The notes under the pieces are model-generated. The model was not told the origin of the DNA and searched no databases. It saw nothing but the letters and a program-made list of their open reading frames with translations. A stretch of DNA of 58,403 nt, filler included, from Sphacelaria rigidula (Eukaryota): assembly GCA_964200075.2 (NCBI GenBank). It is 8 parts of 8 records of this genome, joined end to end, with 100 filler letters (N's around TTAATTAATTAA, not from the genome) between each part and the next. Parts side by side here need not be neighbours in the genome. Positions count along the whole stretch, not along the records: positions 36,567 to 43,779 come from CAXNAA020015940.1; 7 more parts are not named here. One strand, given 5' to 3'. Every line of letters starts with the position of its first letter. The stretch's first letter is position 1. Both the position numbers and the translations under genes were made by a program. Shown here in pieces: positions 1 through 58,403 of this stretch.

Positions 1-1371
1 TTCCTTGACCAAGCGCTCACGTATTCTCTACCTCGCGTACGTGCATCGTGTGGCCACAGCTGGGTGGATCTCTCTGGCAACAGTTGATGCGCGACAATCG
101 ACTGTGAAACTTCAAAATCAAACACCAAACCCTAATCCCAAGATGGACGCATCGTCGTGTTTGACCATCACGGGCTATATTGTCACAACACCAGGAGGCA
201 CCTCGCTCTCGTGTTGGTACTCCGGCGTTTCGAGCAGAGCAGGAACGAAGGTTCACTGCTACGGCACCTCCCGCCCCAATGCCAACAGTAACTCACCCGT
301 GGCTTCCCCTTTTGCAGGAATGAAGCGCATGGAGCTGCATTTGTCGGCGATCCAGTGTTCAAAGGCCGACGGCTTAGCTTCCTCCAGCACCTCCTCCTCT
401 GCCCCCCCCTCCTTCTCCTCCTCCTGTGATCCCTGCCCCCCCGCCTCCTCGCCCTCCTCGTCCTCGTCCTCCACATGGTTGAATATTTCGTCGTCGGTAA
501 GAGCTCTGCCAAGAGCGGTCTCCATCTAACTCGTTCCAAACGACCGGCGGGTAGACAATATCGTTCGAGAGTGACGTCAAGATACTGTCAGCAGTCAGTC
601 TAAGGTTCGTTGTCGTTCCTGGGCGGTGTTACGAGTGCATTGTGCTCGACACCCGGGGAGAAGCCGACCGAGCGTGACATGATCACTTTAGGCGGCCTCT
701 CTTCGACATGCTAGACTTCGGCCATACCGCGTACCCCGCAAGGCCTCGTCCACTACGGGCGTTTCCTGGAGCGCCGGTGCGCAAAAGCAAACAACGCAGA
801 ACATTGCTCAAACGCGAGACTGGACAAGCGCAGTTCGCAGCGGAGCCATGACGCCAGTCTCTTCGCCGCATATCCTTCGTCTGCGACTCGTGCTTTCCAC
901 TTGTGTGTAGTTCACCCACCTGTTCTCGGCTGTAGGATCCGCCGATGATATGTTTACGGTCCGCGGTCATGACAAGGTCTGGCCTAACCCCGAACTCGTA
1001 CGTACCCCCTCCGTTCACCCACGTGTTGGGTGGCGGAAGCTCTCCTGTGATGGAAAACGGCGTAGGTTGGTACTACACACGTTGAGCATCAAGATCTTGT
1101 TAGTACATAAAAGACAGAAATAAATGTCGTCCGTCGTTTTTCGGAAAAAATGAATAGGACGCTTTCTCTGTTTTTTTAGGGAACACAATTCCGTGCCGTA
1201 AGTACACAACACCGAGTGAGAAGTTGAACGTTTCCTCCTCGTGTATGCATGCGCGCCTGAGGGAGAGACAGCCCTCACACAACGCCCGAGGTGCTGGCGT
1301 ATGCTGGTGTGGCCTGTCTGCGGGATTGCGGGCGACGGGATACACTGCTGTTGTACATTGAACGTGAGAGC

Positions 1372-1960
1372 AAGAACTCCGCAATGTGGTCCGACGACAG
1401 CAAACGTCTTCCACTGCTGTACTCGCCACCACAGACCCTTCCTCGTCAAATACGGGTCTACAGCGGTAGCGAGTGGTACCAACTACTGCTGTGGACCCGC
1501 ACAGGGAGTGAGTTATGGAGAGCCGCAATCCGCAGCGGTACGGTACCTCCAGAACTACGCAATTTGCGCATGGAAAGCCAGCAGCGAACAACATCTTCCA
1601 CTACTGTATTCGCCTCCCGACCTCTCCCTTACCTTCACGGGTGTCACGAGTAAAAATCAGCCTAAAGGAGGGTGTGATGCACGTTGACATACTCATACCG
1701 CTCGCAGGGAACAAGTTATCGAGAGCCGTAGCAGTACGCAGCAGTACCTCCTCCAGAACTCCGCAATCTGCACCCACAGCAAATATCTTGCAGTGCTGTA
1801 ATCGCCACCACAGACCCTGACCTGCTCAAGTACGGGTCTTCAGCAGTAGCCAATGGTGCCAACGACTGCTGTGGACCCGCAATTTAGGAGGTTGAGGTCT
1901 GTGGTGGCGAGCACGCAGCAGTGGATGCTTTCTGTCGTCGGCCCAGATTTGCAGAGTTTT
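1372..1960. repeat. Degenerate local repeat cluster: three direct copies and one inverted partial copy
   Basis: aactccgcaat...catcttccactgctgtactcgccaccacagaccc...ctgctgtggacccgc at ~1375, ~1553 (partial) and ~1757; reverse-complement copy at ~1895-1960. Confidence 0.6.
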
Positions 1961-3442
1961 CACCTACTGCTGCGGCTCTCGATAACTCCGCCCCAACAGC
2001 AGATCTGCAGATGCCAACACGCATCGCACCCTTCTCCATGATGTCCTATACTGATATAGCCGGGTTTTGTACAGGAAATCTCAACCCAAACCTTGATACT
2101 GACGCCCGCAAAATGGCCTGTTTTGTCTTCATTTTGGAATAGGCGCGAAAACAAATTGATTCCGGCCCACGTGCGGAGGGTGGTATCTCACGTGATACAC
2201 ATGCAAAGAGTCGCCCCATTCGTCGCTGTGTGAGCGAATCAACCCCTCTCTTCCTGCGCAATACTTCCCTACTGGTCTGGTGGATCTGCTGTGTGGTTGG
2301 TGTGTGCTTTCTTGGGCATTTTAGAGTTGCCCAACTCCAAATATCGGTCTCTCCCTCATCACGGTTCTTTGTAGAGGCGGCAGTCCGGATACGACAAGGG
2401 ACAAGGTAGTGGCATACGTATGCATAAATTTTCTGCGATCCGCTTCCGCGGTAGCATACCCACGTTCCATTCAGTGCCTTACCGCCCACGTTCTTTCTTC
2501 GCATTTCCTTCTTTCATCGGTAGGATACACCATTTGTTCTGTTTCTTCTATAACTTGAGAGGTTATGTGGCATTGGTACTACATTTGGCAAGGGTTTCGT
2601 TTGTCCTATGAGGGTTTTGGTTTTACCCTTGCATCTGGGTTGGTTTTAGGTCGAGTGTATATGCTTTCGCGACGGGTTTCCCCCCGATACCCGAGTTTCC
2701 TCTTGCCTCTCACTTCCGGTTGTTGATCACCTACAATTAATTACAACGGCCGAGAGCTTCTCCTTCCTCCTGTTTCATCTCTCCATTCAATCTTCAGGCA
2801 TTCCTCTTGTGGGAAATTCATGTCTTCCGTTAAGGAATGGGTGATGCTGTTTCCAAATCGCGACTTGGAAAGGTTTTGTCCACCTCCAGCTGGGATCTGA
2901 CTACCCGTCCGCGTTCGTCTCATGTGCCTCGAATCGACAACACATCACCCGTAATACACTCACACAGTCTGTAGCCATCGTTCATGCCATCGCATGGTGC
3001 AAATGGCCTGGTAGTGCAGGAGAAACGCGCCTGCTGCACACAGTGCCAAAACATACCGCCAACCGACCGGAGATTGACATGAGCTATGTTCAAGTCGCGA
3101 CTTGGACGTAGCTTATGTCCACCTCCAGCGATTAGAATACCTGTTCGCGCTCGTTTCATGTGCCTTGCATCGACACCACAGCACCTGATATACATTCACA
3201 CAGTTCGTAGCCACCATTCAAGTAATCGCACGGTGCAAACGGCCTTGCAACGGTGGAGAAACGCGCCTGCTGCACAGTGCCAAAAAAGGCCGCCACCCGA
3301 CTGGAGGCGGACATAAGCTACTATGTCCAAGTCGCGAGTTGGGCGTACCTTATGTCTACCTCCAGCGAGCTGAACACCTGTCCGCGTTCGTCCCACGCGA
3401 CTTGTATGGACACCACAGAAGCTGCAATACACTCACACAGTC

Positions 3443-3653
3443 TGTAGTGCGTGAGAGTACCGCGTGCTCAGAGGGCCGCGCCGTAGTTCAAAACTCCTCA
3501 GGATCGATGTTTTTCAAAACCAATCGGGCCAGTTCCTGCAAGTACTACGCCCCTGACTATAATCCCAACACTAACCCTGACCCTAACCCTAACCGTAGGG
3601 ATGTTCATATTCCGATGCGGTCCTTTGAGCCCGCGGTCCCCTCACGCATTAAA
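3443..3653 (+). mobile_element. Telomeric-repeat MITE, copy 1 (TGT...ACA family)
   Basis: Degenerate ~38-bp TIRs, internal (CCCTAA)-like tract, 5-bp TSD cagtc on both sides; inserted in the left arm of the foldback element. Confidence 0.88.
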
Positions 3654-4866
3654 CAGTCCGTAGCCATCGTTCGAGCTATCGTGCGGTGCAAATGGCGTCG
3701 TAGCGGACGAGAAACCCGCCTGCTACACACAACCAAACAATAACGCCACCCGACTGGAGGTGGACATGAGCTATGTCTAAGGCGCGACTTGGCGAGTTGG
3801 GTAAAGGTTACGTCCAACTCCAGCGAGTGGAATACCTATCCGCGCTCGTCTCATGTGCCTTGCATTGACACCACATCACCCGTAATACACTCACACAGTC
3901 TGTAGCCACCGTTCAAGCCATCGTTGGGGGCAAACGGCCTGGTAGTGCAGGAGAAACGCGCCTGCTGCACACAGACCCAAAAATACATCTGCACCAGACT
4001 GGACTTGGACATAGCTTTGTCAAAAACGCAACTTAGGCAACTTGGACATAAGCTATGTTGGCAGGAGGTATGGGAGCTCGTAATCATGTGCTTGCGATTG
4101 ATAGCGGTCGCGTTGCAGACAAGAACGCCAACAGGTGATTGCCGATGGTACGTTCTACCCGCATTGTTCCGCGATGCACTTAGGTTTAAGCCAGCGTAAT
4201 TAGCATGTATCGTATCTACAGACAGTGTCCAACAAACTAGAAATCTACACGCTGCTCAGCTGTCTGGCGTCGCACGTTATCTACGTACGCTGCATGTGTA
4301 ATCTGGGACTGTTGGGTATGAAGTGCGGATAACGCATACAAGCCTCGGATATGGCTCAATGACTCGACCCTTTCTTCGTCGCACCGGCGATGTCCTCGAC
4401 ACACAACTAGTGGGTCGAATTCCCACGGCTGAAGGAGCTGCGAGGAAGAAGGCCAAAGGCTACAGCACCGTGATACTGCTCCCGCGTGCTTTAGCTTTGC
4501 ACCACACGATGGCTTGAAAGGTGGCTACATACTATGTGAGTGTATTGCAGCTGCTGTGGTGTCGATACTAGGCACATGGGACGAGCGCGGATAGGTATTT
4601 CACTCGCTGGAGTTGGGCATGCAGTAGCTCATGATGTCCACCTCCAGTCGATTGGCGGTATTTTTTGCCACTGTGTGTAGCACGCGTGTTTCTCGTCCGC
4701 GACGACACCGTTAGCAGCGCACGATAGCTTGAACGATGGCTACGGACTGTGTGAGTGTATTGCAGCTGCTGTGGTGTCCACACAAATCGCATGGGACGAG
4801 CGCGGACAGATATTCAGCTCGCTGGAGGTGGACATGAGCTACCCCCAACTCGCGACTTGGATATAG

Positions 4867-5077
4867 TGTAACGCGTGAGAGAACCGCGTGCTTAGAGGCC
4901 CGCGCCGTAGTTAAAAATACCTCAGGATCGACGTTCTCCAAAACCAATCGAGTCAGCCCCTGCAGGTACCGCGCCCCTGACCCTAACCCCAGCACTAACC
5001 CTTACCCTAACCCTAACCATAAGAATATTCAAGTTCCGATGCGGTCCTCTAAGCACGCGGTCCTCTCACGCATTACA
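4867..5077 (+). mobile_element. Telomeric-repeat MITE, copy 2
   Basis: TGTAACGCGTGAGAG...CTCTCACGCATTACA, internal ccctaa units; TSD atag (4 bp visible; the empty site cttggacatagtagctt is seen in the opposite arm). Confidence 0.88.
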
Positions 5078-7214
5078 ATAGTAGCTTATGTACGCCTCCA
5101 GTCGGGTGGCGGCCTTTTTTGGCACTGTGCAGTAGGCGCGTTTCTTCACCGCTACGAGGCCGTTTGCACCGTGCGATCACTTGAATGGTGGCTACCGACT
5201 GTGTGAGTGTATATCAGGTGCTGTGGTGTCCATTCGGGTATTCTAATCGCTGGAGGTGGACATAAGCCATGTCAAAGTCGCGACTTGGACATAGCTTATG
5301 ACCATCTCCGGTCGGTTGGCGGTGTTTTTTGGCACTGTGTGCAGCAGGTGCGTTTCTCGACCGCTACGAGACCATTTGCACCGTGAGATGGCTTGAACGA
5401 TAGCTACGGGCTGTGTGGGTGTATTCCGGTTGCTATGTTGTCGATGCAAGGTACATGAGACGAACGCGGGCGGGTAGTCAGATCCCAGCTGGAGGTGGAC
5501 ATAAGCCATGTCCAAGTCGCGACTTGGACATGGCTTATGTCCAAGTCGCGACTGAGACATGAAATATGTCCAAGTCGCGACTTGAAAATAGCATTTCCCT
5601 TCAGGAATATATGCTTCATGGCCAAAACATCACGTCTATCTCCAGTCTTCTCTTCCTCCCGCCCCGCTACACTGCCTTCACCCTGACCAAAAACACACAT
5701 AATGCCTATTTGGAGTCATCAACAACGGGAGAATACACTCGACTTCATTTCGCGAACAGAGCAGCATGTTCCGCACGTCTTCCTTACCCCAACTGTCCTC
5801 ATCACGTCCTGCACCCCCAACATCCGTCCCCTGCAACTTATTTCCTTCGGCCCCAATTTTCCTTCGCGTCTGACACCCCTTCTGGGCCCAGCGCCGATGG
5901 AGGGGGGGGGCGCCGATTCCTTGAACTAGTAAAGCATATTGCATCTGAACGTGGTTCATATCTAGCCAGCAAGCACTTGTAGTCCTCAACGCTCTCGAAT
6001 TGAGCAAGCCCGAATACAGACAGTACATGGTATCTTCATTGAGAGTGGAGAACGCTATATCGCTTCTTCCGTACTTCAAGAGAGCCGCGAAATACTGGAA
6101 GGACAAACAAGACGTTTTCTGGTTGACGGCGATAGTGGACGCGATGGTGATGTCGAGGTCCCGCTGACTGCATGTGGCAACATGCAATAGCCACTGCACC
6201 CCGTGACCAAATCTGTCGCCTTCGTCGTGCATCAAGAATACTTGGCAACCAAGGAAGTACCCACGATATACATGGAACTTGCGTTGCTTGCTATAGTAGG
6301 CGGTACTCCTCGTGCAGGATGCCTTTTTTTCCACATGCTGTGCAGTCAAGTATGTCGTCCACACACACACACGGACACACACACGCTGCCACTGCAGCTA
6401 GAGACCCAAGTTATTGGACGTCCAGCGTCGTCAAGTACGAAACAAAAGGATAGAGTCTTGTAGGGAAACGCTGAGGGAGTCTCGAACCGACAAAGTCGAA
6501 TCGATCGCGGATAGTCTTGGCACAGCCCGAGCAAGGTTGCGCGATCGTGGCTCACCTTCGGCGTCCCCCGGCTGCGGAGCGTCGAAATAGTTCTTCAGAG
6601 TCACGATCAGCTCTTGGTTCTCTACCTCTCCCATGTCCGCAGATTCAACAGCCTCCTTCAGTTTCGCGGGCACGGTCGCTTTGAGACCTGCGATGGCCCT
6701 GTGTGTGAGCTCTTCCGGGCTCAGATCGGTGTCGGGCTCACCCTGCGACGCAGTGGGTCGTGCGAAAAACGTCCGGTCGGACGGAGCAACAGTTGGACAC
6801 GGTGGTCACGAGAGTGATTGCTAAGTCGAGCTTGCTGCATCAGAGCTTCAGTGGTCAATACCGAGACGAACATCGGCCACTGTCTGTGCCTGTGGGTCTT
6901 GATATGGTCATGTAGATATCTCACGGTACGACTTACCGGTGTAGCATGTGGGTGATATCCAGGCGATACCCGACCGCGAGGGCAAGCGATCGAAGCCTAC
7001 ATGATCCGCGTTTCGGCGTGCTGTGCGTGTGAAATATCGAAGAAAAGCAAACCCTACCTTGCCAATGTGTGTATTCCACCAGTCGTACAGCGTACCACCG
7101 CCCAAGTCCGCAGCCATCACACACGCCATCGCTATGCCCGTGATCCACACGTGGAACTGGGTCACCGTCTTGCCCTCGAGAGAAGGGTGAACGTCTTCGA
7201 CTAATCACGTACAC

Positions 7215-7314
7215 NNNNNNNNNNNNNNNNNNNNNNNNNNNNNNNNNNNNNNNNNNNNTTAATTAATTAANNNNNNNNNNNNNNNNNNNNNNNNNNNNNN
7301 NNNNNNNNNNNNNN
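7215..7314. other. Artificial 100-bp contig linker (44 N + TTAATTAATTAA + 44 N); same linker at 14528-14627, 21841-21940, 29154-29253, 36467-36566, 43780-43879, 51092-51191
   Basis: Seven identical linkers; the 12-mer puts stops in all six frames; the intervening segments are 7214, 7213 (x5) and 7212 (x2) bp, i.e. length-sorted contigs. Confidence 0.97.
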
Positions 7315-8153
7315 GTCAGTCCATTGCAACAAAAGATCCCCTCTTTCATGAAAAACCGATCAGTGCCTGAAACAGTTTCAGTTCCGAAATGCCCCCCAGG
7401 CGTAAAAATGCTCTGTGCGGTATGTCACCAACGAGACCGCCGAATTCTTCGAATGGGGTACTGTACGGTAGCTGCATGCACAGCACGTGTGCTCAAGCAA
7501 AAAAAAAGGGGGGGAAAGTTGCCTGTTAAGAACGCTAGAGCATCCACTCTGAATCTGAAACTACCCTCTGAATCTCACGAATATAGTGTTAGTAGCGTTA
7601 TTCTGTGAACTCCAAATTACGGCGCTTGTTGGCTAAATAATCGTAACCGCCTCCCAAAATCACTGTTTTTAGGGCCGCTACTAACGGGTTGCATTCTTCG
7701 TACTTTTCATCCATTTTCGGAGAATTTCGGACTTACAAAATAAAATGCAGAAACAGTGCAACGTGAAATTTTCACGGTAAACACTGTTTTCGTGAGATTG
7801 AGAGCAGAGCATTGAGAGTAGCTTTTATCATTCGCTTTAACTCAACCAATTTCACATTCTCTGTGTGTTTTCTGTGCCTGTAACACTGACGTGCTTCCAG
7901 CTACACGTTGATATCCTACACAGGGATATCAAGGGGCTTCAGTGGCGATCTACTACAGAAAGCGCATCGGGCCTCTTGGAGGGGCATCTCGGAGCTGAAA
8001 CTATCTATTATTTATTCATTGACCGCTTCTCACTCTCACTTGTATCCTCTTCTCTCAATCTAACGAAAGCATTGTCAGTAGTAACGTGTACTGGGTCTTC
8101 AATATTCTACTCCTTGACCTGGTTGAGGAATCTGCTCTTTTCACATTTTTTGG

Positions 8154-8410
8154 GAGTAATACTACGGGAGGGGTGCACAACTACTTTCTGAGGTTAGAAT
8201 TTTTAGGAGCCCTCTATCTCAATGACAATCCCAAACAAGACTCTTGAAATAATCGAGAGTATGCCAGGATTGCTATTCTAATGTGCTAGGGATACCCCGA
8301 GCGAATTTGCAACCGGGGTTGCCTGACCCATATTCTTGTGCGTCTGGAACCGTTAGGAGCCCCCTGACAAGATTTTGCGCAAACCGTGCACCCCTACCGT
8401 AGCATTGCTC
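8154..8410. mobile_element. GAG-ended MITE (Sola2-like termini), copy A
   Basis: Left end gagtaatactacgggaggggtgcac, right end gtgcacccctaccgtagcattgctc; flanking direct repeat tttgg. Confidence 0.7.
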
Positions 8411-8734
8411 TTTGGGAGGAGTTTTTTTATGGAAGAAATCTGGAGAGTCTGAAGAAGAACAATCGTCCATTAATGATGACACTTGAGGATTTTCATTTTT
8501 CATTTTTTTTTCACTTTTCCGGGAAATTTTCCTGCTTGGAAAAAAAAGCAAAAAGAGAGATATAACGCTAGATTTGCGAATAATATCTAGTCAGTCTTGA
8601 AATGTTTGATCTTTCATCTGGCTGAAATAATTTGTCACATTTTTCGGGAAAGCTTTTCTTTTCTGGGAAAATAGGAAAAGCCAGGAAGAAACAGCCCCGG
8701 TAACAGCAACCCTTGAGCATACACTCGGTCCAAA

Positions 8735-8761
8735 AAGCACGCGGTCCTCCCACGCATTACA
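8735..8761. mobile_element. Isolated right TIR of the TGT...ACA MITE family attached to a different internal sequence (longer relative)
   Basis: aagcacgcggtcctcccacgcattaca matches the family TIR; upstream sequence is A/T-rich and lacks the CCCTAA core; no left end found in this contig. Confidence 0.7.
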
Positions 8762-8839
8762 CTCGGGTGCCGGCCACGCTCACACACATGTATGTACACG
8801 AGCGAACGGTAGCGACAGCCTACTGCGAAAGTAGCAACA

Positions 8840-11800
8840 TCATATCCGGCCCTCGAGTCAGTACAGTGTAGACACTGGCGGACAAATTCGCGTACATGAG
8901 TTTCTATCCCCTGCCAGACACAAAACTCTTGCAAGCGCACGAGCGTCGCAGCCACACCACGATGCCCGGCGTCGCGCATGTGCGCGCAAATCATCAGATG
9001 TACCTGCAACTGCTTGTCAGAACCCGGAATCCACAAAACGTTTCGGCCGCGCACCTGCACACGAAACAGACCTTCATTGTCCAAGATAGCAGTACCAGCG
9101 TCCGACTCAAAAGATTACACACCCGCATCTTCGGCCCCAAGGTCTTTTCGTTGCGCTTGGCGAACAACAGATTTGGACGGCATCGAGTCGTCAGGTTCAC
9201 ACGGACCATACACAGCCACAGCACGCGCAGGCAAAGCCGGAATATTCACCAAACGCAAAAGCAAGTCACCCCACGCGTTACGGTCTCCCGAAATATGGCA
9301 AATCGAGTAACGGTACTGGCCAAGAACAGCTTTCCAACCCCCCAAACGTTGTGCCAATGCTTTCGACACAGACGTAACGCACGCTTCCGGGTTGAAAACA
9401 TACTAGAGATTTCGGTGATCCATGAAAATGTGCACTCCATCCCACAAAAGATGCTCCAAACGACGAAATGTGCTTAAGATAGCAAAACATTCCTCATCAA
9501 TTGTGGCCCAACGCAACTGCGAACCCTCAAAATCACCACTGAGGAAAGCCAGTGGTTCATGCGTGTCCTCAACTGGCAGGTAGGTGTCTTTGCATTTCCG
9601 CTCTAGGTACCTGCGTAACGAAACTGCCCCAATGACACTCAGATGCATCCGGAAACATTAGCACCTGATGATCAGGACGAGGATGGAGCAGCGTCATGGC
9701 GTGAGCCACCAGATCCTTCGCTGCCGCCCATGCCTGCAACCTACCCTCCGTCCACGATGCAGGCGGAATAGCGCGGTTTTTTGCAACATGCTTCATCCGC
9801 CTCGCAGCACCCGCCACGAGTTCTTCGAGGAAAAAACGCAAGGGAGCTACGGTTTCTGCCATACGCGGCAACGAGGTACGCAGTCAATTCACGGCCTGCA
9901 GGAATTCATGAGTTCGGCGGCCGTCTCCGGGCGCCGCATGTCAGACAAGCTTTGCAATCTGACAGGGTCATGAGATACGCGTCCGTGTGAGTACAGTTTC
10001 CGACACCATACGAGTTCACTAGCGAAGAAAGTGCATTTTGGCGCCGCCGCAAACAAACCAACATTTTCTAAACGGGCCAAGATAGCATCAAGCGTGTCTA
10101 AAAGTTCGTCTTCCATATCCGCAAAAAAACACATCATCCACCCATATCTTGCATTTCAAGCCGACAAGCAGTTCCATCATGATACCTTGAAAATATACCG
10201 TGGCATTCAACACGCCTTGTGGTACTCGCTTCGGGGTAAACAAGCCTAATGGGGTCGTGATTGTGAAAATCACCTGCGCCTCCTGCACCAACGGCATCTG
10301 CCAATAACCTTGGAGAGGTCCAACTTGCCAAAAAAACGAGCACTCAAGAGATCACGTATGTCCGACTCTTGATTGGGCATCACACCCGAGCAATGCTACG
10401 ACAGGGGTTGCACTTTTTGTTTCTGGGTCTCGTTTTTGTAGGTGCACAAATATATGGGGCTTACTGTGCAGCCCAAATATCTGGGGACAGGGCATGGAGA
10501 TGCACACAGGGGCCTTTTCGTGAATCGGCATCATTTTCAGTCTTTTCCAAGTGAAAATGATGCCGACTCTCAAAATGATCCGTGCAACACTCCGACAAAT
10601 ATTTTCGCTCAAAAAGTGCAACCCTACCGTAGCATCACTCACCCGGCGACTTCTCAACCTGATCATTTACGGCCTCGTAGTCACTTACCACGCGAAACGA
10701 GTCTTTATTTGGAACCGCCATTGCCGGACTGGACCATACCGCCTGCAGGTTCCGCACTACCAATCCAAGTGCCGAAAGAGCCGCCATGCACGACGCCAAC
10801 CAACTCGACTTCACCGGATCGTACCGCCGCGGCTTCGCCTTCACCGCGGATGCCCCAGGTTTCAGCTGAACACGCATGGGCTCCACGCGCGCAGGGGCAT
10901 CACCCCGCAGTGCACGACGGAACGCGTTGACGCGGCGATGCAAGACGCCGCGCAGGCCTTCCGCTTTGGGGACGCTGAGGCCTTTCGCCACAGCATCCGT
11001 CACGCTCTCCTCAAGCGCGACTTTCCGAGCGGACTCCTCTTCCGCCGGGTCCATAAACATATCCGGGCCGCGCTCTAGTAAGCGTTCCACCGCCGTATCC
11101 CGCTCCTCGGTCACCTGCTGCCCAGCCTCCTGAAAAGCATCCACCGACAAGCTCACGCGACGACTGCCCAAAAAGGCGGTCGTCTCCACGTGCGGACCAG
11201 GTGGAGACATCCGCGTCTTGATGGAGTCCTTCAACCGTCCATACGGGTCGACTCCTAGATCCTGTAGCGTCGGTAGCCCCAGAAGAACAACGCCATCCGA
11301 CCCTGGCATAATCGCGAACGAGATCGGAGGCAAATAATCGCAAACGAGATCGGAGGCAACGGCGCCAGCCCCCAAGCAGTCTTGAAGGCTAGCTGCAACG
11401 GAACAGTACGCTGCGTGACTGAAACATGCTGACCTGACGCGGGGACTGCCTGCCGCGCTCCGACCGAAAACGGGATGCGCAGCGGCACACCCGGGAGTTG
11501 TCGCTCCAGCATCTCAACCATCTGCACCGGCAGACAAGTAAAATGGGCGCCAGAATCCAACACAGACCGAACCACAATGGCTCCACGATGCCGTTGATTC
11601 GGAAGACATAACTCCGCCGGAATGTATCTGTCGGCAAGCTCCACGGAAACTTTTTCCGCTGACCTATGCGCCGCGAATCCCACTTGACGCCACGGCTGCG
11701 CAAACTGCGTAGGCGAAGACGCCCCGGCAGGTTCAAACGGCACCGCCGGTGGGTACACCCCCCAGCCAGCAGACCAAGAATTCGGCGACCCCCCGACCAG

Positions 11801-13388
11801 CGCGTCAACAGACGTCGCGCCTGGCGCTGCTGCTGGTGTCGCCGCTGGCACCACCACCGGGGCTGGCGCAGTGTTCGACTCTGTAGAAGTCGGGCCCACC
11901 TGCACCGCCCGCTGCGGGGCAGCAGCACCTACGGCGGCGCCGGACCCGGAGTCAGGCCCATGCTGCCCCTGCTGCCCCTGCTGCTGCTGGTTCTGCTGCT
12001 GCTGCGGCTGCTGCGGCTGCGGGCTCGCTTGTGACCCTCCGTCGCCGGAGGGTCCGCCGCCGCCACCACGATTACCTCGCCTTTTGCCCTTGTGCTGACG
12101 ATGCTGATGGCGCGCGGCACTAGACTGCCCAGACTCTCCACCGGAAGACGCTGGGCAATCGCGCGCGTAATGGTCGACCTGGCCACAGCGGTGACAAGTA
12201 ATACTCGCGGCGCGATCAGCCGATTTCGAGCCAAGGTTGCGCGAAGATTTCGGCGAAGAGGTGGACAACTGGCCGAACACCTCTATTTTTCTCCACTCCT
12301 TGGCCTCGGCCACGACGGTGCTCATCACCAGGTACGAGTCGTCCTTTTAATCTGATTGGTGCTGCAGCTTGACAAGCATAGCTTGCTTGAAATTTTTCGG
12401 TGTCAACCCCTCCACCAAAGCCTTAGTGATTACTGCTGCCGGGCCAGGAATGGACTCACCATCGGGGAAACAATATACTAGTTCTACGTTCGAATTTTCC
12501 GTGAAGTACTTCTCCAAATTAGCCGAGATGAGCTCCACACGCTCCAACATCCTTCCTCCCCGAGAATCCATTGCGACAGCTTTCGCCACGACCGCGGACG
12601 CTTGGGTCAGATCCACCTCGGCGCCCGCCGCATGCCCTGCATACTTCTTGATCGCCGCCACCAATTGCGGTGAGGTGATGGTGCTCTCGTTATGTTCCAA
12701 ACGAGCGAACACTCTCTGTACATGAGTCGGTACTTGTTGAGCCATAGTCCCCACCTGAGGCCGCACGGCACCCCCTGCATTAGCGTGCTCTACACGCCTC
12801 TTGTACTTCAAGTATTTTGTATAAAAAGTGCGAGATGCACTCTCTGAGTACCTGCCCCCGTATTGGGGAGGTCGCAATTCTTCCCGCATGACCACGGGTG
12901 TCACTGTGGACGTACCTCGTGAGCCGGTAGCCATAGCTGTAGCTGTAACCGGCTACCTGCGAACCTCTGCAGGCCAGCGGACCTTCGCGAATTTCACTTC
13001 CCTCGCTTCGCCGCCGCACCACACAGTCGTAGGAGCCTCCAAACACCCGCTGCACGCAGCTTCAGCAAGTCTCCAGTCTGGATCAATCACAGGCCAGCAG
13101 CCTTTCTGCAGCTGCCTCAGCTGGAACCCTCTCCACGCGTCCGTGGGTTATCAGGTTTCCACAGCTACCAAACTCCTTCCGCCGGATTCCTTTCAGGGGA
13201 TTTCTAGCACTAACACCAGCACTAGCGCAAATATCGATATTGTGACGCCCGCCAGTGGAAGCACTGTTGGATCACTGCTGTTGAGAGACTCCCCAGTCTT
13301 ACTGGCCTCAGTCTCAGTTTTCAGCCTTTACAATATTCTCATTATTCAGGAGTGATCTTCCAGGGCACCAGCTAGACCTGCAGGTACC
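8840..13388 (-). mobile_element. Decayed Ty3/Gypsy LTR retrotransposon (gag-PR-RT-RNaseH-integrase zinc finger), 3'-truncated
   Basis: Gag-like ORF 12934-12347; CCHC knuckle CHRCGQVDHYARDC and protease VLDSGA in 12328-11255; RT motifs WSSPAMAVP...FRVVSDY, PQGVLNA, WVDD; RNaseH MFPDASECHWG; integrase HHCC H-x5-H...CLHC at ~8870-8980; multiple frameshifts and stops. Confidence 0.95.
10388..10640. mobile_element. GAG-ended MITE (Sola2-like termini), copy B, inserted in the Gypsy RT
   Basis: TIRs gagcaatgctacgacaggggttgcacttttt / aaaaagtgcaaccctaccgtagcatcactc; TSD accc; removing it restores RT reading EKSPG|VMPNQESDIRDLLSARFFGKLD. Confidence 0.85.
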
Positions 13389-13389
13389 A

Positions 13390-14021
13390 TATCCGTGTCC
13401 CCGGTGTAATGCGTGAGAGGACCACGTGCTTAGAGGACCGCGCCGTAGTTCAAAATACCTCAGGATCGACGTTTTCCAAAACCAATCGTGTCAGTCCCTG
13501 CAAGTACCACACCCCTGACCCAAACCCCAACACTAACCCTAACCCTAACCCTAACCATAGGGTTGTTCAAATTCCGATGCGGTGCTCTAAGCACGCGATC
13601 CTCTCACGCATTACACCCGGTCATTATCCAGAACCCTCCAGAATCTCCGTTCCCCTAGTCATTATCCATCTCATCACTATCAACACGCCTCGCCAAACGT
13701 GCTCGGACTACCGCTAGGAACTCGGGGTACACGACACGGAGCATGATTCCGTGAATGCAATCATGGTAAGAGTAGTCATGGCAAGTGATTACCTTGGGGG
13801 GATGGCGTGTCCGATATCTCATCGGTCTCCATGCCGAGGGTCTCTGTACACGGCAGCTGACCGCATCTGCCAAGCCTTCGGCAATAAATTAGGGGACAAC
13901 AAGCTGGTCCCCCCCCCTACGTACAGCCTGGTCCGGCGAGAACCCAGCGTGCTCCGTCCCGGCTTTGTAAGGGTGGACCCCCGATGGGGTTGGCGTCGGT
14001 TGGCGATGACGCTATAGAACA
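13390..14021 (-). repeat. Candidate 5' LTR of the Gypsy element, followed by a putative PBS (TGGTACCTGCAGG, 13389-13377)
   Basis: Starts TGTTCTATAG on the minus strand where it interrupts a LINE fragment; ends just before a TGG-initiated motif upstream of gag; no second LTR available for confirmation. Confidence 0.4.
13405..13615 (+). mobile_element. Telomeric-repeat MITE, copy 3
   Basis: TGTAATGCGTGAGAGGACCACGTGCTTAGAGGACCGC...GCGGTGCTCTAAGCACGCGATCCTCTCACGCATTACA; internal ctaa(ccctaa)3; perfect 5-bp TSD cccgg. Confidence 0.93.
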
Positions 14022-14049
14022 CGCCACTCACTGCGCAAGCTATCATCTT

Positions 14050-14427
14050 GGGTGTGTACTCGTCTTCCCAGATCCCGTTATACAGCATAACCATCATGGT
14101 GATCATTCCCTCTCCCCCGTACTTTGGAAATGCATTCACTATTTCGTCTGCCCCTGCTACCTTTCTGTTCTTGAGTTAACCTGCGCACTCCTTTTCTCCA
14201 CCTCTGGTAAGCTCTCTCTGCAATTGTTGCGAGCCACTATCCTCCCGTTTTGACGCCTCTACATTCGCCTCTGCCCACGCGTTAATCTCTTTCTCGAATT
14301 CTATGTTGAACTCCGTGTTTGTTCTTGGCGTTCCTAGTTTACGGTAGTGCTCGACCAGCACTTCTCTCTTCCCCTTCGAACTACTGACCATTTTACCGTT
14401 CTGTGCCCGGGGTGTAGCTATCCCCTT
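14050..14427 (-). mobile_element. Non-LTR retrotransposon (LINE) ORF2 fragment, region just upstream of the RT domain
   Basis: EVLVEHYRKLGTP...ELTR and ADEIVNAFPKYGGEGMITMMVMLYNGIWEDEYTPK resemble the LINE pre-RT G-x-D...E-x-x-K-x-GG...P-x-x-W segment. Confidence 0.8.
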
Positions 14428-14527
14428 TGTAATGCGTGAGAGGACCGCGTGCTCCGAGGACAGCATCGGAATTTGGACATCCCCATGGTTAGGGTTAGGG
14501 TCAGGGTTAGTGTTGGGGTTATGGGAT
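14428..14527 (-). mobile_element. Telomeric-repeat MITE, copy 4 (cut by contig end)
   Basis: TGTAATGCGTGAGAGGACCGCGTGCT TIR followed by ggttagggttagggtcagggttag; the contig ends inside the telomeric tract. Confidence 0.88.
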
Positions 14528-14902
14528 NNNNNNNNNNNNNNNNNNNNNNNNNNNNNNNNNNNNNNNNNNNNTTAATTAATTAANNNNNNNNNNNNNNNNN
14601 NNNNNNNNNNNNNNNNNNNNNNNNNNNGGGAATTCCCACGTTTGGGTTCGTTCTAGCCAATGCCGCCAATATGAGGCGCTTCATGCAACCTGAACCCGAA
14701 CATCAGGCGCTGTATCGCTATTTTTTTCGTGACACTTTTGAGCTGGTTTTGGGGGGGGGGGCTATCGTAGAAAGTGTCACCTTAGACCACCCAACCACTC
14801 CGGTATTTGGTGTATACTTCGAAGTATGCTGCCTGTGTTGAGATGAAGTCGTGCGCAAAGTTTCAGCCGTGAGTAAGGAGCCACGCGGTGGAGATATACG
14901 CA

Positions 14903-15216
14903 TGCAAGGTTCCAGACGTCGGACGAGTCATAACTCGTCGAAACGAGCCCACTCATGGATGTTTTTGAAGACACCACGAGCATCGCATGACTCGTGTGCT
15001 CGATTCATCAAATTTTTCACCACGAGCAATGAATCGTTGCTCGAATCATTAATTTTTATTCACAACGAGCGATGACGCATGTGTTCGCCCTATTTTTTTC
15101 CACAACGAGCCATGACTCGAGTGCTCGCCCTATTAATTTTTGCGGCTAACGAGCAGCCCAACGAGTGCGCGTGCAACGAGTCCTACTCGTACTCGCCCGA
15201 CGTGTGAAAACTTCTG
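14903..15216. mobile_element. Degenerate hAT-like MITE
   Basis: Imperfect TIRs (aaggttccagacgtcggacgagt vs reverse complement aagttttcacacgtcgggcgagt); 8-bp TSD tatacgca / tatacgta; internal cacaacgagc...tgactcg subrepeats. Confidence 0.55.
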
Positions 15217-16197
15217 TATACGTACGGAAACCATAACTAATGCTTCACAGTCTCGCACAGATGCACGTACACCTCAACATGTCCTCTCGAGACTGACAGC
15301 AGCTCTGGTGCCTCTCGAAACAATATTCTACATCTGTCTCGCTTCAACAAGTTTTAATGGTCCTAATGATTGCGTGAGTAGGTCCTATATCTGTCCGTAA
15401 AAATTTCCTCTGCAGTGCCATCATACAAGTACGTTATATTCGATCAAATGTCTGATGTAGTGATACTTCACGCATATGTGCCTTGTCCGCGGATAGTAAC
15501 GTTCCGTTGTCGCTAATTTGAGAGCCCCAGTGTCGTCCTCATGAACTGTTGTTGCCTTAATCTGTTCGAATCCAGCGGACGACAGCAAGTCCCGGAAGTA
15601 TACACACTCGTGTCCCGCTTTGGACAGTGCTACATATTCTGATTCCACTGTGGACAACGTAACATTTGTCTGCCCTTCCTTGTGATTTTCAATACAAAGG
15701 GCCACCAGCGAAGTAGAATACGTATCCGGTTGTCGAAAAACCTTCATCAGGGTCTACAGCGTAATCGGCGTCTACGTATCCTATCAGCTTGTCGTCGTTA
15801 CCATCTCTACACTTCCCGTACGTGGTACGAAGCTCTGTAGTACCTCGTAGATATATCAACAGCCTTCTCAGCTTTGTCATAGCACGCTTCCCTGGAGATG
15901 ACATGCTTCTTGATATTATAATCGCGATTTTAAGGTCCGGTCGTGTACAACAACTCATGAACAGCAATGGTCCCGTCGCATCTCTGGAGTAAGTTGTACT
16001 TTCTGGTGCCAATACATACTTTTCCTTGACACGTATTTGTTTTACTTCGGCAGGAGTCCTCATCAAGTTCGCATCTTGCATACCGCGAATGTCCAGGACC
16101 CATCTCGCATACGTCTCCTGGGATGATTCGATTGTCCCCGCCGAGTCGTCTCGTTTGATAGCCAGTCCGAGTAGAAACGTGGCAGGTCCCAGATTCA

Positions 16198-17161
16198 TAG
16201 GGCCGTGAACTGGACCAGTTTATACTGTCCACTCAACTGGAGCTGGAGTTGAACTGGAAGTGGCGATGAGGGCGCTAGTTAATCCAGTTTATTTGGGTTT
16301 TACCGTTACCTGCTTTTTGTATAGCAATTTAAGCATGTTGGCTTTACAACGAAGATGCTTACACCATCATGTATGATTTCCCTGTAAGATTGAAGCCTGC
16401 ACTTTGCAGTTGCTGTGGAATACGGGGTATCAGTTGAGATGGAGGGCCCTTCGAAGGCGTCGGCGGAAATCGTTCGCGTAAAAACAAATGACGCGTGACG
16501 CAGCGGTGCACAGCTTCATGCCTGGTCTTCCATGTTTCGGTCGACTTGTACTGTAACAGCATAGGTCTGGCGTTCTGTGGTAGTACCATAGCACACAAAG
16601 AACGGGTTTGCTCCGGTCTCGTCACTAGCTGACTACGTTAGGTGTTTCCTGTTTTTTTGTTTGTCGCGTCTGCTTCGTTGGTACTTCGTGGTTCTGCAGT
16701 TTCACATTTTTTTTCTGCCGTAGCTTGTAGGTCGACGGCCGGTCCGTCGAATGAAGAAGATGGAAAAAAAAGGAATTGTGATTAATGTACCGCGGGACGC
16801 TTGATGCGGAACTGTCAACCGCCAAACCTCATTTGTCAGTTAGTTGCCAAGTGCATGATGAGCGTTTACAACATGATGCGGCACATGCGCATTACACCTC
16901 CAAGGGATGTAGCAGATATTTGCCAAGGTTTGTGGTTTCAATGCACATCCGAAGACAAACGTAACAGACGGTAACCCGCGACCACGAAGTACAAAATTTA
17001 CCATGGGTTGCCATTCAACTGCGGGCGTGTTTGTCAGCCTGGGCGTAAACAATTTTGCGCTCTTATTCCCACGAGCTGCCAGCCGTGCCTTCCTTACTCC
17101 CACCCTCCGCTCCTCACGAACAGTCTGCTACTACATTCTACAGATCAATGTTCTCAATCAG

Positions 17162-17192
<31 letters not shown>

Positions 17193-17479
17193 ATCGCTAA
17201 CCGCTTTAAATGGAATTCAAATGTCATCTACGTCTGATGGCTCCTCAACGGGAGGTATCACTTTTCTTACAACCATCCACATTTTTAATGGAAAAAAGGC
17301 CAAACCACGCAATATTTCATGCCTCTGGCGGCGCTCCCGCGAGACCCCCTCACCAGCCGGGGAAGGCCGTTGCACCGCTCGCGGCATATATATATGCAAC
17401 TGGAAAAAACATGAATGTGCTGGCCGCTGGCGCGGCCAGTTTAAACTTAACTGGTCAGAGCTGCCAATTCACGGCCCTA
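16198..17479. mobile_element. Non-autonomous hAT DNA transposon (1282 bp)
   Basis: TIR TAGGGCCGTGAA(C/T)TGG; perfect 8-bp TSD cagattca (16190-16197, 17480-17487); excision restores the Copia RT frame; subterminal aactgg/ccagtt motifs. Confidence 0.93.
17162..17192. repeat. (ACA)n microsatellite
   Basis: About 10 ACA units. Confidence 0.9.
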
Positions 17480-18149
17480 CAGATTCACCATTTCAAACCG
17501 ATGCATCACTTGTCTTTTGGTTCGTTTGATCTTTGCAGTACCTTTGCCTAATAGCAGGACATCATCAACATATAACATCTGCATCACATCTTCGTCATCG
17601 AGAACACATAAACACGCGTCGGCGGGACTGGAGATAGACCCCCGTGTGAGTAAAAAAGAGTGAGTAGTCTCCCACCAGCCGCAGCACGTGACGAGTCCGG
17701 CAAATTCGGCTTCGAAAACCTTGCTCGTCGGCCGACAGCATTCTTGAATATGCAGCTGGGACGTTGTTTGAAACAATCTTCGAAGATAAGGAGCGAGAGT
17801 GCGCTCGCTCCGGTCTGCATTCGCTAGATTACTGTAGGGTGACCCAACACAGAGGGGATCGGTACTCTTCTATGATGCTCCCAACCCACCCGCTATTGTG
17901 GTCGCCATTGATAGCTTCCGAGTAATTTTTCGGGCCCATTCTTGTAAACCCATCCTCTTATCTTGCTTTCTCGTTTGGTAGCCCGGTCACAACCGAACTT
18001 GACCTTTGTTAAGATACTGGTTGGCTGCTAAGATAATCAGCCAGCGCTGACTGAATAGCTCAGCAGTCAACGGTTATCTCAACATCACACACTGTATAAC
18101 GCTGTACGAGCTGGTTCAGATTGAACGCCCAAAATTCATACCCCAGGAT

Positions 18150-19200
18150 TTCCTTACGCCGTTTTTTCGAGTTATACCACGAAAATGTGCACACATGTTC
18201 TTGAGGGCACTATCTGAAACTCGAAGATCTTTTTTTTATTTATTTATTTTGGTGTCGAGATAGTCAGGATCTGAACCCTCCCCCGGTCAAGTGGGTCAAC
18301 CGCGACCTTGGATAAAAGGCCACAAAAAAAAGAAACGGTCTTCGAGTTTTAGATAGTGCCCTTCAGAACACGTGTGAAAATTTCCGTGGTCTAACTCGAA
18401 AAAACGGCGTGAGGGAATGCCAAAACGTGCGCTGAAGTATGAAAAATCTGCGTGCCCCCCTAATTACTTGATAAAAGTATACTTTGGACGTTTTTTGACG
18501 TTGTTGTTACGGCAGACGACCCTGCCGTGTCAGTCTTTTATGCTATCCCATCAAACGTGGCACGAATGTTCCTTGGGGATCAGAAAAGCGCGTGAACGTT
18601 TTTTTTTTTGCGGAAGAGGTTCTTGTACCGGCTTTCGGGGGTCCTCAGTCCGGAACCCCCGGAAGCCGGTCAAGGACGCACCTGTGCCCGTCGAAACACC
18701 TCCCAAATGTTTTTTCGTACTTTGCTGCGTCAACATCTACCAAGTTGCCAAGTTTGAAAAAGATTGAATCCTTCCTCGGGGAGATATAAACGGAAACGTT
18801 GGCGCCGGCTCTCCGTTCTTTGGCCCTTGTATTTACAGGAAATTAGACGTCGTTCTTACCGAAATATTAGGGCGTAACTCCACGCCAGGACAACTGTTTT
18901 CATTTTTTTTTTCTTAGGTTTCCTGGAGAACAGCTACTGCTGTGATACAAAAAATGTGGAGATTGAGCAGTATGTTGGGTTGAAAACTCGTATTTTTAGT
19001 TCTAGACAGTTTGGAGGGCGCTGATTGGCCGAGACTATATTTTCGCCTATTGCTCCGTACCCAACCCCTAATTCCGAAAACAGAGGATATCACCCTGTTG
19101 TGTTGCTCGTGGGAAACACTACGATATCGGTTTCGTGAAAGTTGAGCTTGTATTGCGTTCGTTATCAGTCGGGGAATGAATTTGGGCAATTCAATCTGAA
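18150..19200. repeat. Dispersed repeat with an internal ~80-bp inverted repeat (18151-18230 / 18337-18417); related to 41955-43300
   Basis: Shared motifs tgccaagtttg...agatataa..gaaa, ggaaattagacg and aggcgctgattggycgagac in both regions. Confidence 0.6.
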
Positions 19201-21109
19201 CCAGCTTGTATATAATCGCGTGTTGAACGCCGGCCTCCCACTGCCGTGTCCACATCACACATGGCAGTCAAACCAGTACGCCAGATTGCAGACGTATCTC
19301 GTTGCCACATCGATATAGATTTCAAGTTGTGAGGGTTGGGAGGTGCTACAGAAGTACCACGATCGCACGCTGTGACATCAGATATGATACCAGAAACACA
19401 CCTGCGTTGCTGTAGGACGGCACAGCATGAGAACCGCACGATGGAAGTCACGTTGGATCAAAAGTATTGATGTCCAATACTCTATCCACCCTCCCTCCGA
19501 GACGTTTGCTCACGGTATATGTGACGGGTCCCCAAGGTTCACTCGTGCGATGGAACGTCTGGGTGTCTACTTGAATGCTGGTCGGGGTAGTCTGAACGTG
19601 ACATACTGCACCAAAAACCCGAGGTTAAAAATGCCACGAGATCCGTGTCGCAGTAACACCCTGTAAACTATAAATGCCGAAGATGGCATGCATCTAGCTA
19701 CCTTTCTGATGTTTCTGGTGATGCTTGCGGCTTTTGAAGGAATTGAGGACGTCTACTCGAGGGTTTGTGCAGAAGAGACCTCCACGTGAATCCTTGACGC
19801 AGACGCTCGTATTTTGAACAGAACAAACAGCTGACACTTTGCGCCCATCTATCGTTATTCCGTGTCCTTCGGACAGGTAGGTAGCAAAGCATCTGCATCA
19901 CTAGGGCGGCCGTCCCGTCCGATACATGCCGCAGCCGCGGTTGTGAGTGTATCTCAACAGACGGACTCCGAACCTACAGTACCGGTAGAAGATCTGAGCG
20001 GTAGAAAATCTGAGGAGATTCGCCGGGGGCCACGTCGGCCGTCAAAGCGCAGGGCGAAAGGAGCCCATGTCCCTGGTAGCACACGGCGATTGCACTTGCA
20101 GGTGACTCGGGGGCGCCCAAGCCCGACCGCTGATGGCGCAGTCGTAGAAAACAAGGGGTAATGGAGGAACGTGACGACCGGCGGGAATGACGATCAGGCG
20201 GGAATGACACGATCTGCCTGGGAAGTCTCGAGTACGCTTCGGGACAACCCACAAGGTAGTTATCGCCATCGAATCGGCGGATAATAGTTCTCAACCAAGT
20301 GGGCAGCACCCCGCGAAGGCGAGGGAGCTGCCGCCAGCAGACCCGTGGAGGTGGAGGATTGGACGCCATGCTTCAAGGTGGGCAAAAGATGCCCCCCCCT
20401 ACCCCCCCCCCCCCCCCACTTTGTTGGAATATATATATAGCTGCCGTGGCTTGTGTACAAATACACAACGTTCGACTGTCAACTTGACAGGAACAATCGG
20501 TTCAACTGGTGAACCCAGCTCTGACACGAGAGCTCGCAGAGGCTGCACATTGTTGGTTAAACACGTGCTTGTGCAATGAGAAAAATATGGTTTAAACTTG
20601 GCGCTTCATCCGGCCGTTACTCGAATCAAACACAATCAGTCTCTACTCCATAGAACACTGATGATAAGCTGGTAGGCTTACTTGAGGTGAGTCGCTTCGT
20701 AGAGTAATACCGCAGGGCTATTTCACTCTCTCGACATAACGCTTGGACTCTGTAAAACTGTTTGTCCAAACTGTTGACACCTTGGACTCTTCGTACTCAA
20801 CCCTTCAATATTCTGATAATGGAGAGTTTCGGAAGATGTTTCTTTCTATCATAGAGTCAGAGTCCAGAGTGGAAGCTTCGAATTTTCATAGCGGACGTTA
20901 AAAAGTTCATAGCGGAAGCTGATGTGACGTGGCTTGACGTGATTCCTTTTTGTCGCAGTGATTGGTCGCAGGTTGCCCCGCCAAATGTACGATCCACCAG
21001 CGTTCACTTCGAAAGTGCGTAGACCGCCACAACACCAGCTACTTTTTCGTACACTGTGGCACCGTACGCACTATACACCACGCCTTTTCACTGCGCCTGC
21101 AGTACTTCA

Positions 21110-21510
21110 AACCACTAGGGCGCACTGCAGGGCACTGTAGTGCTGTAGTGCTCTAGTTCTGTGCGGCGTGGAGTACAGTGCAGTACAGAGAGTGCAATAC
21201 AGAACCCCACAACAGTGCATTGCGATGCTGTGAACTATTATACTGTACAGTAATACGGTACAGAGAGTCAGTTGTACAACCAGTAGTGCAGACAGTACGG
21301 TACGCAGCACTTTCAAACAGCAGACCCCGGCCGCATTGCGATGATTTTTCCACATGCCACCCATAACGGAGGTGCAAGACGTCACGATCTCTCACGGGAT
21401 GGAAATACAGCCAGCTGTAGTACCGCTTGTGCGCTGTAGACTACGAGTCGTTCCCACCGTCTTCTTCCAGCTGAAGCTGGCAAGAATGAGGAACTGCACC
21501 CAACGCCACG
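21110..21510. repeat. Dispersed repeat, second copy at ~39290-39690
   Basis: Both have a tacag/ctgta low-complexity tract followed by gccgcattgcgatgatttt...ccgtcttc..ccagctga.gctggca...cccaacgc. Confidence 0.75.
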
Positions 21511-22166
21511 TGTACCTGTCCAGCACTTGAATTTCCACGCCACACAACCAAGCGGATTGCTGATACTATGGCGGCGTCAGGGAGATCTTCCGATTGCGAT
21601 GCCAAGCTCTTCTACTTCGTGAACGGCCCACTTGATGAGTATGAAAGTTCTGATGGATGATAAATGTCCCACTCCGCTTGTTCGGGTGTATTGACTTTGG
21701 ACTGGACGTGACCATGGTGGTGAAGATGGGCGTGGTTTGCTTTTGGCTCAAGAATTATGGATTATTTGGGATGTAGAGAAAATACGTAAGACTAACACGA
21801 ACAAAACTGCGAGACAAAAAAAATCACGCTCTCGCAGTTGNNNNNNNNNNNNNNNNNNNNNNNNNNNNNNNNNNNNNNNNNNNNTTAATTAATTAANNNN
21901 NNNNNNNNNNNNNNNNNNNNNNNNNNNNNNNNNNNNNNNNAACTTCAACAATCGACCAGCGGCGGTGCCGTGCATTACCAGGTTGGTCTGAAGTTCACAG
22001 CGATATGCTCAAGTCGGGCTGATTTGGTAAATTTGACGAGTTATGGTTGGAGATGCAAATGCGGCAGTTACTGCTGGCCCAGCCTGTACATGAAAACCAA
22101 ACATTGGCTAGTGAGTGAGTGGCCTGGGAAATACTGCTCCGAATTGATACCGACCCGGTTTTGAAA

Positions 22167-22427
22167 AGGCGAATTCGCCGGCAAACGTTCAGAGTTGGAG
22201 CGTAGAATTTGGTATGGACAATGCATAGGGCATGAAAAAAATAATTACGAGTGTACCAAAAGTTTTTTTCACGAGTTAAGGGCAATAATCAGTTTTCAGG
22301 TACCAGCAAAATGCCCTTAACTCGTGAAAAAAAAAAATTGGTACACTCGTAATTTTTTTCATTCCCTCTGCATTGTCCATACCAAATTTCAGGTTCCAAC
22401 TCTAAACATTGGCCGGCTAATGGGCCT
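22167..22427. repeat. Foldback/MITE-like inverted repeat, ~117-bp arms and ~27-bp loop
   Basis: ttggtatggacaatgca...gagtgtaccaa...cacgagttaagggca pairs with tgcccttaactcgtg...ttggtacactc...tgcattgtccataccaa. Confidence 0.8.
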
Positions 22428-23097
22428 GCAAACTACAAATCCGCTCTAGGCCGGCCCAGCTCGTAGTTATTCCCGAAAAAATCGGAGATTTCGGGTATAA
22501 AAATAGGCGCGTTAACAATACCCTTCAATCAGTAATAGTACGTACGTAAACACGCGCCCGACTAGTGTTGAAAAAAATACAAAAATGCACCTAGGGCCGA
22601 AACTCCTACGAGCACGGCGGCACGTGTACTGCGCCAAGTTGATGAGGGGCTTTGGGGGGAGGATCCCCCACACTGCCTGCAGCCACCGCTCGAGGCGCCT
22701 TCGCCACATGACTGCCGCGAGGTGTTCTAGCCCAGCCTTCGGGTAATCGGCACACGAACTCGCCTGCGAAACTCGCTTGCGGGAGTAAGTGTTGGGTTGG
22801 GTTTCTTCCTTCCGTCTAGGAAAAAAAACAATGCACCTTGGGTCGCGCCTCCCCTCGCGCCCCAGGACTTGAAGTATAGGGGTCAGCATCCCAACAATGA
22901 TACTTTCGATTGGAAAAATATTGTTTTCGGGGTTCAGGGTTCATCAAGAAAAAACACGGGTAGTTTTTCATTCCAAAACTTGAGGAATCGAAATATATTT
23001 GCACCTGACACAAATTTCTGGGGCGGGACGAAAATCGTTCCGCCCATCAATTGTAAACAACCTACGCACGGGGTAACCGATCGTCAGGATGGGAGAC

Positions 23098-23299
23098 GGG
23101 GGGTGTACTTATGATCATGTATGCTGTAGTCATAAGACCATCGACCTCGCATCCCTACAAAGACGGGACGGACCACGCCGGGTTTTCGCCGAACCAGGCT
23201 CGCACTCAATCACTACGCGCAAAGCGCCGTGGTGTGTTCAGCGAGTCGCATGAAGGATCAGCTTGGGGGGGAGGGTGGGGTTAAGGAGTATACAGCCCC
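23098..23299. repeat. High-copy short dispersed repeat; partial copies at 29079-29153 and 43706-43779, both at contig ends
   Basis: gggtgtact.atgatcatg.atg...tagtcat.agaccat.gacctcgcatccctacaaa is shared by three different contigs. Confidence 0.8.
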
Positions 23300-23673
23300 A
23301 GGTTCTCGCTCCTCAAAGTAGTATATTCGTAACGCACGACGGAACCAATCTTGATGGTCATGACGAACAATTATGTGGTTCAGTTTGTTAAACTTCTTGC
23401 TATTCATTTGTGTTACAGCAAAAAACAAAATGCGTGTTTTTGAACCAAAACCGGTCAAGTACAACGGCAGAGGGAAACATGATCAAGTGTGGTGCCGTAA
23501 CTCTAGCCCCAACTGTAACCCTACCGGCGTCCCAAAAACTAGTTCTACAGTACGTGGAATAATGGAAATGGTTCTGAAACATGATACCTGGTTTCAATAA
23601 CGCCATGCATGGTTCTACAGCACGAGATCTGGAGCTCTAATTCTACAGGCTGAAACGACTGCCTGTTCTGTAC

Positions 23674-24698
23674 AACGTTTCCACGGTTTGGACGAATAAA
23701 TCATCGCCAGTTTTGAATCACCAAATCTACGATTTTTCAGGCGTGATCGCTCGAAAAAGAGATGAAAAAAAAGTTGACTCCTGGTCAAGAAGGGCTCCAC
23801 GTAATATCTTCGCCATTCCACGTCCCTGGGCCGCGCGTACCTACCTGGGTTGCAACGCTGACAACAAAGCGAAAGGATTGATTCGCACGGTATGAATCAA
23901 TTACACTAAAATCAAGTAATTTCCAGACAAATCATCAAAACTTTTGCCCGACCCTTGAACGTTTCACGCGTCGGACAGCTCATGAGCTAGATCACTTGGC
24001 CCATTTCTACATACTTTGCTCCCGACAGAGCTGAACGGGGGTTCGATTCCCGATGCGTTGGGTATGATTTTCACCGGTGGGAAGCGTGAGAACGTGAGTA
24101 AACAAAGTAGGCCACTGGGTTTGTGTTACGTGAGTTGACGCGGTGCGGGAGTGCTGACCGAATCCGCGGGACCAAAATGAAAGGCGCGTACGGGGGGAGA
24201 GATGGGTTGATCCCTTGAGACCACGGACTTATCCCGAGGAAGGGGAGGGGTTCAAAGTGAGAGGGAAGAGAAAAAACAAAACCTGGACGTCGAGAACATG
24301 GGGTAACGCTACCCGCCACGGCTTCTCAGACCCTGTCACGTATTTCATGTTTTTCGACAACGGATCTAAGAGTCCTCTTCGATTAGCTATTTTGGGGTAG
24401 CTCATGTGCTGTCCAACGTGTGGAACGTTTCAAGGGTCGGACAAATCAATGATTCGTCCGGAAAATACTTGGTTTTAGTAAAACTGATTCGATTCGTACG
24501 AATCAATCTCTAGGCTTCGTTTTCAGCGTTGCAACCCAGGTACACGCAGCCCAGACACGTAGAATGGCGCAACAAGTTGCATGGATACCCCTTGGACCAG
24601 CGGTCAATTTTTTTTTCTCCCTTTTGGGCAATCAGGCCGAAGATATAATGGATTTGGTGATTCGTAGTCGTGATGATTCGTCCTAACCGTGGAACGTT
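23674..24698. mobile_element. Long-TIR (~310 bp) non-autonomous foldback element containing a truncated SINE-like insert (~24036-24340)
   Basis: 23674-23990 is the imperfect reverse complement of 24398-24698 (aacgtt(t)ccacgg termini); B-box ggttcgattccc at ~24039. Confidence 0.7.
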
Positions 24699-24893
24699 TT
24701 CATTTTTTCAAACGCCGACTACCCAATACTGCAGAAGTTGACATGTCTCAACTGTTTTAAACCGCCTCGTTCACCTCCCAACCTCCCCCCTCCCACACAC
24801 ACCCTTTCTCCTTCGGTTTTCCTGTCCCGGAACGTTCCTCGGCTAGAGCATTCGGGAACAACGGAACGATCGTCCGCCACAGAGGTTTCTCAC

Positions 24894-25046
24894 CATGACC
24901 CCGCATCGCTCGCCGCATGCCTCCACGTCTATTTTGGCGTCCTCGATTGCCAGCTTGGTCGCCGCCACGGCGAAGTGGGTGACCCTGTCGTTACTGCGAA
25001 CGTTCTTCTTGTTGGTGAAATACGACGATGCGTCAAAGTCTTTGAC
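24894..25046 (-). CDS. fabF: 3-oxoacyl-[ACP] synthase (KAS, FabF-type), internal exon
   Basis: AG|GTC acceptor and ATG|GTGAGA donor; VKDFDASSYFTNKKNVRSNDRVTHFAVAATKLAIEDAKIDVEACGERCGVM continues the previous exon in phase 0. Confidence 0.9.
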
Positions 25047-25299
25047 CTGTGTGTTGTTGAATGTGCGCAAGTTTAATGCGCGCGTTTGAAGAGATATAGT
25101 AGAGATTGCGCTCTTTTATTAATTTATTTTTGGGGGGGGGTATTTCTTCTGTATAAAAACAAGCGGAGTCGTAGTTATTGTTCAGATAGAGAGGAAAAAG
25201 TTTAAGCACTAAGGTTTTGAGTGTATGTCCATGTCGTGAGGAGGGGGAAAGGGGAAAGGGGAAAGAGGGGGGGGGCGCGTACTCATTTGTTGCTTGCCT

Positions 25300-26175
25300 T
25301 AGTCGTTTGACCATTGACCACGCATCCCTTCCGAGACGGAGCACCGTTCCTAATCCTAATAGAGACACCTTCAACAGTAGGTGCTCATTACGTTTCTTCC
25401 ATACACTACACAAAACCTCGTACACATCTTCTCCCCGTCCTGTTTCTCCGTCTGTGGTCAACCTCTATTCCCTAGTGTAGCCCTCGTTTCCTCGTTGCTG
25501 TGTTGTCGTCCTATCTACTATTTAGTGCATCAAACGATTCATGCCATCTTTTCACGTCCAGCATTTCCCCTCCAGCACGTCCCGTTCCTCCTTGTATAGT
25601 TCACATTTTGCCACTATATGACTTCTGCCCTCCATAGCTTTGTCACAGGGGCACTTCCGTGTATCTACTTCCTCCTCTCGATGACTGGTATATCTCTTTC
25701 TTCTTTTTGACAGGTCCAGGTCCCCCGCTCGAAATCGCGGTTTCAAGTTTTCGCGGAGTCCATTGGGCCATGCAGATATGTTTTTATTCATATCCCCTCT
25801 CTCAACCCCCCGTAAATCTTCAGGTGCTCTTCCTCGTCTACTTTCTGTCTTCGCGCTTCTTCCCCCTTTTTTCTACCGTTTCTCTTATTTTTACCCTGCA
25901 CCCTCCGCATTCATCTATATGCAGTTTCCTCCTGTGTCCTTCCATACTTCCTTGACTACGCTATCCCACCTTATTCCAGTCTGCCCTTTCGTCATTGTCT
26001 TCAGTGCAGCCCTATTAGCTATGGCTGGCAATCTCTTTCCTTGCACGTTCCTTGCGCTATATTGTCATTTCAATTTTCTCATGTATTTGTTTCAAGTGGG
26101 CACATTCCCAACCCTGCTAGGTTTTTACTTATTATGCAAGCATAATTTCTGGCATAATTCCACCTTGGTGGCATA
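25300..26175 (-). mobile_element. LINE 3' fragment (C-terminal zinc-knuckle region) inside the KAS intron
   Basis: RFRAGDLDL...KCPCDKAMEGRSHIVAKCELYKEERDVL: C-x-C...H-x4-C motif typical of LINE ORF2 C-termini; frameshifted. Confidence 0.75.
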
Positions 26176-27536
26176 AATAGCACAGCGTTTCAGCAAGTAG
26201 CACAATCGAGCATAAGTTTCCACCGTAAGGGTTGGCACACAGGTCGAAATGCTGGCCTGCTGCAATCTTTTGCGCGAAAAATCTGCTATCATCGACCGCA
26301 GGTCTGAAATACACGTATCCTTTGGAACTAGTCCTTCACTGACATTGATGACAGTACAAAACTGCCAGTCTGATAGTGATCGGTGGGTCAGTATCCGGTC
26401 GAAAAAGCATCCTTGTTGGATATTAAGAGCATAATCGAGCATGAATCGACGTTGCGAGCATAAATCGAGCATACATTGTGGTGAGATTACTAACATAAAA
26501 AAATGGCTTGACTAGCATGATAAGTAACGCCTAAATTCTGATCTCAATGCTGAGTTGCTCGTCGTTATCGAACATCCAAGTATTTAGCAGCTGTCATCTG
26601 TACTGTTCCCAGCTTCTTCAACTTCACGTCCCCCTATCAAACTTCTCCTGCATATTTCAGCTGAAGGGGGGCCGGAAGAGGACAACACACTTTGTGGGTA
26701 ATTTTGAAGGCGAAGGAACAATCATTAGTTCTACTGTGATCCCATGCCCATGGGAGGATTTTACGGATGTACTTCCCCTTTCTCTCGATACTTCGACCGC
26801 GGGTCCGAAAATGAGAGGGCTAGAAAATATGCCAATACTTTGAACAAATCTGATAAAAGCGTCGTCGTGTTGGTCAAGGATGAGTCGCATATATGGGAAC
26901 GATTGATGTATAGATAGGTGTATGGTACGGATTAGTTGATTGTCGCACATTCACTATTCAAAAGACAGATGTACAGTATCCCCCAAGGGCAAGAAAGAGA
27001 AGACTCTCGCTACAGGGAACTCTGGGGAAAAAGAAGAAAAAATAACAAAGAAAAAAAAGTAGCAATAAACAAAAGAAGAATCGAAAGAGTACGCCAAGCT
27101 AAATCACTAGTAGCAGCTTCGAGATCTGCTCTGCTGCAGCGAGTGATTCACGAACAGGAGGGATACCCGAACGCTTGACAGGCGACGCGGTGACAACACT
27201 GTACTACCGGTTATGAGTGCGAATTTACCAAGAAAAACCCTAATGGGGGCACATGCCATGATAAAAAAATACATACAGTAGCTTCGACATGGACGATCAT
27301 GCGACCGATTCTCTGGAGAAAAGGAGACAATATGCGAGCAAAGGTCGGCACAAATTGCATTTTTTTCCTACATACACCATGGAAGCTGTACGCTCTTAGC
27401 CGAATGACCCCCTCCCCCTACAGGATAGCTGTTGAGTACGAGAGTAGTGACTGAACCCTTTCCTCCCCTCCCCCCCCCGATAACCACAGGGGTACAAAAA
27501 AGGATGAGGGTTCACACAACGGAGCAAGAAGTTCAC

Positions 27537-27743
27537 CTCCGAGCCGATCTGGCACTTGAACGGCGCCGGGTCGAAGCGTTCGATGCGGTTAATAGAGCTC
27601 TCGCCGGCCAGCAAACCCTCCCAGAACTCCGCAACGCCCGTACCTACGCCAGACACCACCCCCAGTCCCGTCACCACCACCTTCTTCTCCCCGGCCGCCG
27701 ACATACGGACGCCACGGCTGGTCCCGGAGGCGTGGGCATATGT
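27537..27743 (-). CDS. fabF: 3-oxoacyl-[ACP] synthase (KAS, FabF-type), exon with the end of a presequence and the start of the mature protein
   Basis: CAG|ACA acceptor and GAG|GTGAAC donor; TYAHASGTSRGVRMSAAGEKKVVVTGLGVVSGVGTGVAEFWEGLLAGESSINRIERFDPAPFKCQIGSE is the classic ketoacyl-synthase N-terminus; first and later exons not identified in this contig. Confidence 0.9.
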
Positions 27744-30229
27744 CTGTGTTTACGGTGGGAGGAGGCACAGGACAAGTTCGCGCCGCCTTGCTTTGTATAC
27801 TCATTTTTTTTCTTGTTGAAAGATTCACACGGGAATAAGGCTAGCTGGTCAGCTCAAGGAATATGATAGTGTGCGGCCCCAGAAAAGGTATACCTTTTGT
27901 AGGTCATACTTGGTTTACTTCGTACTTTACTTCATGCACTGAACAACTCCGCTGTACCAGGAAATGCGCACTCTACGAGTAGCTCACGTCTGACAGACGA
28001 ATATGATGCAGTTATATCTCGTGTACAGATCAAGTTGCCCTACTGCGACCAATTACACTTCCCACCAACCACCTTTAGTATTGAAGGCCAAATGTTATAA
28101 ATTCGTACACAGTCGTGTGGGGGCATGCGCAGAACGACTGTGACCTTGATAAGTGGCTGTTTGTAACAATGGCTGACGGACCGATACATCATCGGTCAGT
28201 TTGGGTGGAATAGTGACTTCGAATCCCCGCGATAGCAATAGTGTATTTTAAACGTTTCCGTCGTGGAAAGCGTGAGTACATGGGTTACCTCCGAATTCCA
28301 CGGTAGTCGACGGGATACGAGAGTGCCGACAGTTATGACGCAATGTCCAATATCAGATTGCGAGGTTGGTGCAGGGGGGGGAAAGATGAGTTGACACCTC
28401 GCGACCACTGCAAAACTCGTCCTTGAGAAAAAACTGCGGGCTCTTCATTTTCTGCTCCTTGTTTCCCCTGCACTATAATACTTACTGTACCTGTTCAAAA
28501 GACATATCAAATTTCGTCAACACCACACTCGGATATATGAATCGGTTGATAAACTTCACGAAACCCCTAACCGACGAGATTGTAATTTGAATGAATCCTG
28601 ATCCGTTCCACTATTCCCATACCTAGCCCTCGTCCTGTAAAAACGGGGGCCGGGTGTTCGCCGTACGTCGCCGCTATGCGTCTTGTCTCAAGTTTTATTT
28701 ATACATCATGTGTACCACCGACGGCGAGCGGAAACAGGTTGAATGCACGATTTCTTGTGTTGTTCCGCTGCTTGCCGTGTGCTACCAACACATGAGACGT
28801 ACATATGGACAGACAAAGTCTACTACACGCTGGCCACACTCGTTTTCCGAATCCCACACCGTTATTGCCACTTGACCGGTAGGTACACCACAAGGTGGGT
28901 GCACACGTATGGGAGCCAACGGTCGGATACGTGAGGAATCACACTGTTTTTTGAACGCGTGATTCAGGAGGTTCCCTGCCCCTCCCCCCTAGCTGGGTGT
29001 GGGGAGCGGGAGTACATAATGTAACAAAATTCGAAAGCAACTGCAAAGACGGGTGCTTTTTTTGTGGTATTTTTATTTGGGGGGGGGGGGTGTACTCATG
29101 ATCATGCATGCCATAGTCATCAGACCATTGACCTCGCATCCCTACAAAGCCGGNNNNNNNNNNNNNNNNNNNNNNNNNNNNNNNNNNNNNNNNNNNNTTA
29201 ATTAATTAANNNNNNNNNNNNNNNNNNNNNNNNNNNNNNNNNNNNNNNNNNNNTGATTATCTTGCATTTGGATGACAGCCAACAATAAGCTGCTTTATTC
29301 TGTGGCATCGCCACTTCCAGAGACAGCCACAGCTTTTACACTGCCTCACGGGTGTCTAACCAGTGGACATCGAGGTGGGGGGGAGGGGGGGTAATATCCC
29401 GCTGATCCGAGTCGCTTCCGACGAACACAGTCGAACTTTTTTTGCTGTGGACTTGTGCCACTTCGTTGCAACCCATCTTCCACTCTTTTTCATGTTGGAA
29501 GGCGCCAGCAACAAGCATGTTTCGCGACATTTGCGTGGCAGTCTTCTTGCGCTGACCGCCGTGAAGTTTGCGGTCGCTGCAACCGAGCCGAGCCTTGTCT
29601 GACCCGCGGTCACTCTCGACTAAAGTAATCGCAGTCGACAATGGTATTGAGCGTGCGAGCCTTGGTGTAAACTGCTGCTTAATTGTGTTGGTGGTCAGGA
29701 AACGCTCATTGGCAAGCAAAAAGACTACTACGCGAACAATATCCAAACACTGTTGTGCATTGTACATTCGTGAACAAGCTAAGTTGGGGACCCTGTGTGG
29801 AATACGCCACCCGCACGACTGCCTACTTAGACTACGGGGGCCTCCAAGGATTACAAGGGAACCGCCTTTCCGCGTGCCTCAAACGTCCACGCTGGCTCCT
29901 AGGTGGCAGGATAGATTTGTCCGCCTGCCCCGCTGCGCTGTCGACCGAATAAGACCTGCCACGCTTTTTGCGACCCTTACGTCCCCGCCCACCCCCTCCC
30001 GTGCTATCTTCTTGTTCTTCGTCCTCTTCTTTTTTTTCTCCCTCGTCCTCCTCGTCTTCCTCACCAGTATTATCCACGCTGCCATTTCGGGACCCGCCTC
30101 ACTTTCAGCTCCCGTCTCACGCTGCCGTCGCCCGTTGTGTTGTGGTTCCATCAACCCCGTCGCCCTATTATCGTGTGCCGTTTTGTGCGGCCTACCCCTT
30201 TCGCTCACAGACTTTGGCTTCGAAGATTG

Positions 30230-32880
30230 ATTGAAAACGACTGGTACAAGCTGTTTTCCCGCGTCTGACACAGTGTACTCCTTGACGAAAGCCTTGGCCT
30301 CGTCGTCGCTCTGGAGCAGGGCGCACTTGACCGCGTGTTCCACAGCGACATCATCGCCCATACCATATTCCTGAATGTAATGTGGCTGCGCACAAAACTG
30401 ACACAGCATGGGCAGGTTGGTGCAGGGGGTTGACCTCCTCGACACTTTTGCCGAAGAGAGACGCAGATGTACCTCCTCGCCCCGCATGTCCCCCCTGGGC
30501 GCGTAACGACAGTCGGACAGTACTGTTCCGATCTGATAACGCTTCGTGGGAACCTTGATGAAAAAACAGCGCTACCCCGACCGATCACGAGATCCGAAAA
30601 CATTCCTTTTCCATAACTCCTCGTGATGAAGCATGTGGCCTCTGACATGGTGGCGCATTTTTGCACTCGTCACCTCGACCGCACAGATTGCGCACTCGAG
30701 GTGCTGTCTGTACGAAACACGGAGGCCCGACACCGCAACTACCGTTATCTGACGGCTAATCAATCTGAAGAAGAAGAAGGGCACACATACTCGAAGCGGG
30801 TTGAGGAGGGGCGACTGCGGCAGTTCAACCTCAGGAAGCAGGTGATGCGGATAGCAAATCACCTAGATACAATGAAGCGCTTTTTGCTGTTCCTCAGCAA
30901 GAACGACGTGCTGGGACTGCGGCGACACATGGCACTCCATTGTATCTAGGTGATTTGCTATCCGCATCACCTGCTTCCTGAGGTTGAACTGCCGCAGTCG
31001 CCCCTCCTCAACCCGCTTCGAGTATGTGTGCCCTTCTTCTTCTTCAGATTGATTACCCGTCAGATAACGGTAGTTGCGGTGTCGGGCCTCCGTGTTTCGT
31101 ACGGGCAGCATAGTCCGATCGCAGATGCCTGGCAATGGCATCGTATGCGATAATTGTGCTGTTGCTCAGGCGAGAACATATACTATGCTGCAGCTGACCT
31201 CCAGAAAATCGTCAGGTTCCGCGCTTTTGTCCACACGAATGTTTGCTGCTCTTCACCACCATTTGCGCCCTGGCCATATGACACAGCAACAAAAAGCGGT
31301 GATTGTTCCTTTCAACGTTTGAGCAATCCTTGTTAACCCGATGAGGTAGGTGCTCGGCGAGATTCCGAGTGAGCGTAACACATTCAAACGCTGTGATGAC
31401 AAAGGGGACCATATTTTTTCGCGCACTTTTTTCGCGTTCGAACATCTGAGGTGTCGATACCACCACACGCACGCATCAATGGGAAAGCTTACTTGTGCTC
31501 CTCCAAGTCTCTTGTGTCTTTCAACGAAGGCTTCAGTCAGTCTTGTCACATCTTTGCCGAAGACATGCTCGCACGAGCAAGTCCACTCGCCGGCAGCGTT
31601 CTTTGTTGCAACGGTAGCGATCGCAACCTCGGCTTCCTGAGGCTTTATCGCGTTCCTGCCGCACATGTTCGAAACAACACGCAAGTCACACCGTTCAAGA
31701 TATGAAATTACAACTTCCAGGTAAGGGTGCAAATGCATACCTTGGGCATGGGGTTGGTTCATCAGCGTACTACTCCCTGCGCCGCCTAACCTGGACGATA
31801 TAAACGGATGGCTATTTCATGGAAAAAGTGGAGGAGCTAAATCGTGTGGAATTCATTCAGATCCTGAAAAACAGAACGTACCTGTGCCTAGCAGACGCCT
31901 CGTGCTGTTTCAGCTGAGCCTCTCCCATTCCCGTGCCCGCAGTCTGGAAAGGCTGCTTGCAAACCTTGCACTCCATTTTTCCCGATTCCGTCTCTCGCAG
32001 AAGTCTCACGATGAGCGCTGCAACCGTCTCCTTTGCAGCAGATCTTGCCTCTCTGCTGGTGATGGTGCTGGTGGAGTTGGCAAATCCGGGGGATGATGGT
32101 GCGGCAGGCTAATCGCTTTTCGCCTTGACATTTTCTGCGTGTTAACGGCACGTCAACCAAGCGACCTCTGATTTTCTGGTGTGCCAGAGACACGAGAATT
32201 TCGTTTTCGGAATGACAATCAACGCCGATACGTTACCCGATTCGAACGAATTGAGAACTTAGATTGGAATGGAGGTAGGCTGTAATGCAGCGTGCGTAAC
32301 ACGTTGACCTGTCAGATAATATGGTTCGACAACTACGCCGGGTCTCAGACAACCAACCTCCTGCAAAGGTAAAATTTGTACCGAAGTATATCTCGCCGCG
32401 AGCGGGTACTAGCAGTTCGGCGTGGCCGAAAATGGCTCCGCGGCAGTGTGTTTTGTGAGACCTAACACAACAAGCTCCTACAAACAAAAACCACTGCACC
32501 TGGCATACGTTGATGTCACATTGCCATTTCGTATCACTGCACTCCCTGTAATCTAACGTTGGTGCGGTGTTGGCTGCGCATGTACCCATGTTGTCCCACT
32601 CTGGTGTACCACCAGTACATGCACTGTTCAGTGCTTGCTTGTTTTGCTGCTAACGACACCGAAACAAGCTCACCTTGCATCGGATGTGTTGGCATTCCCA
32701 GCTGCTACGCTTTCCTCCCCTGCCTGTGAAGCGCCTCCACCAGCCGAACTACCAACCTCTGTTGCGGCGCTGGTATCGGCCATCCTCTCGGCTGGCACAA
32801 TTTGATTGCGGTCTTCAGCACACACTTTTGACTTTAGATGCAGACGCAGGATTTTCCTGTTCTTCATCTCATTTCCTTCA
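30230..32880 (-). pseudogene. Decayed, apparently spliced Cys/His-rich (zinc-finger) gene, possibly transposon-derived
   Basis: CKVCKQPF...LKQHEASARH (C2H2-like, ~31970-31883, ends at a GT donor); CAIC...MRHHVRGH...STPCTNLPMLCQFC...EH read through one stop (30700-30330); GT donor at 32673; interrupted by the 30702-31110 hairpin. Confidence 0.45.
30702..31110. repeat. Near-perfect inverted repeat, ~179-bp arms and ~50-bp loop
   Basis: 30702-30880 vs 30931-31110, about 5 mismatches counted by eye; no TSD. Confidence 0.95.
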
Positions 32881-33199
32881 CATTAGTTTGCATAATCAGC
32901 AAAGCCCGTTGGTCATGGAGTACACATACGACCATACAATGTACGCATCCATATTAGATATATACATAAATACGTACACGTATCATACATCTCTCACTGT
33001 AAAAGACAAACTGCGTCTCACAACTCAAGCTCTACCCAATATTTCAAGCGATGTTAAAGAGGACCACACTCGCCGGAAGGTGTACAATCTGTACTGGTCG
33101 GTGTCCAGCTTCGGCACGTGTTGGTGTTTGACCTCGCTCCAGTGTCGATACAATTATCAAATGTTATACAACTATACACCATAATCAAGTATTCGACTA

Positions 33200-33295
33200 C
33201 CACACTAAATTTAAGTAGCTGCTAGCCACACTAAATTTAAGTAGTTCACAACCACACCAAGTTCAAGTAGTCTACTACGACACTAAATTCAGGTA
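33200..33295. repeat. Minisatellite of four ~25-bp units (ccacactaaatttaagtag core)
   Basis: Direct inspection. Confidence 0.7.
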
Positions 33296-34630
33296 ATTAG
33301 CACAGACCTGCCGCCCGGCGCCCAACCTGCCCCTCCCAACCCCACCGAACCCTCTTTTTCTCGATTTTTTCAACGATTGGGGGTGATGTTCCTTTTAAAA
33401 TAAAATTGATGTATCCCTGACTGTGCGCATTATATTCTGTTGCGAAGATTGTGGTCCAACGAATCCCTCAGAACATGTGTAGGATATAGTAAAACCATAC
33501 AAAATGAAAAGCCCTAAAATATCGGTTACATGAATATGCGGATGAATACTGCACTGATACACTCTTGGATGGTATCCCTTCAAAAACAGCACAATGCGCT
33601 TATAATCGGCCGTGATTAGTTTCGACTCATTGCCATCAACAAGAGGCGCTGCTGCCCTGACATCATGCTAGAAGTTGCACCTGTCATTGTGACGCGTCCC
33701 CATACAGATAGGTGCACTGTGCTGTATAGAGGATTGCGCTGTACTTTGTCCTACTGCTGTACTGGGTGAGACCTTGATGATGAGCGCCATACTCAATATC
33801 AACGACCAACCCACAGAACGTGCTTGTTGTCTTTGGTACGTTCCCAACTCCGAAATGTTTCAGTGCGAAATATGACAAGAACTACCATCGCCAATCAGAC
33901 CGGAGTACCGACGAAACTACTGAACACGAAAATAGGTGAGAGATGCAAAAGGCAAAAAACAACAGCAACCCGGGAATTTTGATTTGAGCACGACGAATGT
34001 GTCATGTATCAAGGTCACCTTTCGTATGGGCGTGGATTTTTTTCTCACCTAGAATTTTTTGAAAACCCCATTGGCACATGTTGTGAATTTTTGGTGTTCC
34101 CATGCTGCTGTGCCAAGCCGATATCCTTACAGTACAAAACTCCTCACATAAAGCTCACACCGGCGGCCGTCACCCAGAAAACGCCTCGAGCAGAAGATGA
34201 CAAGATGAAGAAATGTCCAGGATTCGTAACAAACCCCTGGATCAAGCGCCGGTGCGCTCACGTTTGAGCCACACGCACATCACTGCAAAGCGGGGATTGG
34301 CTGTACTTTTGCACAAGGCCCTTTCCACAGAAGCCATGTTACAGAGGTGGGCCATTTCTAGTTTCTTTGTCCTTGTTTTGTTTCGTTTCCTTCCCCTGCC
34401 TTTCCTTGCCTTCGTTTTCCTAGTCTACTCTGTTCCACTTTTTATATTTTATTCACTCTTGGTCAGCGGGTGTTCCCTTATCTAGAGTATATTGACCATG
34501 TGACCACGGCTGGATCTCTGAGGGATCAGTTAGCGTGCGACAACCATGATCATCATTATCATCATCAGTCCGTGCGATTATGTCGGGTGGGATGGAAACT
34601 ACCATGAGCGGTGAGCGTGCGACCACCGTA

Positions 34631-34700
34631 CGTGGTATGATATGTACCAAGCATTTACAAGCCGTCGTGGTATGATATGTACCAAGCATTTACAAGCCGT
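34631..34700. repeat. Perfect 35-bp tandem duplication
   Basis: cgtggtatgatatgtaccaagcatttacaagccgt x2. Confidence 0.9.
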
Positions 34701-35711
34701 AGCCCACGGGTGGAACAGTTGTGCTGACGGAGCTCTCTGCAGACCGAGCCGCGCTATGCTGTGTGATACAGACACCACAAAGACGCCTGGCCATCCTCTG
34801 TTACGGGCTCCGGAAGATGTCGCACGGTACTACAGTACACGAATCTGAGCGCTCTTGTGCTAGTGCGGACGGTACTACACGGTCACTTGCGCATGTCAGA
34901 CGGCCGCAAAAATAGGTTGTTCCCGTGACGGCGGCAAACTGAACTGCACACATACACAGCTTGTTGCACGCTGCGGTTGGAGTTCTGGTAGCTGCTCCCA
35001 CGCCTCCGCCGCGGGACTTGTGCTATCACAGACAAGACGGTATCTTACACATTACATATTGATTTTGTGTTGTGGATGAACCTTGGGGACGTTCAGACGC
35101 ATCGAAATATTTCCGGGATGAGAAGGCACGTCCACTCACTCTCCGGCCATGATGTGTTGCCGCGCTCATCCTCAAAAGCGCCCATCCACATGTTTTTAAA
35201 ATCCCGCGTTGAATCCCGAACAATTTTGGCCTCCGTTCATTTCCGTACAAAAACATGTTCTTACTAGTCGAAAAATTGCTGGCGGCTTTTCTTCTAGGGT
35301 AATCATAGCCGTACATCACGGCCCGATGGGAATTTGCACGTTATTTTTGAGCAAATTTCGATACTTATAAACGTTCCCATGACTCATTCCAAAGGACAAA
35401 TTCATCTTGAACATGTACATCCCGTGTTACCTGTCGCGTGGCAGCTCGCTCGGGATGATTTGATGATCAGTGGCACCGTTTCGACCGATGAGTGAAGCTA
35501 CCGGCGACCGACGCTTTCGTTTTCACACGTCGGAAAACTTAACTCACCTCAACTTGAGTTCACTCGTTTTGGGATGAAACAGCGCTGTGCTATACCGTAT
35601 TGTATATCTTCGCGGTACCATTTTTTTACTGGATGAGCAGTCTTGTTCCTTTTCCATAATATGCTCGCATTTCCATCGGAGGCGTGACAGGATTTGAACA
35701 TTTCAGTCGAC

Positions 35712-36075
35712 TCAGTCATGGTCCGCAGGTTCAATTATCTTGTGCTCAGAGGGGAGGTTATCGTGCGAAGAGGAGTGGTCACTGTCAGCACGAGCAGCTG
35801 GCGTCACCGGCGACCCCCCGTGGTGGAGAAAGCGGCATAACGCACGAGATCCGTCACAGCACACATCGCAAGCCATTGTCGCTGAAACGAGATCCGTGTC
35901 CGGGAGTGCAGGGCAGAGTTGGTGCAGGGTTCTTTACAGACCTGCCCTACCCCACGCGCTCTGGTCGCAAATCACATATGGTATATACTGCTTGCGCACT
36001 GTGCGGGACTGCGTACCAACCGCAGCAGTGACGCCTTGGGCGGTACTACCTGCTCACTGCATAGCGGCAGGGTAT
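35712..36075. repeat. Dispersed repeat, second copy at ~41575-41940
   Basis: Shared aattatcttgtgctcagag...cgcacgagatccgtcacagcaca...agtgacgccttgggcggtactacctgctcactgca. Confidence 0.85.
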
Positions 36076-36821
36076 CGGTGACACAGCACACCGTAGCACG
36101 TCACATCCTTAGCCTAGCCCTGCGCTTTTTGAGTCGCCGCCGTCTGATGAAGTTCGCCACATATGAACGCAGACGCTTGGGCTGTGGTCCATGTGTACGT
36201 GGGATCACCCCTTGCTACGACCTTGTCCATGGTGTGATATAGTCCCACATGAAATGTTGCGCGGAGAGATCGTGAAACAATCCGCAACATATGAGCGAAG
36301 TGAAAGTGGGACAATCGCCAAAATAACCACGTCAAGCACCGTACTCCAAGTTGATGCCGCCAGAGGAATACCGCTACAACCACGTTGCTGGTTGCCAAGC
36401 TGTCAGCACGCTGTGTCCGGAAGTTGTGGTGCTACCTGCAAGTAGACGTTGCCACCTTGCCAGGTANNNNNNNNNNNNNNNNNNNNNNNNNNNNNNNNNN
36501 NNNNNNNNNNTTAATTAATTAANNNNNNNNNNNNNNNNNNNNNNNNNNNNNNNNNNNNNNNNNNNNGCTCAGGCAAGACGAAGAGACGACGGAAACTCTC
36601 CGTAGCTTGGTGTTTCGGGACATGGAAAATTTGGCATGAATATTGATGCCGATTCAGCAGGTGACCTACTCTCGCGGTCTGACGGTCAAGTCCTCCTGCG
36701 GAGTTCGGGGGGGGAAGATACTTTTGCTCTGTGTTATTCTTTCGTATCTTCCCTGCAAGAGAGAAATGCGACTTCAGCCCCATTTTAGTGTTGAACCCCA
36801 AAATTTAAAATCGGCTGTTAA

Positions 36822-36919
36822 CCCTTAGACCGCGAAGTTAGTCTTCTGTTGAATCGGCATCAATTTCAAGCGAAACAAAGTATGCATGATCCAGAAAGAC
36901 TTATCTCGCGGTCTAAGGG
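36822..36919. mobile_element. 98-bp piggyBac-type MITE
   Basis: TTAA|CCCTTAGACCGCGA ... TCGCGGTCTAAGGG|TTAA: perfect 14-bp TIR, CCC termini, TTAA TSD. Confidence 0.9.
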
Positions 36920-37099
36920 TTAAGTCATCCCACGTAGTACCCGGAACTCAAACAGGTATGTACTATTGTACCATATCCTGACAAGGTGTATCTCACTGAC
37001 TACCCCAGGCCATCCTACGAACAATCTCCACCCTTTCGGAGCCACCGATAGATCTACGGACGACAACCGCCAGACATTCAGAATTGACCGCGTCCTATG

Positions 37100-37304
37100 T
37101 GTAATGCGTGAGAGGACCGCGTGCTTAGAGGACCGCATCGGAATTTGAACATCCCTATGGTTAGGGTTAGGGTTAGGGTTAGGGTTATGGTCAGGGGTGT
37201 GGTACCTGCAGGGACTGGCCCGATTGGTTTTGAAAAACATCGATCCTGCGGTGTTTTGAACTACGGCGCGGTTCTCTAAGCACGCGGTCCTCTCACGCAT
37301 TACA
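37100..37304 (-). mobile_element. Telomeric-repeat MITE, copy 5
   Basis: Near-perfect 37-bp TIRs; gg(ttaggg)4tta at ~37159-37187; perfect 5-bp TSD ctatg. Confidence 0.95.
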
Positions 37305-40300
37305 CTATGGACCTCAGCAGCGGATAAGGGAGGGGGGTTGCCGTGGCACGCGGGAGTGCTGCAGGGAACGGAGAGGTTCATGACCTTATGTAGCACAAAA
37401 ATGAAGAGGAGGCCAGTCGACTGCATGCGATTAGGCGGGAGACGAACGAAGCCCACATAGCACAGCGATGACGACGGTCCAGAGAAGGGGGGTGGGGGGT
37501 CAACCCCCCCAATGAGGGGTGTCGTTATGTCGTGCAGTGCTTGTCTTGATACACCTCGTATGCTTGTACGTATGGCTGTCCCTTGAGACGTCGAAAGATG
37601 GAACCTTGCGATTCTTATTTCTTTGGTTGGTGGTATTTGGAACCTTGAGTCTCGCCCGTAGTCGGACCCTATGTTCACTTCTACTTGGCCTCGCGCGTCG
37701 AGTTGGAAAGCCGGGTGCCACCCCCTGAAGTCCGAATGGCCACCTGCGTCACCAGATCTCCTGAGGTCAGCCATATATACTCTCTTTGTTCTTTATCAAT
37801 CTCTGTTTTACTTGTATCGCGTTTGGTGAGTTTTAATCTAGGTTTATTTTGTGTTTTGTTTGGTTTTGTTTGGTTTTGTTTGATTCCCCATACCTTATTA
37901 TAGGTAGCTAGCCTGTGACCATGGCAGGCGTCCGCATCAGATGCCCAGTACGAATGTACCGCGCAGATATCGGAACGGTTTTTAAGGTGAAGACAACTTC
38001 AACAACTTGGCGTAATTGAGTCAGACTTCGTTGAGGAAATACTGTAGCTTTGGAGACATACTACAGCTGTGTATCAACATCATTGCGGTTTAGTTCTCTG
38101 TTCACTTACTGGCGTCTTCATTTGTGTGGTAGTGGAAGAACCATGACACTAAACTGGGCGGAACACTGTCTTTTGTGGGGTCCTTGGAAGAAGGGTGCCT
38201 ACATCAGCACGGATACCTTGCGCTATAGACCAGCCCCAGCGCATTTGGCAGCCGAATGGTAAAGGATGTATATTACTACGGAGGGGGGAACCGTTTCTTG
38301 CACAACATGCATCCTGCCAAGGTAACACCCGACGAAGTTGACACCGTGCGTTCCTAGTGCAGTACAATAGTACTGCTGTAGCTGGCTGCAGCACTGACCG
38401 GACTGACCGCACGAATCGAACCATGCCTCGGCAGGGATACAGTGTAATTCCTGCGATCTGTGACGATCCGTGAAAAAAATCAATTTGTAACCTGCACTAT
38501 TATCCTATTCTGGAACCAAGTGAAATAAAAACTCCCCCAAGGGCGATCTCGCGCCTGTCAGTGAAAGCAGGTCAGTATCTTTATGTGAGAGCAAGCCCCG
38601 TGTGAATATCCGGTTGATTCTGATAGAAAAAAATTTAAGTCTGGCACTGCTAGGGAGGAGACGTTGCCCCTGGCACAACAGGTCGCAGTGGTCCTCAACT
38701 GAATACCCTCTTCGTCTTGACTACGCTGTGCGCCCATGTCTTTGCTCGACACGGCACATAAAACCCAAGGACACCTGCCTCTCACATACTGTATGGAGAA
38801 CCTTCACTGGCGGTTATTTCCCGCCTTGGTGTAAACCTCGACCAACAGGGGGTCTAGGTGAAAAACATGACGCGGGTGAGATCATACCCCTACCTCCACC
38901 CGGATTTTTGTCATTAGAAAGTGTTCTAGTTGACTGAACCACCCCAGCATCTTGCATGCAGTAGCCACCCTCCAAAGCCACGCTGCGCACAGAACGCCTT
39001 GGGCCGCTGAAACTGCTGCGTCAACACCTACCTGCGGATTCAAGCGGCACATACGTCGAATTTCACCATTATCAGACGCCAGGTATGTTATGTTGGTGCA
39101 CCTAATCTTCAAATGCACAGCCTTCATATCGTTGAAAGGAACTTCACGAGATTCGAAAATGTATAAGTCAGCACAGCACTGTTGTCTGTTCAACAACAGT
39201 ACAGTGATGAGTCTATATGTTGTACGTTACCCTGAGGCACTGTGCTGTACCGTACCGTACACGACACTACACTTGAATACACTTGCACTATAAGGCACTG
39301 CACTACGGTGCACTACAAGACACTGCAGTGCTGTGCAGTGTACAGTAGAGACAGCGCAGACAGTACAATGGTGCACTACAGGCTACCGTAGTGCTGTGCA
39401 GTATACTACAGTAGGGACAGTTCAGTACAGTCAACAACAGTACATTCCGGTACCGTGAAGTGCAGCGATACCGGACAGATAGACTGTGCGGCGGCACTTC
39501 CAAAGGACACATAGCCGCATTGCGATGATTTTGCAACATGCCACTCATAACGGCGCAAGATGCCATGACCTCTAACGGAATAGCAATGCAGCCAGGTGAA
39601 GCACTGCCTGCGCGCCGTAGACTACAAATCGCTCACACCGTCTTCTCCCAGCTGAGGCTGGCATAAGTGAGGAGCTGTACCCAACGCTTCTTAGATTCCA
39701 TGCAACACAACGAAGCGAATACTGGTACCATGATGGCAGCAGGGAGACCTTGTGGCTGGTCCTGTTTGGTGAGCATGACAGTTGTGATGGATATCCCGCT
39801 TGCTTGGTAGGGTATATTGATTGTCAACTGGCTGTGACAGTGTTGGTGGGGTTGGGGGTGGTTTGTTTCGTTTCGCTGTGAAGTTTGAAGAGGCACATCG
39901 GTTTTCAGAGCGGAGTGCTCCAAACAGGACCCTGAAAAGTCTACTCTGAATTTTTTTCATGGTGGAACGTTTGAACGTCTACTGCTACTGTACCGTTTCC
40001 CCCCCCCTCCCGCTCTTACTTTGAAATGCGGGGAAAACATTTCCGAAACTCTCTAAATGAAAGCACTACTCGCACGAGTACTGTATTTATATCTATATAT
40101 TATAATCTTTAGTGCCGTTCCTGACCGGTTGTGTACGTGTGCTCTGCGCGTCCCACACAAATATTTGTTTCTCATTGGATTCCGACAAAAATTGAGAAAG
40201 GCCGCTCGCAAAGTGCACAGCTGATGAGCAGCTGCGGCTCCAGCTGTGTGGTTTTGGTCTGCGGGAGGAATGTGTTCCTGAAGTTCACTCCTGATTGTGT

Positions 40301-40523
40301 TGGGTTGTGTGGCATGCCTGGGCATGATCCCCTGTCAACCGGACATCAGGCACGATCTATGCGATGTGCAGGTGGGCGTATGCACATGAGATCGTGCAGG
40401 TCGCAAACGCCCCCAAAGCCAAATCCACGACGAACCCAATTTTAAATATCGCTTGAATGAAATAACGGTCGTACTCCACAGGAGTTCACAGCAGGGCAAG
40501 AACTACCGCGAACGTAAGCGGCG

Positions 40524-40763
40524 ATGAGCTCTCCGCCCGATACTATCGAGAATCATAACAGAGGGGACGATCGTGATAATGCGGCAAGTCATGACGCTGT
40601 GGATGATGTGGGTGGTGATGGGGGGGGCGTCGTTGTTGGCGATGTCAGGGAGGCCGGTCGATCGGGGTGTCGCGCAAGAGCAACCAGTGCAGGGGTTGGC
40701 GGCGGCGGCGGTGCGGCGGCGACTCCGGAGAGCGTGGGTGATTCTGCGGCGATGAACGAGACG
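40524..40763 (+). CDS. Possible first exon of an unknown protein gene
   Basis: gcggcgATG start, GC-rich Gly/Ala/Asp-rich frame ending at a consensus donor ACG|GTGAGT; no downstream exon identified. Confidence 0.3.
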
Positions 40764-40912
40764 GTGAGTGTGTTGATTAGAAAGGATTTTGCCTTGCTAT
40801 ACGAGGTATTTTTGTTCCACAGAATAGGTTCTCCCTCTGTCCGGTCGCTATGGTAGATGCGACCGCGATCACTCCAGTTTCAAAATTGACCATTTGGGGG
40901 ACTCTTTGAGCG

Positions 40913-41014
40913 TTTCGGTACATTATTTCGGCTAACGGTCAGGTTGGATATGTGCAATCAGGATTTCGGTACATTATTTCGGCTAACGGTCAGGTTGGAT
41001 ATGTGCAATCAGGA
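40913..41014. repeat. Perfect 51-bp tandem duplication
   Basis: tttcggtacattatttcggctaacggtcaggttggatatgtgcaatcagga x2. Confidence 0.9.
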
Positions 41015-41284
41015 TCATGAAACTACGTTCTATACTGCAAGGAATCAACACGGTGCAATACACAGCACAAGCTGTCTGTACTGTCTGCATACAAACGCAT
41101 GTGAGTAAGATATGTAAAAGTTGCGCTCCAGGGGTCCAGCGTCTCAGTGTTATCCCTTTCCGATGATATGGGGGTATGTGTTGTGTGTGTTGTTATCCCA
41201 TCGATTCTGGACGCCAGTCTACACCTTTTGGTGTATGTGGGCGCATCAGCCGGGGTCACACAGAAGGAAGGTCAACCAAGGAGC

Positions 41285-41536
41285 TTTTTCTTTTTCATTC
41301 GGTCTTAGTACCCCACCTTCCTTCTGCGGTGCTTGCCTTCTTGTTTTATCGCGAGAGGGATTCAGCAGTCTCTTCCCCTCGTCGACCGTCAAGTCAAATT
41401 TTGTGCACCCACGACATAGTCGCTCTCCACTGTTGGGCATGGTGCGAGAAAAAATCCTAGATCACTCCGAGAATCGAACCCACGACCCAACCGTCAGCAG
41501 GATTCGAGGTTACCAACTGAGCCACCGGGGCAACCG
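41285..41536 (-). mobile_element. tRNA-derived SINE
   Basis: Minus strand has A-box GTGGCTCAGTTGG and B-box GGTTCGATTCTC at tRNA spacing, then ~170 bp of unrelated body and an A-rich tail (gaaaaagaaaaag). Confidence 0.75.
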
Positions 41537-41954
41537 TTTATGTGGTTGGGAAAGGTGTACGTCCTAGTAGACAGAGTCATGTTCCGCAGTTTTAAATTAT
41601 CTTGTGCTCAGAGAGGTCATCGTGGGAAGAGGGATGGGCACTGTCAGCATCAACAACTGGCTTCATGGGCCACCCCCCACGGTGGAGAAAGCCGTATCAC
41701 GCACGAGATCCGTCACAGCACATATTGCAAGCGATTTATCATTAAAATATGTATGTATATCCAAGATCAGGGCGAAGGTAGTGCAGGGTTCCCTAGATGC
41801 GGGCCCCACCGTGTGCGCATCGGTCTTGAAACACATACATATATCATACTGCTTGCTGTCTGTGCTTGACACTCTTACCAACCGTAGTAGTGACGCCTTG
41901 GGCGGTACTACCTGCTCACTGCACAACGGCAGGGTGTAAAGTGACATACAGGCT

Positions 41955-43300
41955 GGTTCACGGAAAAAAAAAAACACTCATCGGCAAAGCTTCACGCCAT
42001 TTGAAGGAGTTGGACCCTGAAATTTTGCACAGGTGTCCTATGGATCATTGGGTCATTACGCAACTTCGTATGGACGAGGTTTTTTTACTTGTTAACGTTT
42101 TCACCGTTTTTCCGGGGTCCCAGTTTTTCGGGAAAACTTCGATCCAGTTGAACCGCGTAAAACGGTAAAAAACAAAAAAAAATAACAAAAACATAGTCCA
42201 TAAAGAGTTGCGTAATGACCCATAGCACACCTGTGCAAAATTCCAGCGTCTAACCCCTTGAAACGGCGTGACGTTTTTCGTGTTTGTGCGATGAACCTTG
42301 CCGTGCCACGGTGAAACAGCAAACTACTAGATTTTAGTATGAAAATGGCGTTTTTGGGCCTTTTTCGACGTGAACATGAAATTCTAGCACCAGTTAATCG
42401 AGTTTGGCCACGAAAAATTGTGGGGTCCCTCCTTGGGTTTTGCGGTGACAGAGCGTTCGCGAAGAAAATGAAAAGAAGACTGTAGTGCCGGTTTTCCCGG
42501 GACCCGGAATGGATGACTTTGGAAAAACGACTTGGATCCCGTCAGACCCCCGAAAAACGGCAAAAAATCAAGAATTAGAAGAACCTCGTTGATCAAAACT
42601 TGCGTAATGGTTCATAGCACATTTTTGTAAAGTTTCAGGGTCTAACTCCTAATAAATGCGTGAATATTTGCGCGTTTGCGCGAGGATGTGAGCTTTGAAC
42701 GTGCACATGCCTAACTACTTGGTTTAGGTATGAAAACATTTTTTATGGTAATTTTACGTCAAGGCAGGAAATATCGTATGAGATTTTCGATTTTCTCCAC
42801 CAAACTTCGTACATGTGTTCCTTGGACCATCCTGAGACGCATCATGTTGTTATTTTTCCTTTTGAGTCATTCTGTACCGCCTTCCGGGGGGTCTTTGTAC
42901 TGGGACCCCCGGAAGCCGGTAGAGAACGGAGAAAAACACTTGCCAAGAACACAATTTTTCCATTTGGAGCATCAATATCTATAAAACTGCCAAGTTTGGG
43001 GATGATCTGAGCTTTCTACATAAGATATAAGGGAAATCGTCACGAGGCTCCCTGAGTCTTTCCTGCGTACGAGTATCATGAGGGGAAATTAGACGACGCC
43101 AAACTCCACATCACCGGAACATTACGGATTCAGGTATAACCCCGTTGGAACCGTTTTCAAATCCGTTTCTCTCGTAAGATTCTTGAGGTGATGACGGTCA
43201 CTACGATTCGAAGCATGTGGGGATTCCGTGGAAATTGAGCTTGGGATTCGTATTTTCAATTTCGGAACAGTTTGAAAGGCGCTGATTGGTCGAGACAGAT
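41955..43300. repeat. Composite repeat with inverted arms (41955-42090 / 42185-42298) and a third arm copy (~42595-42685)
   Basis: ttcacgcc.tttgaagg.gtt.gac.ctg.aattttgcacaggtgt pairs with acacctgtgcaaaattccagcgtctaaccccttgaaacggcgtga. Confidence 0.65.
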
Positions 43301-44823
43301 TTTTGTCCAAAGCGCCACCACTATAGCCTTGAAAAAAATCCCCGCCTATGTCACCCTCTCCGTGTTTTCAATGCGGTCAGTATGATACCATGCATGCGAC
43401 TACAACAGTTGCGGCCCGTAGATAAACGTCAATTTGGGGTTGAGGCTCAAAGTCTTATTTCGGGCGCAAACATCAGCATAAGTTGTGTTTTTTCTTATAT
43501 TGAGTTTTCTTATATATCTGGCCGACCGGATCCTGTTGATTTTCTCGAATTGTCGTTTCCTTATATCCTCGATGTGCTGCCTCCGCCACCTCCTCGCTGC
43601 ATGCAAATTACCCAACGAAAAACACCCCCGCAGGTCTGCAGTGTCTAACTGGCGCTACCCAAAATCGAGAACGTATGCCGCTCCTACAAAAAGTACAATA
43701 TAGCAGGGGTGTACTGATGATCATGCATGACATAGTCATGAGACCATTGACCTCGCATCCCTACAAAAGCCGGGACGGANNNNNNNNNNNNNNNNNNNNN
43801 NNNNNNNNNNNNNNNNNNNNNNNTTAATTAATTAANNNNNNNNNNNNNNNNNNNNNNNNNNNNNNNNNNNNNNNNNNNNCCTGGACAACCCATCCCCACA
43901 AGGCCGGGAGGGGGGCCCCCGGGTTTTCGCGGGCCCAGGCCCGTTGAATGGGGGGGGGGGGGGGGGGGGGGTCATTTTCCCCAAGAACTGGCCTCGGCGG
44001 AACAGGAGCCAAATGGGTGTTCGATAATACATTGCTCCAATATTCCTGCTTTGACTATAAAGCCTCAGTCGTTATTCCACTTCTGGGGTTTCACATGGTC
44101 TACTTACTCCCATATCATTTTCACCACCTGCTCGCCGAGTCAAACGGGAGGGAATTTCGCCAAACGACATTTCGAGTGAATATCACCATGCTTTTACGTG
44201 AGCCTGTCTTGACTCTCCGGCTATCGCAATACTTACACCTCGGTTTACTTGCACAGCTCAGTGCCCACGTCTATCGCTGTACAAACGCACACCTCGCGTT
44301 ACACGTACAATCCAAGTGCCGGCCGATGAAGGCGACATGGAACGGAAATGTGATGTCCCCGCTAGTCCTTTTCTCTCTTCATGTCTTTCGGCCCTGAGTA
44401 ACCAACACACTATGTACAAACGCCTCCACACGTGGAACAGACCGGGGGGTAAGACCACCCATCTCCATGTGCAATATGGGTATGACATCCCTCACCACCA
44501 CTAGATAGATACTCCAAAATATCACCCATACCCCCTGATCCCCCCGCATACGGGCTAAATCAGAAAAATGCGAGCGCCCATGGATGTAAATGATTGCGCC
44601 ATGTTCCTGAAACGAAGCCTCTCTCGTCACCAAGGCGCAAGATATACCACATATTTCTTCCCTCAAGAAAACTCGCAGTGTGACTTCGAAAGCCGGGGCG
44701 GGGTGGCCACGCTGCATTTGAATATCCCACCAGACGCTTCAAGGAAAACTAACGATGAGACACAGATCGGCGTGCGGCGGGCACGTCATGAAGACGCAAA
44801 CTCGTCTTTGTTTTGATGGACAC

Positions 44824-47742
44824 TTACAGAATGGAGGAAAACGGAGGCGAAACTGCGAGCTTCGCCTTCAAGCCTTCCTCTTCCCTATCGAATAGCACTG
44901 AAGCAGCGCCCACAGCAGTGTCTTCTGCCGGAGGGCGTTCACAAACCACCGACGGCGTCCTGCGAATCCGCTTCTTCGTTCTTTCCTCACCACCATCGCT
45001 GGGGTTACTGCTCATCGTGCTGCTCCCACCCTCACCAGAGTAGGCGGCCATGTCAACCCTCCTCTGTAAGCCATGCCCGGGTAGCTCCATGGGGGTAGAC
45101 TCCTCCATTTTCACGTTCATGCACGGCCTCGTCATCCGTGAGCCTTCCTCGGCGGCACCCTCGGTGGTCTGCGACAACGTGTCACCACCGCGTTCTGAAC
45201 TTGCGAGTGGAAGGGGTGCGAGCCAAGCATCACCCGCACCGCCGTTGTCACGGGTGGGATGATTGGGTTGTCCATCCTGGGTAGAACCTTCGTCAACGAT
45301 GTCTTCCAGTTGCCCACGCTTGGTTGCTTCGGACACGGCAGCCACTTTGTGCTTTGCACCATGTTGGCAGAGGGTACCCTGTTCGACGTCATCCCCGCCA
45401 TGCACACGTCGATTCGAGCGGCCCTCGTTGCTGCACTTCTTCCTCACGTCACTATGGACCACCTCTGGCCTATCTTGGGTGGCACATAACTCCGCCTCCC
45501 GGCTTCCCGCCGCATCGTACGATGCTTGCTTGGAGCAGCCTTTGTCGCCGCACTTTTTCCTCAACACATCAACCATCCCCGGCCTGGCGTGGATGGCACA
45601 AAATTCCGGCTTCCGGCTTCCCGCTACACCGTATAATGCCTGCTTGGAGCAGTCTTCGTCGTCGCACCTTTTCTTCACCACATTAATCATCCCCGGCCAG
45701 GCGTGGGTGGCACAAAATTCCGCTTTCCTGCTTCCCGCTACACCGAATGATGGTCGTTTCAAGCAGCCCTTGTTGCAACACTTCTTGTCCGCTACATTGA
45801 CCATCCCCGGCCAGGCATGATCCATGCAGAATCGTCTATCCCTAGTTCCCGCTACACCGAACGATGGTCGTTTCGAGCAGCCCTCGTTGTCACACTTTTG
45901 GTTCACTACACTGACCATCCCCGGCCTGGCATGGTTGGCGCAGAACTGTCTTTCCCTACTCCCCACTATACCATACGATGGGATCTTGAAGCAACCTTCG
46001 TTGCCGCACCTCTTGTTCCTCACATTGACCATCCCCGGCCTGGCGTGGTCGGCACAGAACTCCCGTTTCCGGTTTCCCGTTGCACCATACGATGGGCGTC
46101 TGAAGCAGTCCTTATTGCCGCACTTTTTCCTCACCACATCGACCATCCCCGGCCTGGCGTGGGTGGCACAGAACTCCACCTTCCGACTTCCCGCTAAACC
46201 ACGTGATGCATATTTGGAGCAACCCTCGTCACCGCACTTTTTCCTCGCCACATCGACCATCTCCGCCCTGGCGTGATGAGCACAAAACTCTGCATTCCGG
46301 CTTCCCTCTAGACCGTATGACACTTGCTTGAAGCAGCCCTCATGGCCGCACGTTTTCCTCACTACATCGACCATCCCCGACCTGGCGTGGGTGGCACAAA
46401 ATTCCGGCTTTCGGCTTCCTGCTGTACCATACCATGCTTGTTTGAAGCAGTGTTCGTCGCCGCACTTTTTCTTCACCACATTGACCATCCCGGGCCCGGC
46501 GTGGGTGGCACAAAATTCTGGCGTCCGACTTCCCGCTACACCATATGATGCCTGCTTGGAGCAGCCTTCGTCGTTGCACCTTTTTTTCACCACATCGACC
46601 ATACCCGGCCTGGCGTGGCGGGCACAGAGCTCCGCCTTCCGGCTTCCCGCTACACCATATGATGCCTGCTTGGAGCAGCCTTCGTCGTCGCACCTTTTCT
46701 TCACTACATCGACCATCCCCGGCCAGGCGTGGTCTATACAGAATAGCCTTTCCCTAGTTCCCGCTACACCAAAATATGGTCGTTTGGAGCAGCTCTCGTT
46801 GCCACATTTCTTGTTCTTCATGTCAATCATCCCCGGCCTGGCGTGGGTGGCACAAAACTCCGCCTTCCGGCTCCCTGCTACACCGAACGATGGGTTTTTG
46901 GAGCAACCCTCGTTGCCGCATTTCTTGTTCACAACATCGACCATACCCGGCCTGGCGTGGCTGGCACAGAGCTCCGCCTTCCGGCTTCCTGCTACCCCGT
47001 ACGATGGGTTTTTGGAGCAGCCCTCGTTGCCGCATTTCTTTTTCACTACATCGACCATCCCCGGCTTAGCGTGGCTGGCACAGAGCTCCGCCTTCCGGCT
47101 TCCTGCTACCCCGTACGATGGGTTTTTGGAGCAGCCCTCGTTGCCGCATTTCTTCTTCACTACATCGACCATCCCCGGCCAGGCATGGGTGGCACAGAAC
47201 TCCGCCTTCCGGCTTCCCGCTACACCAAAATATGGTCGTTTGGAGCACCCCTCGTTGCCACACTTCTTGTTCTTTATGTCGACCATTCCCGGCCGGGCGT
47301 GGGTGGCACAAAACTCCGCCTTCCGGCTCCCCACTACACCGAACGATGGGTGTTTGGAGCAACCCTCGTTGCCGCATTTCTTGTTCACAACATCGATCAT
47401 ACCCGGCCTGGCGTGGCTGGCACAGAGCTCCGCCTTCCGGCTTCCTGCTACCCCGTACGATGGGTGTTTGGAGCAGCCCTCGTTGCCGCATTTCTTCTTC
47501 ACTAGATCGACCATCCCCGGCTTAGCGTGGCTGGCACAGAGCTCCGCCTTCCGGGTTCCCGCTACACCATACGATGGTCGTGTGAAGCAGCCCTCATTGC
47601 CGCACTTCTTGCTCGCTACATCGACCATCCCCGGCCAGGCATGGATGGCACAGAACTCCGCCTTCCGGCTTCCCGCTACACCAAAATATGGTCGTTTGGA
47701 GCACCCCTCATTGCCGCACTTCTTGCTGGCTACATGAGCCAT
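44824..47742 (-). CDS. EsV-1-7 cysteine-rich repeat protein (972 aa, single exon, 20 near-complete 38-aa repeats plus an acidic/low-complexity C-terminus)
   Basis: Repeat consensus KKCGNEGCSKxPSYGVAGSRKAEFCATHARPGMVDVVK (C-x4-C-x16-C-x2-H-x4-M) matches the EsV-1-7 motif of Ectocarpus virus EsV-1 and brown algal proteins; intact 2.9-kb ORF. Confidence 0.93.
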   Translation of the reverse strand: MAHVASKKCGNEGCSKRPYFGVAGSRKAEFCAIHAWPGMVDVASKKCGNEGCFTRPSYGVAGTRKAELCASHAKPGMVDLVKKKCGNEGCSKHPSYGVAGSRKAELCASHARPGMIDVVNKKCGNEGCSKHPSFGVVGSRKAEFCATHARPGMVDIKNKKCGNEGCSKRPYFGVAGSRKAEFCATHAWPGMVDVVKKKCGNEGCSKNPSYGVAGSRKAELCASHAKPGMVDVVKKKCGNEGCSKNPSYGVAGSRKAELCASHARPGMVDVVNKKCGNEGCSKNPSFGVAGSRKAEFCATHARPGMIDMKNKKCGNESCSKRPYFGVAGTRERLFCIDHAWPGMVDVVKKRCDDEGCSKQASYGVAGSRKAELCARHARPGMVDVVKKRCNDEGCSKQASYGVAGSRTPEFCATHAGPGMVNVVKKKCGDEHCFKQAWYGTAGSRKPEFCATHARSGMVDVVRKTCGHEGCFKQVSYGLEGSRNAEFCAHHARAEMVDVARKKCGDEGCSKYASRGLAGSRKVEFCATHARPGMVDVVRKKCGNKDCFRRPSYGATGNRKREFCADHARPGMVNVRNKRCGNEGCFKIPSYGIVGSRERQFCANHARPGMVSVVNQKCDNEGCSKRPSFGVAGTRDRRFCMDHAWPGMVNVADKKCCNKGCLKRPSFGVAGSRKAEFCATHAWPGMINVVKKRCDDEDCSKQALYGVAGSRKPEFCAIHARPGMVDVLRKKCGDKGCSKQASYDAAGSREAELCATQDRPEVVHSDVRKKCSNEGRSNRRVHGGDDVEQGTLCQHGAKHKVAAVSEATKRGQLEDIVDEGSTQDGQPNHPTRDNGGAGDAWLAPLPLASSERGGDTLSQTTEGAAEEGSRMTRPCMNVKMEESTPMELPGHGLQRRVDMAAYSGEGGSSTMSSNPSDGGEERTKKRIRRTPSVVCERPPAEDTAVGAASVLFDREEEGLKAKLAVSPPFSSIL

Positions 47743-50700
47743 TTCTGGCCTGGTGCGGTCGGCACAGAACTGTTTTTCCTTACCTCCTCGTCCACCGAAC
47801 GATGATCGTTCGAAGCAGCCCTCGTTGTCGCACGAAACTCCACGATGTTTGCGCCGTTCACGACATATGGTTCATCTTGAGCAGCTCTCCTGGGCACACT
47901 GCCAAGCAAGCATTATCGCCACGCCAGGAAAACAAGCGACACCAGGGTACACAACTCCCGCCTGCTACTAGAAGTCACACTACCAGATAGCCGAGCAAAG
48001 AGGAGCACTCCGCTGTTGTCTCTTCTGATGTTGCCTGAGAATATCGAACGGAATTACAAAGCGGGGGCGAACATGGACACAAATTTCTCAGAAGCGACAT
48101 ACGGTACTTCGAAGAAGAATGAGAAGTACCAGCTGTTCAGATCTCGTGAGGGTCTCCATCTTGATGATAAAATTGGGTAGGCCTCTGCTTTGTTCTACTG
48201 GCAGACCATAAATAAAGCTGCTGATTCCTGTTGTGGAGAGCTTCGTAACTCCCTCGACCACGCAGTCCCTCCCAAATAGCGACACATGAACGTGCAATAG
48301 TGTGGGAGAATGGGTCGATCGGGGAAATACACGATCGTTTCGAAGTCTTCATGAAGATTAAAAGATCCGAAGCCTTCGTCCCAAACTCGTAGTCCGACCT
48401 CCTCCGTGAGTTGCGCTACGCAGAAACCATCATGAAGTCTACATGTATCACAAATGTCTACGCACATGAGAACCCTATGCACTCGATTCAGACCAAATAC
48501 ATATACGAACTGGTATCACTGAGAGGGACGTCCTCGTCATGGGTACCATTTCGCGAATTTCTGACGTTGGTGTGTGACGCCGCTGTACCCTTGCGTGTTG
48601 GTACAACTTGCCGAGGACTTCAGGCCTCAAAAGGCAGTCAGGTTTCTCGGCTACTGACGACTACAACCAGTCGGTTTCCGCACCATCAATTGGCATGCAT
48701 GCAACAAACAATGGCAAAATGCGGTCCCACAAACGAGCAATTACGCTACGAAACAGTGGGGAGAAACTACCGAATTTGACATTTCTATGGATGAGTGAGT
48801 CGAAAAAAACTACCGAAATTACACGGAATCCCACGTTTTGTTTTGCTCAGTATTGAACCATTCGAGATGCGGCAGTTTCAAAACAAATACGGCAAAACGA
48901 TAGCATTTCCGCCTCTCCGTCCGACAAGCGAACGCCAGTTCCTCGCCGGATGTTGGACGTACGCAACAAGCTTAGACTCAGCCAGGAGGGAACACAGGAT
49001 ACATGGATGCAACGCCTACTTCAAAATGTAGGATAGCAAAAAATAAAGTGAACTCAGTGGAAAAGTAGTATCTATCGGTGTCTAACGGCCACGAACTGTC
49101 CGTTCGCCAAAGTATTTCCAAAGTCACGGTGTGGCTTGAGCGGTGAAGCCCATGGTTCATGACACGACTGTGAGTTGGTTGTAGGAGATGGCGGTGGGTC
49201 GCCCCACCCCGTTCTCGAACACAAGAGGGCCTCCTGCGCAGCACTCCTTGTCTGCGGCATTGTTTGGCCCATAGGCGCCCCAAAATTCGTGGTAGCCGAA
49301 ACCCGTGCTCTGCGTAGGCCGTGATCGTCTTGCCTTCGCGTCAGGATTGGATTTAGATCGATTCAAGGGAAGCACGGGCAGAGCCCGTGGCTGTGTTTTG
49401 CCACCCACCCCCTTGGTTGAAGAGCGGGTGGGTCGGTGGGTCGACCCACTTTCATCTATTTTCCTTTATGAAAGCTCAAGTGCCGCCTCCAAACCGGTGC
49501 ATGACAATTACGATACATTCCGGGACTCATAAACGAACGCACGGTCACATTGTCAATGAAATACAGAAACACGACCCTCCAAGAAGCGATGATGAGCTAC
49601 AGTACGTAATTCACTTTATAATCTTCCGTAGCATGCGTCAAGAAATAATGCCCCCATCGTGGATGGCCATCGCTTGACCTGTGCCGAGAGATACACCACA
49701 TGTACCGTCCTTGTGTGTACGATGATAAATCGAAATACTATGCGATCGGGACACCCTACTCTATATGCTCGTGGTACACGCCGGTTCAGGGTGAATGCCC
49801 AAATTTATTCCTCACGTGTACTCAGTACAGGCGACACGAAGAATTTCGTGTGAATTGTCTCACAGATTGTGTGTTTCGTACAGTAGGATATCAAGGAAGG
49901 AGCAAGGTGCAGTACCGACAGCACAGGACTATCCATAATCTCTGCATGAAGGAGGATAATGGATTTTGTTGAACAACATGCAGTTTCGTAGTACCTGCAC
50001 TGTCCCTGAGCGTCCACGCAAGTCGGTCGCCAACCCTACCACGCAATTCGATTGCCGATCCCTACAATGAAGAGGATGCTCAAGTTTTCGCCGGTAATCG
50101 CGTCGTGCTACGATGGGGGGGGGGGTATTTTGGGTCGTTTTCTTCCACGACATTCCACTTCCACTGTCGTTGAAAGCAGCTAACAGTTGTTCGAACGCGC
50201 TTGCTCGCGATAAATAACGCTCCTTCACACTGCTTTACACCGCTTTCACACAAATGCAAGCGCACCGCGAGTGTTTTAGGTCGTTCGACGCATCTATGAG
50301 CACATTTTTTCGTGGAATCGAACACCCCTCTCCCTTTCGTGGCATGACTCAATAGAAACACACCATGCCAAGAGGGTGGTACTGCCAGTTCCCAAATATC
50401 GCGATATTGACCCAGTGTTCAACTCGTGATGTATGCTGCAGGCTTGCGTCGATTGCTGAGAAAATCGTGTGAGGTACGCATGGTTCCGTGAAAGGGTGGT
50501 ATCTCGCGTGATGGTCTTCAAGATAGGAGTCACGTGCCTCCCCGTGCTCTGCCGTCGCATGTTTTCGATCGAAATTGTTACGTGCACTTTTCTGCTCTTC
50601 ACTGTACCCGCTGCACGTTTTCGATCGAAGAAACAAAATGGTCCGAGACAAGGCCTCACAACAAAAAAATAACATTTTGGACTCAGAAAACGTGAGAACG

Positions 50701-51191
50701 AAAGAACAGTTGGATGAGAATGCGAAAGGGTTGTGAAATGGTTGCCACGAGAGGGCTGTTCGGCTCTTCACGGGGTTCATAGCTGGCTTTCGCATCACTA
50801 GTGATGGTAGCCACGCCTGGAAAACACACCCGTCGTGCACAGCTCCCAGAGAGAGACGTGCACGGCTATATCTCCTAGCACTTCGCCGACTGAGCAGGCA
50901 TGGACCCATCGGCGGGTAGGTGGTACGGGCCAGGGATTCCCAGCAGGGCGGCGATCACGCGCATGGTGCGTGGGCATTGTCGCACGGTCGAAACGCAGAC
51001 CGTTTCTTGTACGATGAAGAGCAGCAGCAGCATCAGTGTCGGAACCGACTAATTCTGCCCCACCCCCAGCCGTACACATCTGTTGGTGACANNNNNNNNN
51101 NNNNNNNNNNNNNNNNNNNNNNNNNNNNNNNNNNNTTAATTAATTAANNNNNNNNNNNNNNNNNNNNNNNNNNNNNNNNNNNNNNNNNNNN

Positions 51192-54100
51192 AAAAAAAAA
51201 AGAGTCCCCCCCCCCCCCCCCCCCCTCTGACTCTACTGCCAGCGCGGATCTTGTTGTACAAGCTTCAGTCCAAGACCGTTCCATCGTGCCGGTGGCACCC
51301 ACGACCGGACCCCCAACTGCTGGCACTACTGCCCGCGCTGCCCTGCCGGCACACACTTTGTCAACATCCGCGGCTACTATTCGTGCCCTGGTTGATCATG
51401 ATTTGTTGACAAATATTTTGACTTCTGCTTTGCACAACTAAGGACACCCGTCTTCGGCCCCAGCGGCTGCTTCTTGCGTAAATCTGGAACCAGCCCCTGT
51501 GCCAGACATTAGTATAGCCACAGCACTGCAAGTTCTATGCAATACCTTGCTCCGCTCTCCTTCGGCTTTCGCCGACATGCAAGTAGCCCACAGTGCCCAG
51601 CCCCGCCAAACCGCGCCAACCCCCACCGGACGTCGGCTTTCACCCACACCGCCACGGCCGCCTTCCCCCCGACACAACATAACCAGCTCGATGGATGACC
51701 GCGCGTGACGACAGTTCGAGACATACCTCTCGTTCCTCCCGTATTTCTACTGCCTCAAGGGTTTCTTCACGTCGGCGCTCTCCACGTAATAACGTTGCTG
51801 TGCACGCCCTACGACTGACGCCATCGCAGTCGCCATGTTCGACCCACACGCGATAGCTCTTCCCGCTCTGACGCGGCAGTCATCCGTTCCTTGCGGCGAC
51901 AACTTGCCGATTTACAGCGCACAGTACAAACCCTTGCGAAAAACCCCGTACCCCCGCCCCCCCCCGCGCCCCCCAAACCCACAGCTTTTGCTGCCCCGGC
52001 CCCAGCTCCCGCTACCGCCTTCGTCGCCGACACTGACGCCGATAGTGGAACCCATACTGGTTGCGGAGCCCCTCGTGCACTCGCACCCGCCTTAACCCCC
52101 CTGCATCTACTGTCGCGCCGTCCAACCCTGCGCCTTTGTCGCAGCAGGACCGCCCATAGTTGGGTCCGGAGCACTTTCCCTTCGGGCTGCTCCCGCATAT
52201 TTTCATGGATCATGGCCGCACTGCCGAAGAACAACTCATCCGTGAGTATGCTGACTACGCGCCAGCCATGTCGAATGATCTCGCCAATAGGAAACGCAAC
52301 ACGGATGCAGCGACGTCCACATTTTCCACCGAGGAGTATCATGCTACTCTCCGCGAACTAGAGGAGGAGCGCTCACGCGCCTTTCACGCCGTAGCCGCTC
52401 CTCGCTCCCACCGCACGCCATCCCCACCCCCCCTACTTCGACGGCCCGCCCCGACACCAGTGCCGAACCGCGCCGCTTCTTCATCCACTGCGATGACATC
52501 CCTTGGTTCATCCTTTCTGTGCAGACTCTTGCGGGCAAGTACACCCCTTCGAATCCTTTGCAAAGCTATCGCTACGCTTGGCTAGCGTCGACCGCTTCAA
52601 AGCGCCATAGCTTCCTACTTGGACCATGACGGGGTCTGTCCTTCCGATGGTCCCCTTTCGATCACCATTGGCCAGTTAGTCCGCCACATCGAACAAACCA
52701 CTACCTCCTACGAACTGTCCATTGTGGAGCTCTTCGACGCATTGCGCGCCGCCTCCAAATCCGCCACAGCCCACGTTGATGACGGCTGGACCCCGGTGAC
52801 TTCTCGTCGCCGACGCCACAGACATGATGTTGCCGACCCTGAGCGCAATCGCCGCGGTGATTCTCACAACCACCACGGAGGATCAAGCTCCTCCTCTGGG
52901 CGGATCTCACCACCCCACGTGAGCTATCCCACCACCGGTTTGATCAAAACACACCAGAGTAGCGGCTTGTCGAGCTCTTCTTCCGCCAAGCCCAGGATTC
53001 GGTCTGCCACACACTCAGCTGTGTCGACTTCTGCCAACCTAAGTCGCGCTACACCGCGTTTAGCAGATGTTTCGCGCCAGATTTTTGGCCTTTCGGACGA
53101 CAACTCGGATAAACCGGTATCTTCCACTTCGGCTCGCACTCTGGCTGCCGCTGCCGCCGAGCGAGAGCAAGCCGCTGCTAGTGCAGCAGCAGCCGCCGCT
53201 CGAGCGGAATCCGCCCGCACCGCCGCCATCCAGAGAGAATACATCCAAATGGACGTGAAAAAACTTTGGCATGTGAAACACATGCTTGCAGCAGACAACG
53301 AAGACTGGGGATAATTCACTTATGCTCTCATCACCTCCATACGCCGCACTCTTCGAAACATCCTCCAGCTAGCAGACTCTACGGGTGCTCAACGTTTCGA
53401 AAATTCCAACTGGGTGGATAGTTGGCAGACTCCTCTCCACAAAGCTCTGCACCGCGCCATCAACCGCTGCTGCCCGACACTGCCGCTGCTTTAACACAAG
53501 TCCTTGATGGTTTCATGGCCGCTATGGATGCGGACCGCGCCTCGGGGAAGTCAGGCCCGGGTTTACTCCGTGATCTGGAGCGCCGCTTGACAGGCTACTT
53601 CGATCGCAGCACTCAAGGGAGTACTATACAACGACTTAGTTCTTTCGGTGTCGCAACAGATGTCCCCTTCGTGGACTACCTCCGAGAATTCAAGCTTCTC
53701 GCTTCCAGTACTATGGGAGTAGGTCGCCAGACTGGGTCGTCGGACGCAATGTGTCAATCATACGTGAGGAATGGTGTTTCCGAGCAGTCCCCGACACTAA
53801 TGCCGTCGCTGTTTCCAGGTGCTTTAGCCCACCGTGAAGTGCCTCATCCCTCTGTGGATGCGATGTGAAGTGCGTTTGTTCACCAAGAAAATAATTTGAC
53901 GCCAGCTATTCGCGGCGACAAGTGTGCTTCAGCTCGCTCCCAATCTGCTTCTGCGCCTTCTTCGACCCCTTCAGGGTCCCATCACCGGTCTCACACTTCG
54001 CTTCGTTCCTCGTTGGTGTCCGCCTCCGTGGCCGGCTCCGTTATGAGCGTTGCAAACAAGAGAGATCCGTTCAGCGCCAGTTTTGACGAATGGCCATACT

Positions 54101-57100
54101 CCGCCGAGATTTGGGATTATGCTTACACTGTTTCTACCTCTGCGTTTACTACAGATGATGCACATCTGTGGAACCCCCTCCTCTCGTCTGCTGCCAGACA
54201 CGAGGCCTTCAGCCGCCACGCAAATAGTTGCATTATTTGTAACACCCAAGGGCACAGTATGCGCGGTTGAACTCGCCTCTGAATGAACTCTTTCGACCTC
54301 ATGAACTCTGAGCTGCAGGACAATGAGCCAGCATGGCGCCGATGGCAGAAACGCATGCGTGAATACCGCACACCCAACCGTCATTCTCGCAGCCCTTTCA
54401 ACAACCGCGACAACACTCGCTCGAATCGCGACAGTCGTCCCAACAACTGCGACAACTCTGGCTCCCAGCCAAGAGAGAGTTCTTCTCACCGTCGCCGGAA
54501 TTCCGCCGATAGACACCAGCGCACGGGGCCAAATCACCATCACTCGAACCCCAACACCAGAAACCCTGGTTCCTTTATGACTGATCGTACTGATCCATGA
54601 CATGCCGACGCCGACGTTTTCACGTCTTCGGCGCCGCCGACAGCACACACGAAGACTACTTCAACACCAACCGCGGAACGAGTGACCAAACCTTCTCGCT
54701 CAACCTCCCCGGCACTATGCAGGAGTTCTAATGACGGCCGTTCATATCGACCCCCGTCTTCACCTCTTCGCACACAGCGTAACAGTTGCGTTGACTCACA
54801 ACTTAGCCCTACCCTCGGCTCTGGACTTGGTCCTCCGGAACTGAGCGCATGGCTGAGGTGTGGGAACACCAACCGCCCGTCTCTGAGGCAAAGGCTTCCC
54901 TCAGCGACCGCACGCACAGGCAGTAGTGTACTTCACTCGACTGGTTCAAGTATCGCTGGTCGGAATTCGACCGCTTCGGACCAGGTAACACCCACCCCGG
55001 TCGAACGATTTCATTCTTCGCGTTCATTGCACCATGCGAAGCTACCCCTGAATGGTCTCCACATAAACCATCCTACTATACCTTCGGCTATGACTCTCAG
55101 CCAAGCTTGCCAGCGGACAGTCCACAAGCTTCGCCCGAGCATGCCCCGATGCTGACCCCATCCACTCAACTGGACGCAGTTGGGTTTTCCCCAAACACAT
55201 TGGAAGTTCCCCGCCCTTTGTCACGGCGAGAGAGGAAGCCCCGTGAACATGCCCCCACTGAAGCGCGCGCATCAACACGTACACCTCCGTCGAGTGGAAA
55301 ATCTCGACCTCACTCTCTCCGAAATGCGACGACTTTGAGCTCGATGAATTTATCAAGTGTCCCACAAGAACCCGAATCAGATATTTCGGACATTTTCACC
55401 TCTTCTGCGGACTACACTGAACAAGATGGATCTACTTTAGACGTTGATCCCTGCTTTCCCAACACGGTCATCTATGAAATTGCTAACGACCAGCCGGGCT
55501 GTGCTCACTCTGGGGACTACACATCATCCACCAAACTTTCTTGTGAGGAAGTTGACCCCCCGGCGGATCACCCGCCCTCCGTTTTCGCCGTCAGCACTAC
55601 TGATTCCGATCAATTTACCTTGGCTGAGCACGGTCCGGATGTTGTCGGCGGTAGAGTGTCTGTTGATCCTGCCACTTTTACTACTCGCGTAGCGCTCCAT
55701 TGTGGATCATACGCAACCACGACTACCAAATGCGTCCCTTTGTTAAACAGCGGCAGCCCACAAACATTTATTCTTGAATCAATGTGGGAACATATGAAAC
55801 AGATTGGCGCTGCTTCAGCAGCTTGCGAAAACACCACCGAACCTCGAGTATGGGGCAGTTTTGGTGACTCCACCGCACCTTTGACCACACGAATATCAGT
55901 TCGTCTCAGTGTGCAATTCTTTCACAACACAACTCGTTCTGCTAGCCTTGCAGTCTGGGCATATGTCGCCCCGACAGCACCATGGCCCACGCCTTACTCA
56001 TGGGCCGAGACAGTTACATGCGGTTTGATCAACGCACCTACCGCACAATACTACCATTATCGCCACAGTCTGCGCCTCGTGGAGAACTCAACCTTGGACA
56101 TTCCGGTACTCTTCACGGCGCCTTGGCCTATCAAAAAAACGAACAAGCTACCGGAGCTGCTTACCACCTCCGATACGATGGTAGTGCTGGTGTTACTCTC
56201 TCCGATGATCCTCAACTGCTAGAAGTTGCCTTAGTTCGCCGAAATGGCATGCCTGCCCTTACGGGACATTCCCTCGCTGAAATGCTTCCTCGGGTTGTTG
56301 CGCCTACCGGCACAGAACACTTTGTCTCCGCAGGGAAAAAACGTTTGCCACTCACGGGTCGCGCTAACTTGGAACCCGGAGATGTTTTGGGTATTGCTGC
56401 TGCTCCCCTTATGCACATTCCACTTGAGACATGTGCCACTGAACCCTCTACGCCCAGCTCGGCGCCTCCGACAGACGGCTCTGTCAATCGCGTCGATGAG
56501 CCTTACTTCGACGTAACCTCTTCGTCTCCATCACGTATCCACACCGTGGACCCTGCAACGTCAACGTCCGACCCTCCTGGTGAAGTGCTGCAACGCCTAT
56601 CCCCCGTATCTCAGACAAGTTTCTTGCACATGCGGGATCAACTTCCCTCCCATTTACGTAACATCAACTTTGGCCTACATGGACCCGGTTGAGAACGCGC
56701 TGTAATCAACGAATTGAGCGATGTTTTATAGGAGTACCAAGACCGATTTTCTCGATCCAAACCCAATCTGGGGCATTGCAAAACGCTGCCCTTTGAAATC
56801 ACCCTTCAAGCTGGCGTTTCGCCACTATCTTCTCGGCCTTATCGGACGAATCCCATCCTTACCCAAGAAAGTTAACGCCATTTTAGATGCGTACTTAGGT
56901 GCCGGATTAATCCAACACTCCTCTTCTCCGTGGGCCTTACCGCTAGTGGTGATCCCCAAAAAGGATGGGAACATACGCATCACCGTGAAATATCAACGGC
57001 TAAATCGCGTCACTGTAGTGGGAAAACTTCCCATTCCTCGCATAGATGAAGTCTTAGACTCTCTAGGCGAAGGAAAATTATTCAGTACCTTCGATCTCGC

Positions 57101-58403
57101 TTCTGGATTTTTCCAGAATGCCATCCACCCTTATACAGTCCCACTGACAGCGTTCTGTACATCTTCTGGGCTCTACGAATGGCTCCGTATGCCACAGGGT
57201 GCCGCCACTGCACCAGGTTGTTTGCAACGCTTAATGCAACGCGTTACAGAGAATCTCGAACACGTCATTATGTACTTGGACGACGCTATCGCATTCGATG
57301 CCTCCCCTCTTGCGCATGTGCACACCTTACGAGAGTTTCTTTCTCGACTGCGGAAACATGATTTAAACTGTCTCCATCCAAAGCTCGCCTTGGCGCGACT
57401 GAACTGGATTTTCTGGGACACTCAATTTCACCGGCGAGTCTACCCCCCGAAACCAACAAAGTCCGAGCAATGACTGAACTGCCGATGCCCACGAACATTA
57501 CTCAGCTCCGCTAATTGTTGGGTGGACTGTCCTGCTATCGCAATTTTTTGCCTAACCTGTCCAAACGGATTCGCCCCATTATGGACTTGCTTAAAAAAGG
57601 CGCTGCGTTTGTCTTCACCAAAGATACGGAAGCTATCGTGCGCGACTTGATGAAAACGCTCACCGAAAAAACGGTCCTTTGTTTTCCGGACTGGGATGCC
57701 GTACAAGACGGCTCTCGCCTCTTTCAACTACATACAGACGCGAGTACCGAAGGCCTCGGCGCGGTCCTGAATCAGTCTCAACTCGATTGCTCTATTCGAC
57801 CCATTCTCTGTATCAGTCGCGCCACCCTTCCCAACGAGGCCAACTGGAGTCCACTGGAGCTGGAAGGCGGAGTCACCACTTGGGCCATAAAGCACCTTCA
57901 ACAATATTTGTTCCATGTGCATTTCCAAATCTACACAGATCACGGAGCACTTGAACAACTCGTCAAAGTTGGCGAACATAACCCGCGTGTGCAACGCTGG
58001 TTGGAGTTCCTGACAGCTTATCAGTATACTGTCAAACACCGCCCTGGCAAAACCAACGGGAATGCTGACCTTCTCTCCCGCTTGCCCCTTCCTCCAACGG
58101 CTGTGGATTTCAGCCCCGCTTGTCGACTAACTGAACCCGATGAACCCGGCGTGTATCCTATCCGGCGTTTCTCGACGCCCATTTACGCCCTTGACCTTCA
58201 TTGCCCAGAGACGGGTATGCACATGGGCGGCCCCCGACCCCTACCGTATGATGCAGTCTTGAATGGGCTACAACCCACCGACGCCGATTTCGCCGATTTC
58301 CGTACTATCGGTCCTCGCGCAAATATTGCAGTTTCGCCACCTCCAGTTAACAGCCGATTTTATATTTTGGGGTTCATACAAAATATGGGGCTGAAGTGGC
58401 ATA
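51192..58403 (+). mobile_element. Decayed Ty3/Gypsy LTR retrotransposon internal region (long gag-like region, PR, RT, RNaseH)
   Basis: CCHC remnant CIICNTQGHSMRG* (54229-54270); protease-like LLNSGSPQTFI (~55740); RT SPWALPLVVIPKKDG...FDLASGFFQ...MPQG...YLDD (56920-57283); RNaseH LHTDASTEGLGAVL...TDH...NADLLSRLP (57728-58090); many frameshifts and stops. Confidence 0.93.

Follow-up and report, generated by a model that had tools for sequence, protein, structure and literature searches.

Ginger-Type Transposons and the Sphacelaria MITE

Ginger transposons end in TGTNR and duplicate 4 bp of target DNA, or 5 bp in the TDD elements, and their mode of excision is still open according to the available part of PMC2836005, which is the source for Ginger1 and Ginger2/TDD throughout. 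Ginger2 MITEs are known as well, the available text of PMC3845634 describing Ginger2_NA of Bombyx and Rhodnius. The element considered here, a MITE from the brown alga Sphacelaria rigidula (assembly GCA_964200075.2), appears Ginger-like when its sequence is set against these descriptions, and as it lacks the target features of Ginger1, Ginger2, IS481EU and GingerRoot, it is assigned to neither Ginger group. Two features common to both Ginger groups were found: TGTNR termini and a target-site duplication (TSD) of 4 or 5 bp, the latter in 106 of 107 exact TSDs. The preferred reading, held at a probability of about 0.6, is that the family is a cut-and-paste, non-autonomous transposon bearing terminal inverted repeats (TIRs), present in ~2,300 copies and moved in trans by a Ginger-type transposase with H2C2 and DDE motifs, and that its telomere-like tract is most likely a passenger.

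Ginger2 and TDD elements resemble the MITE in their TGTNR ends, their TIRs of tens of base pairs and their TSDs of 4 bp (animals) or 5 bp (TDD-4/5), and they resemble the candidate transposase described below in combining H2C2 and DDE motifs without an RT. Unlike them, the MITE mixes both TSD lengths in one family, has a telomere-like tract, and numbers thousands of copies against tens to ~120 for the Ginger2/TDD elements and their MITEs. Its target is not the AT-rich RTATAY of Ginger2/TDD. In the candidate transposase, additional sequence separates the first catalytic aspartate from the second, and this enzyme has no supported grouping with Ginger2-like rows. Ginger1 shares TGTNR ends, intron-containing transposase genes and GC-rich 4-bp TSDs with a central CG, but two thirds of the exact TSDs of the MITE are 5 bp (71/107) and the 4-bp ones are varied, with no strict CCGG specificity. 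Ginger1 also has GPY/F and YPYY motifs and an OTU or Ulp1 domain; none was matched in the scanned pieces of the candidate gene, which is broken and partly annotated in its 3' part (OTU and Ulp1 by Pfam; a clear GPY/F motif by eye in the C-terminal piece).

In the available portions of PMC10045372 and PMC6839031, IS481EU elements encode an integrase-type DDE enzyme, end in TGT…ACA and show various TSD lengths within a family, as does the MITE, but these lengths are ~4, 15 and 25 bp and the enzyme lacks the HHCC motif present in the candidate transposase. GingerRoot/IS3EU elements, described in the same portions, likewise depend on an integrase-type DDE enzyme but have 6-bp TSDs, found once among 107 in the MITE, and mostly TA ends. 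PlavakaA has TGT…ACA ends but 2-bp TSDs in the available text of PMC12730594.

In Ectocarpus sp. 7, the non-autonomous DNA5-N1_Ec32, entered as 'possible Ginger?' in the table of PMC12477816, shares TGT…ACA ends and a 5-bp TSD with the MITE. Compared by description only, it differs in its TGTTG ends, its 9-bp imperfect TIR, its length of 502 bp and its 103 copies. The same annotation table holds no autonomous Ginger and pairs none with DNA5-N1_Ec32, and its entries include no Ectocarpus family with the termini and size of the MITE. The main text of the brown-algal genomes preprint (10.1101/2024.02.19.579948) contains neither 'Ginger' nor 'MITE', and literature searches, judged mostly from their listings, brought up neither this family nor an algal MITE with a telomere tract. 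Two parts deserve further study: the putative clade of Ginger-type transposases in brown algae and the rule for targets with 4/5-bp duplications.

Structure of the MITE

The window, meaning the whole stretch of DNA that was analyzed, comprises 58,403 nucleotides from eight ~7.2-kb contigs joined by N-spacers (Table 1). The original prediction placed five copies, starting at 3443, 4867, 13405, 14428 and 37100, in three of the eight contigs; all five were confirmed, and a lone TIR at 8726-8761 had been missed. That TIR was considered as the end of an autonomous element and rejected, its inner side being a mosaic of other repeats without a transposase.

Table 1. Features of the window, by position in the whole stretch.
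Feature	Position	Strand	Remarks
MITE copy, 205 bp	37100..37304	+	G-rich strand of tract on +; one hexamer shorter than the modal 211 bp
TSD ctatg, 5 bp, left copy	37095..37099	+	From sequence and empty-site joint
TSD ctatg, 5 bp, right copy	37305..37309	+	From sequence and empty-site joint
37-bp TIR, TGT end	37100..37136	+	GAGGACCGC motif at 37112 and 37128; 16-bp period
Opposite 37-bp TIR	37268..37304	-	36/37 complementary; motif copies at 37268 and 37284
Telomere-like tract	37161..37197	+	4 perfect TTAGGG (37161-37184) and 2 variant hexamers
MITE copy, 211 bp	3443..3653	-	TSD cagtc; one end decayed to AAA; within tandem repeat array
MITE copy, 211 bp	4867..5077	-	4-bp TSD atag
MITE copy, 211 bp	13405..13615	-	TSD cccgg
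Partial MITE copy (TIR and tract only)	14428..14527	+	Contig ends at 14527
Lone old-type TIR, 36 bp	8726..8761	-	Adjoins Gypsy integrase H2C2 remnant
Array of ~215-240-bp repeats	~2850-5600		Both orientations; palindromic core; hosts copies 3443 and 4867; site also hit in L014
End of ~465-bp TIR element	7315-7591		Very abundant (5,102 candidates); 46-bp TIR; end resembles CACTA by eye
Degenerate Gypsy/Copia remnants	8635-13355, 15689-16219, 54900-58403		gag, RT, RNase H, H2C2
Foldback element	30702-31110		179-bp arms, 97% complementary, 51 bp apart
Frame of 1,015 codons	44824-47871	-	~20 EsV-1-7 cysteine-rich repeats; 114-bp period; PF19114 E 2e-299

The predicted TIRs of ~37 bp with a duplicated motif were borne out. 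The two TIRs match over 30, 34, 34 and 36 of 37 bp in the four complete window copies, and each holds the 9-bp motif GAGGACCGC twice, predicted here to be a transposase-binding repeat. Across the family the TIRs are of the TGTAATGCGTG type with ends that read TGTAA, and the predicted TGT…ACA termini hold for most copies (TGT in 153/168, ACA in 145/168) but not for the 3443 copy, which ends in AAA. In the 37100 copy an imperfect TIR match reaches ~55 bp, and the tract starts directly after this extended arm. Short, bounded by TIRs, without a transposase, high in copy number and flanked by the TSDs of independent insertions, the element has the features by which a MITE is recognized.

Read contigs (run X4) contain a joint that skips positions 37095-37304. 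The 210 bases skipped equal the 205-bp element and a 5-bp TSD, and because 5 bases fit on either side, the joint fixes both the boundaries and the TSD of the 37100 copy. The empty form is probably a paralogous site, not an allele, since the flanks of this copy are repeats themselves. Copy lengths fall on a six-base ladder between 199 and 235 bp in 105 of the 168 copies. A match to Rfam MIR1437 (52 bits vs a gathering score of 168) and a stable fold (z -11.6) were both set aside, as each reflects the TIR hairpin only. One frame is open throughout 37100-37304 (69 codons), with an estimated chance over six frames of ~20%, and is probably a chance frame; 211 + 5 is divisible by 3, so that a rare coding insertion could keep frame.

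Copy Number, Age, and Clustering

The 244.4-Mb assembly (27,214 contigs) holds 806 exact 35-mer TIR matches and 2,858 TIR ends at no more than one mismatch, and the reversed-pattern control gave 0 for both. Calibrated on 19 bystander copies, the family amounts to ~2,200-2,400 elements, or one per ~100 kb; the density of one per 12 kb put forward by the original prediction is a local one. Nineteen arbitrary contigs, chosen by round number and spanning 162.3 kb, held 3 old ends and 0 young copies against the 14 copies expected at one per 12 kb. The TIR pattern gave 0 matches in metagenome and viral contigs, and the evidence for copies in a second organism consists of low-depth read pieces. Twenty single or widely spaced TIR candidates all turned out to be MITEs.

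Divergence from the consensus has a median of 5% in young copies and 15% in old subfamilies, suggesting several waves and no very recent burst. No two of 144 copies are identical, the nearest differing at at least 4 sites. The copies are not hypermutated at CpG, where C to T changes amount to 2.7% against 4.1% at other sites.

The copies are clustered. Among the first 1,455 contigs, 13 carry at least two listed elements (2.3 expected) and 4 carry three (0.04 expected), the expectations being Poisson values calculated without regard to contig sizes, and contig C2290 has six separate copies in 9.4 kb. Local hopping as the source of the clusters was rejected, as same-locus neighbours are not closer relatives: their p-distance is 0.150 (33 pairs) vs 0.139 for other pairs (2,742). 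The clusters therefore reflect lasting regional preference or retention. No common gene family or base composition was found in the flanks of the copies. Three copies are nested in other copies, one of them within the tract (nested loci include L136:2568-3048 and L251:1803-2197), and read contigs also show copies 25-31 bp apart.

Target-Site Recognition

TSDs of up to 11 bp were scored in 168 two-ended copies, picked by similarity or TIR match and biased to young ones. The original prediction of a consistent 5-bp TSD did not hold: an exact TSD measures 5 bp in 71 copies, 35 copies have one of 4 bp, and a single copy has one of 6 bp. A single mismatch was accepted in 36 more (24 at 5 bp, 12 at 4 bp), 23 have no TSD and 2 lie at a contig edge. 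Mismatched flanks yielded exact 'TSDs' at 0.16% (5 bp) and 0.65% (4 bp), whereas 4-bp matches that allow one mismatch arose at 5.7%; this last class is therefore partly chance. All 168 flank pairs differ, and this, with the differing TSDs of the window copies, confirms the earlier claim of independent insertions.

A target bias, which the original prediction had proposed to check for, was found in both length classes. Position −3 is a purine in 127 of 142 half-sites of 5-bp TSDs and in 64 of 70 of 4-bp TSDs; position −4 is G in 65/142 and 33/70, respectively; and T is rare at the first TSD base (5/142 and 1/70). The two classes thus have a common palindromic half-site in the same phase relative to the cut. 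They differ at the center, where 4-bp sites have a YR step in 21 of 35 cases vs a 25% background (p=1e-5; 11/15 in the discovery set and 8/16 in a fresh set), whereas 5-bp sites have no steady central pattern. TSD ends are mostly C/G, and CCGT/ACGG accounts for 5 of 31 listed 4-bp TSDs. The window copy at 4867, with a 4-bp TSD, and an independent, oppositely oriented copy in L014, with a 5-bp TSD, occupy the same site in a host repeat. A single integrase-type enzyme with a variable stagger would make both TSD lengths. A reading of the copies as introners was rejected, since the TSDs supply no fixed AG.

These preferences recall those of retroviral intasomes as set out in the available text of PMC4422553. 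There, YR enrichment increases with shorter TSDs, and the targets likewise have a weak palindrome, a central YR step stronger at 4 than at 5 bp and avoidance of T at the first base. Unlike the retroviral systems, the MITE has TIRs and consists of DNA only, and a single family combines the two staggers.

A Candidate Transposase

Following unpaired MITE ends led to an integrase-like gene on the + strand of contig C1162 (locus L257, 17 kb). The gene is enclosed by a tract-bearing end (L257:357) and an opposite end (5880), the two end types of the family. It has an H-x3-H…CxxC motif and three DDE catalytic motifs, and by eye its C-terminal piece resembles an integrase CTD. Two introns are GT-AG and a further one has a GC donor. 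The gene is broken by an in-frame stop in the second exon and by an old MITE copy in its 3' part. RT and RNase H gave 0 matches on the whole 17-kb contig, while two control LTR loci did match. Two long frames on the same contig (L266:1630-2559 and L265:1855-5679) look by eye like other transposase remnants.

The exon with the D-E motifs has a single match in the 244 Mb assembly (60 candidates scored), in a six-frame search that can miss intron-split or diverged genes. Pfam rve matches this exon weakly (E 7e-4) and is above the cut-off for homologue P0003; a PDB integrase core matches it at E 4e-5, and an atlas match (0.93) is again an integrase core and adds the domain only. A HMMER search of 1.84 billion representatives gave 54 matches, 11 of them at E<1e-10. 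The homologues examined, which are Logan gene calls and one Nemacystus decipiens protein, stop or run into introns at the same points. In a 43-row tree with rows labeled by domain content, ten rows of the C1162 family filling less than half the columns, this family forms one clade (100/99) among Gypsy-like integrases, separate from an IS481-like clade (100/100), from Copia and from the Gypsy rows of this genome. Relative to the Ginger2-like rows, none of them a named Ginger reference, it falls in an 84/50 polytomy.

Locus searches with the transposase alignment yielded 80 and 16 loci, all of them distant (identity mostly 27-43%); of the 21 translated, 20 are IS481-like by eye and 1 is Gypsy-like. 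Word-indexed protein searches for long relatives found none in one case and five distant integrases in another. Of 1,683 candidate Pfam rve loci, 150 were scored and 50 inspected; the readable ones are all Copia or Gypsy, and 3 of the second 20 show no motif. A search with rva_4 gave 3 marginal matches (E 7-9e-4), none linked to the family.

The gene was met within 102 kb of inward sequence from 54 unpaired ends, or 0.04% of the genome, and for a single-copy gene a chance encounter is therefore unlikely. The original prediction had proposed a search for long elements with the same TIRs around a transposase ORF, and this is only partly what was found: a broken gene is enclosed by family ends, but those ends have no common TSD; all they share is an overlap of 2 bp and 5 bases by which the host repeat continues. 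A third TIR lies at L257:5426, and the 6.2-kb stretch holds five TIR ends. This TIR may be a piece of a nested MITE, as may the left arm with its tract, so that the link between gene and TIRs rests on one rearranged locus.

It is conceivable, if unlikely, that an unseen transposase moves the MITE and that the C1162 gene belongs to a different element surrounded by MITE pieces. The absent TSD and the crowding of TIR ends would fit such an arrangement, as would the clustering of copies elsewhere, and a gene split by introns or diverged could have escaped the six-frame search. The enzyme class on C1162, however, is the one predicted from the ends and TSDs of the MITE, the gene is single-copy and yet lay in the small fraction of the genome inspected, and the 5880 end runs on for ~165 bp as a long-element end common to two other loci, C3000 and C2422. 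By the preferred reading, the moving enzyme is very probably of Ginger type and, with somewhat less assurance, probably a member of the candidate C1162 family. The predicted cut-and-paste movement by an integrase-type DDE enzyme is supported by the TGTAA ends, the 4/5-bp TSDs, the target signature and this candidate.

The Telomere-Like Tract

At least three hexamers within one mismatch are present in 165 of 168 copies. The original prediction of an off-centre CCCTAA tract of variable unit number was right as to presence and position, but the tract is of short length and degenerate. Its longest run of perfect hexamers counts 0-2 units in 117 copies, 3-4 in 46 and 5-9 in 5, with a maximum of 9. 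The claimed ability to form G-quadruplexes holds for a loose motif (110/168 copies; G4Hunter-type maxima of 1.4-1.8 in window copies) but much less for the strict one (36/168).

The predicted spreading of interstitial telomeric tracts is supported in that the family is a main source of short ones. The first 100 of 1,567 (CCCTAA)3 matches listed make up 54 tracts, of which 26 are in this MITE (18 assigned by position against TIR lists, 8 among 35 fetched), one is a contig end and about 11 belong to a second family. This second, dispersed family (~340-390 bp) ends in CAGTA…CCTC and carries long inverted repeats in sub-terminal position; one copy has an 8-bp TSD (family loci: L008:~115-450, L191:35-421, L166, L171, L177, L179-L181, L185 and L196). 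Its ends resemble those of Ectocarpus KDZ-1_Ec32 and unknown3-N1 in the table of PMC12477816; it is KDZ-like and unrelated to the MITE. A KDZ search gave 0 matches for query and control alike. Head-to-head TTAGGG/CCCTAA tracts occur at L167 (C79:14466-14516) and L178 as a palindrome inside another repeat.

Where the tract came from is suggested by its position. The G-rich strand begins where the ~60-bp TIR arm has its 3' end, its GG being in register, and short interstitial telomeric sequences at repaired breaks, in the available text of PMC7215372, similarly consist of few TTAGGG units at a junction with the 3' bases of the arm in register. Unlike those cases, the MITE tract is amplified inside a mobile element, and no tract-free parent allele was found as proof. 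Tract-free relatives of 455-602 bp with the same TIR type and internal repeats were observed at L072:8595-9196 (C3000), L272:~600-1098 (C2422) and L257:5426-5880; that on C3000 is 602 bp long and has a 5-bp TSD with one mismatch. Beyond the TIR, the far arm of the MITE matches these relatives weakly, 3-188 of 500 shuffles reaching the score of old copies, and the homology is not significant for a young copy. The tract lies at the junction of the short TIR arm and a ~105-bp arm akin to the tract-free relatives, and is thus plausibly a repair patch. That it is a passenger from the birth of the element is probable.

A tract with a function of its own is unlikely by comparison. In such a case the same transposon would carry a tract bound by host Myb-type telomere-repeat-binding proteins, which would aid amplification or tether the complex to chromatin and so make the clusters. 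Retention of the hexamers in nearly all copies agrees with this, but conservation after insertion does not: among 106 young copies, divergence is 6.1% in the three core units vs 5.4% in base-matched interior, so that no special conservation of the tract is seen. Decay of the tract at the pace of the interior and the inconsistent TSD length are two outcomes that the original prediction had itself named as refuting it. TIR divergence in the same copies is 3.2-3.3%, the TIRs having served for selection, and a first set of 75 copies gave 9.2% for the tract vs 7.0-9.5% for the interior. The oldest (6 copies) and youngest subfamily consensus differ at ~27 positions, yet agree throughout the three core hexamers and the 8 bases that follow. 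This unchanged core would fit function, although it was noticed post hoc in six old copies. Slippage alone can regenerate a repeat consensus, and the young, abundant consensus has a variant in place of one hexamer for which the older consensus has the perfect form. The similar tract of the unrelated KDZ-like family, the strong clustering beyond local hopping and the three nested copies also speak for a role; against this, introns and DNA close to genes are filled by DNA transposons generally in Ectocarpus (available text of PMC12477816), so that clusters are possible without a tract.

A wider scenario built on such a role is more doubtful still. Brown algae would have their own cut-and-paste lineage, derived from a Gypsy-like integrase apart from Ginger1 and Ginger2 and with a relaxed 4/5-bp stagger. 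Its MITEs, and unrelated KDZ-type ones, would be born with telomerase-written patches at a deletion junction and would succeed as telomere-repeat-binding proteins dock on them, steering insertion into clusters.

The seeding of telomeres envisaged by the original prediction, with the element spreading seeds for telomerase (chromosome healing) or for G-quadruplexes, is very improbable. TTAGGG is the telomere repeat of Ectocarpus, and subtelomeric satellite motifs have been hypothesized to seed healing (available text of PMC11541908). The MITE does carry almost half of the sampled tracts among the first 100 matches listed and often a loose G4 motif, but its runs are mostly of two units or fewer, strict motifs are in the minority and the tract decays at a neutral rate. 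Only two (TTAGGG)10 arrays exist in the assembly, and neither is in or next to a copy, in a fragmented short-read assembly that may lose true telomeres. One contig does terminate in a TTAGGG array, joined directly to sequence that looks by eye like a retrotransposon (L045; C583:19887-19953), and may be a telomere or a healing site. An internal (TTAGGG)n array at L047:~1480-1570 (C25608), between pyrimidine-rich flanks and compact ORFs, is not a MITE.

Least probable, and largely refuted, is a solo LTR or TRIM of a Copia or Gypsy retrotransposon with TG…CA ends: the size, ends and TSD lengths overlap those of Ectocarpus LTR elements (the PMC12477816 supplement gives brown-algal TSDs of 4 bp for Gypsy and 5 bp for Copia, and LTRs of 187-265 bp), but the MITE has TIRs of 37-55 bp, 0 flanks are common among 168 copies, loose read-contig ends at the termini agree at 0.32-0.34 (81-349 contigs) with no common continuation, and 0 of 50 LTR integrase loci are bracketed by copies, those present there being insertions.

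Proposed Mechanism and Implications

In the Ginger-type mechanism preferred here, a transposase multimer would bind the two 9-bp repeats at each end and pair the ends. Excision of the element would follow, and its ends would be joined to a bent target at points staggered by 4 or 5 bases, the central YR step of the 4-bp sites providing a bendable target. The enzyme would likely come from the family of the spliced, integrase-like gene that is broken on C1162. The tract would plausibly have entered as a patch left by repair at the internal deletion that gave rise to the MITE, and would since have been copied along with the element, changing in 6-bp length steps by slippage and without seeding telomeres.

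The idea that the element seeds telomeres gains no support. About half of the sampled short telomere-like tracts are nonetheless borne by the MITE, a point of practical weight when telomeres are called or motifs scanned for. The analysis provides a candidate transposase clade for brown-algal Ginger-like MITEs, with homologues that have conserved intron positions, and given this clade, existing long-read genomes can settle the question of the partner. Because one family produces duplications of 4 as well as 5 bp, and bendable targets are favoured at the shorter stagger, it lends itself naturally to testing what sets the TSD length of integrase-type enzymes.

What the first reader, a model, noticed from the sequence alone, without database searches (positions are those of the whole stretch)
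45430..47742. EsV-1-7 array with a rigid scaffold and hypervariable positions: possible programmable recognition protein
Seen: 20 repeats of exactly 38 aa (114 bp) with invariant Cys spacing and no indels until the last. Variation clusters after the second Cys (RPYF, RPSY, HPSY, HPSF, NPSY, NPSF, QASY, QAWY, QVSY, YASR, IPSY, RPSF, QALY) and around the His (AIH, ASH, ATH, IDH, ARH, AHH, ADH, ANH, MDH; then W/K/R/G). The protein is Lys/Arg-rich, has a basic NLS-like RTKKRIRR near the C-terminus and no catalytic domain. Established: EsV-1-7 repeats are shared by phaeoviruses and brown algae (including IMMEDIATE UPRIGHT) and their ligand is unknown. Inference: the layout resembles TALE/PPR/C2H2 arrays and could be a modular nucleic-acid-binding code, for example against the transposons or viruses of this genome.
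Basis: partly seen in the sequence, partly recalled or inferred. Interest (0 to 1): 0.75.

Follow-up and report, generated by a model that had tools for sequence, protein, structure and literature searches.

The report
Twenty-unit EsV-1-7 zinc-repeat protein gene
This gene encodes twenty head-to-tail copies of a known small zinc-binding repeat plus a floppy tail with a nuclear-entry signal; it is an unusually long but otherwise ordinary member of a large algal and giant-virus family, it probably binds DNA, and nothing yet shows a readable recognition code.

Summary
An intact 972-codon ORF on the minus strand (44824-47742) encodes 20 in-register 38-residue EsV-1-7 units (Pfam PF19114, 20 stretches, E 6e-296). 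A degenerate 21st unit and an acidic tail follow, and the tail carries RTKKRIRR.

The units are under purifying selection (median dN/dS 0.28). The most variable columns (33, 17, 6, 5, 28) change at about the synonymous rate, not faster. They are also the least constrained columns across the whole family (rho 0.74). The "rigid scaffold" partly reflects recent duplication: units 1-4 and 5-8 are 88-97% identical in DNA.

No test supports a TALE-like code. DNA binding is plausible, though. 131 of 237 relatives fuse the same array to a nuclease domain whose model best matches Vsr and the homing endonuclease I-Bth0305I. An Ectocarpus mariner transposase also carries the domain, as published. The array here has net charge +64.

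Earlier notes of this scan found the virus nuclease fusion on other DNA. The repeat fold had no match among solved structures. Twenty units is the most among the 237 relatives examined (next: 16). Verdict: a new, long member of a known family.

The parts
44824..47742 (-). Complete ORF of 972 codons plus stop; single open frame with no in-frame stop
   Evidence: ORF list; translation
45463..47742 (-). Array of 20 EsV-1-7 units, each exactly 114 nt / 38 aa, with ligand pattern C9-x4-C14-x16-C31-x2-H34 (unit 20 has Q in place of H)
46831..47742 (-). Units 1-8, a recent duplication of a four-unit block. DNA identity is 89% (unit 1 vs 5), 88% (2 vs 6), 97% (3 vs 7) and 95% (4 vs 8)
   Evidence: identity matrix; period 456; tree
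45349..45462 (-). Degenerate 21st unit (residues 761-798). The first Cys is shifted by one residue and the second ligand is lost
44824..45348 (-). Acidic C-terminal tail, low in complexity, with no Pfam family. It differs between two haplotypes at about the rate of the flanking DNA
   Evidence: net -6 and pI 5.6 for residues 761-972; 10 nonsynonymous and 4 synonymous among the 14 listed differences
44959..44982 (-). RTKKRIRR (residues 921-928), an NLS-like basic motif. A KR.R motif recurs in the tails of relatives that lack the nuclease
   Evidence: (19 of 47 tails without nuclease against 3 of 59 with it)
45103..45114 (-). VKME (residues 877-880), matching psi-K-x-E. That this is the SUMO-site consensus is recalled, not taken from a call. 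The motif recurs in tails of relatives
   Evidence: 29 seen against 12 expected from shuffles, in 41 tails
47743..47913 (-). Relics of two more units just upstream of the ATG and in the same frame. One has lost its His (CDNEGC...FCADR). The other is cut by an in-frame TGA (MLAWQCAQESCSR*)

Best explanation
This is a real, selectively maintained gene of the EsV-1-7 family, the family of the brown-alga developmental regulator IMMEDIATE UPRIGHT and of giant-virus proteins.

Shown:
- There are twenty 38-residue units, each with the ligand set Cys9, Cys14, Cys31, His34.
- AlphaFold models them with high confidence as a continuous chain of small modules. Short strands at columns 20-22 and at columns 1-3 of the next unit recur in every unit.
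- The array carries net charge +64 and is followed by an acidic tail with an NLS-like motif.

Inferred:
- Each unit holds one zinc ion.
- The array forms a stiff basic rod that lies along DNA in the nucleus. Unit-specific surface residues, such as columns 8/17 and 33/36, give it a sequence or site preference.
- The acidic tail, with its NLS and psi-K-x-E motif, is the effector part. The protein would then act as a transcription or chromatin regulator derived from the DNA-targeting array of giant-virus nucleases.

The array grew by unequal crossing-over, most recently by copying a four-unit block. I do not think the evidence supports a simple code of one unit per base.
For: - Family membership: PF19114 in 20 stretches, E 6.4e-296.
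- Selection on the units: median pairwise dN/dS is 0.28 over 190 unit pairs and pooled pN/pS is 0.40. The Cys columns have no amino-acid change while synonymous changes occur at C9 and C31. In a second haplotype (run X4) the units differ less than the tail and flank: at most about 13 differences in about 1095 nt, against 13 in 433 nt and 31 in 1211 nt.
- Fold: a model of units 9-14 has mean pLDDT 91.8 and pTM 0.63, with the same strand pattern in each unit.
- DNA link by domain fusion: 131 of 237 relatives carry a C-terminal RPD...E(V/I)DE.QH...NPD domain (59 of 106). R444, P445, D446, E459, D461, E462 and H465 are invariant in 48 aligned proteins. In the model of P0012 (pLDDT 88.9) this domain best matches Vsr endonuclease 1cw0 (Z 8.9, rmsd 3.6, 125 aligned) and the catalytic domain of homing endonuclease I-Bth0305I, 3r3p (Z 8.2, rmsd 3.4, 95 of 98 aligned). 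Many other PD-(D/E)xK nucleases follow; Foldseek's weak rows are of the same kind.
- I-Bth0305I is a multidomain enzyme that footprints about 60 bp (PMC3239194, abstract read).
- Other relatives carry a reverse transcriptase (P0100) or helicase-associated domains (P0052).
- Charge: array net +64, pI 9.4; mean +3.2 per unit.
- Nuclear hint: KR.R occurs in 19 of 47 tails without nuclease against 3 of 59 with it.
- Unit identity is kept between orthologue-like proteins. In 27 unit pairs from 6 protein pairs, the variable columns match in 63% of cases, against 13% between units of one protein.
Against: - There is no direct evidence of zinc or DNA binding for any EsV-1-7 protein in the papers I could read (passages of 10.1101/2024.02.19.579948, 10.64898/2026.04.27.720984, PMC7457493 and PMC12993054). 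[quoted passage not shown]
- The repeat model has no match among solved structures. Foldseek's best E is 0.8 and VIA-align's best Z is 2.7 and 2.9. No known DNA-binding fold backs the reading.
- Domain fusion is indirect. The array could instead bind protein or RNA next to the nuclease.
- The top nuclease Z scores (8.9 and 8.2) are only just above the range the tool calls common.
- The tail differs between two haplotypes at about the neutral rate: 10 nonsynonymous to 4 synonymous among the 14 listed. An effector role for it is therefore weakly founded.
- The NLS and SUMO readings rest on short motifs only.
Confidence: 0.45

Rival explanations
1. One reading: a programmable reader. Each unit contacts a fixed number of bases, and a few hypervariable residues (after the second Cys and next to the His) spell the target, as in TALE, PPR or C2H2 arrays.
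For: - Columns 17 and 33 have the highest entropy (2.23 and 2.38 bits) and the most inferred amino-acid changes (8 and 9 of 125).
- Column 17 uses mostly R, Q, N and H here (18 of 20 units). These residues often contact bases; that point is general knowledge, not from a call.
- In the model, columns 8 and 17 both appear as isolated bridge residues flanking the Cys knuckle. A basic residue and the variable residue may therefore lie side by side; this is inference.
- There are 19 consecutive spacings of exactly 38 residues. In relatives only 303 of 597 spacings are 38, and the longest such run is 9 units.
- Unit-specific residues are largely kept between orthologue-like proteins (63% against 13%).
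- The virus relatives look like array-guided nucleases.
Against: - There is no excess of nonsynonymous over synonymous change at the candidate columns: pN 0.41-0.54 against pooled pS 0.45.
- Variation is spread out. The top 5 columns hold only 30% of changes.
- The same columns are simply the least constrained in the family (rho 0.74 and 0.69). They are also the least conserved between orthologue-like units (63% against 76% for other columns; rho 0.72).
- In relatives, units differ over their whole length (27-40% identity), not at two positions.
- There are 14 different column 17/33 pairs in 20 units, so no small alphabet.
- The Q17-A18 link is peculiar to this protein. In the family, Q17 goes with P18 in 61 of 75 units. 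The link therefore reflects shared descent of units.
- The two nonsynonymous differences seen in the units of haplotype X4 lie at columns 10 and 16, not 17 or 33. This is 2 of 5 listed, and 14 further differences were not shown.
- An earlier scan note on a virus family reached the same negative result (e1-7843934).
Confidence: 0.12
2. A zinc-stabilised scaffold for protein-protein contacts, as RING, B-box, LIM or PHD modules often are. It would act in development through partners rather than through nucleic acid.
For: - The only structural rows found for the repeats, all weak, are zinc modules with mixed roles: RING domains (Z 2.0-2.7), the nsp13 zinc-binding domain, B-box, PZP and GRF.
- No known DNA-binding fold matched.
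- Ectocarpus family members carry no other Pfam domain (10.64898/2026.04.27.720984, passage read). That leaves the ligand open.
Against: - A net charge of +64 over 760 residues is unusual for a protein-docking surface.
- The recurrent partners in fusions are enzymes that act on DNA: a Vsr-like nuclease in 131 of 237 relatives, a mariner transposase (PMC12477816) and a reverse transcriptase.
- The structural rows are far below any meaningful score.
Confidence: 0.18
3. An RNA-binding array, like tandem CCCH or RanBP2-type zinc fingers. It would act on transcripts, for instance of transposons or viruses.
For: - The ligand set is Cys3His and the charge is strongly positive.
- Vsr-like folds also occur in RNA-binding proteins. 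The FASTKD4 RAP module matched the virus nuclease domain at Z 7.4.
- One relative is fused to a reverse transcriptase.
Against: - No sequence or fold similarity to known RNA-binding zinc fingers was found.
- The best structural matches of the fused domain are DNA enzymes, Vsr and I-Bth0305I.
- A mariner transposase needs DNA targeting (PMC12477816).
Confidence: 0.1
4. A young, expanding repeat gene that drifts without a function of its own, for example a by-product of unequal crossing-over in a fast-turnover family.
For: - A four-unit block was duplicated recently.
- Decayed units lie at both ends.
- The tail evolves at about the neutral rate.
- No close orthologue exists among 1.84 billion representatives; best identity is 59%.
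- No RNA run is on record for the stretch; see Tried and rejected.
Against: - The 2919-nt frame is open.
- Median dN/dS among units is 0.28. All four ligand columns are kept in 19 of 20 units even though synonymous divergence among many units is about 0.7.
- The units differ less than the flank in a second haplotype.
Confidence: 0.05

Closest known systems
EsV-1-7 domain family (Pfam PF19114 / IPR043822): Ectocarpus virus EsV-1 gene 7, Ectocarpus IMMEDIATE UPRIGHT, and 2018 proteins in 31 brown-alga and sister genomes (10.1101/2024.02.19.579948, passages read)
   Same: - Same repeat, with all 20 units above Pfam's threshold.
- Same Cys-x4-Cys-x16-Cys-x2-His pattern.
- No other Pfam domain, as reported for the Ectocarpus members (10.64898/2026.04.27.720984, passage read).
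- A tail with a KR.R motif, as in the nearest relatives.
   Different: - More units than any of the 237 relatives examined: 20 against at most 16. IMM has five, according to the passage in 10.1101/2024.02.19.579948.
- Perfectly regular 38-residue spacing through 20 units, against 51% of spacings in relatives.
- No close orthologue; best identity is 59%.
- The IMM-specific N-terminal domain is not expected here and was not tested.
Giant-virus EsV-1-7 arrays fused to a Vsr-like nuclease; nearest solved enzymes are Vsr (1cw0) and the EDxHD homing endonuclease I-Bth0305I (3r3p; PMC3239194)
   Same: The same repeat array sits N-terminal in these proteins. They make up 131 of 237 relatives and are 30-40% identical to this protein across the array.
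   Different: This protein has no nuclease domain. The motif is absent and no Pfam family is found. An acidic tail with an NLS-like motif stands in its place. The virus proteins rarely have KR.R in the tail (3 of 59).
C2H2 zinc-finger, TALE and PPR arrays (analogy only)
   Same: Tandem short modules of fixed length. Some columns are invariant and others vary from unit to unit. Arrays grow by unit duplication. In nature or by design, such arrays occur fused to nucleases.
   Different: - No sequence or fold similarity.
- The ligand set is Cys3His, with a short turn rather than the beta-beta-alpha finger.
- Variation is not confined to one to four positions.
- No positive selection was detected.
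- No ligand is known.
First zinc site of the plant SBP DNA-binding domain (Pfam PF03110)
   Same: - A Cys3His site (PMC5768680, passages read).
- By my recollection the spacing is the same, Cys-x4-Cys-x16-Cys-x2-His; this comes from no call.
- One two-unit piece aligned in register from the first Cys to SBP profile positions 1-35 (E 0.031, 15 bits).
- SBP proteins also carry an NLS.
   Different: - The hit is below Pfam's cut-off of 27 bits.
- None of the 20 single units listed SBP.
- SBP has a second, interleaved Cys2HisCys site that is absent here.
- No SBP structure appeared in the fold searches, which the tools say does not exclude it.

Membership tests
EsV-1-7 cysteine-rich repeat family (PF19114) | Match to the family HMM above the curated threshold (25 bits) | tested here: met
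   954 bits, E 6.4e-296, 20 stretches. Each of the 20 single units matches on its own, best E 9.7e-19.
EsV-1-7 cysteine-rich repeat family (PF19114) | Ligand pattern Cys-x4-Cys-x16-Cys-x2-His in tandem units of about 38 residues | tested here: met
   19 of 20 units carry the full pattern and unit 20 has Gln for His. Every unit is 38 residues long.
EsV-1-7 cysteine-rich repeat family (PF19114) | Zinc binding, proposed in the literature but not shown there in what I read | not testable with these tools
   [quoted passage not shown] No metal data were seen.
TALE/PPR-type modular code array | Near-identical units in which one or two positions carry nearly all the variation | tested here: not met
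   32 of 38 columns vary. The top 5 columns hold 30% and the top 10 hold 51% of 125 changes. In relatives, units are only 27-40% identical.
TALE/PPR-type modular code array | Diversifying selection, or a small residue alphabet, at the specificity positions | tested here: not met
   pN at the top columns is 0.41-0.54 against pooled pS 0.45. There are 14 different column 17/33 pairs in 20 units. The test is crude: single codons and non-independent pairs.
TALE/PPR-type modular code array | Variable residues aligned on one face that tracks a nucleic acid | not testable with these tools
   Structure prediction returns no coordinates, and no modelling with DNA or RNA is offered.
C2H2 zinc finger | Cys2His2 ligands and a match to the family HMM | tested here: not met
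   The ligands are Cys3His. No C2H2 family was listed at E up to 0.1.
C2H2 zinc finger | Beta-beta-alpha fold | tested here: inconclusive
   The only C2H2 row is WT1, 2jp9, at Foldseek E 6.9. VIA-align gave nothing above Z 2.9.
SBP domain (PF03110) | Match to the family HMM above the curated threshold (27 bits) | tested here: not met
   Best is 15 bits, E 0.031, for one two-unit piece. None of the 20 single units listed it.
SBP domain (PF03110) | Second, interleaved Cys2HisCys zinc site | tested here: not met
   Each unit has only the four ligands C9, C14, C31 and H34. The SBP layout is taken from PMC5768680 (passages read).
Vsr / EDxHD-type nuclease with an EsV-1-7 array (giant-virus form) | C-terminal RPD...E(V/I)DE.QH...NPD nuclease domain | tested here: not met
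   The motif is absent from the 212-residue tail printed (read by eye; the motif scans covered only the relatives), and no Pfam family was found there. It is present in 131 of 237 relatives.

The most novel reading that the evidence does not exclude
EsV-1-7 arrays are a fourth natural class of modular DNA readers, beside C2H2, TALE and PPR/PUF. Each 38-residue zinc unit would read a fixed step of DNA through a few exposed residues (columns 8/17 and 33/36). Giant viruses would use the arrays to aim Vsr-type homing nucleases, and brown algae would have domesticated hundreds of them as nuclear regulators. On this reading, the 20-unit array here would recognise a site of tens of base pairs. Its duplicated four-unit block would read a tandemly repeated DNA motif, such as a satellite or transposon ends.
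Probability: 0.12. Interest if true: 0.85.

Novelty: new member of a known kind. Interest (0 to 1): 0.35.

Why it matters
[quoted passage not shown] Yet the papers I could read give it no biochemical function. This gene adds no new kind of protein. Its long, regular, partly young array is, however, a convenient test object.

Combined with the virus nuclease fusions, it turns the question of what the repeat binds into a direct experiment: zinc content, DNA binding, and target mapping of the nucleases. If the units did read DNA in a predictable way, they would be a new natural platform for DNA targeting. That would also explain how a virus-derived domain came to be used in algal development. If they do not, the family is still a good case of array growth by unequal crossing-over under purifying selection.

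Tried and rejected
1. Whole genome: none is held for this window, so paralogues in the same genome and tandem clustering could not be examined. A motif scan of the window found units only in this gene.

2. Expression: no RNA holder is listed. All four runs laid were contigs, so expression, transcript ends and introns remain open.

3. Solved structures by sequence: no hit for the protein, for the unit profile (best E 9.4) or for the virus-protein profile (best E 2.8).

4. Fold of the repeats:
- Foldseek against PDB gave nothing at E 0.001 or better.
- VIA-align over 48161 chains gave a best Z of 2.7.
- A second look at Foldseek's 33 rows gave a best Z of 2.9.
"No known fold" is therefore not established.

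5. Pfam side hits rejected as repeat or composition noise:
- DUF1490, where no single stretch passes.
- TPP_enzyme_N and DUF7483.
- Multi-haem cytochrome, FeS and Phe_ZIP.
- Zf_WRKY19, which matched 4 of 20 units with best E 0.0022, below its cut-off.

6. Transposon reading of the gene itself: no inverted repeats flank it apart from the spacer artefact, there is no transposase or RT domain in the ORF, and no Rfam family lies in 42000-50500.

7. Paper: Macaisne et al. 2017 (Development 144:409) is not held. I know it only through citations in the papers read. Supplements of the two bioRxiv preprints are closed, namely Table S17 of 10.1101/2024.02.19.579948 and Fig. S11 of 10.64898/2026.04.27.720984. 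They may list longer arrays or closer relatives than I saw.

8. Not in print, as far as the held library goes: searches for 'EsV-1-7' with 'repeat' (9 papers), 'IMMEDIATE UPRIGHT' with 'cysteine-rich' (19 papers) and PF19114 or EsV-1-7 domain terms (11 papers) returned no title or passage on a ligand, a structure, a nuclease fusion or a recognition code. I read passages of five of these papers only.

9. Complex prediction and the protein atlas were not used. Neither tests DNA binding.
Full report
What is there. The minus strand carries one open frame from 47742 to 44824, 972 codons long. Cut every 38 residues, the first 760 residues fall into 20 units in perfect register. A 21st unit follows, shifted by one residue and missing ligands, and then a 174-residue tail. 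Tandem Repeats Finder sees the same array: period 114, 20.6 copies, 79% matches, 1% indels. It also reports a period of 456, which is four units. [quoted passage not shown] No catalytic family passes its threshold, and each unit matches on its own. Columns M1, C9, C14, G24, R26 and C31 are invariant, and H34 is kept in 19 of 20 units. The gene extends beyond the finding's lower coordinate, down to 44824.

Setting. The window is not one continuous stretch. Every 7313 bases it is interrupted by a spacer of 44 N, TTAATTAATTAA and 44 N. The finding lies in the piece 43880-51091. The retrotransposon ORFs at 56721-58402 and the zinc-knuckle ORF at 11255-12328 lie in other pieces, so they cannot be called neighbours. 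No other EsV-1-7 unit occurs in the window. No inverted repeats flank the gene and no Rfam family lies nearby. Just upstream of the ATG, in the same frame, lie relics of two further units. One has lost its His. The other is cut by a TGA. The array has therefore decayed at both ends. No whole genome is held.

How the units evolve. DNA identity between units ranges from 58% to 97%. Units 1-4 and 5-8 are a recent copy of a four-unit block: 89, 88, 97 and 95% identity, position by position (tree). Over the 190 unit pairs the median dN/dS is 0.28, with one pair saturated, and the pooled pN/pS is 0.40. The units are thus under purifying selection. C9 and C31 collect synonymous but no amino-acid changes. 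The most variable columns are 33, 17, 6, 5, 28, 36, 22 and 27. Their pooled nonsynonymous differences per site are 0.50, 0.54, 0.41, 0.44 and 0.45 for columns 33, 17, 6, 5 and 28. That is about the pooled synonymous value of 0.45. This is what relaxed constraint gives and is not a signal of diversifying selection. The test is crude, because it uses single codons and non-independent pairs. On a tree of the units I infer 125 amino-acid and 78 synonymous changes. Columns 33 and 17 lead with 9 and 8, but the top five columns hold only 30% of the changes and the top ten 51%.

A second haplotype. Contigs of run X4 differ from the window.
- Among the 19 differences listed inside the ORF, the tail has 10 nonsynonymous and 4 synonymous.
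- The units have 2 nonsynonymous, at columns 10 and 16, and 3 synonymous.
- The tool did not show 14 further differences.
- By contig, the tail and 3' flank differ at 13 of 433 and 31 of 1211 positions.
- The unit region 45563-46657 has at most about 13 differences in 1095 positions.
The units are therefore conserved relative to the flank. The tail is not.

The family. A word-indexed search found 107 relatives of 534-1701 residues, the best 49% identical. An exhaustive phmmer run over 1.84 billion cluster representatives found 6444 at E 0.001 or better and 1044 at 1e-30 or better. The best identity among the top 150 was 59%. No orthologue is therefore on record. Named hits come from brown algae (Ectocarpus, Scytosiphon, Sphacelaria, Pylaiella), green algae and a Faustovirus. 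From this I infer that the window is from a brown alga or a close relative. Among the 237 relatives in hand the largest number of units is 16. Only 303 of 597 unit spacings are exactly 38, and the longest such run is 9 units. This array, with 20 units and 19 consecutive exact spacings, is thus the longest and most regular seen. The column entropies here follow those of the family: rho 0.74 against within-protein entropy in 31 relatives and 0.69 against 414 pooled units. The variable columns of this protern are simply the family's least constrained ones.

A hallmark test on relatives. Specificity positions should differ between units but be kept between orthologues. I found six independent pairs of collinear relatives, 66-78% identical, and compared 27 orthologous unit pairs. 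The ten most variable columns match in 63% of orthologous unit pairs (column 17: 63%; column 33: 59%). Between different units of one protein they match in 13%. The other non-ligand columns show the same contrast, 76% against 27%. The variable columns are also the least conserved between orthologues (rho 0.72). Each unit therefore keeps its own identity over its whole surface, which fits a specific ligand. Nothing singles out two or four code positions. In these older arrays the units are only 27-40% identical, so the near-invariant scaffold of the present array owes much to its youth.

Structure. AlphaFold2 on units 9-14, with an alignment of 69 rows, gave mean pLDDT 91.8 and pTM 0.63. The pattern is the same in each unit: a short strand at columns 20-22, one at columns 1-3 of the next unit, and isolated bridge residues at columns 8, 17 and 30. 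Columns 8 (Lys/Arg) and 17 (variable) flank the Cys-x4-Cys knuckle and may lie side by side; that is inference. No solved structure resembles the model: Foldseek's best E is 0.8 and VIA-align's best Z is 2.7 and 2.9. All weak rows are zinc modules of mixed function. The tools return no coordinates, so I could not test whether the variable residues share one face. A single unit was not folded alone.

What the array is fused to elsewhere. In 131 of 237 relatives the array is followed by a conserved domain with the motif RPD...E(V/I)DE.QH...NPD (43 of 107 by a strict pattern; 59 of 106). In 48 aligned proteins R444, P445, D446, E459, D461, E462, H465, N494 and P495 are invariant. Pfam gives only a sub-threshold DUF2726 hit, and a profile search of PDB sequences finds nothing. 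A model of P0012 (pLDDT 88.9) places this domain next to several nucleases:
- Vsr endonuclease 1cw0: Z 8.9, rmsd 3.6, 125 aligned.
- The catalytic domain of homing endonuclease I-Bth0305I, 3r3p: Z 8.2, rmsd 3.4, 95 of 98 aligned.
- A DUF559-like protein, 3hrl: Z 7.5.
- A long list of PD-(D/E)xK nucleases.
Foldseek's weak rows are of the same kind. The tool warns that Z near 8 is not far above the common range. The conserved acidic and His residues and the uniform list of nucleases make the reading likely. I-Bth0305I is a multidomain enzyme that footprints about 60 bp (PMC3239194, abstract). [quoted passage not shown] One relative carries a reverse transcriptase (P0100) and one carries helicase-associated domains (P0052). 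Enzymes that act on DNA are thus the recurrent partners of this array. Earlier notes of this scan had reported the virus nuclease fusion on other DNA several times. I had reached it independently, so it is not independent evidence.

The algal form. This protein and its nearest relatives lack the nuclease. In its place stands an acidic tail (net -6, pI 5.6) after a strongly basic array (net +64, pI 9.4). A KR.R motif, here within RTKKRIRR, occurs in 19 of 47 tails without nuclease and in 3 of 59 with it. A psi-K-x-E motif, here NVKMEE, occurs 29 times in 41 such tails against 12 expected from shuffles. That these are a nuclear localisation signal and a SUMO-site consensus is my reading of short motifs, not a test. 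A basic DNA-reading part, an NLS and an acidic tail together make the usual layout of a transcription regulator. That fits the developmental role of IMM (10.1101/2024.02.19.579948 and PMC7457493, passages).

Other resemblances. The ligand spacing equals, by my recollection, that of the first zinc site of the plant SBP DNA-binding domain. PMC5768680 (passages) confirms only that this site is Cys3His and is followed by a Cys2HisCys site and an NLS. One two-unit piece aligned in register to SBP profile positions 1-35, but at E 0.031 and 15 bits, below the 27-bit cut-off. None of the 20 single units listed SBP. I keep it as a lead only.

Verdict. The gene is a genuine, constrained, exceptionally long member of a known family. 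The array most likely binds DNA in the nucleus (about 0.45 for that mechanism as stated). This rests on domain fusions, charge and motifs, not on a known fold or on any assay. The specific idea of a programmable code carried by a few hypervariable residues is not supported by the tests possible here, and I put it at about 0.12. A protein scaffold, an RNA binder and a drifting young gene remain as rivals. What the repeat binds is still open in the papers I could read. The experiments that would settle it are listed under the next steps.

Noticed in passing
window 7215-7314, 14528-14627, 21841-21940, 29154-29253, 36467-36566, 43780-43879, 51092-51191: Every 7313 bases the window has a spacer of 44 N, TTAATTAATTAA and 44 N, which cuts it into eight pieces. 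Whether neighbouring pieces are adjacent in the genome is unknown, so gene context should be read only within 43880-51091.
   Followed up: partly
window 47743-47913 (-): Two decayed EsV-1-7 units lie in frame just upstream of the ATG. The distal one forms a 13-codon upstream ORF (MLAWQCAQESCSR, then TGA). The array was once longer at its 5' end.
   Followed up: partly
window about 48034-48040 (-): Contigs of runs X1, X3 and X4 (one study; 'RNA' is only the tool's guess) stop matching at 48038, each with about 100 further letters that lie nowhere on the stretch. A contig of run X5 runs on to 48900. The minus-strand sequence there reads ttctcag followed by G, like a splice acceptor. This is at most a weak hint of a 5' intron.
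   Followed up: no
window 47073-47740 and 45737-46237: Over units 1-6 and 14-18 the summed depth of contigs at least 95% alike rises to thousands, against 45-80 on the flanks, and hundreds of records were laid. The tool warns that this is not a copy number. It does suggest many near-identical units elsewhere in the same runs.
   Followed up: no
window 46328-47737 (+), also 45263-45820 (+) and 46843-47505 (+): Long antisense ORFs of up to 469 aa run through the array. They are repeats of the same antisense reading of each unit and are most simply a by-product of the periodic sequence.
   Followed up: no
window 56721-58402 (+) and 11255-12328 (-): Retrotransposon remains in other pieces of the window: RVT_1 (E 6e-19), RT_RNaseH (E 2e-25) and a zf-CCHC ORF (E 2e-6).
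   Followed up: no
relatives P0012, P0018, P0027 and others (not in the window): More than half of the relatives (131 of 237) join the array to a Vsr / I-Bth0305I-like nuclease domain with invariant R-P-D, E-x-D-E and H. Between the array and the nuclease there are further conserved Cys pairs: C365, C381, C384, C396 and C399 in P0012.
   Followed up: partly
relatives P0001, P0003, P0004, P0015, P0017, P0021, P0026, P0039; window 45103-45114: A short motif (A/T/N)-V-K-x-E recurs in the otherwise unalignable tails of the nuclease-free relatives: 29 seen against 12 expected from shuffles, in 41 tails.
   Followed up: partly
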